DNA from: a virus
Lineage: Duplodnaviria > Caudoviricetes
Virus record (IMG/VR): IMGVR_UViG_3300011971_000006
Location: 1 to 31,285 of that record
Length of the DNA stretch: 31,285 bases
Reading direction: 5' to 3' (one strand)
Each line of letters starts with the position of its first letter. Within the stretch, counting starts at the first letter, position 1. The notes under the pieces were generated by a model. That model saw only the letters and a program-made list of their open reading frames with translations, searched no databases and had not been told where the DNA came from. Position numbers and translations under genes: made by a program. Shown here one piece after another: positions 1-31,285 of the stretch.

Positions 1-42
1 AATATCTAGGAATGATTCAGGATATCATTATATTGATAGTAA

Positions 43-471
43 GTGGCAATAGAAGGGATGATTGTTTTGAACGTTGGAGAGAAAATAACTTTATACAAAG
101 AGAGGTCAGAATTCAAGAACTATGCGGATTTTGCGAAGGCTGCTGGAGTTTCATCATCTTGGTTGTTGGATATAAGCAAAAAGGAATCTCTTGCACTGGT
201 TGATGCGAATTCTTTAGTGAACCTTTGCGGATATTTAGGCATTTCAGTTCAACAATTAGTTGTAAATGATGATGAAGATCAACAAGTCCTTGCAGATAGT
301 GCAACAACTGACGTAGACTCCAATGATATAGGTGTTCTGCTTAATAAAATGATAGTTTTATTATCTCAAGATGATTGTAAGCTGTCTGGAGTTATAATGA
401 ATGGTAAAGCTAGGCAAGTATGTAAAGATGCCTTAGAAGTGTCATATGTTTTGGTTAAACAGCACTTATAG
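43..471 (+). CDS. XRE/Cro-C1-type HTH transcriptional regulator
   Basis: N-terminal VGEKI...YADFAKAAGVSSSWLLDI...LCGYLGISVQQL fits the HTH_3 pattern; the true start may be ATG 58 or TTG 67. Confidence 0.75.
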   Translation: MAIEGMIVLNVGEKITLYKERSEFKNYADFAKAAGVSSSWLLDISKKESLALVDANSLVNLCGYLGISVQQLVVNDDEDQQVLADSATTDVDSNDIGVLLNKMIVLLSQDDCKLSGVIMNGKARQVCKDALEVSYVLVKQHL

Positions 472-482
472 GAGGAATAATA

Positions 483-671
483 ATGATAACAGTGAATGAT
501 GATAGCATTACAATAAAAAGATGTTACAGCCCAAACTGTCAAGTATGCGGTAGGCAACATGAAGATATTGAAATAATTTACTATGTTCCTTTGGATAATA
601 ATTTAGTCTGTTTTAAATGTGCAAAGGAAAGTGGGTTAGAATTTGACCCAAGAATTTATCTTAAAGAATAG
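483..671 (+). CDS. small Zn-finger hypothetical protein
   Basis: RBS AGGAGG; CQVC...CFKC. Confidence 0.7.
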   Translation: MITVNDDSITIKRCYSPNCQVCGRQHEDIEIIYYVPLDNNLVCFKCAKESGLEFDPRIYLKE

Positions 672-683
672 GAAAATTTTTTC

Positions 684-712
684 TTGACTTTATATCTCAC
701 GAGTAGTACAAT
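684..712 (+). promoter_or_regulatory. sigmaA-type promoter
   Basis: TTGACT-N17-TACAAT. Confidence 0.7.
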
Positions 713-797
713 AGTATTATACAAATAAAGGAGGTGGATAAGCAGTTTTCATTTACATATTGTAAAGTAATAAATAATTATAAAGAAGGTTTTAGTT

Positions 798-1379
798 ATT
801 GACAAGACAACACAGAAGCACACAAAGGTAATTTTGTTATGTTCAGTAGTCATATTTAGTATTTTAAACTTTGGAAACTTTGTTACGAAAGGAACAAGCA
901 ATTTGAGAACTGATCAAAATGCTAATATATTGAAGCTGTTTCGTGGACGATACATAGTGTTACCAGATAAGGTAATAGAAGAGAAAGTTGAAGTTGTTAA
1001 GCCAGAGGTTGTTAAAGAACAAAAAGGAGAAACCTACACAATTTCAGCATATACATTAAATTTTGAATCAACACAAAAATCAAGGGGAAATCCTGATTAC
1101 GGGAAGACTAGCTCAGGATTTAATTTAAAAGGTCATACTTTGGCGTCTGCAAGAGTAATTGCTACAGATCCTAATTTTATTCCGACTGGCAGTAGGGTAA
1201 AAATAGTTTTCAACGATGATAAATATAAGAAGTACAATGCAATTTACACTGCAAAAGATGTAGGAGGTGGAATTATCGGATTACATATTGATCTGTTTAT
1301 CGGTGATAGCCCTGACTCTGTAAAAAGAGCAGTTATTTTTGGAAAGACTCAGGCAATTGTAACAATTATCAATGAATGA
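798..1379 (+). CDS. 3D (Asp-Asp-Asp) domain protein, membrane-anchored or secreted (YocH/YuiC/SPbeta YorM-like)
   Basis: SAYT...TSSG...IATDPNFIPTGSRV...AKDVGGGIIGLHIDLF; hydrophobic N-terminus; frame open to ATT 798 behind GAAGGT (ORF track start 834). Confidence 0.85.
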   Translation: MDKTTQKHTKVILLCSVVIFSILNFGNFVTKGTSNLRTDQNANILKLFRGRYIVLPDKVIEEKVEVVKPEVVKEQKGETYTISAYTLNFESTQKSRGNPDYGKTSSGFNLKGHTLASARVIATDPNFIPTGSRVKIVFNDDKYKKYNAIYTAKDVGGGIIGLHIDLFIGDSPDSVKRAVIFGKTQAIVTIINE

Positions 1380-1426
1380 CATATAATAAATTATAAATAG
1401 AGCAAGACAGAAAGGAGAAATGCATC

Positions 1427-1600
1427 ATGAGTAAACTCGACTACGTTATTCTCCCTTATACTAACTTCAAGGATAAGATCAGAGTTCATAAAGAACTTGA
1501 TAGAGAAATGGTTAAAAAGCATGGTAGAAACAATTTCAGCTTAACTGTTTTAGACAATTGCATTATGGCTTCGTTCAAATCCATTAATACTTTTTTCTAA
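1427..1600 (+). CDS. hypothetical protein (57 aa, not in ORF track)
   Basis: RBS AAAGGAG, ATG 1427, MSKLDYVILPY...NTFF*. Confidence 0.6.
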   Translation: MSKLDYVILPYTNFKDKIRVHKELDREMVKKHGRNNFSLTVLDNCIMASFKSINTFF

Positions 1601-1714
1601 TCATAGTATAACTAATATATAAAATATTATACGCACATACATAATTGAATATAGCACTAGGTAGGCTGTAAGCACTTAATAATGTTAAGCGTTAAAGCTA
1701 TTAAAATATAAGAG

Positions 1715-2068
1715 ATGGAGATGTTTAATTATATGATTATTACAAATAAAGTAGAGAAAATGGTTACAGTTGAGGAAACGGTTGCCCTAATGTGCAATAA
1801 ATGCGGAGAACTAATTGAGTTGGAACGCTCGTATACACTGCATAATTTTGATATTAATTTTGGGTTTGGCGCAAATGATAATCAGAACTGGAAATTTGAC
1901 ATGTGTAACACATGCATAACTGAATTGGTTAGTGGATTTAAAGTAGAGCCTGATAAAACAAGTGATGAGGCATCAGATTGGGAATGGCCTACAGATGATT
2001 GGAAACAAGAAGAAGAACCAGTGATAGAACCTAGACCTAACACATTGGAACCATTTAGATACGTTTAA
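1715..2068 (+). CDS. Zn-ribbon hypothetical protein
   Basis: CNKCG...DMCNTC; true start probably ATG 1733 behind GGAG. Confidence 0.7.
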   Translation: MEMFNYMIITNKVEKMVTVEETVALMCNKCGELIELERSYTLHNFDINFGFGANDNQNWKFDMCNTCITELVSGFKVEPDKTSDEASDWEWPTDDWKQEEEPVIEPRPNTLEPFRYV

Positions 2069-2077
2069 TATAAAGGA

Positions 2078-2389
2078 GTGTTAATAATTATGAGAGTAAG
2101 AATTATTGCCAATCATCCAGACGACCCAAAAGGAAGCAGTATAAGTGAGTATATAGGTAAAACTTTTGATGCAGAACAGATGCATGGGACAAAGAATATA
2201 AGTGTTTGTTTTGATATTGATGTCGGTACTATGACAGTTTATCCTGACGAATATGAGGTTGTGGATATAGTTAAAGACTTAGATGAGTTTATCAATAGAA
2301 ATTGTGAGTTTAGTATAGCATCTCAAGAAATAAAGCAGTTTATTCTTGCAAATAGAGTTGGATTGACAAAACTACTAAATAAACAATAG
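2078..2389 (+). CDS. hypothetical protein
   Basis: RBS AAAGGAG, probable start ATG 2090; N-terminus similar to 7144-7323. Confidence 0.7.
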   Translation: MLIIMRVRIIANHPDDPKGSSISEYIGKTFDAEQMHGTKNISVCFDIDVGTMTVYPDEYEVVDIVKDLDEFINRNCEFSIASQEIKQFILANRVGLTKLLNKQ

Positions 2390-2394
2390 TCCCA

Positions 2395-2429
2395 ATTCTG
2401 TAACCCTTACTACAAGAGGGTTACAGAAT
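2395..2429. repeat. 13-bp inverted repeat (arm element before the 2442 site)
   Basis: ATTCTGTAACCCT-TACTACAAG-AGGGTTACAGAAT. Confidence 0.8.
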
Positions 2430-2479
2430 ACATAAATAGCATAAAAGCTACATTTGAAGCTATAGAAAGGAGGTAAAGC

Positions 2480-2698
2480 GTGGTTATTTTACAAACATTA
2501 TTAGGTTTAGTGGTTGTATATTTAATTATTTGTATACTTATGTCTTGTCAAAGTTTTAGTCAAGTAAGGTCGGGAAAAGGATTTGAAAATTTTACATTGG
2601 TATTGGGAGATATTCTTATAATGGCAATAGTAGCATGTATAATTCTATATCTGTCTTATGTGTTCGGGAATATAATTACACAATTAATATTCAAATAA
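2480..2698 (+). CDS. small membrane protein (2 TM)
   Basis: RBS AAAGGAGG, GTG start, two hydrophobic stretches. Confidence 0.7.
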   Translation: MVILQTLLGLVVVYLIICILMSCQSFSQVRSGKGFENFTLVLGDILIMAIVACIILYLSYVFGNIITQLIFK

Positions 2699-2722
2699 AT
2701 AATAAGGAGGAATATAAAATAA

Positions 2723-2890
2723 ATGCAAGTGTTAGAAGTATTAGCTAAAGATTTGTTTAATCAACCAGATTTTAAGGGTTTGAATAGACAAGAAATGTGG
2801 GAGAGGGCAACATTTTTAGGATGGAAGTTCAGCAATGTCAGTGGAAATTTCCATATGAAAGTGATTAAACTTAATACTTCGAAAGAGTAA
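2723..2890 (+). CDS. hypothetical protein (55 aa, not in ORF track)
   Basis: RBS AAGGAGG, MQVLEVLAKDLF...TSKE*. Confidence 0.6.
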   Translation: MQVLEVLAKDLFNQPDFKGLNRQEMWERATFLGWKFSNVSGNFHMKVIKLNTSKE

Positions 2891-2955
2891 TTTCATGGGG
2901 TCATGGGTTTTGTAAAACGTAGTAAATGGAAGCATACGAGAGCATGAGGAAGCTG
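2880..2955 (-). repeat. 76-bp ATGCT-repeat plus site unit, inverted copy
   Basis: Reverse complement CAGCTTCCTCATGCTCTCGTATGCTTCCATTTACTAC...TGAAATTACTCTTTCG aligns without gaps to the copies at 8808, 13025 and 14077. Confidence 0.8.
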
Positions 2956-2997
2956 TATTTATTAGTACAAACTAAATATAATAAAGGAGTGTTATTT

Positions 2998-3699
2998 ATT
3001 AGATACTTTGGTGGCAAAACAAGAACTTGTAAGCAGATTGTAGAGATATTAAATACATATAGAAAAGATGGGCAAGTATTCTTATCACCGTTTGTTGGAG
3101 GTGCATGGGTTGAATCATTATTGAGTAGTCCAAAAGAATGTTACGACAAACATCCATATTTAATAGCAATGTATAAAGAATTACAAAAAGGATGGTTGCC
3201 ACCGACAACATTAACTAAAGAAGAATATGATTACATAAAAAATAACCCAGACGAGAAACCATATTTAACTGGATTTGTAGGTTTTGGTTGTAGCTTTGCA
3301 GGAAAATGGTTTGGTGGATATGCTAAGGATAGTTCAGATAGAAACTATTGCATGAATGCTTACAACTCAATATTAAAGAAGCTTGATAATTTAAAAGATA
3401 CATACTTTGATTGTAAGGATTATCAGCAGATAGAACCAAAAGGATATTTAATTTATTGCGATCCACCATATGAAGGTACTACGCAATATAGCAAGACATT
3501 AGTTGGTGATTTTAATTCAAAGGACTTTTGGGATTTAATGCGTCAATGGTCAATACATAATACAGTAATAATTTCTGAATATAATGCGCCAGAGGATTTC
3601 AAATGTATATGGTCTCAAGAAGTTAAACTAGATATGAGAGATAGCGAGAATAAAAAGAAGGTTAGAGTTGAGAAACTATTTACCATAAATAATATATAA
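2998..3699 (+). CDS. DNA adenine methyltransferase, Dam/D12 family (orphan)
   Basis: RYFGGK, PFVGG (motif I), IYCDPPY (motif IV); probable ATT start at 2998 behind AAAGGAG. Confidence 0.9.
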   Translation: MRYFGGKTRTCKQIVEILNTYRKDGQVFLSPFVGGAWVESLLSSPKECYDKHPYLIAMYKELQKGWLPPTTLTKEEYDYIKNNPDEKPYLTGFVGFGCSFAGKWFGGYAKDSSDRNYCMNAYNSILKKLDNLKDTYFDCKDYQQIEPKGYLIYCDPPYEGTTQYSKTLVGDFNSKDFWDLMRQWSIHNTVIISEYNAPEDFKCIWSQEVKLDMRDSENKKKVRVEKLFTINNI

Positions 3700-3741
3700 T
3701 AATACATACGTTAAAATACAGAATTTAAAGGAGATAAGTAA

Positions 3742-3906
3742 ATGATAGATGAAGAGTTTGTAGTTACTCGTTTAGAATATAGGATTGAATATTTAACTAA
3801 ACAAAAAGAAGTATTAATAGAAAATGAATTAATTACTAATAAATACTGGTCAATTTCAGGAACTATTAGTGGGTTACAAGAAGCATTAGATTTACTAACA
3901 CAATAA
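3742..3906 (+). CDS. hypothetical protein (54 aa, not in ORF track)
   Basis: RBS AAAGGAG; the TAA stop forms the first bases of the 3904 site. Confidence 0.6.
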   Translation: MIDEEFVVTRLEYRIEYLTKQKEVLIENELITNKYWSISGTISGLQEALDLLTQ

Positions 3907-3935
3907 AAGGCGAGTTTGAAAGGGAGGAATAAAAT

Positions 3936-4175
3936 ATGTGTTATGGTTCCAAATGTGATTTTGAAGGATATATGGGAGAATGTAATATACTCTCTGTATC
4001 AAAGTTTAGACAAATAGAAACTGAGTTAGGATATACTGCTTGCTTTATTGGAGGAGCTACAACTGATCCTGAAGAGCATGATTATTTTAATAAGTTGTTT
4101 AGAGAAGGTAAAATACAAGAAATGCTTATTAAAGCCAGTAATATTGTATATAAAAGGGAGGTTTATAAATATTGA
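3936..4175 (+). CDS. hypothetical protein
   Basis: RBS GGGAGG; ORF track. Confidence 0.7.
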   Translation: MCYGSKCDFEGYMGECNILSVSKFRQIETELGYTACFIGGATTDPEEHDYFNKLFREGKIQEMLIKASNIVYKREVYKY

Positions 4176-4357
4176 GAGATCCAAACCGCATTGATGAAAT
4201 TATTGAAGAGTTAAGAATTTGTTGGAAGAAGTATCCTGATTTAAGGCTAGGACAATTAATTTATGTTTTAGTATGTAAGAATACACAGAGCACAGAAGTA
4301 GACGTTTTTAACCCAGAGGATGATGAAATGTTAAAATGGATCAAGGAGGGAATTTAA
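4172..4357 (+). CDS. conserved small phage protein (MRDPNRI...WKKYPDLRLGQL; YihD/DUF1040-like)
   Basis: recognisable family motif; RBS GGGAGG, TTG start. Confidence 0.7.
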   Translation: MRDPNRIDEIIEELRICWKKYPDLRLGQLIYVLVCKNTQSTEVDVFNPEDDEMLKWIKEGI

Positions 4358-4543
4358 ATGGATGAATACTGTGTTTATGATGACTCTAATTGTAAATACT
4401 TAGAAATTTGTAAACAGTACATAGAAGGTGAAGCTTGTATTAAGGATTTACTGGGTACTGATTTGATTTTGTTGCCTCAATATTCGCCTGAAGCTATTCT
4501 GAAAAGGATTAAGAAGAATAGAAATAAACAAGTGTTAAAATAA
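4358..4543 (+). CDS. hypothetical protein
   Basis: RBS AAGGAGG; ORF track. Confidence 0.6.
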   Translation: MDEYCVYDDSNCKYLEICKQYIEGEACIKDLLGTDLILLPQYSPEAILKRIKKNRNKQVLK

Positions 4544-4660
4544 TAATGTAACTACCACACGAAAAATGCATTTCAAGTGGTAATCTAATTATTTTAATCA
4601 TATATAATTATATACATCATATACTTAAATAGGTGAAAGAATTTAAAGGAGGAATATACA

Positions 4661-4933
4661 ATGCAAAAAACATGGGAAGAGTACGAAGAAGAAAAAGAAA
4701 ACAAAGATTACACAGGGTATAGAGCTGAGTTTAAAGGTGATCACGATGGTAAATTAGCATCAAAAGTTATTGGGGATGCTGAAAGACCTGAAGATTGGGA
4801 CGGTTGTAGTTTTGTTGTAGTCGAGGACATGGAAAGTGATATTATTATTGGATTTTATGAATGTGACAATGATAAACGGCTAGGGGATAAACAATTTTAT
4901 GTAGAAAAAGACGATATGTGGTTTGAAGGTTAA
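4661..4933 (+). CDS. hypothetical acidic protein
   Basis: RBS AAAGGAGG. Confidence 0.7.
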   Translation: MQKTWEEYEEEKENKDYTGYRAEFKGDHDGKLASKVIGDAERPEDWDGCSFVVVEDMESDIIIGFYECDNDKRLGDKQFYVEKDDMWFEG

Positions 4934-4934
4934 T

Positions 4935-4962
4935 AATTAGGGGAGTTTATTCTCCTCTAATT
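4935..4962 (+). terminator. hairpin, possible terminator or processing site
   Basis: AATTAGGGGAG-TTTATT-CTCCTCTAATT immediately after a stop codon. Confidence 0.5.
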
Positions 4963-5008
4963 TAGATACATACAAGGAAATTCTGATTTTAAAGGAGAAG
5001 AGAATAAT

Positions 5009-5227
5009 ATGGATTATATAAGCATTGTAGCTATTGTAAAAGATGGAGGATATGAAAAATTACAAATACCATCTAAATTTCTCAGTGAATTGTCATTATT
5101 AATAAAGAAAAATGGTTCTGAGATTGTACAGTTGAAAAACAGATCAATAATTGTAGCTGGAATATTGATAGCAGGTAAAGACATGGGAGAAAGAATTATT
5201 CTTTGTGGAGACTATAAAGATATTTAA
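5009..5227 (+). CDS. hypothetical protein
   Basis: RBS AAAGGAG; ORF track. Confidence 0.6.
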   Translation: MDYISIVAIVKDGGYEKLQIPSKFLSELSLLIKKNGSEIVQLKNRSIIVAGILIAGKDMGERIILCGDYKDI

Positions 5228-5246
5228 CTACATATAAATAATTTTA

Positions 5247-5275
5247 TTGACGTAACCTTTCTACTAGTGTATACT
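5247..5275 (+). promoter_or_regulatory. sigmaA-type promoter upstream of the ligase
   Basis: TTGACG-N17-TATACT. Confidence 0.7.
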
Positions 5276-5322
5276 TATATCAGTGGAGAGGTTGTATTTT
5301 TAATAGAGAAGGAGAGACGAAA

Positions 5323-6606
5323 TTGGAAAAAGTATTGTCAATTGTTCAGCAAATCCAAGCAACCCCAGGACGGAACGATAAAGAGGCTATTCTAAGAGAA
5401 AATGAGGACAATGAATTATTCAAGACAGTAATGCAATTCATCTACGACCCGTTCATTTTGACAGGTATATCAAAAAAGAAGATCAGTAAAAAGCTAAAAC
5501 TTCCAACTGAACCATCTACATTGTCAATTATTGAAGTAATGGATTATCTCAAATTACATAATTCTGGAAAGGATGTTGATGTCACTTTAGTTCAACATTT
5601 TATCCAATCACAACCTGAAACATTGAGAGATTTCCTTACTAAAATCGTTTCTAAGGATCTCAGCATAGGCTTAACGGACGGTACGTTAAACAAAGTATAT
5701 GGCGACTTCATCCAAACTTTTAGCGTAATGTTAGCTAAGAAATTTGAAGACCATAATCATAAAATTAAAGGTGAATTTGTTATTACTGAGAAGTTGGATG
5801 GTAATAGGTGTGTAGTAATTAAAGATAATGGCGTTGTAAAATCGTTTACTAGACAGGGTAAGCAGTATGAGGGTCTGGAAGAAATTGAATCTGATATTGC
5901 AAATCTAGAAGAAGATAATGTTGTTTTTGATGGAGAATTAATTGCAGATATGCAAGGTAGCACAATTCAAATCTATGCGGAGACAACAAGCAAAGCTAGA
6001 AGTAAAGGTTCAAATAAAACAGGGTTAGTGTATCATATTTTTGACATGCTCCCATTAGACGACTTTCAAAATGGAAAATCTAGAACTGATTGTGTTTTTC
6101 GCAAGCTCATGTTAACAACAGTTTTTGAAAATAATGAGTTCCTACATTGCAAAGAAGTCAAACCTCTGTATATAGGAAGTGATTTATCAGAAGTTGAAAA
6201 ATGGATGAGTTGGGCTGGAGCTAATGCGTTAGAAGGGATCATGGTTAATTTAGATAAGCCTTATATTTGTAAGAGAAGTGATTCAATTTTAAAAGTAAAA
6301 GTATTCAATGATGCTGATGTTCGTTGTTTAGATGTTATTATTGGAACAGGAAAGAATGCTAATAAACTTGGTAGTATTACAATTCAATTTGAGCATGAAG
6401 GTAAAGCATATGAATGTAATTGTGGTTCAGGATTCTCGGATCAAGAGCGAGAAGCATACTGGAAGCAACCAGAATTGATTGTGGGTAAGATTGTGACAGT
6501 CGGATACTTTGAAGTCTCTAAGAACGCAACAGGATATTTTGGGTTAAGATTCCCGACATGGAAGTCAATTATTAGACACGATAAAACTGAAATCAGTATG
6601 AATTGA
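5323..6606 (+). CDS. ATP-dependent DNA ligase
   Basis: motif I EKLDGNR, III VFDGEL, IIIa YHIFD, IV EGIMV, V LKVK, OB-fold CGSGF and LRFP. Confidence 0.95.
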   Translation: MEKVLSIVQQIQATPGRNDKEAILRENEDNELFKTVMQFIYDPFILTGISKKKISKKLKLPTEPSTLSIIEVMDYLKLHNSGKDVDVTLVQHFIQSQPETLRDFLTKIVSKDLSIGLTDGTLNKVYGDFIQTFSVMLAKKFEDHNHKIKGEFVITEKLDGNRCVVIKDNGVVKSFTRQGKQYEGLEEIESDIANLEEDNVVFDGELIADMQGSTIQIYAETTSKARSKGSNKTGLVYHIFDMLPLDDFQNGKSRTDCVFRKLMLTTVFENNEFLHCKEVKPLYIGSDLSEVEKWMSWAGANALEGIMVNLDKPYICKRSDSILKVKVFNDADVRCLDVIIGTGKNANKLGSITIQFEHEGKAYECNCGSGFSDQEREAYWKQPELIVGKIVTVGYFEVSKNATGYFGLRFPTWKSIIRHDKTEISMN

Positions 6607-6618
6607 GGAGGAATAATA

Positions 6619-6909
6619 ATGGCAATTAAAATAGGCAGTGTGAGTAGCTTTAGTATGTTTAACAAAGAAACAGGTGAATCTTTGATGGAAATCAAAAATC
6701 CATCAGCTATGTCAAATATAGTATCAAAACCTAATAAGGATGATTTGATTCCATGCAAGATGGAATTCAATGGATGTGAAGAAATCCAGATATATATTAC
6801 TAAAGAAACTTATCAAACTATGATGGATTACAAAAATAAAACCAAAATTGATGAAGAGACAAAAGTTTGGAAACAATCTGGTTATAAAAATAACATGGAA
6901 TGCAATTAG
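6619..6909 (+). CDS. hypothetical protein
   Basis: RBS GAGGAGG. Confidence 0.7.
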   Translation: MAIKIGSVSSFSMFNKETGESLMEIKNPSAMSNIVSKPNKDDLIPCKMEFNGCEEIQIYITKETYQTMMDYKNKTKIDEETKVWKQSGYKNNMECN

Positions 6910-6951
6910 ATTAAAAGACTAATTTGATGCTATAAAAAGGAGGAATTGATT

Positions 6952-7107
6952 ATGTTCAAATTAATTTGTATAAAGTGTGGTAAAGAGGTTTATATACAAG
7001 AACATGAAAAGAAAGGACACTTTGTAGAAAATGGTGTTACTATTTTGCAAACAGTAACAGATGATCTAGAGATAGAATGTGATTGTGGTAATAAAGTGGT
7101 TTTGTAA
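6952..7107 (+). CDS. small Zn-ribbon protein (51 aa, not in ORF track)
   Basis: RBS AAGGAGG; MFKLICIKCG...IECDCGNKVVL*. Confidence 0.7.
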   Translation: MFKLICIKCGKEVYIQEHEKKGHFVENGVTILQTVTDDLEIECDCGNKVVL

Positions 7108-7143
7108 TCCCAAGAAAGGACTATTTGAAAGGATGAAGAAGCA

Positions 7144-7323
7144 ATGAACATTAGAATTATTAAAGACATGTCAGCAGAAAACAATAGTACATTCAAAATT
7201 GATAGATTCATTGGCAAAATATATAATGCAAAAATTTATCCAGATGGCAAAGCAGATGTGGATTTTGGTGATAACGTTGGATTATTATTTATTTTTGAAG
7301 GAGAATATGAAATCGTAGAATAG
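7144..7323 (+). CDS. hypothetical protein (59 aa, not in ORF track)
   Basis: MNIRIIKD...FIGKIYNA...GEYEIVE*; similar to 2090-2389. Confidence 0.65.
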   Translation: MNIRIIKDMSAENNSTFKIDRFIGKIYNAKIYPDGKADVDFGDNVGLLFIFEGEYEIVE

Positions 7324-7376
7324 CACTCGAAATTTTACATTTAACGTATAAAAAATAAAACAAAAGGAGGAAGTTT

Positions 7377-8147
7377 ATGCAATTCCTAAAAGATATCCCA
7401 TTAGATGATATCCTTCAAAACATTAAAGCGTCTTTAGATGATGGGTACGAATTAGAGATATCAATAGATTATAATGAGGAATTAAAGGATTTACCAAAAG
7501 ATAAATTATATAAATTTGAAGAAGTCAAAAATATGGATTACATAAGTTTCATTAGTGAAATATACAATCATTTTAGATCAATTGAAAGGCAAGAACTGTA
7601 TGAGTTTCAGGCAAGGTTAGAAAGAGATGAAGATAATACTAATTTTCATTATAGTCTAACTGCTATGAGGCCATTCAGAGGAGATGCTGGATATAAACGT
7701 GGAGGAGGTTCAGAAACTTTTTCTATGAGAGTATTTTTGACACAAAGGAATTTATTACTGCATCAAATTTATGACTTACACCTTCCAACTATATATGAAG
7801 ATATTGGTACATATTTTATTAAGAATGAGCATCCTTATTATTTAGATAATCTTAAAACTGTGACAGGTCATATCAAAAACACTATATATGAAAATATTAT
7901 AGGCAAAATTATTGAAGACAAATACTATGCTATTGAGCAAAGAGAGATCACACTTGAGGAATTAAAAGAATCTACTATTTTAAATATTAATACTAATAAT
8001 TATGAACTAGTTGATTTTGAGATAACCATTAAAGAAAGTTATGGTAGCTTCTATTTTAGTATCACCAATAAATATTTAGGAGATATTATAAAACTTACGC
8101 AAAGGAAAGAAGTTACAACTGAATATCTTTTAGATATCACAACATGA
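7377..8147 (+). CDS. hypothetical protein
   Basis: RBS AAAGGAGG; 256 aa; TGA stop lies within the 8145 site. Confidence 0.8.
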   Translation: MQFLKDIPLDDILQNIKASLDDGYELEISIDYNEELKDLPKDKLYKFEEVKNMDYISFISEIYNHFRSIERQELYEFQARLERDEDNTNFHYSLTAMRPFRGDAGYKRGGGSETFSMRVFLTQRNLLLHQIYDLHLPTIYEDIGTYFIKNEHPYYLDNLKTVTGHIKNTIYENIIGKIIEDKYYAIEQREITLEELKESTILNINTNNYELVDFEITIKESYGSFYFSITNKYLGDIIKLTQRKEVTTEYLLDITT

Positions 8148-8176
8148 AATTTCGCTTTTATAGGAAAGGAGTAGTT

Positions 8177-8419
8177 ATGAACAAATTTGTAATAGGTATA
8201 GACTTAGCTAGAGAAAACACTGATAATACGTGCTTATGTATGCAATTCCTAAATACTTGTTTAGAAGAAATGAAAGAGCTATGGCAAACTGGTGATGAAT
8301 ACCCACTTCCAGAGTTCAATAAAAAGATAATAGGATTGGATAAAGATAGTCGTTTGATTATATCGTCGATATATGAAAATGATAATCAAGAAGTATTCAT
8401 GAATATGTTGGTACAATAA
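8177..8419 (+). CDS. hypothetical protein
   Basis: RBS AAAGGAG before ATG 8177 (the track start 8144 overlaps the site and is probably wrong). Confidence 0.65.
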   Translation: MNKFVIGIDLARENTDNTCLCMQFLNTCLEEMKELWQTGDEYPLPEFNKKIIGLDKDSRLIISSIYENDNQEVFMNMLVQ

Positions 8420-8454
8420 AAGGAACATTTTAAGCTAGGAAGGAGACAAATAAT

Positions 8455-8802
8455 ATGACAATAGGTGAATTATTAGATACTTTATCGTTTCTACCCAATG
8501 ATATCTACATACAAAATATTAACCTAAAAGAGCATGGTTCTGACAGAGGAAACTACGTAGATTTTTATATTGGTCACTATAGTTCTGAAAACCCTCACAA
8601 TACAGTTAAAGAGTTCAGGGATTTTTTAAAGGATAATGTCATAGGCAAAGAATTTCATGGGTATAAAGGCGAGGAATTCTTGATGGATGAGGACTCAGAA
8701 ATTAGACTTGGTTGGTATGGAGATAGTGGAGAACATTTAGATGGCGTTGTGGTTAATGAAAATGGTGCTAATCTAAAAATACAAAGAACTTTATATTATT
8801 AA
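8455..8802 (+). CDS. hypothetical protein
   Basis: RBS AAGGAG; MTIGELL...P N-terminus. Confidence 0.7.
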   Translation: MTIGELLDTLSFLPNDIYIQNINLKEHGSDRGNYVDFYIGHYSSENPHNTVKEFRDFLKDNVIGKEFHGYKGEEFLMDEDSEIRLGWYGDSGEHLDGVVVNENGANLKIQRTLYY

Positions 8803-8807
8803 AAATA

Positions 8808-8883
8808 CACCTCTGGTATGCTCTAGTATGCTTCCATATGCTCTTGATTGCTAAGGTATAAAACACATGAAATGAATATTTGA
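8808..8883 (+). repeat. 76-bp ATGCT-repeat plus site unit, copy 1
   Basis: CACCTCTGGTATGCTCTAGTATGCTTCCATATGCTC...TGAAATGAATATTTGA. Confidence 0.85.
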
Positions 8884-8898
8884 AGGGAGGAGACAAAC

Positions 8899-9093
8899 AT
8901 GGAGACAAAATCAGACTGTAAAGTTCAAATTGCGGATTATATTTGTGACGAATGCGGTAAGGGAATTATGAAATACAATGACAAGATATATTTTACTTTC
9001 CCTGAACAATATGAACACAAATGTAATAGTTGCGGGCGGGTTAGGGCTTTTCAAGATAAATATCCGAAAATAACTTATACATATATGGACTAA
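8899..9093 (+). CDS. small Zn-ribbon protein
   Basis: CDECGKG...HKCNSCG; RBS GGGAGG. Confidence 0.75.
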   Translation: METKSDCKVQIADYICDECGKGIMKYNDKIYFTFPEQYEHKCNSCGRVRAFQDKYPKITYTYMD

Positions 9094-9123
9094 AATATAG
9101 TATTGACGCTATTAAGAAAGGAA

Positions 9124-9387
9124 ATGAATAAGATGAATGTTAAAGAATTAAAGGAATTACTAGAAAAATTCAACGATGATGACATTGTTATTGTTAGTAA
9201 AGATGGTGAAGGTAATGGTTATTCTCCATTAGCTACCGCAGAAGAGGTTAGTTATGAAGCAGAATGTACATGGTCTGGGTTAGTAGGAATTAGAGAATTA
9301 ACGGATGAGCATATTGATGTAGGATATACAGAGGAAGATTTATTAGAAAATGGTGTCGATGCAATTGTTTTATGGCCTACAAATTAA
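9124..9387 (+). CDS. hypothetical protein
   Basis: MNVKELKELL...SKDGEGNGYSPL; start ATG 9124 or 9133. Confidence 0.7.
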   Translation: MNKMNVKELKELLEKFNDDDIVIVSKDGEGNGYSPLATAEEVSYEAECTWSGLVGIRELTDEHIDVGYTEEDLLENGVDAIVLWPTN

Positions 9388-9535
9388 AACCATCGAAAAC
9401 TAGAATTTATCGGATAGGAGAGTGAATAAATCATTATTACGTATAAAAAATCAAAACAAATTCAAATGATTAAAATATAAAATTATCAATATTATTTTAT
9501 TTCCTATTAGAATTATTTTTATTCCAATATTTAAA

Positions 9536-9979
9536 ATGCTTGATAAATGTAAAACCAAAAAGGAATACTCTTATAAAACAATCATAAAATTAGTCCAGTA
9601 TTGTATTGATTATCATCTAAGTAATGATGAATGTATATATGTGGCTTTGAATAATTATGTTGGAGAAGAATGTAGCGATAACGGGATATATAGCTATAGT
9701 AGTTTGTGTGACCTATATTGGAGCTATACTGGACAATCTAAGAGAGTAAAAAATAAAATATCACATGTTTACCATTATCAAAAAGATGAATATATTAAAG
9801 CAGTAAAAGAATTATGTGGGAACCCATTGTCGGACGAAGAAAAGAAACAAGAGTTTACAAAAACAATGAGTGATGGAGAAACATATTTAGCCTATATATA
9901 TTATAGAATTCAAGATAAGGAAATTTGTAAAATTAATAATACTAATAAGGAGGAGGAAAATAATAATGAAAAGATTTAA
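9536..9979 (+). CDS. hypothetical protein, probably 5'-truncated by a frameshift or stop near 9467-9475
   Basis: no RBS at 9536; frame open upstream to a TGA at 9467; RBS AGGAG at 9416. Confidence 0.6.
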   Translation: MLDKCKTKKEYSYKTIIKLVQYCIDYHLSNDECIYVALNNYVGEECSDNGIYSYSSLCDLYWSYTGQSKRVKNKISHVYHYQKDEYIKAVKELCGNPLSDEEKKQEFTKTMSDGETYLAYIYYRIQDKEICKINNTNKEEENNNEKI

Positions 9980-10283
9980 AACAACGGTAACTAGGACTGA
10001 TGAATACATAATTGAGGTTGATGAAACTATTATAAATGAAGAATGGATGCAACACTTTAGACGATATTTCTATGACTTTGACTCACTAGAAGAACATGCA
10101 GAGCATTTATCACAAAGTAGAGCAAGATTTGAACAAAGCTTTTTTGAGGGTTATGGAGAAGTTTTAATTAATAGTAAAAAGTCTTGGAATGTGAAAGATG
10201 AGAATGAAATTGAAAAGGGAATTAATATCATTGTTAAGAGTGAAGACCATGATTGTGAAGTTGAAGTGGAGGAACTTTTATAA
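9966..10283 (+). CDS. hypothetical protein
   Basis: RBS AAGGAGG. Confidence 0.75.
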   Translation: MKRFKTTVTRTDEYIIEVDETIINEEWMQHFRRYFYDFDSLEEHAEHLSQSRARFEQSFFEGYGEVLINSKKSWNVKDENEIEKGINIIVKSEDHDCEVEVEELL

Positions 10284-10759
10284 TGATCAATAAAGAGTTT
10301 TTACAAGCAATAAACCCTAAAGAAAAACCATACAACCCAAAATATTCAGAAGGTACATATACATTCTTACATAGAAACAGAAATAAAGATGTTAAAGTTT
10401 ACTGGAAGAAGAAAGATAATATTAATGGAGATATTGTAAGTTTTGACCCAAGTGATATACGCTCACCGCAAATATACTTTATGTATAGAGAAAATGGTGA
10501 TTGGTTTGGAGTATCATGGTATAGGATTATGAGCAATAAATATAAGGTATTAGATTATTCGAGTTTTGAAATGGATGGATTTGACGATATTACTGAGTGG
10601 TTTTGTAATGAGTATATTAGAGTTGGAAGATGTTTATTTGATTCAAATCATATAAATTTCTTGCTTGGTGAAAATAATGATTATGTAGGTGAGCATAATA
10701 GATTTGAAATTATTGATGGAGTAAAAAGTTGTAGATGGTGTGGGAAGGAGATTAAATAA
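10283..10759 (+). CDS. hypothetical protein
   Basis: TAATG coupling; C-terminal CRWCG. Confidence 0.75.
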   Translation: MINKEFLQAINPKEKPYNPKYSEGTYTFLHRNRNKDVKVYWKKKDNINGDIVSFDPSDIRSPQIYFMYRENGDWFGVSWYRIMSNKYKVLDYSSFEMDGFDDITEWFCNEYIRVGRCLFDSNHINFLLGENNDYVGEHNRFEIIDGVKSCRWCGKEIK

Positions 10760-11266
10760 ATGGAAAGATATTTTGAGGTAACTGGTCAATCAGATTTGTA
10801 TAATGAGTATATGGAGTACAAAAACAATCTAAAAGTAATAGATAATATTTCAACAGAGTTTATGAGTGCTCAAGGAATTGAAACTGATGGATATGCAAAT
10901 CAAGGTGATACTTTTTACATAGAACCTACTGAAAATGACTTAGAGAAGTTTGGCAAGTCATTATGTAAACCTTTGAGCAATGATTTAAGAGCATTTAAAG
11001 TTAGTTCGAAAATAGGGAAAGCATGGGTTAAAAATCTTGAAGAGAAACAAGTACAAATTATAAGTAAACCATTCGTAGGATTTAGTTTTAAAAATTGCAT
11101 GGGGAAAAATCGCTCAAGAATATTTGCTATAGACAATAGTGTTTATTGCTCATTCAGTAATGAATATGATTTTGATGATACTCCCGATGGGTTTATTAAG
11201 ATTAAAGCAAGTGAATTTTATAAGATTATTGAAGATCATAATGCTAAAGTTAAAGGGGAGGAATAA
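10760..11266 (+). CDS. hypothetical protein
   Basis: RBS AAGGAG; ORF track. Confidence 0.75.
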   Translation: MERYFEVTGQSDLYNEYMEYKNNLKVIDNISTEFMSAQGIETDGYANQGDTFYIEPTENDLEKFGKSLCKPLSNDLRAFKVSSKIGKAWVKNLEEKQVQIISKPFVGFSFKNCMGKNRSRIFAIDNSVYCSFSNEYDFDDTPDGFIKIKASEFYKIIEDHNAKVKGEE

Positions 11267-11268
11267 TA

Positions 11269-11501
11269 ATGAATGTTAAATATATTAAAGAGTCGTTTTA
11301 GAAGTTGAAAGTGAAGGAGTATGGACAGAAGATGCAATAGTTTTTAAGACTGGTAGCAATTATGATGTTACAGAAGGACAAACAGGTTTACAAACAACTG
11401 ATGATAGTGGAGAGTGGCACTGGTTATCAGGCACAAGTGATTTTAAAAATGTAGAAGATATGGAATGGTTTCTTGAACATTTCGAAATCCTAGCAAAATG
11501 A
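11269..11501 (+). pseudogene. frameshifted small gene
   Basis: RBS GGGGAGG plus ATG gives MNVKYIKESF*; the shifted frame continues RVVLEVESEGVWTEDAIVFKTG...WFLEHFEILAK*. Confidence 0.6.
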
Positions 11502-11609
11502 TCTTTTAATTGCCAAAACAATATGTGCAAAACTTAATTTTATATAAAAAGTTTTGTAAGCACAGCAAATTAACCTTTTAAAGGGTAATAAGAAAGGAGA
11601 GGATTTGTA

Positions 11610-12470
11610 ATAAAACGTCAAGACTTAACTGGCAAGGTTATTGGTAATTTAACCGTCATAGAAGAAACAAGAAATAAAAGAGGCGAGAGATCTTGGCTAT
11701 GTCAATGTGATTGCGAGAATAAAACACAGATGTTAGTAGATAGGTATAGGCTTGAAAAGGGTTTAAAAACTCATTGTGGATGTAGGAGGAAATATAACCT
11801 CCAGAAAGAAAAAGATTTCCCGCATGAGTACATAGGTAAGTCAAAAACTTGCACATCATGCGGAGAGGAACATCCTTATACTGATTATTATTTCAAAGAA
11901 ACAGTCGATATAAATGGCATAAAGCAATATTTATTTAACGCAATGTGTATAGACTGTTACATAAAACGTGGGAGTAAATATACTAAAGAACATCCAGAAA
12001 TGAATAGGGAAAGTAGTAGGAAAACTGATAAAACTCCTAAAATGCAAGCATATCATAAAGAAGCTATTAAAAATTTAAGAGAAGAAGGTTATTTCTTAGG
12101 ATATTATGCAGATAACCCAGAAAAATACATAAAATACAGAGAAGATCATGATGCACATAAAAAACACACTATTAGTATAAAAGATTGGAACGATTGCAAA
12201 GAGTTTTTTGGATATAAGTGTGCATACTGCGGAATAACTGAAACAGAACATAAAGAGAGATATGGTCAACAACTACAAAAGGATCATGCAGAGAATCAAG
12301 GAGATAACGGGATTGGCAATTGTGTTCCAGCTTGCAGGTCATGTAACAGTGTCAAAAAGAAAAATGATTGGGACAATTGGTTCACACCTGAAAACTCAAG
12401 ATATAGTCAAGACAAATATAATATAATAAGCAAGTGGTTAAATAGTTTTAATAACACTATAAGTAACTGA
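11610..12470 (+). CDS. HNH endonuclease
   Basis: C-terminal CAYCG...QKDH...GNCVPACRSCNSVK; N-terminal DLTGKVIGNLTV...WLCQCDC...HCGC in frame from ATA 11610 behind AAAGGAGAGG. Confidence 0.85.
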   Translation: MKRQDLTGKVIGNLTVIEETRNKRGERSWLCQCDCENKTQMLVDRYRLEKGLKTHCGCRRKYNLQKEKDFPHEYIGKSKTCTSCGEEHPYTDYYFKETVDINGIKQYLFNAMCIDCYIKRGSKYTKEHPEMNRESSRKTDKTPKMQAYHKEAIKNLREEGYFLGYYADNPEKYIKYREDHDAHKKHTISIKDWNDCKEFFGYKCAYCGITETEHKERYGQQLQKDHAENQGDNGIGNCVPACRSCNSVKKKNDWDNWFTPENSRYSQDKYNIISKWLNSFNNTISN

Positions 12471-12494
12471 TTTTATGCTATGGAAGGAGAATAA

Positions 12495-12707
12495 ATGACA
12501 AGATATATACTTAAAATATATTGCCCATATTGTGAAACTAGGTTTGAAAAAGAGTATTCTCTTCCATTAAATAATGATGATATTGAATGTATTTCGTGTG
12601 GATCATTTACTGGACAAGAAATAGTAAGCATAAAAGAGATTAATTATTGTACTTGTGGTAAATGTACTGGACTGCCAGATTACTATAAAGATGATGAGGG
12701 TATATAA
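12495..12707 (+). CDS. small Cys-rich Zn-ribbon protein
   Basis: CPYC, CISCG, CTCGKC; RBS AAGGAG. Confidence 0.7.
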   Translation: MTRYILKIYCPYCETRFEKEYSLPLNNDDIECISCGSFTGQEIVSIKEINYCTCGKCTGLPDYYKDDEGI

Positions 12708-12748
12708 AAAGAGAATTTGATCGTATTAAGAAAGAAGGAAAACAATAA

Positions 12749-13024
12749 ATGATTTTTAAAGACGAAGATAATATTATTTTTAAATTTGGGACAGGTGATA
12801 TCAATATGAATAGTGGGTCGATTGAAGTAGATGGGCAAAAACTAGGAATTATTACATATAATAATCAAAGTCCAAGATCAATAGGCAAAAACCCTGATAC
12901 TGGTCAGTACCCACTGGAAGTTAATTTATATGATTTTCCTGCTTTTATGACATTTTCTAAAGTTGAAAGCATTGATTCTTTAATTTTGTCATTGGAGTGT
13001 GCCAAGGTAGAAATGTTAAAATAA
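12749..13024 (+). CDS. hypothetical protein
   Basis: ORF track; RBS AAGGA. Confidence 0.7.
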   Translation: MIFKDEDNIIFKFGTGDINMNSGSIEVDGQKLGIITYNNQSPRSIGKNPDTGQYPLEVNLYDFPAFMTFSKVESIDSLILSLECAKVEMLK

Positions 13025-13100
13025 CACCTCCTTCATGCTACTGTATGCTTCCATATACTCTGTTTTCCAACGGCATAACTACGATAAAACATAATTTTGA
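13025..13100 (+). repeat. 76-bp ATGCT-repeat plus site unit, copy 2
   Basis: CACCTCCTTCATGCTACTGTATGCTTCCATATACTC...TAAAACATAATTTTGA. Confidence 0.85.
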
Positions 13101-13123
13101 AAGGGTTAGGAGGATGGAAACAA

Positions 13124-13294
13124 TTGAAAAATTGTGTTGTAAGAACTTATGGCAGAGGATATTCTAGTCCTACGGAGAATTTATCAAAGAAGCTAAGTGA
13201 TGGATGGACTGTAAAGAGTAGTACCCCAATTTTAAACAGAGATGGTAAAACAGAGTACGTTGAATATATTCTAGAAAAAGAAAATAAAGTTTGA
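13124..13294 (+). CDS. hypothetical protein
   Basis: RBS AGGAGG before TTG 13124; L.DGW.V...EYILEK pattern. Confidence 0.65.
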   Translation: MKNCVVRTYGRGYSSPTENLSKKLSDGWTVKSSTPILNRDGKTEYVEYILEKENKV

Positions 13295-13319
13295 CTTAAT
13301 AGTATAACTAATATATAAT
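13291..13319 (+). promoter_or_regulatory. sigmaA-type promoter
   Basis: TTGACT-N17-TATAAT. Confidence 0.75.
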
Positions 13320-13381
13320 ATAGATATACATAAGAGTTCATGCATTGAAAGATTATTTTCTAAGGAAAGGAGGATTGGGTT

Positions 13382-13537
13382 ATGGAGGATATGTACAATG
13401 TCACTGAAGTTATTGCAGATTGTTTCTCAGGATTACAAACAAATGAGGAAATTGAGTCAAGAGCAGCAAAAATGATTAAATTTATTATGCAACAAAAAGA
13501 AATGTGTAAAAAGTATCTAGAAGCTGGAATTTTGTAA
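13382..13537 (+). CDS. hypothetical protein (51 aa, not in ORF track)
   Basis: RBS AAAGGAGG; MEDMYNVTEV...LEAGIL*. Confidence 0.65.
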   Translation: MEDMYNVTEVIADCFSGLQTNEEIESRAAKMIKFIMQQKEMCKKYLEAGIL

Positions 13538-13543
13538 AAATAG

Positions 13544-13591
13544 ATACTATATATGGTAGTGATAGCACTAATTAAACACTACATATAGTGA
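13544..13591. promoter_or_regulatory. tandem NrdR-box-like palindromes
   Basis: ATACTATATATGGTAG (13544) and ACACTACATATAGTGA (13576), 32 bp apart. Confidence 0.5.
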
Positions 13592-13644
13592 CCGAATGAA
13601 AGTTTCATTTTATCCTACAAAAACAAATAAAAAGGAGATAGACA

Positions 13645-14070
13645 ATGGAAATTAACATTAAAGACTATTTAAGCGAAGACGAAATTAAAGATATTGTCAA
13701 AGGTGAATTGAGAAGCAAAGTAGCAAGTATATTTTCGAATGAATCAGAGACAGTAAGAATTATAGGGAATATGAGTTATCACTTTATTTGGGAATGCGTT
13801 GACAAAGAGATTGGTGGGAACCTAGAAAATAAAATTAAAGAAAAGGTTATTGAAGTGCTTAGTGGGTTAACTGAATTCTCCTTGTTTAGAAGGAAAGACG
13901 CATGGGAGAAACAAGAATCCATTGGTCAGAAGATATTAGACCAAGCTATATCAGATAATTCTAGTATCATACATAATCAAGTGAAAACATATCTAGAAAA
14001 CTTGGATGAAGATAATTATGTATTTGAACAGGCGGTTAGGGAAGCAATCACACAAAAGATATTAAGTTAA
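13645..14070 (+). CDS. hypothetical protein
   Basis: RBS AAAGGAG. Confidence 0.75.
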   Translation: MEINIKDYLSEDEIKDIVKGELRSKVASIFSNESETVRIIGNMSYHFIWECVDKEIGGNLENKIKEKVIEVLSGLTEFSLFRRKDAWEKQESIGQKILDQAISDNSSIIHNQVKTYLENLDEDNYVFEQAVREAITQKILS

Positions 14071-14076
14071 AAATAT

Positions 14077-14152
14077 CACCTTCCAAATGCTCCCGTTTAC
14101 TCCCATATGCTCCGTTTTTCTAGCACAAAATACCGTTAAAACGATTATTTTA
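14077..14152 (+). repeat. 76-bp ATGCT-repeat plus site unit, copy 3
   Basis: CACCTTCCAAATGCTCCCGTTTACTCCCATATGCTC...TAAAACGATTATTTTA. Confidence 0.8.
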
Positions 14153-14177
14153 ATCTATAAATAGAAAGGAAGATAAT

Positions 14178-14589
14178 ATGTTAATTGAAACTAAATATAA
14201 TTTTGGAGATTTAGTATATCCAATAACCACGAGATTTGAAACACTACAGATACCTACAAATTGTCCTGCTTGTAATGACAAAGGGAAAGTTGAATTGAAT
14301 GACAAACAATATACTTGCCCTAAGTGTAATGGTCATACATATCATAATGAAGAAGGAGACATTGAATACTATGTCTATTATAAATCAGGGAAAGTTGGAA
14401 AATTAGATATAAGATTTATATGCCCCAAATAATAAAAGTTATAAATCTGAATTACGATACATGCTAGATTCTACTGGAGTAGGGAGTGGGTCATGTTGGG
14501 AAGAAGATAATCTATTCCCATCGAAAGAAGAAGCACAAACTGAATGTGATAAGAGGAATATTGCAAGGAAATTGACCATAGCAAATTAA
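14178..14589 (+). pseudogene. frameshifted Zn-finger phage gene
   Basis: CPACNDKG/CPKCNG; a shift near 14416 continues YAPNNKSYKSELRYMLDSTGVGSGSCWEEDNLFPSKEEAQTECDKRN...AN*. Confidence 0.65.
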
Positions 14590-14636
14590 GAATTGATGTG
14601 GAAATAAAATAATAATGTGAAAGAAGGTTATAAATA

Positions 14637-15011
14637 ATGAGTAATTATAATAAAGGCGATATGGTTCAAGTGGTTGATGGTAGTTATTCTTTGACAATTA
14701 AAGATGGAGATTTCTGTCGCTCATATGGAATAGATTTAATGAATAGAGATTTTGAAGTATTACATACAGATTTAAAGTTGCCAGCATCATCAAGTGATGA
14801 TCAATTCAATACCATGATTATCAAAGCAAAAGATAATAACCAAATTGTATATACTCAAGAACGAATGGTGATTCCAAGTGAGAAAATTATCGAACCTGTT
14901 ATCATAAATTTTCATATCACTACATCATCGAACTATAATGCAGAACAATTTGCAAAAACTATTGCAGAATATCTAAAGAACAATAATTATAAGTATAATA
15001 TGGGAATTTGA
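14637..15011 (+). CDS. hypothetical protein
   Basis: ORF track; RBS GAAGGT. Confidence 0.7.
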   Translation: MSNYNKGDMVQVVDGSYSLTIKDGDFCRSYGIDLMNRDFEVLHTDLKLPASSSDDQFNTMIIKAKDNNQIVYTQERMVIPSEKIIEPVIINFHITTSSNYNAEQFAKTIAEYLKNNNYKYNMGI

Positions 15012-15054
15012 ATACCCGTAAAAAAGAAGTTTCATGCTGAAAGGAGATTAAATA

Positions 15055-15342
15055 ATGAGTATTGACAGTGACACAATCAAACAATTTGAGGATATACTTG
15101 AACATAAGCGTAGCAAAGATCCAATACAAATGGAATGGAATAGAGTGACGGAAGAAATTTACCCATATAAGAAGATTTATAGCGTCTTTAAGTTAGGTCA
15201 AGCAACTATACTATCAATGTTTAAAAATAATGTGTATCAATATATGTGCAATGACGATAAGGACTATATTGATGCAATTATTAAATCACAAGACGACGAT
15301 ATTGAGATGAAAGAAATGCTAGATAAATTGATTACGGAATAG
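15055..15342 (+). CDS. hypothetical protein
   Basis: RBS AAAGGAG. Confidence 0.7.
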   Translation: MSIDSDTIKQFEDILEHKRSKDPIQMEWNRVTEEIYPYKKIYSVFKLGQATILSMFKNNVYQYMCNDDKDYIDAIIKSQDDDIEMKEMLDKLITE

Positions 15343-15353
15343 GAGATAATTAA

Positions 15354-15554
15354 ATGACAGAAATTAAAAGTGAATCAGTATTTCTAGATGGTGGAAAATA
15401 TGAAGTTGTCTTTGATCAATCTGGTTATTCTACTGAATTTTATGCTTTGAGATATGGTGAGAAATGGAGAAGTCTTACAGGAGATAATTTAGTTTTGTGT
15501 TTGTTCCAAAGAATTCAAGACTTAGAAGATAAATTGTATACTAGTATTAAATAA
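15354..15554 (+). CDS. hypothetical protein
   Basis: RBS AGGAG; ALRYGEKWRSLTGDNL. Confidence 0.7.
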   Translation: MTEIKSESVFLDGGKYEVVFDQSGYSTEFYALRYGEKWRSLTGDNLVLCLFQRIQDLEDKLYTSIK

Positions 15555-15568
15555 AGGAGGAATATATA

Positions 15569-15793
15569 ATGAATGTTTTAGAACTCAAACAAATATTATC
15601 AGATATTCCAAACGAAGCCATTATCTATACGGAGGCAGACCATGGACAACAACCAGAGCAATCATTTAGTGTTTATGTAAACATTGAAGACTTTGAGGAC
15701 GGAGAATTACCTTTCAATGGAGAAGATATGGATTGGAATGATATTGAGGATATTGATGTTAGTAAAATTAAGGCTGTTCTGATTAGTTATTAA
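15569..15793 (+). CDS. hypothetical protein
   Basis: RBS AAAGGAGG; MNVLELKQIL..IP. Confidence 0.7.
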   Translation: MNVLELKQILSDIPNEAIIYTEADHGQQPEQSFSVYVNIEDFEDGELPFNGEDMDWNDIEDIDVSKIKAVLISY

Positions 15794-15820
15794 TATACTA
15801 CATATAAATAAAATATATCC

Positions 15821-15849
15821 TTGACAGTATAACCAATAAGTAGTATACT
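15821..15849 (+). promoter_or_regulatory. sigmaA-type promoter of the replication operon
   Basis: TTGACA-N17-TATACT. Confidence 0.8.
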
Positions 15850-15896
15850 ATACATATGGGGTTAGGAAATAAATATTTAAAGAAAGGAAGTTGCTT

Positions 15897-15959
15897 GTGA
15901 AAAACAGTGGGAACTGTTGGAAACCAATCAAACGCGGAAATCCCCCACCTCAATATTAA
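15897..15959 (+). CDS. putative 20-aa leader peptide MKNSGNCWKPIKRGNPPPQY
   Basis: RBS AAAGGAAG, GTG start, between the promoter and the first operon gene. Confidence 0.4.
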   Translation: MKNSGNCWKPIKRGNPPPQY

Positions 15960-16014
15960 ATATTATCCTTAACTAAATAATATATAATATAATTGAAAGA
16001 AGGAATTATTACAT

Positions 16015-17112
16015 ATGGCATTTTATAGTAAATTTGTATTCATTGGGGCTTTAGGAATTGCAAAAGATAAAGATAAATTTCATAATACATTCTTAAATAA
16101 AAAGGAAACATGGGTATCTTCAAGAGTTAACTTCATGGTGAAAGAATCAGATCATAATGGAGTTTTTGTAGAACTATTCGGTGGATACCAGGCAGACGGT
16201 AAAGGTAGAATCTTCTCTATGGATTTAGATAATAGTAAAATTGAAGTTCCATGGAAAGACCGTGAAGATACAGAAACATTAAAAATGGTTGCTGATTTTA
16301 AGAAGTTCAAAGCTGATCTTGGCGAAGCAAAAGAATTTCTTGCAGAGTATGACATGATTGAATATCTTAAAGATGTACTTCCTTCAATCACAGAACGGGT
16401 AGTAGTTATTGGAAGTGTCAAGAAGGAATACTACAAAGGAAATTATAATGACAAATATATTATTCAAACAATCCGATTTGCAAAGGAAGATGAGAAGAAT
16501 AAACTTTCAGTAAGTATGGATATTTTCTACTCTAAGGATTCATTAGATACCAGTGATTTTAAAGAAGAGAAAGTTCTCAGGCTTACAGGTTATGTTTCAC
16601 AATATATTGATAAAGATATTAAGACTAAGTTTATGCCACAACAGTTTATCCTTAGTGCTAAAAAGTTAGACTTTGAAAATGATAAGCATGTTGCAAAATT
16701 TGATTTCTTGAAAAAGTATATCACAGTAAAAGGTAAAACTTATGTACATATGCCTTGGCAGATGTCTATCTTTAGAGGAGCAGATGAAGTTGAATGGGAT
16801 GAATCAATGCTTACTAAAGACCAAAAAGAAGCAGTAGCATTTGGCCTTTCAACGGCAGAAAGTTTCAAGCCTAGATCAAATGCTCTTGGTGGAAATATCT
16901 TTGAATACCGTCTAATTAAACCACTGTTATCAGGAGTATTTTCTGAAGGGGTTATGGATACAGAACTTAAAGTTGAAGAGTTTGAGGAAGATATTTTTAG
17001 ACCTGTAGAGAAAACTGAAAAGTTTAAAGAACCTAAAGAAGATAAAAAGATTGAACCTAAATTCAATATTGATACAATTGTAGAAGACGAAGATGACGAT
17101 TTATTCTCGTAG
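16015..17112 (+). CDS. putative ssDNA-binding/replication protein (position of SPbeta YorF)
   Basis: first gene of the replication operon; acidic tail EDEDDDLFS; function inferred. Confidence 0.55.
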   Translation: MAFYSKFVFIGALGIAKDKDKFHNTFLNKKETWVSSRVNFMVKESDHNGVFVELFGGYQADGKGRIFSMDLDNSKIEVPWKDREDTETLKMVADFKKFKADLGEAKEFLAEYDMIEYLKDVLPSITERVVVIGSVKKEYYKGNYNDKYIIQTIRFAKEDEKNKLSVSMDIFYSKDSLDTSDFKEEKVLRLTGYVSQYIDKDIKTKFMPQQFILSAKKLDFENDKHVAKFDFLKKYITVKGKTYVHMPWQMSIFRGADEVEWDESMLTKDQKEAVAFGLSTAESFKPRSNALGGNIFEYRLIKPLLSGVFSEGVMDTELKVEEFEEDIFRPVEKTEKFKEPKEDKKIEPKFNIDTIVEDEDDDLFS

Positions 17113-17120
17113 AAGATTCA

Positions 17121-17140
17121 GGAGGAGTTAATTCTCCTCC
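17121..17140 (+). other. intergenic hairpin
   Basis: GGAGGAG-TTAATT-CTCCTCC. Confidence 0.5.
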
Positions 17141-17176
17141 AACTAATAAATAAAATATAATGGAGGAATTTAATTA

Positions 17177-18277
17177 ATGGCTTTTAAGAAAAATGTAATC
17201 AAGGTAGATTTGTGCTCCTATCCACCATATGTAATCATGGGTGAACCTAAGAGTGGTAAATCAACACTATTTCGTGATTTAGTCCTACATAACTATGGTA
17301 AAGAAGAATCTGGATTGCTTATCTCTTTTAAAGATGAAGATGGTTATTTAGCATTAGATAGACTACAGTTTGAAAAAACTATTGAGTGGAATTCAGATGA
17401 AGATGAAGAAACTGGATTACGTGGATTCGTTCAAATTGTAGATGATCTTGTAGAGAATAAAAAGGATTATGAGATTAAAATGGTTGCATTTGATACCTAT
17501 GATAAGCTAGTTGAAATGGCTATTACAGAAGTATTGAAACAACATAAAAAAGAAAAAGGAACACCATGTAAATCAATTAATGATGCATTAGGTGGATATG
17601 GTAAAGGTAGAGATTATCTCCTTGAGATTATTCTTAAACAAATTGGAAGACTCAGAGGAGCAGGTTATGCAATCTTTATCTTAGCTCATACTAAGTTCAA
17701 AGAAAAGACTGATCCACTAACAGGAGATACATATGAACAATTAACAAATAATCTTCGAGCTGATTATTACAATGCTATTGCTAATATTGCTCAAATGATT
17801 ACAAATATTACAGTTGAACGAGAAGTCAAGGAAGGTAAACAAGTAGGAGAGAAACGAGTAATTTACTTTAGGTCAAATGGTATTGTTGATGCTGGAGGAA
17901 GATTTGCAAACTTGCCAGAAAAACTTCCTCTGTCTGCTGAACACTTTATGGATGCATTTAATATTGGTGTGAAGAGTTCTTTTCTAGGTGGAGTATCTGA
18001 TAAGGTTATTGAAACTCAGAAGAAAGTTGAAGTCAAAGAAATTGCTAGTGCAGCAGATGTTGCATGGAAGAAAGAACAAGCAGAGATTCAACAAGAACTA
18101 GCACATGATGATGTTGCAGAGTATGTAACTATTATTCAAGCAAAATTCCCTAAAGCAAAAGATGACGTTAAAGAAACTATTCGAGGAATTATGTCTGAGT
18201 ATAATATCGCTAACTTTAAAACTCCAGAAGAACTCTCGCCTGAAGGATTAAAGAAGATCGTAGAAGCCCTCGCTTAA
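17177..18277 (+). CDS. AAA-family NTP-binding protein (AAA_24/Sak4-like, SPbeta YorG-like)
   Basis: Walker A GEPKSGKST, Walker B VAFDT, GGYGKG, ILAH. Confidence 0.8.
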   Translation: MAFKKNVIKVDLCSYPPYVIMGEPKSGKSTLFRDLVLHNYGKEESGLLISFKDEDGYLALDRLQFEKTIEWNSDEDEETGLRGFVQIVDDLVENKKDYEIKMVAFDTYDKLVEMAITEVLKQHKKEKGTPCKSINDALGGYGKGRDYLLEIILKQIGRLRGAGYAIFILAHTKFKEKTDPLTGDTYEQLTNNLRADYYNAIANIAQMITNITVEREVKEGKQVGEKRVIYFRSNGIVDAGGRFANLPEKLPLSAEHFMDAFNIGVKSSFLGGVSDKVIETQKKVEVKEIASAADVAWKKEQAEIQQELAHDDVAEYVTIIQAKFPKAKDDVKETIRGIMSEYNIANFKTPEELSPEGLKKIVEALA

Positions 18278-18287
18278 TTAGCATAGT

Positions 18288-18311
18288 GGGATAGGTGAGA
18301 TATCCTATCCC
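18288..18311 (+). terminator. hairpin, possible weak terminator
   Basis: GGGATAGG-N8-CCTATCCC-TTATT. Confidence 0.45.
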
Positions 18312-18328
18312 TTATTACTCCATAAAGG

Positions 18329-18829
18329 ATGATAGAAATGGCAAGAAGTTGTGTTTGTCCAATTACTAAAGAACACGGTACTACAGATACATTTTATTGT
18401 GTGCCTGAAAAAGGTAAACATAAATATTATAAGTCTCAAGAGATATATGAAAAAGGCAAACAGGATAAAGAACAGAAACAAAAAACAATAACTTATGTGC
18501 TATCAATACTTGGATATGAATATTCTCCATACCTTAGCAAGAGGCTTACAGAATTAAACGAACATTTTACATATGAAATAATTTATTCAGCTTTTAAAAT
18601 GCAAACCGAGAAGATTAATTATGCACTACAAAATAAGTTATCTAGTGCTAAAGAGCAACAAAAAATCAGTTATATTATGAAAATTATTGAAAGTGTAATC
18701 AATGATTGCAAACCTGCAAAAGAAGTAATGAAGAACTTTGATATTGATGTTAATGATTTAAACAGAGTAAATCATATACCCATCAGGCATGGAGATATCA
18801 CAAGGTTTTTAGAAAGTGAGGATCTATGA
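18329..18829 (+). CDS. hypothetical replication protein (YorH position; possible helicase loader)
   Basis: overlaps the helicase start (ATGA); function inferred from position only. Confidence 0.55.
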   Translation: MIEMARSCVCPITKEHGTTDTFYCVPEKGKHKYYKSQEIYEKGKQDKEQKQKTITYVLSILGYEYSPYLSKRLTELNEHFTYEIIYSAFKMQTEKINYALQNKLSSAKEQQKISYIMKIIESVINDCKPAKEVMKNFDIDVNDLNRVNHIPIRHGDITRFLESEDL

Positions 18830-20298
18830 AATTAGAAACATACCCAGAGGGTTTAATCAAAAATAGAGAAGTTATTGAAGCATCTTTTATTTTTTCATTA
18901 TATAAAGACCCATCACTATATGGAGACTATTCTAAGGATATTAAATTAGACAATGAAGACGGGGATATCAGAACCTCTGATGGCATTTTTTACTATAGTG
19001 TTGGATTACAAATGTCTAAACTTGGATACCAGAACTTTGATAATTTAAGTATTTCTACATTTTTGGAGAGCAATCAAGTATTAAAGGATGGATTTGAGTC
19101 TAGAGGTAGCTATAAACCAATTGAAGAGATGAAGAGTCTCATAAATATTGAGAACATAGAAACCTATCATGACGAACTAATAAAGAATAATATGCTTCTA
19201 AGATTGCATGATAAAGGATTTAATGTTGAATCCAACATGGATAAGTTCAAGAAAATGACAAGCGAAGAAGTTTACATGTATTATGACTATTTATTAAATA
19301 ATATTAATATTAATACAGGAAACACAATACAGATAGAAACTCTTGAAATTGATGATAAATTCATTGAAGAATGTAATGTAGGAGAGTCTAAAGGTATTGA
19401 TTACGGGAAGATATGCCACATACTCAACTACTTAACATTAGGACTTCCTTTAAGTGATATGTATCTGTTTGGGGGTCATAGTGGTGTAGGAAAGAGTAGC
19501 TTTGTATTTGCCAATATGATTATGCCAGTTGCATCAAATGGTGTTAAATGTTGTATCATTTCTAATGAACAAAAATCTAAAGATTTTAAGAATATATTAT
19601 TATCAAGTGTACTAGCAATGGATTTAAATTATTGGGATCTTACTCGTAAAAAGCTAAAGATAGGCAACTTTACTCCCGAACAACTTGCGAAAATATATGA
19701 AGCAAAAGCTATAATCAAAGAAAAATATTCAAGCATTAAATTCGTTAAACTATATGAATATAGTGTAGTTAAGGTCAAGAAGATTGTTAAGAAGCTTTCA
19801 AAACAAGGTTATCAAGTTTTTCTCTATGACACATTTAAGAGTGCTGACTTAAATGAAGGAGAGTCATGGAAAACTATTGTTGAAGATTCAAAACAATTAT
19901 TCCAATTAGCAAGCAAAGAAAATGTTTGTATTATCCCTACATATCAGTTAGCACTACATAGTCTCAATAAAAGGTACTTAGATGCAACATGCTTAAGTAA
20001 TGCCAAACAAATTAAAGAAGTATTTTCTGAGATGGTATATATGAGGCAAGTGTGGGAAGATGAAATGGAAGGACAGAAATATGATATTAAACCATATAAT
20101 CTTAAAAAAGACTCACATGGTAAATACACTAAAATAAAAGAATCTTATACTATGAGTTCAGATAAGAAATACTTAATTTTGTTTCTAGATAAGACGAGAA
20201 ATGATGAAGATGCACAAACAATACTCTATGAATTTAATGGAAGATATAATATCTGGAAGGAGATTGGTTACTGTTCTCCATTCCACGATAGGAGTTAA
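18826..20298 (+). CDS. replicative DnaB-like (SF4) helicase
   Basis: GGHSGVGKSS, ISNEQ, FLYDTFK, TYQL, DKTRN. Confidence 0.85.
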   Translation: MKLETYPEGLIKNREVIEASFIFSLYKDPSLYGDYSKDIKLDNEDGDIRTSDGIFYYSVGLQMSKLGYQNFDNLSISTFLESNQVLKDGFESRGSYKPIEEMKSLINIENIETYHDELIKNNMLLRLHDKGFNVESNMDKFKKMTSEEVYMYYDYLLNNININTGNTIQIETLEIDDKFIEECNVGESKGIDYGKICHILNYLTLGLPLSDMYLFGGHSGVGKSSFVFANMIMPVASNGVKCCIISNEQKSKDFKNILLSSVLAMDLNYWDLTRKKLKIGNFTPEQLAKIYEAKAIIKEKYSSIKFVKLYEYSVVKVKKIVKKLSKQGYQVFLYDTFKSADLNEGESWKTIVEDSKQLFQLASKENVCIIPTYQLALHSLNKRYLDATCLSNAKQIKEVFSEMVYMRQVWEDEMEGQKYDIKPYNLKKDSHGKYTKIKESYTMSSDKKYLILFLDKTRNDEDAQTILYEFNGRYNIWKEIGYCSPFHDRS

Positions 20299-20304
20299 CT
20301 ACAT

Positions 20305-21318
20305 ATGGACTTAATTTCACTCCAAGACTTTCTAAAAGAAGATAAGGAACACATTATTGATCTACTGACTGATTCTGGATTTGAGAATATCAATTATATC
20401 AGGACAAAGCATGAGATTAGATGTTCTAGGGAGGCAGGAAGAAACCCAACTTCTATAAAAATTAATACTGAAACACTAGGGTATGTATGTTTTAGTACCA
20501 ATACTAGGGGAAATGTCATATCTCTATTGCAGTCTTATAGAGGACTGAGCTTCAGATACACACTTGATTACATAAGCGATTATTTCAATTTAGATTTAAT
20601 ACCTCATAAAAAAGTTCATCTTCCCTTTGGAGCATTCTACAAAAAAATTCTTAATAACTATTCAATTAATGACGTAGAAATAGTTACACACTCAGAAGAT
20701 GTTCTAAAGGAGTTTGCGGATAAACCGAATATGAGATTTTTCGATGATGGCATTACCTTTGATGTACAAAAACAATTCGATATAGGATTTGATCTAGAAA
20801 CATCAAGAATTACAATACCTTGGAGGAGCGCAGAGGGAAAATTAATTGGAGTTATTGGAAGGTTGAACGAGGACAATATTAGTGATGAAGTTCCAAAATA
20901 TTTAGCTGTAATTCCGTTCCCTAAGTCCCACAGCGTATATGGATTCAGTCAGAACTATGAGCACATAGTAAATCAAACAGTTTGGATTTGCGAGGCCGAG
21001 AAGAGCTGTCTGATTGCTAAAAGTTTAAATATTAATAATGTAGTCTCTGTAGGTAGTCACAGCATATCCTCTATACAAGTACAACTGATCAAATCACTGA
21101 TGCCAAAAAAAATTATTGTAGCATGGGATGAAGGAATTGAGGAGTGTGAAATAATTACTGAATGCAAAAAGTTTAAAAATAGTTTCATAAAATATGATAT
21201 AGGATATTTTAATCCTTCATGTCTACCTAAAGACTCTAAAATGTCATTATTTGACCTGAATAATAACAAAAAAATATCTCAATTAGTAAAGGAGAATGTA
21301 ATTTGGCTAGAGAATTAG
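20305..21318 (+). CDS. DNA primase (TOPRIM; SPbeta YorJ-like)
   Basis: RITIPWRS..GKLIGVIGR, PKY, ICEAEKS, VAWDEG. Confidence 0.8.
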   Translation: MDLISLQDFLKEDKEHIIDLLTDSGFENINYIRTKHEIRCSREAGRNPTSIKINTETLGYVCFSTNTRGNVISLLQSYRGLSFRYTLDYISDYFNLDLIPHKKVHLPFGAFYKKILNNYSINDVEIVTHSEDVLKEFADKPNMRFFDDGITFDVQKQFDIGFDLETSRITIPWRSAEGKLIGVIGRLNEDNISDEVPKYLAVIPFPKSHSVYGFSQNYEHIVNQTVWICEAEKSCLIAKSLNINNVVSVGSHSISSIQVQLIKSLMPKKIIVAWDEGIEECEIITECKKFKNSFIKYDIGYFNPSCLPKDSKMSLFDLNNNKKISQLVKENVIWLEN

Positions 21319-22409
21319 AACCGATAGTAAAAAAGTTAGTAGAAGATGGAAATACAGTTTATAGTTTCAGTAAATTAAATACATTTAAGCAATGCCAATA
21401 TGGGTTTTATAATACATATGTGTTAAAAAATAGAGGAATAGATAATATTTATAGTGTTTGCGGTAGTAATATTCATAACGATCTAGAAATGATATATAAT
21501 GGTAAAGAGGTTAACTTGACTAAATCATTGAAGACTACCCTTTCAGAACTAGATATGTTAGGTGTTACCTTCATGAATGATAAGATCAGGAATTCTTGGG
21601 TAGCTGATATGAAACATTTTAGTAAGAATTTTAAAGCAAAAGAGGGTGAATATGTTACTGAGGAAGGGTTTATCTTCGAGATAATGCCAAGAGTCTATAT
21701 CCAGGGATATATTGATATGGTTGAAAAACATAAAGATAACCATATTGATATCATAGATTTCAAAACAAGCAGTAAGTTTGATAAAAAGAAGTTAGTTGGA
21801 GCAGGGAGACAACTTGTATTATATGGCATAGCTAAACAAGATAAATATATTGTTGATAAGATTGCATGGCATATGCTTAAATATTTAAATATTTGTTGGG
21901 AGATGAAGAACGGGACAATTCATAAAAAGATGGTTAATAGGGGTAAATGGGTTAAAGAAATAGGAACTGATAAACAAGCTAAAGTTAAAGGTACTACTAC
22001 ATATAAAACCACAAAGAGTATGTTGAAGAGGGAATTAGAAGGATTAGGTATTAAGGAATTTGAAATTGATCTACTGCTTACAGATTCAGTAAAGAAAAAT
22101 AATTTATTAAACTTACCAAAAGAGATTCAAGATAAGTATTGGTTGGAAGATTGTATTTTAGAGTATGAATTTACTGAAGAGACAAAAAAAGAGTTTATGG
22201 ATTTTGTAAAGGATACACATGAGAAAATTCTTAGTAAAGATTCTACGAATGAAGCTGACTGGAAGCCTATGAATATTGATGGTGATAGCTTTTTCTGTAG
22301 TTATCTGTGCGGACATCGGAAAAGTTGCAAGTATTTGCATGAATACTATGAGAAGTTAAAGCTAGGTACAACAAAAAAAGATGATGAATGGGAAGACTTA
22401 TTTAGTTAG
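21303..22409 (+). CDS. PD-(D/E)XK nuclease (Cas4/AddB-like, probable Fe-S cluster)
   Basis: YSFSKL...C, GSNIH, GYIDM, IIDFKTS, QLVLY, C-terminal CSYLCGHRKSC. Confidence 0.85.
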   Translation: MARELEPIVKKLVEDGNTVYSFSKLNTFKQCQYGFYNTYVLKNRGIDNIYSVCGSNIHNDLEMIYNGKEVNLTKSLKTTLSELDMLGVTFMNDKIRNSWVADMKHFSKNFKAKEGEYVTEEGFIFEIMPRVYIQGYIDMVEKHKDNHIDIIDFKTSSKFDKKKLVGAGRQLVLYGIAKQDKYIVDKIAWHMLKYLNICWEMKNGTIHKKMVNRGKWVKEIGTDKQAKVKGTTTYKTTKSMLKRELEGLGIKEFEIDLLLTDSVKKNNLLNLPKEIQDKYWLEDCILEYEFTEETKKEFMDFVKDTHEKILSKDSTNEADWKPMNIDGDSFFCSYLCGHRKSCKYLHEYYEKLKLGTTKKDDEWEDLFS

Positions 22410-22425
22410 AAGGAAGGTGATTTAA

Positions 22426-23382
22426 ATCCCTAGACAGATTGAAGATTTAACAGGTAAAATATTTGGCAGTTGGAAAGTTTTAAAAAGAGATGAATTAAGA
22501 AAGGGAAGTTATTGGATTTGTGAATGCCAATGTGAGGATAAGACTTTAAATTCACTAAGAGCAAGCCACTTAAAGAATGATACGTGTGCTGATAAATGTA
22601 TTGCATGTTCAGACAAAGTAATATATAATAATAAAGTAGCAAAGGCTAAGAAAGTTGAGGATAATAAAAAGGATTATTACAAAAGATTTATTGATATGCA
22701 ATTCGGAAATCTTATTGTAAAGAGTTTTTACGGTCATAATAAAAATGGTTCTATGTTGTGGCTTAGTGAGTGCCAATGTATAGAAAAGACAAAAGTTATA
22801 TGTTCATCAACAGACTTAACTACAGGTAAAAAAGACCATTGCGGATGTTTAACTCGTATTAGAATGTCTAATAGTAAAAGAAAATATAATACATATGACT
22901 TAACTGGGGAGTATGGAATCGGATTTACAAACAAGGGAGAGGAGTTTTTCTTTGATTTAGAAGATTACGATTTAATTAAAAACTATTGTTGGATAAAACA
23001 TTGTGGTTATATAGAAGCAAACTCGTTAATTTTTAATGGTAACACTAATATAAAAATGCATAGACTAGTTATGAGAGAAACAGATAAGGATGTAAAAGTA
23101 GATCATATATATCATAAATTATATGATAACAGAAAATCAGAACTAAGGTCATGTAGTAATGCCGAGAATTGTGCAAATCATGTAATACATAAAAATAATA
23201 CTAGCGGAAAATCAGGGATAAGTTGGAGAAAAGATAATTCCAAGTGGAGGGTAAGAATATGGAAGGACTATAAATGTTACAATATAGGTTCATTTTCTAA
23301 TTATGAAGATGCAGTAATGGCTAGAGATGAAGCAGAAATAAAATACTTTAAAGAATATAGATGTGAAGAGGATGCGATTTAA
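22426..23382 (+). CDS. free-standing HNH-AP2 homing endonuclease
   Basis: MHRLVM...VDHI...DNRKSELR (HNH); NNTSGKSGISW...KWRVRI...GSF...A (AP2); two N-terminal FG...W.C.CQC repeats, frame open from ATC 22426 (track start 22696). Confidence 0.85.
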   Translation: MPRQIEDLTGKIFGSWKVLKRDELRKGSYWICECQCEDKTLNSLRASHLKNDTCADKCIACSDKVIYNNKVAKAKKVEDNKKDYYKRFIDMQFGNLIVKSFYGHNKNGSMLWLSECQCIEKTKVICSSTDLTTGKKDHCGCLTRIRMSNSKRKYNTYDLTGEYGIGFTNKGEEFFFDLEDYDLIKNYCWIKHCGYIEANSLIFNGNTNIKMHRLVMRETDKDVKVDHIYHKLYDNRKSELRSCSNAENCANHVIHKNNTSGKSGISWRKDNSKWRVRIWKDYKCYNIGSFSNYEDAVMARDEAEIKYFKEYRCEEDAI

Positions 23383-26300
23383 TGAAAAATTATACCCTAT
23401 ATCACCTACATAGCGACTTATCTGTAATTGACAGTGCTACAAAATTTAGTAAATATATTGAAAAAGCAAAAGAGTTAGGTATGAGGTCTATTGGGTTTAG
23501 TGAGCACGGATCAGTATTTCAATGGGTTAAAAAGAAACAATTATGTGACAAAGAAGGAATTAAATACATACATGGTCAAGAGTTTTATATTACTGAGTCA
23601 TTAGATGAAAAAGTCAGAGATAATTATCATTGCGTTCTTATATCTAGGAACTGGGAGGGAGTTAAGGAATTAAATAAACTCTCTTCTTTGGCATATCATA
23701 GAAATGACAATCATTATTATTATAATCCAAGGTTATCTTTAGATGAATTAATTACTACATCAGAAAATATCTTAGTCACAACTGCGTGTATTGGAGGTAT
23801 CCTCTATAAAGGCAATGATGAGGTTAAGGAAAAGTTTATAGAATTTCTAAAAAGTAATAAAAGCAGATGCTTCTTAGAGATTCAACATCATTGTGTAATT
23901 GAGCAGTCAAATTATAATCTAGAATTATTACATTTGTCAGAAACTATAGGAGTCCCTTTGATCACTGGTACTGATACGCATAGTTTAGATATTTTAAATC
24001 ACCAAGCAAGACAAAAATTACAAGCAGCAAAAAATATTAATTATGGTTCTGAAGATGCATGGGATTTAACATTTAAAACTTATGATGAGTTATTGGAATC
24101 ATATAAGAAACAAAATGTTCTATCCTTAGATGTTGTTTTAGAAGCTATTAATAATACTAATAAATTGGCAGATATGGTTGAACCGTTTGAATTTGAGTAT
24201 AGTTTTAAATATCCAAAGTTATATCCAGACTCTAATAAAGTATTTAAAGCTAAGGTATCTAAATCATATAAAGACAAAGGTTTAAATTTGATACCAGGAT
24301 ACAAGGAAAGGATTAATCATGAATTTAAAGGGATTACTCATAATGGGGCTGTGGATTATTTACTACTACAAGAAGATATAACTACATGGTGTCATGAGAA
24401 TGATATTTGGCAAGGCCCATCACGTGGTTCTGTTTCTGGAAGTGAATGTGCTTATTTACTTGGTATTACTGAAATAGACTCTGTAAAATGGGATATGAAC
24501 TTTGAAAGATTCATGAACCCTGAAAGAGTAAGCTTGAGTGATATCGACATAGACTACCCTCCTGACAGGATAGATGAAGTTAAGCAATATATCTTCAACA
24601 AAGAGAATCTGTACTGCTCAGACATCCTTACAACGAATACCATTGCATTAAAAGGAGCGATCAGAGATGCTGGTAGAGCGTTAGAAATACCTTTGACTGA
24701 AATAATGGAAATAAGTAATAATATTGAATACAAAGAAAGTAAATATAGGGAAAAATATCCTGAACTATTTAAATATGTAGACTTATTAAATGGAGTAATT
24801 ACGTCTATTGGGAGTCATCCTTGCGGAAGCATAGTTAGTCCATTGCCAATAGACGAATATCTAGGAACATTTACTACTGCTACAAGCGTGTATCCTATTT
24901 CTCAAGTTGATATGAAGTGTGTTGACTCTTTAAATTTTGTAAAATTAGATATCTTGAGTCTCGATAATGTACAAATTATTAATGATACGTGTAAATTAGC
25001 AGGGATCGAAAGACTGAATCCCGATAATACTGATTTTAATATTAAAGAGGTATGGGATAGTATATTAGAGAGTAATATAGGAGTTTTTCAATGGGAATCT
25101 GAATACGGTCATAGTATCTTTAAGAAGCTATTTTCAAAAGAAACGATAGGTAAAATTAAAGCTAAATCTAGTAAAACTAATTATCTTGATTTGTTTAGTA
25201 TGGGGAATGGTGCAATACGTCCTGCTGGTGAATCATATAGAGATAAAATGTGCCAAGGGGAGTTTAATGACAATGGGCATTTTGCTTTAAATGATTTACT
25301 CGAACCCACACTAGGATATTTAGTTTATCAGGAGCAGATCATTGAATTCTTGAATAAGTTCTGTGGATTTTCAATGGGTGAAGCAGACTTAGTTAGAAGA
25401 GGTTTTGCTAAAAAAACTGGTACTGAGCAATATATACCAAAAATTAAAAGTGGATTTATTAAAACAATGCTAGAAAAATACGAAGTTTCGGAAGAAGAAT
25501 CTTTAGTAATTATTGATGCATTCTTAAAAGTAATCGAGGACGCGAGCCTATATTTATTTTCGCTAAATCACAGTTTACCATATTCGATGATTGGATATAT
25601 GTGTGCATATTTGAGATATTATCATACTGGTGAATTTTTATCTGTAATGTTAAATATTAATAAAGATGATATTGATAAGACCGCAAAGATTGTTGAGTAT
25701 GCAAAACTTAAAGGGATTACTATTGAGTCAGTTAAATTTGGAAAATCTCTTGCAGATTATGTGTATGACGGCAAATCAAAAACTATCTATAAAGGAATTG
25801 AAAGTATAAAATTTTGCAACGCTCAAATAGCACAAAAATTATATGATTTAAAGGATAATACATACTCAAATTTTGCAAGCTTATTGCCCGATGTGTTGGG
25901 TACTGGAGTAAACTCAAAGCAATTAGACATACTTATTAAGTTAAATTTCTTCATAGAATTTGGAAGAAATAAAAAACTCTTGAAATACGTTGAATTGTAT
26001 AATGTTGTTGGCGTAGCAAAGCAGTTATCTAAAGAAAAAGCTGTTAAGTTTGATATAAACTTAGATATATTAATTAAACATTCAAGACAAACTGAGAAAA
26101 AATATATCTTATCAGACAATGATATAATACTTAGTGAATTATGGGATACGATACCAGATGAATCAATAAACATTATGGAACAAATACACGCTGAAGCAGA
26201 ATATTTTGGATATGCAAGATCAATAAATCCAAATATACCTGCTGATTACGGGATAGTGATTGATTTAAATATGAAATACTCTCCAATAGCCACAATATAC

Positions 26301-26516
26301 CGTGTTAATGATGGCAGTGTTGAGATTATAAAGACAGATAAGAGGAAGCATACTAAAAACCCCTTTCAGCAATTTGATATGATTAAAACTGTTACTAGAG
26401 AATCTAGACATAAAAAGAAATACATAGGTAAGGACGAAAAAGGTAAAGGAGTTTATGAAAACTTGGAAGAGGAAGAAGATATTCTTACCCAATGGACAAT
26501 AGTAACTTTTGATTAA
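23382..26516 (+). CDS. dnaE: DNA polymerase III alpha subunit (phage DnaE)
   Basis: PHP HLHSDLS/SEHG/TDTH, RGSVSGS, FERFMNPER.S.SDIDID, HPCG, KLDIL, YLVYQEQ, FSLNHS. Confidence 0.95.
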   Translation: MKNYTLYHLHSDLSVIDSATKFSKYIEKAKELGMRSIGFSEHGSVFQWVKKKQLCDKEGIKYIHGQEFYITESLDEKVRDNYHCVLISRNWEGVKELNKLSSLAYHRNDNHYYYNPRLSLDELITTSENILVTTACIGGILYKGNDEVKEKFIEFLKSNKSRCFLEIQHHCVIEQSNYNLELLHLSETIGVPLITGTDTHSLDILNHQARQKLQAAKNINYGSEDAWDLTFKTYDELLESYKKQNVLSLDVVLEAINNTNKLADMVEPFEFEYSFKYPKLYPDSNKVFKAKVSKSYKDKGLNLIPGYKERINHEFKGITHNGAVDYLLLQEDITTWCHENDIWQGPSRGSVSGSECAYLLGITEIDSVKWDMNFERFMNPERVSLSDIDIDYPPDRIDEVKQYIFNKENLYCSDILTTNTIALKGAIRDAGRALEIPLTEIMEISNNIEYKESKYREKYPELFKYVDLLNGVITSIGSHPCGSIVSPLPIDEYLGTFTTATSVYPISQVDMKCVDSLNFVKLDILSLDNVQIINDTCKLAGIERLNPDNTDFNIKEVWDSILESNIGVFQWESEYGHSIFKKLFSKETIGKIKAKSSKTNYLDLFSMGNGAIRPAGESYRDKMCQGEFNDNGHFALNDLLEPTLGYLVYQEQIIEFLNKFCGFSMGEADLVRRGFAKKTGTEQYIPKIKSGFIKTMLEKYEVSEEESLVIIDAFLKVIEDASLYLFSLNHSLPYSMIGYMCAYLRYYHTGEFLSVMLNINKDDIDKTAKIVEYAKLKGITIESVKFGKSLADYVYDGKSKTIYKGIESIKFCNAQIAQKLYDLKDNTYSNFASLLPDVLGTGVNSKQLDILIKLNFFIEFGRNKKLLKYVELYNVVGVAKQLSKEKAVKFDINLDILIKHSRQTEKKYILSDNDIILSELWDTIPDESINIMEQIHAEAEYFGYARSINPNIPADYGIVIDLNMKYSPIATIYRVNDGSVEIIKTDKRKHTKNPFQQFDMIKTVTRESRHKKKYIGKDEKGKGVYENLEEEEDILTQWTIVTFD

Positions 26517-26535
26517 CAAATAATATATAATTTAG

Positions 26536-26564
26536 TTGACTTATAATACTCCGTATGGTACAAT
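26536..26564 (+). promoter_or_regulatory. sigmaA-type promoter with extended -10
   Basis: TTGACT-N17-TACAAT with TG at the extended -10 position. Confidence 0.75.
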
Positions 26565-26668
26565 AATATACAGGAAGTCATTCAACACCAAAACAAAATT
26601 CTGAGTGAAAAGAAGGCGAAAATCATGTAAATTTATATAATTCCAAAATATCCCACCTCGCAAAGTGG

Positions 26669-26718
26669 CTTGTAGTAAGGGTTTCAAAAACACAAAACCA
26701 CTTGAAAAACAAATTTTA
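26669..26718 (+). repeat. AGGGTT arm plus 16-bp site
   Basis: CTTGTAGTAAGGGTTTCA, then TGAAAAACAAATTTTA at 26703. Confidence 0.7.
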
Positions 26719-26732
26719 AGGGAGGTGAAATA

Positions 26733-27179
26733 ATGTTTAAATTTTTTAGGAATACAAAGAGAGGAATACATAATCTAATAAAATGGCGTAAAATAATCTG
26801 GAATGATAGAAATTGGGATCATTACTATATTTACTCAATATGGTATAAAAAATTTGACAATATGGAGAAATTCTTTAATAGTGATAAAGCGTGGACAGCT
26901 AAATCAGAAGGTATTGCTGGACAAATTCATGAAGTTAAATTGCTATGTGAAAAACTAATGAAAGATGATTATTTAGAAGAAGCATTGAAACCATATGAAG
27001 AAAAATATGGAGATGTAGAGTTATTTAAAATTATTGATAATGAATTAGAATATAATGTCGATGAAGAAACTGTTTCAGCACATTGGGAATGTTGTAAATT
27101 AGCTGATAAGAATAGGGAAGATGATAAAAATAGGATGTTTGATTTGTTAAAGTTAAATATTGAAAATTTCTGGGATTAG
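26733..27179 (+). CDS. hypothetical phage protein
   Basis: RBS GGGAGGTG; WRKIIWNDRNWD...NFWD. Confidence 0.75.
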   Translation: MFKFFRNTKRGIHNLIKWRKIIWNDRNWDHYYIYSIWYKKFDNMEKFFNSDKAWTAKSEGIAGQIHEVKLLCEKLMKDDYLEEALKPYEEKYGDVELFKIIDNELEYNVDEETVSAHWECCKLADKNREDDKNRMFDLLKLNIENFWD

Positions 27180-27194
27180 GAGGATATAAATAAA

Positions 27195-27389
27195 TTGTCT
27201 GATTTAACTCAATGCCAATCAATAAAATGTATTAAAAGAAACCAATGCTATAGAGTATTAGCAACTCCTAGTGATCCACAAACTTATGCTTTATTTGAAC
27301 AAGTATGCACAGAGTTAAACGATTATAAGTATTTTTGGCAGGCTAGAAAAGAGTTTATTAAGGAAGAAGTTATTAAGGATAATAAATAA
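27195..27389 (+). CDS. small Cys-rich hypothetical protein
   Basis: RBS AGGAGG, TTG start; C...KC..R.QCYR. Confidence 0.7.
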   Translation: MSDLTQCQSIKCIKRNQCYRVLATPSDPQTYALFEQVCTELNDYKYFWQARKEFIKEEVIKDNK

Positions 27390-27411
27390 TAATATTGGAG
27401 GATACATAAAT

Positions 27412-30400
27412 TTGAAAATAGAACAATGGCTTACAGAACAATTAGGAAAAGATATTTGGGATAATAAATACCGATTCAAAACAGAATCATTTGATGAATG
27501 GGTAGATAGAGTATCAGCAGGAAATGAAGAAACAAAACGATTAATCTATGAAAAGAAGTTTCTCTTTGGTGGGAGGACATTATCTAATAGAAAAACAGGT
27601 AAAAATGCAAGTTATAGTAACTGTTATTCAAGTGGGTATGCTCCAGATTCTCTACTAGGAATTATGGAACTTAATACTAATCTTGCTATGACATATAAAT
27701 CTCAAGGTGGTCAAGGATTATCATTATCTAAGATCAGACCAAAAGGCACAGATATTAATGGACAATTTGAATCTGATGGGATCTTGCCTTTCATGAGGAT
27801 ATTTAATATTACTACAGAGAGTGTTAGTCAAGGTGGTAGTAGAAAAGGTGCATTATTAATGTCTCTTGCTTGTGACCATAAAGAAATTAATGAGTTTATT
27901 AGTATCAAGACTAAAGATAACTCAATCAATAAAGCAAATCTTTCAGTAGAATTTGATGATGAGTTCATGTTAGCTGTAAAGAAATTCTATGAAACAGGTG
28001 AAAAAACAGTCCTTGATATCACAAAAAAATATGAAGGTAAATCTATTACATATAAAATAACTCCAATTGACATATATAAGAACTTTGCAAATAGTTCATA
28101 TAACTGGGCTGAACCTGGGGCAATCATGACTAATAGATTCAGAAATTATAATCTAATGGAGTTTATTGTCGAATATGAGATTGTAACAGGCAACCCTTGC
28201 TTCACAGGAGATATGGAATTGCTAACAAAGGAAGGTTATAAAACACTCTCAGAATTAGAAGATAAAGAAGTACAAATTATTAATCCTGATGGCAACACAT
28301 CAGAAGGAAAAGTTTGGTGTAGTGGAGAGAAAGATATTATTCAACTTACTTTAAGTAACAAGAAGAGGATAAAATGCACTCCAGACCATGTATTCATGTT
28401 AAATAATAATAATGAGTCACAGGCTAAAGATACTCTAAAACAAAGATTAACCTCTTATTACGGAGAAACTAATTTATCAGAAGATATTTTTGTACAATTA
28501 GGGTTCATCCAAGGAGATGGATGTGTTGGCAGAATTAACTCAGAACATCATCTAGGATTAGAAGTCAATATTGGAGATAAGGATGATGAGATTTTAGACT
28601 TGTTTGAAGTATCTAAGGTTGAAGGGAAACGTGCTTATTACATAAATGGCTATAATGATCTATTGGTACAGTATGGGTTTGATGGTAGCGTATTACCAGA
28701 ACGAGTATTCCCTATTACCTATACATCTTGGATGAAGTTTCAAAGAGCAAATTTCTTAAAAGGATGTTATTCGGCAAATGGTTGTGTGATTAAAACTCAC
28801 AGAGTATCATACAAAACTACTTCAAAAGTATTCTCATTGCAGTTAAAGAAAGCATTAGAAGAATTTGGGATCACGGCATATATTACTACTAATAAACCAA
28901 CAATGGTTAAGTTTTCAAATGGAGACTACCTATGCAAAGAAAGTTATGATGTTAACATTAGTAGATTAACTGATATAATTACATTTTATCAATCCATAGG
29001 GTTTATGCAACAATACAAAATCCATGATTTAGTTGATTTAATTAAAATTAAGAGTCCAAAAGTGACATCTATTAAAAAACTTCCAAAAGAAAAAGTATAT
29101 GATTTCTCTGAGCCATTAACCCATTGGGGAGTAGTAGAAGGAGTAGTCGTACATAATTGTGGGGAACAACCTCTTCCAAAGGATGGTGCATGTAATTTAG
29201 GTTCAATGAATTTTTCTGCCTATGTTGTGAACCCATATACTAAAGAATCATACTTTGATGATGATGCATTTTCAGAAGATGTTAGAGTAGCTATTGAATC
29301 ATTAGATAATGTCCTAGACGAAGGAAAACTTCTTCATGCATTAGAAAGTCAAAGACAAATGGCAAATGATTATAGGAATGTTGGATTAGGCATTATGGGT
29401 CTTGGGGATATGTTTATTAAACTAGGTATGAAATATGGTAGCGAAGAATCAAAACGAATTCTTGATGTTATTATGTTTGAAATGTTTAGAAGTGCAGTTT
29501 GGAAGAGTGCAGAATTAGCAATAGAAAAAGGATGTTTTCCTAAATACTCAGAAAAAGTATTCGACTCTACTATTATTAAAGATCATTTTGATGAAGAAGA
29601 AATTGATACACTTAGAAAAATGGGTTTAAGAAACTGCTCACTTCTAAGCATTGCCCCTTCTGGATCTATTGGGACAATGTTGGATATTACAACTGGAATT
29701 GAACCTTGTTTTTCACTCTCATATCAGAGAAAAACAGAATCATTACATAAAGATAAAGAAGTATCTTATACCGTTTTTATGAGTAGTGCAAAAGAGTATA
29801 TGGAATTATACAACACAGAAATACTACCAGATTACTTTGTAACATCAAATGAAATTCCTTGGAAAGACAGAATTGATATTCAAGCTATTGCACAAAATCA
29901 TGTAGATACAGCAATTTCTTCTACAGTAAATCTTCCAGAAAGTGCGACACTTGAAGAAGTTGAACAATTGTATTTATATGCTTGGGAGAAAGGATTAAAG
30001 GGAGTAACTATTTTTAGGGACAATTGTGCAAGACTTGGTATATTGACTAAACCAACAGTAGAAAAGAAAGCTATTGAAACAGTATTAGATCGTGGGTTTG
30101 TGACTAAAGCACCATCAGAAGCAGAAGGTAAGACATATAAATTTGTTAGTGGTTGTGGTAATGCATATGTTGGAGTGACATGGGATGAAACAGGTAAGAT
30201 TAATCAAACATTTACTAACAAAGGAAGTAGTGGTACCTGTAGAAGTAATCAAGAGGCTGTATCAAGATTAGTATCATTAGCATTGCGTGGCGGTATTCCA
30301 ATTGAGAAGATTATTGATCAATTAGAAAGTGTAGATATTTGTCCATCATACATAAGTGCTAGAGCTAAAGGAAAACCAGTTAGCAAAGGAGTTAGTTGCC

Positions 30401-30606
30401 CTCATGCTATTGCTAATATTCTTAAACAAGCAATTAAAGATGTTGGTGTTAAATTTGAGAATGTTGATAAGATTTTGCAAACTAAAACAGTTGTGGTAGA
30501 AGAAGTTGCTGATAATTCAAGATTATGTCCCGAATGCAAAGAGTCTTTAATTAATGAAGGTGGTTGCATTCAATGCAAATCATGCGGATATTCTAAGTGT
30601 AACTAA
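27412..30606 (+). CDS. nrdJ: class II (adenosylcobalamin-dependent) ribonucleotide reductase, intein-containing
   Basis: FGGR, SNCY, QGGSRKGA, NP/CGEQPL, ACNLGS, APSGS, AISSTVNLP, GLKGVTIFR, C-terminal TSCPD-like (VSCPH) domain and Zn ribbon. Confidence 0.92.
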   Translation: MKIEQWLTEQLGKDIWDNKYRFKTESFDEWVDRVSAGNEETKRLIYEKKFLFGGRTLSNRKTGKNASYSNCYSSGYAPDSLLGIMELNTNLAMTYKSQGGQGLSLSKIRPKGTDINGQFESDGILPFMRIFNITTESVSQGGSRKGALLMSLACDHKEINEFISIKTKDNSINKANLSVEFDDEFMLAVKKFYETGEKTVLDITKKYEGKSITYKITPIDIYKNFANSSYNWAEPGAIMTNRFRNYNLMEFIVEYEIVTGNPCFTGDMELLTKEGYKTLSELEDKEVQIINPDGNTSEGKVWCSGEKDIIQLTLSNKKRIKCTPDHVFMLNNNNESQAKDTLKQRLTSYYGETNLSEDIFVQLGFIQGDGCVGRINSEHHLGLEVNIGDKDDEILDLFEVSKVEGKRAYYINGYNDLLVQYGFDGSVLPERVFPITYTSWMKFQRANFLKGCYSANGCVIKTHRVSYKTTSKVFSLQLKKALEEFGITAYITTNKPTMVKFSNGDYLCKESYDVNISRLTDIITFYQSIGFMQQYKIHDLVDLIKIKSPKVTSIKKLPKEKVYDFSEPLTHWGVVEGVVVHNCGEQPLPKDGACNLGSMNFSAYVVNPYTKESYFDDDAFSEDVRVAIESLDNVLDEGKLLHALESQRQMANDYRNVGLGIMGLGDMFIKLGMKYGSEESKRILDVIMFEMFRSAVWKSAELAIEKGCFPKYSEKVFDSTIIKDHFDEEEIDTLRKMGLRNCSLLSIAPSGSIGTMLDITTGIEPCFSLSYQRKTESLHKDKEVSYTVFMSSAKEYMELYNTEILPDYFVTSNEIPWKDRIDIQAIAQNHVDTAISSTVNLPESATLEEVEQLYLYAWEKGLKGVTIFRDNCARLGILTKPTVEKKAIETVLDRGFVTKAPSEAEGKTYKFVSGCGNAYVGVTWDETGKINQTFTNKGSSGTCRSNQEAVSRLVSLALRGGIPIEKIIDQLESVDICPSYISARAKGKPVSKGVSCPHAIANILKQAIKDVGVKFENVDKILQTKTVVVEEVADNSRLCPECKESLINEGGCIQCKSCGYSKCN
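28198..29157 (+). mobile_element. intein with LAGLIDADG homing endonuclease (320 aa)
   Basis: begins CFTGDMELLT, block B CTPDH, LGFIQGDG and FLKGCYSANG, block F VYDF, ends VVHN followed by the C+1 nucleophile. Confidence 0.93.
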
Positions 30607-30635
30607 TAAATAAAATGATGTGAGGTAATGTATAA

Positions 30636-31124
30636 ATGGAAACTATCTATTTTGCTAAAGTAAATCCTAGTGTAATTATTCCATCAAAGAATGTTGAGAA
30701 TGCAGGGTATGATGTATATGCTAACTTTGAGGAAGATTATATTGAAATTCAACCACATTCAACAATGATGATTCCTACTGGGATTGCAAGTGCATGTTCT
30801 CCTGATTTTTACTTTCAATTACAAGAGAGAGGTAGTACAGGGACAAAAGGAATCGCTCAAAGATGTGGAGTAATTGACTCTGGTTATCGCAATGAATGGT
30901 TTGTTCCTTTAACAAATACAACAAATAAAAGATTATTTATTTATAAGGAAACATTTCATTTTTTCAAAAATGATAATATAATCCTTTATCCATATGCTAA
31001 AGCAATTGCTCAGGTAGTATTACTTCCAGTTCCTAAAACAGAAGTTATTGAAAAAAGTTATGAGGAATTGAAGCTAATTACATCAGAAAGAGGAATGAAT
31101 TGTCTTGGTAGCACCAACAAATAA
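30636..31124 (+). CDS. dut: trimeric dUTPase
   Basis: AGYD, IPTGI, ERGSTG, GVIDSGYR, AIAQ, RGMNCLGST. Confidence 0.92.
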   Translation: METIYFAKVNPSVIIPSKNVENAGYDVYANFEEDYIEIQPHSTMMIPTGIASACSPDFYFQLQERGSTGTKGIAQRCGVIDSGYRNEWFVPLTNTTNKRLFIYKETFHFFKNDNIILYPYAKAIAQVVLLPVPKTEVIEKSYEELKLITSERGMNCLGSTNK

Positions 31125-31137
31125 AACGAAAATTTTA
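31122..31137 (+). repeat. 16-bp site overlapping the dut stop codon
   Basis: TAAAACGAAAATTTTA, followed by an RBS. Confidence 0.7.
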
Positions 31138-31160
31138 AGGGAAAGGAAGGATGTTAAATA

Positions 31161-31285
31161 ATGAAAAGTGGTCAAGATATGTTTAAAGAAATGCTCATTA
31201 ATGCAAGCAAGTACACAAGAAGTACAGGTAATTTAATCGGAGAATCCATGAAAAGTATTGTGAGAGTAGATAAACTAGAAACTAA
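31161..31285 (+). CDS. hypothetical protein, truncated by the window end
   Basis: RBS AAAGGAAGG; MKSGQDMFKEML..., frame open to the edge. Confidence 0.55.
   Translation, partial: MKSGQDMFKEMLINASKYTRSTGNLIGESMKSIVRVDKLET

Follow-up and report, generated by a model that had tools for sequence, protein, structure and literature searches.

What purpose do the short, near-palindromic sites serve that stand between the small accessory genes of this phage? The window, a stretch of 31,285 nucleotides, comes from an SPbeta-like phage, probably one of Clostridiaceae. A sequence-only reading had placed in it an integron-like array (2442..15034) whose genes are separated by 22 listed copies of a 16-bp site, YRAAA-N6-WTTNA. 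All 22 of these 16-mers are present where they were placed. The consensus fits 18 of them, for example those at 3712..3727 (core TACAGA) and 15019..15034 (core AAGAAG), but not those at 4976..4991 (TTCTGA), 7113..7128 (GGACTA), 13346..13361 (GATTAT) and 12460..12475 (AACTGA), the last of which has a decayed left arm and is intact in the relative G002. All features are on the plus strand unless stated otherwise. The 22 sites lie within the proposed range, but two extra sites fall outside it, one 3′ of the DNA polymerase gene (26703..26718, AACAAA) and one on the dUTPase stop codon (31122..31137, CGAAAA). Phage genomes with such arrays carry 20–50 sites each.

Matches to the motif are concentrated far above chance in the array's gene junctions. 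These junctions (2,659 bp) hold 18 matches, against a mean of 1.1 and a maximum of 8 in 1,000 shuffles, and the count depends on the spacer: for spacers of 3, 4, 5, 6, 7, 8 and 9 bp it is 2, 1, 2, 18, 4, 0 and 0. Over the whole window and both strands there are 34 matches (18.8 ± 5.1 expected), a number reached in none of 100 shuffles. A listed site occupies 22 of the 31 junctions within the array and 1 of the 19 outside it. The reported placement of the sites largely stands. The stop codon supplies the first three bases of the sites at 3904..3919 (GGCGAG), 8145..8160 (TTTCGC), 8417..8432 (GGAACA), 9091..9106 (TATAGT) and 12705..12720 (AGAGAA), and the seven units from 6912..6927 (GACTAA) through 7328..7343 (TTTTAC) to 9394..9409 (ACTAGA) contain one ORF apiece. 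An RBS just behind each site was too general a claim, as the sites at 2880..2895 (GAGTAA) and 4560..4575 (AATGCA) have none directly behind them. Most sites do lack a nearby promoter, although four promoter-like matches occur in positions 1–16100, one of them near a site. An ATP-dependent DNA ligase gene (5323..6606) is a conserved anchor within the array. The site at 11494..11509 (TGATCT) is doubtful: it lies 228 bp from a gene end, has no RBS, and its core was not found in relatives.

The site extends beyond the 16 bp first described. It is a 28-bp element of 11-6-11 layout with mirrored arms, like dif and pdif sites. The left outer arm carries MC in 35% of 95 sites (6% of controls) and the right outer arm the mirrored GK in 52% of the same sites (7% of controls), and both arms follow one shared consensus. 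Arm sequence is lineage-specific while the spacer is constant at 6 bp; an apparent excess of 5-bp spacers in some gut phages was not upheld at the gene boundaries of G009, the only member of that group examined as a whole genome. The arms show no co-variation of the kind expected for an attC-like fold, identity between mirror positions being the same within a site as between sites, and a search of Rfam gave no match. Core duplicates within a genome numbered 0, with about 0.01–1.0 expected per genome. Core uniqueness carries no signal beyond chance, and too few duplicates are expected for any avoidance of repeated cores to show. The one case of a duplicated core, found in Goe11 and Goe14, consists of a 33-bp tandem repeat.

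All 24 window cores (the 22 listed and those at 26703 and 31122) were compared with relatives. In G002, 12 of the 24 cores are identical and all are in order (the null gives a mean of 0.65 and at most 5 in 2,000); with relaxed arms, 15 of the 24 are kept, again all in order (null 1.0). When two mismatches were allowed, the collinear match between the window and G002 consisted of 12 exact cores, one with one mismatch and none with two. The resulting 13 orthologous site pairs have identical cores at 77 of 78 bases, a figure that is partly so by construction because the pairs were picked via their cores. In the same pairs the variable right-arm base is identical in 6 of 13 (background 5.2) and the bases just outside the site are at about background identity, while four-fold degenerate sites in eight shared genes are only 54–85% identical. 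Kept cores mostly have unrelated genes on both sides and differ in their variable arm bases; the core GTTTCA (13597..13612), for example, is common to three relatives with different flanks. Core order is fixed in the window's phage family, where 84 of 88 shared cores follow it, and in 10 Bacillus SPbeta-like phages (597 of 597). Since cores are kept in order while the adjoining genes are replaced, the sites are likely matched crossover points.

This pattern bears directly on the alternative already raised by the sequence-only reading, in which a phage regulator, for instance the MrpR/YopR repressor, binds the sites as its operators and they have no role in recombination. The symmetric dyad near RBSs would suit an operator, and an MrpR-family gene lies upstream of the window-matching region in G001–G003, the three closest relatives searched. 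An operator, however, predicts conserved arms around a free spacer, and here conservation is higher in the spacer than in the consensus arms. MrpR is described as a recombinase-fold DNA binder with 9 mapped peaks and a 15-bp motif (PMC10516654), whereas SPbeta has 32 boundary sites. The MrpR family is also present in the site-poor phage Sundance and was not found in site-rich G012-14, G023, G026 and MT835469; its distribution does not track the sites, and MrpR/YopR was rejected as the acting protein. Together with the scarcity of promoters near the sites, these observations make a purely regulatory role very improbable.

We consider it reasonably probable, from comparative sequence evidence, that the sites act as crossover joints matched by their cores, where a tyrosine recombinase swaps gene blocks between related phages. 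One symmetric recombinase would bind both arms, and strand exchange would require a matching core. A site would consequently be expected to ignore its neighbors and to pair with the corresponding site of a resident prophage or of a phage infecting the same cell. A single crossover would swap a genome arm and two crossovers would replace a block, as in the formation and resolution of pdif cointegrates. New genes would initially reach a slot in other ways, by joining at a stop codon or RBS or by being captured at a poor half-site, and would then spread through the joints.

The integron-like and Tn916-like interpretation proposed earlier thus survives in one respect, as comparison with relatives supports recombination junctions between accessory genes. 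Its tolerated non-identical cores and freely reordered cassettes are mostly not supported, given near-exact cores and fixed core order. In its strict form, each gene would travel together with its site as one cassette, leaving its place by excision and entering again at any of the other sites. The single ORF with RBS in each site-to-site unit and the few promoters are consistent with such cassettes. So is an insert of about 580 bp in G002 at the site 2442..2457 (GCTACA), which has two half-good sites with the duplicated core GCTACA at its ends and both of whose junctions also appear as loose contig ends; with its duplicated core, this insert speaks for the core-matched joints as well. (Contig joints from one study included none backwards among the joints shown, which is uninformative about circles.) Cassettes carrying their own sites are contradicted by a 92%-identical gene that lies in another slot, where its sites have not followed it. 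Arm co-variation, as expected for an attC-like fold, is absent, and an integron integrase was not noted in G001, a 92%-complete relative in which the recombinase searches showed only YomM and an MrpR-like gene. We regard free cassette movement as highly unlikely.

Where the flanks change was surveyed pairwise in ten Bacillus SPbeta-like genomes, with sites anchored by one flank only. Flanks change at site edges. The earliest difference almost never falls within the core itself, doing so in 1 of 51 left-anchored cases and in 0 of 36 right-anchored ones. The first difference falls at positions 12–30 in 42 of the 51 left-anchored cases and at positions −6 to 2 in 20 of the 36 right-anchored ones, and many breakpoints are located 2–14 bp past the site rather than at the core edge. 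In the window, homology with G003 stops at the last base of the site at 4560, and homology with G002 at the last base of the site at 8417. One core is found with all four combinations of left and right flank, with 15 bp identical across four genomes; of the 19 cores varying on both sides, it alone passed this four-combination test.

A different reading of these breakpoints is that the palindrome has another job, as a protein site or translation signal, and that exchange proceeds by Sak4/SSB-driven homologous recombination in the 12–25 bp shared at site and RBS, as in PeSL cassettes, or by chance joins with selection keeping the site. A Sak4-like single-strand annealing protein (17177..18277), a probable SSB and an exonuclease are all encoded in the window; genomes often have several bases past the site in common, and breakpoints occur as far as 14 bp beyond it. 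Homology-block ends, moreover, are not commoner at site junctions (29 ends at 22) than at site-less ones (16 ends at 9). Yet the shared stretch is often just the inner 12–16 bp, with arm bases differing, and retention by descent leaves unexplained a core identity of 99% at the much lower neutral identity of the shared genes. Site-poor relatives such as Sundance encode a Sak4-like protein too. On balance, exchange by these routes seems unlikely.

A separate element accompanies some of the sites. A 62-bp module of 10-bp repeats (E1) is fixed beside four window sites: a reverse copy at 2896..2957 on the minus strand adjoins the right side of the site at 2880 and points at it, and copies at 8806..8867, 13023..13084 and 14075..14136 directly precede the sites at 8868..8883 (TGAATA), 13085..13100 (CATAAT) and 14137..14152 (CGATTA). 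A second kind of flanking module (E2) precedes the site at 26703. Twenty E1 copies are found beside many different cores, all at one fixed distance from the site, and have invariant bases every 10 bp. Repeats phased at 10 bp and at a fixed distance resemble arm-type or excisionase sites. The module at 8806–8867 is missing in G030, where the same upstream gene runs directly into the same core. In this one case module plus arm (67 bp) are inserted at the arm/core boundary, with six new bases on the left and the target core remaining on the right. The module here looks, on sequence grounds, to have been inserted without core matching, the one observation fitting core-independent insertion.

These features raise the possibility that a Tn916-like integrative element, able to insert without a core match, prefers the sites as targets and has left them as its footprints, the module being its internally deleted remnant and the flanks being replaced by one-ended or imprecise excision. 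The 20 periodic copies at a fixed distance from a site, the 8868 insertion and the small tyrosine recombinase genes within the arrays of some relatives could all be accommodated. Core-independent events, however, should overwrite cores, and 15 of the 24 persist in order in G002. None of the SPbeta, G012-14 and G023/G011 groups, all of which bear sites, gave a copy of the module. Its sequence matched nothing in plasmids or named phages, and a narrow search found no integrase gene within 2.5 kb of six IMG/VR module matches. Such an element is in our view an improbable explanation of the sites.

If the sites are core-matched joints, which enzyme could act on them? No recombinase lies in the window, as had been stated, and the phage's own YomM is not seen because the window lacks the tail region. 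A tyrosine recombinase does occur elsewhere: YomM is the one intact-looking example found in G001. If the rest of the explanation holds, a YomM-type recombinase is a credible candidate, at somewhat less than even chances. Its gene has the tail genes on one side and the tape measure gene on the other. Every one of the 19 site-rich genomes checked has this tail-locus YomM, as do six genomes without arrays, and the match between recombinase and sites is not a clean one. The G013 copy is split, the recombinases of G014, G026 and G030 belong to a distant clade, and a search of G029 (85% complete) found none. The G001 protein is 52% identical to SPbeta YomM. R191, K222, H293, H320 and Y330 are invariant in 84 homologues, and in the YomM clade a Lys (Lys296 in G001) replaces the second catalytic Arg. 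Its recombinase fold ties with XerA, IntI, Tn1549 Int and XerH (Z 18.5–19.1), and deep branches of the FastTree recombinase tree are unresolved. No consistent site was found beside yomM. The clade of the second SPbeta recombinase, which from gene position we take to be YopP, was rejected: it occurs in site-poor Sundance, LC76P1 and PMBT69 and was not found in G001, G011 or G012-14. Small in-array recombinases were likewise rejected, being present in site-poor gut phages and not found in G001 or SPbeta. Among BLASTP clusters, a method that misses remote homologues and merges all recombinases into one group, no family occurred in all of 8 site-rich and none of 7 site-poor genomes.

A more specific and tentative possibility is that SPbeta-like phages, including SPbeta, own a system of addressed exchange. 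YomM would recombine dozens of 28-bp sites, each only with the same-core counterpart in a related genome, allowing slot-by-slot swaps without scrambling, and in the window's lineage the helically phased 62-bp module would make a site a capture point for new DNA.

Precedents exist for parts of such a system. In the pdif/dif modules of Acinetobacter plasmids, XerC/XerD act on sites with exchange between them (PMC13141974, PMC6449649), and the mechanism proposed here has been shown for pdif sites (PMC13141974). The window sites share the 28-bp 11-6-11 layout and, as comparison with relatives suggests, exchange between identical spacers. However, each pdif site pairs an XerC box with a different XerD box, whereas one consensus covers both arms here, a comparison made with the pdif table; pdif modules also alternate and invert, whereas the array genes are co-oriented and their order is fixed across 20–50 sites per genome. 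The difH/XerH system of Helicobacter and Campylobacter uses one recombinase and an A tract needed for recombination (PMC3325230). As described there, difH resembles the window sites in being a palindrome whose 6-bp center is flanked on both sides by an A4 tract, but it is one chromosomal site with a constant center, FtsK-dependent dimer resolution and different outer arms. PeSL cassettes of T4-type phages, combining a promoter and a stem-loop, recombine with one another and yield minicircles (PMC2839356). On that description they too are repeated intergenic elements bounding swapped genes in phage hyperplastic regions, but the window sites have no promoter or stem-loop and each has its own core. 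The junction of the 62-bp module insertion resembles the coupling sequence of the Tn916 family. Integron attC/attI arrays have promoterless single genes between sites, as in the window. Unlike integrons and Tn916, the window shows unshuffled order, conserved cores, no foldable attC and no integrase found beside the array. In heterospecific lox/FRT cassette exchange the arms are symmetric, the spacer picks the partner and two unlike sites exchange the intervening block; this, however, is an engineered system in which the arms measure 13 bp and the spacers 8 bp, and no natural ordered array. In literature searched without most subscription journals, no description of these sites and no paper on yomM was found.

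It has long been asked how phages exchange individual unrelated genes precisely at gene boundaries, and the usual answer is that joins arise rarely, by chance, and are then selected. Ordered, core-addressed joints would, if true, be a built-in mechanism for gene swapping, and the conserved yomM would gain a function. Short arms combined with many orthogonal 6-bp cores would then also make the recombinase a useful tool for cassette exchange.

All 22 sites that the sequence-only reading placed in the array of small genes at 2442..15034 are present (sites are named here by their first base). Of these, 18 fit the written consensus YRAAA-N6-WTTNA and the remaining four deviate from it; it is doubtful that the one at 11494 is a true site. 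The array junction sequence holds 18 matches against 1.1 expected from shuffled sequence, and the 6-base spacer alone is enriched. Sites occupy 22 of the 31 junctions in the array versus 1 of 19 outside it, and further sites lie beyond the array at 26703 and 31122. The 16-bp unit first described was correctly located but extends further. Across 95 sites of the window's phage family, a mirrored bias continues for six bases beyond each 5-bp arm, making the site 28 bp long (11-6-11), with an arm consensus of about ATMCNW-YRAAA. SPbeta-group sites have another mirrored outer arm, about TCTRRA-TAAAA. The two arms of a site fit the consensus independently of each other and do not co-vary, which is evidence against a hairpin. 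The gene boundaries of the site-poor phages LC76P1 and PMBT69 are enriched in AAGT-N9-ACTT (8 versus 1.2) and TATA-N7-TATA (32 versus 6.4), interrupted palindromes that may represent promoters or sites of another type.

The window, which is the entire record and has a GC content of 31%, is a fragment of a large SPbeta-like phage. Its array of small genes, all in one orientation, includes those for a Dam-type methylase and a DNA ligase; after it come genes for a probable SSB (a label taken from the annotation of a relative), Sak4, DnaB, primase, exonuclease, Pol III alpha, ribonucleotide reductase and dUTPase. A relative 84% identical in the probable SSB protein sits in a Clostridiaceae genome bin. 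The ribonucleotide reductase gene (27412-30606) contains an intein with a LAGLIDADG domain. Three similar AT-rich stretches (5225-5290, 15795-15855 and 26512-26580), common to relatives, lie just before sigma-A-like -35 boxes and are possible operators of a repressor like MrpR, which has a recombinase fold.

The 6-bp cores at the centres of the sites are conserved in both sequence and order. Eleven relatives were compared, with G004, which largely duplicates the close relative G002, omitted from pair counts. Of the window's 24 cores, G002 has 12, with the order unchanged throughout (null mean 0.65), and 15 when the arms are relaxed (null 1.0); a clearly homologous flank lies within 40 bp of only 2 of the 12. 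Tolerating two core mismatches adds one pair, and across the resulting 13 pairs, in which the cores themselves served to identify orthologous sites, 77 of 78 core bases are identical. Neutral sites of shared genes are 54-85% identical, and agreement falls to about background at the variable right-arm base and immediately beyond the site. Core order is kept for 84 of 88 shared cores in the window's family, 597 of 597 among ten Bacillus SPbeta-like phages and 34 of 35 in a gut-phage group with arms WGAAA/TTTCW, counts in which sites were again identified through cores and genome pairs are not independent. That the sites serve as operators bound by a phage regulator is highly improbable. G005 (L292-L297), a close relative by its replication genes, has few, decayed sites and few cores in common with the family.

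At sites 4560 and 8417, homology with relatives extends to the final base of the site and no further; at site 2442 it ends with the final base of the core. There G002 carries an insert of about 580 bp with the same core at both ends; one end has the good left arm that the window has, the other a good right arm. Run X1, which may be the source of the window, also contains both insert junctions as loose ends of contigs. For one core, all four combinations of left and right flank exist, and the four genomes concerned share only 15 identical bp there. This four-combination test was passed by only 1 of 19 testable cores, and homology blocks in the window end as commonly at junctions without a site (16 ends at 9 junctions) as at those with one (29 at 22), which together count against flank change at sites. 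In the Bacillus set, anchored by one flank without the core, the first difference falls inside the core in 1 of 87 pairwise cases; in most it falls either on the variable arm base or up to 14 bp past the site. Short-homology recombination, or simple retention of the sites, is an unlikely explanation. The gene at 13118 has a counterpart of 92% identity in the related genome G028, in the slot before the same core, and the homology is limited to the coding sequence. Genes thus enter slots without carrying sites, unlike integron cassettes, and an integron-like array has very little probability. The segment 26721-31285, beginning 3 bp after site 26703, is 99.4% identical to G002, whereas the block just before is 81% identical; on this comparison it is a recent large exchange with its breakpoint at or next to a site.

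A 62-bp module lies beside four window sites, at 8806, 13023, 14075 and, reversed, 2896-2957. Twenty copies from the window's family and IMG/VR were aligned, 19 of them in a common register, in which bases at 10-bp intervals are invariant and the far end carries an A-tract. In the related genome G030, the homologue of gene 8455 runs directly into core TGAATA, while the window has 67 bp more, made up of six new bases, the body of the module and a new arm, precisely between arm and core, the expected cutting position of a tyrosine recombinase; this is the one clean comparison for module insertion. The junction shows no core match, and Tn916-type insertion likewise proceeds without one. A Tn916-like element is an improbable explanation of the sites. 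The module was not found in other site-bearing groups, plasmids or named phages. It may serve as a platform for accessory proteins or be what is left of an integrative element. A second kind of flanking module, with a CCCTT..AAGGG-type palindrome, precedes sites 26703 (26650-26702) and 2442 (2397-2425), and in relatives the 26703 type is found next to three different cores, always equally far from them. In SPbeta (about 2644) and phi3T (about 1748, minus strand), a site near the left record end is flanked by a conserved 70-bp stretch; four Bacillus phages have this stretch, combined with three different cores.

The window itself encodes no recombinase, as had been noted. A candidate enzyme comes from the near-complete relative G001 (154 kb, 92% complete), where a single tyrosine recombinase whose active site looks intact is encoded between the tape measure gene and tail genes. 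Its identity to SPbeta YomM is 52%, which ranks this pair second in conservation among 14 long protein pairs of the two phages. In 84 homologues R191, K222, H293, H320 and Y330 never vary, and Lys takes the place of the second Arg. Residues 38-348 of the modelled G001 protein (pLDDT 91) fit XerA, IntI, Tn1549 Int and XerH similarly well (Z 18.5-19.1). G001 also carries ParA-like and other partition genes and what looks like a conjugation-like gene block (59786-62121 and 63815-68038), and is possibly a plasmid prophage.

All 19 site-rich genomes with a match carry a recombinase of the YomM kind, enrichment being modest in three of them (G001, a Staphylococcus phage and BcoS-136). Sixteen belong to the YomM clade and three to a distant clade at the same locus, G026's gene neighbours lying outside that check. 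The clade member in G013 is split into two overlapping ORFs (118218-119316), yet this genome keeps 29 sites. Six genomes (Sundance, LC76P1, PMBT69, G018, G019 and G020) have a YomM-type recombinase without an array, and G029 (85% complete, weakly enriched) gave no YomM-type match. Eleven genomes from few lineages showed neither, a sensitive profile having been applied to G009 and, to the other ten, a quick search that missed even SPbeta's own yomM. The pattern is thus at best one in which YomM would be necessary but not sufficient. MrpR and the second SPbeta recombinase clade, YopP, were rejected as the acting protein because their distributions do not track the sites.

In the incomplete literature covered, we found no account of these sites or of yomM. 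The pdif site has the same 11-6-11 geometry as the window's sites, and difH a similar inner A-tract palindrome around a 6-bp centre. However, the window's arms are symmetric and no XerC/XerD boxes were seen, so its sites are not members of the dif-module family. Single Acinetobacter dif modules are replaced between matched spacers (PMC13141974). The best-supported reading is that the sites probably mediate core-matched, site-specific exchange, in which related phage genomes would recombine between matched cores in the manner of these modules.
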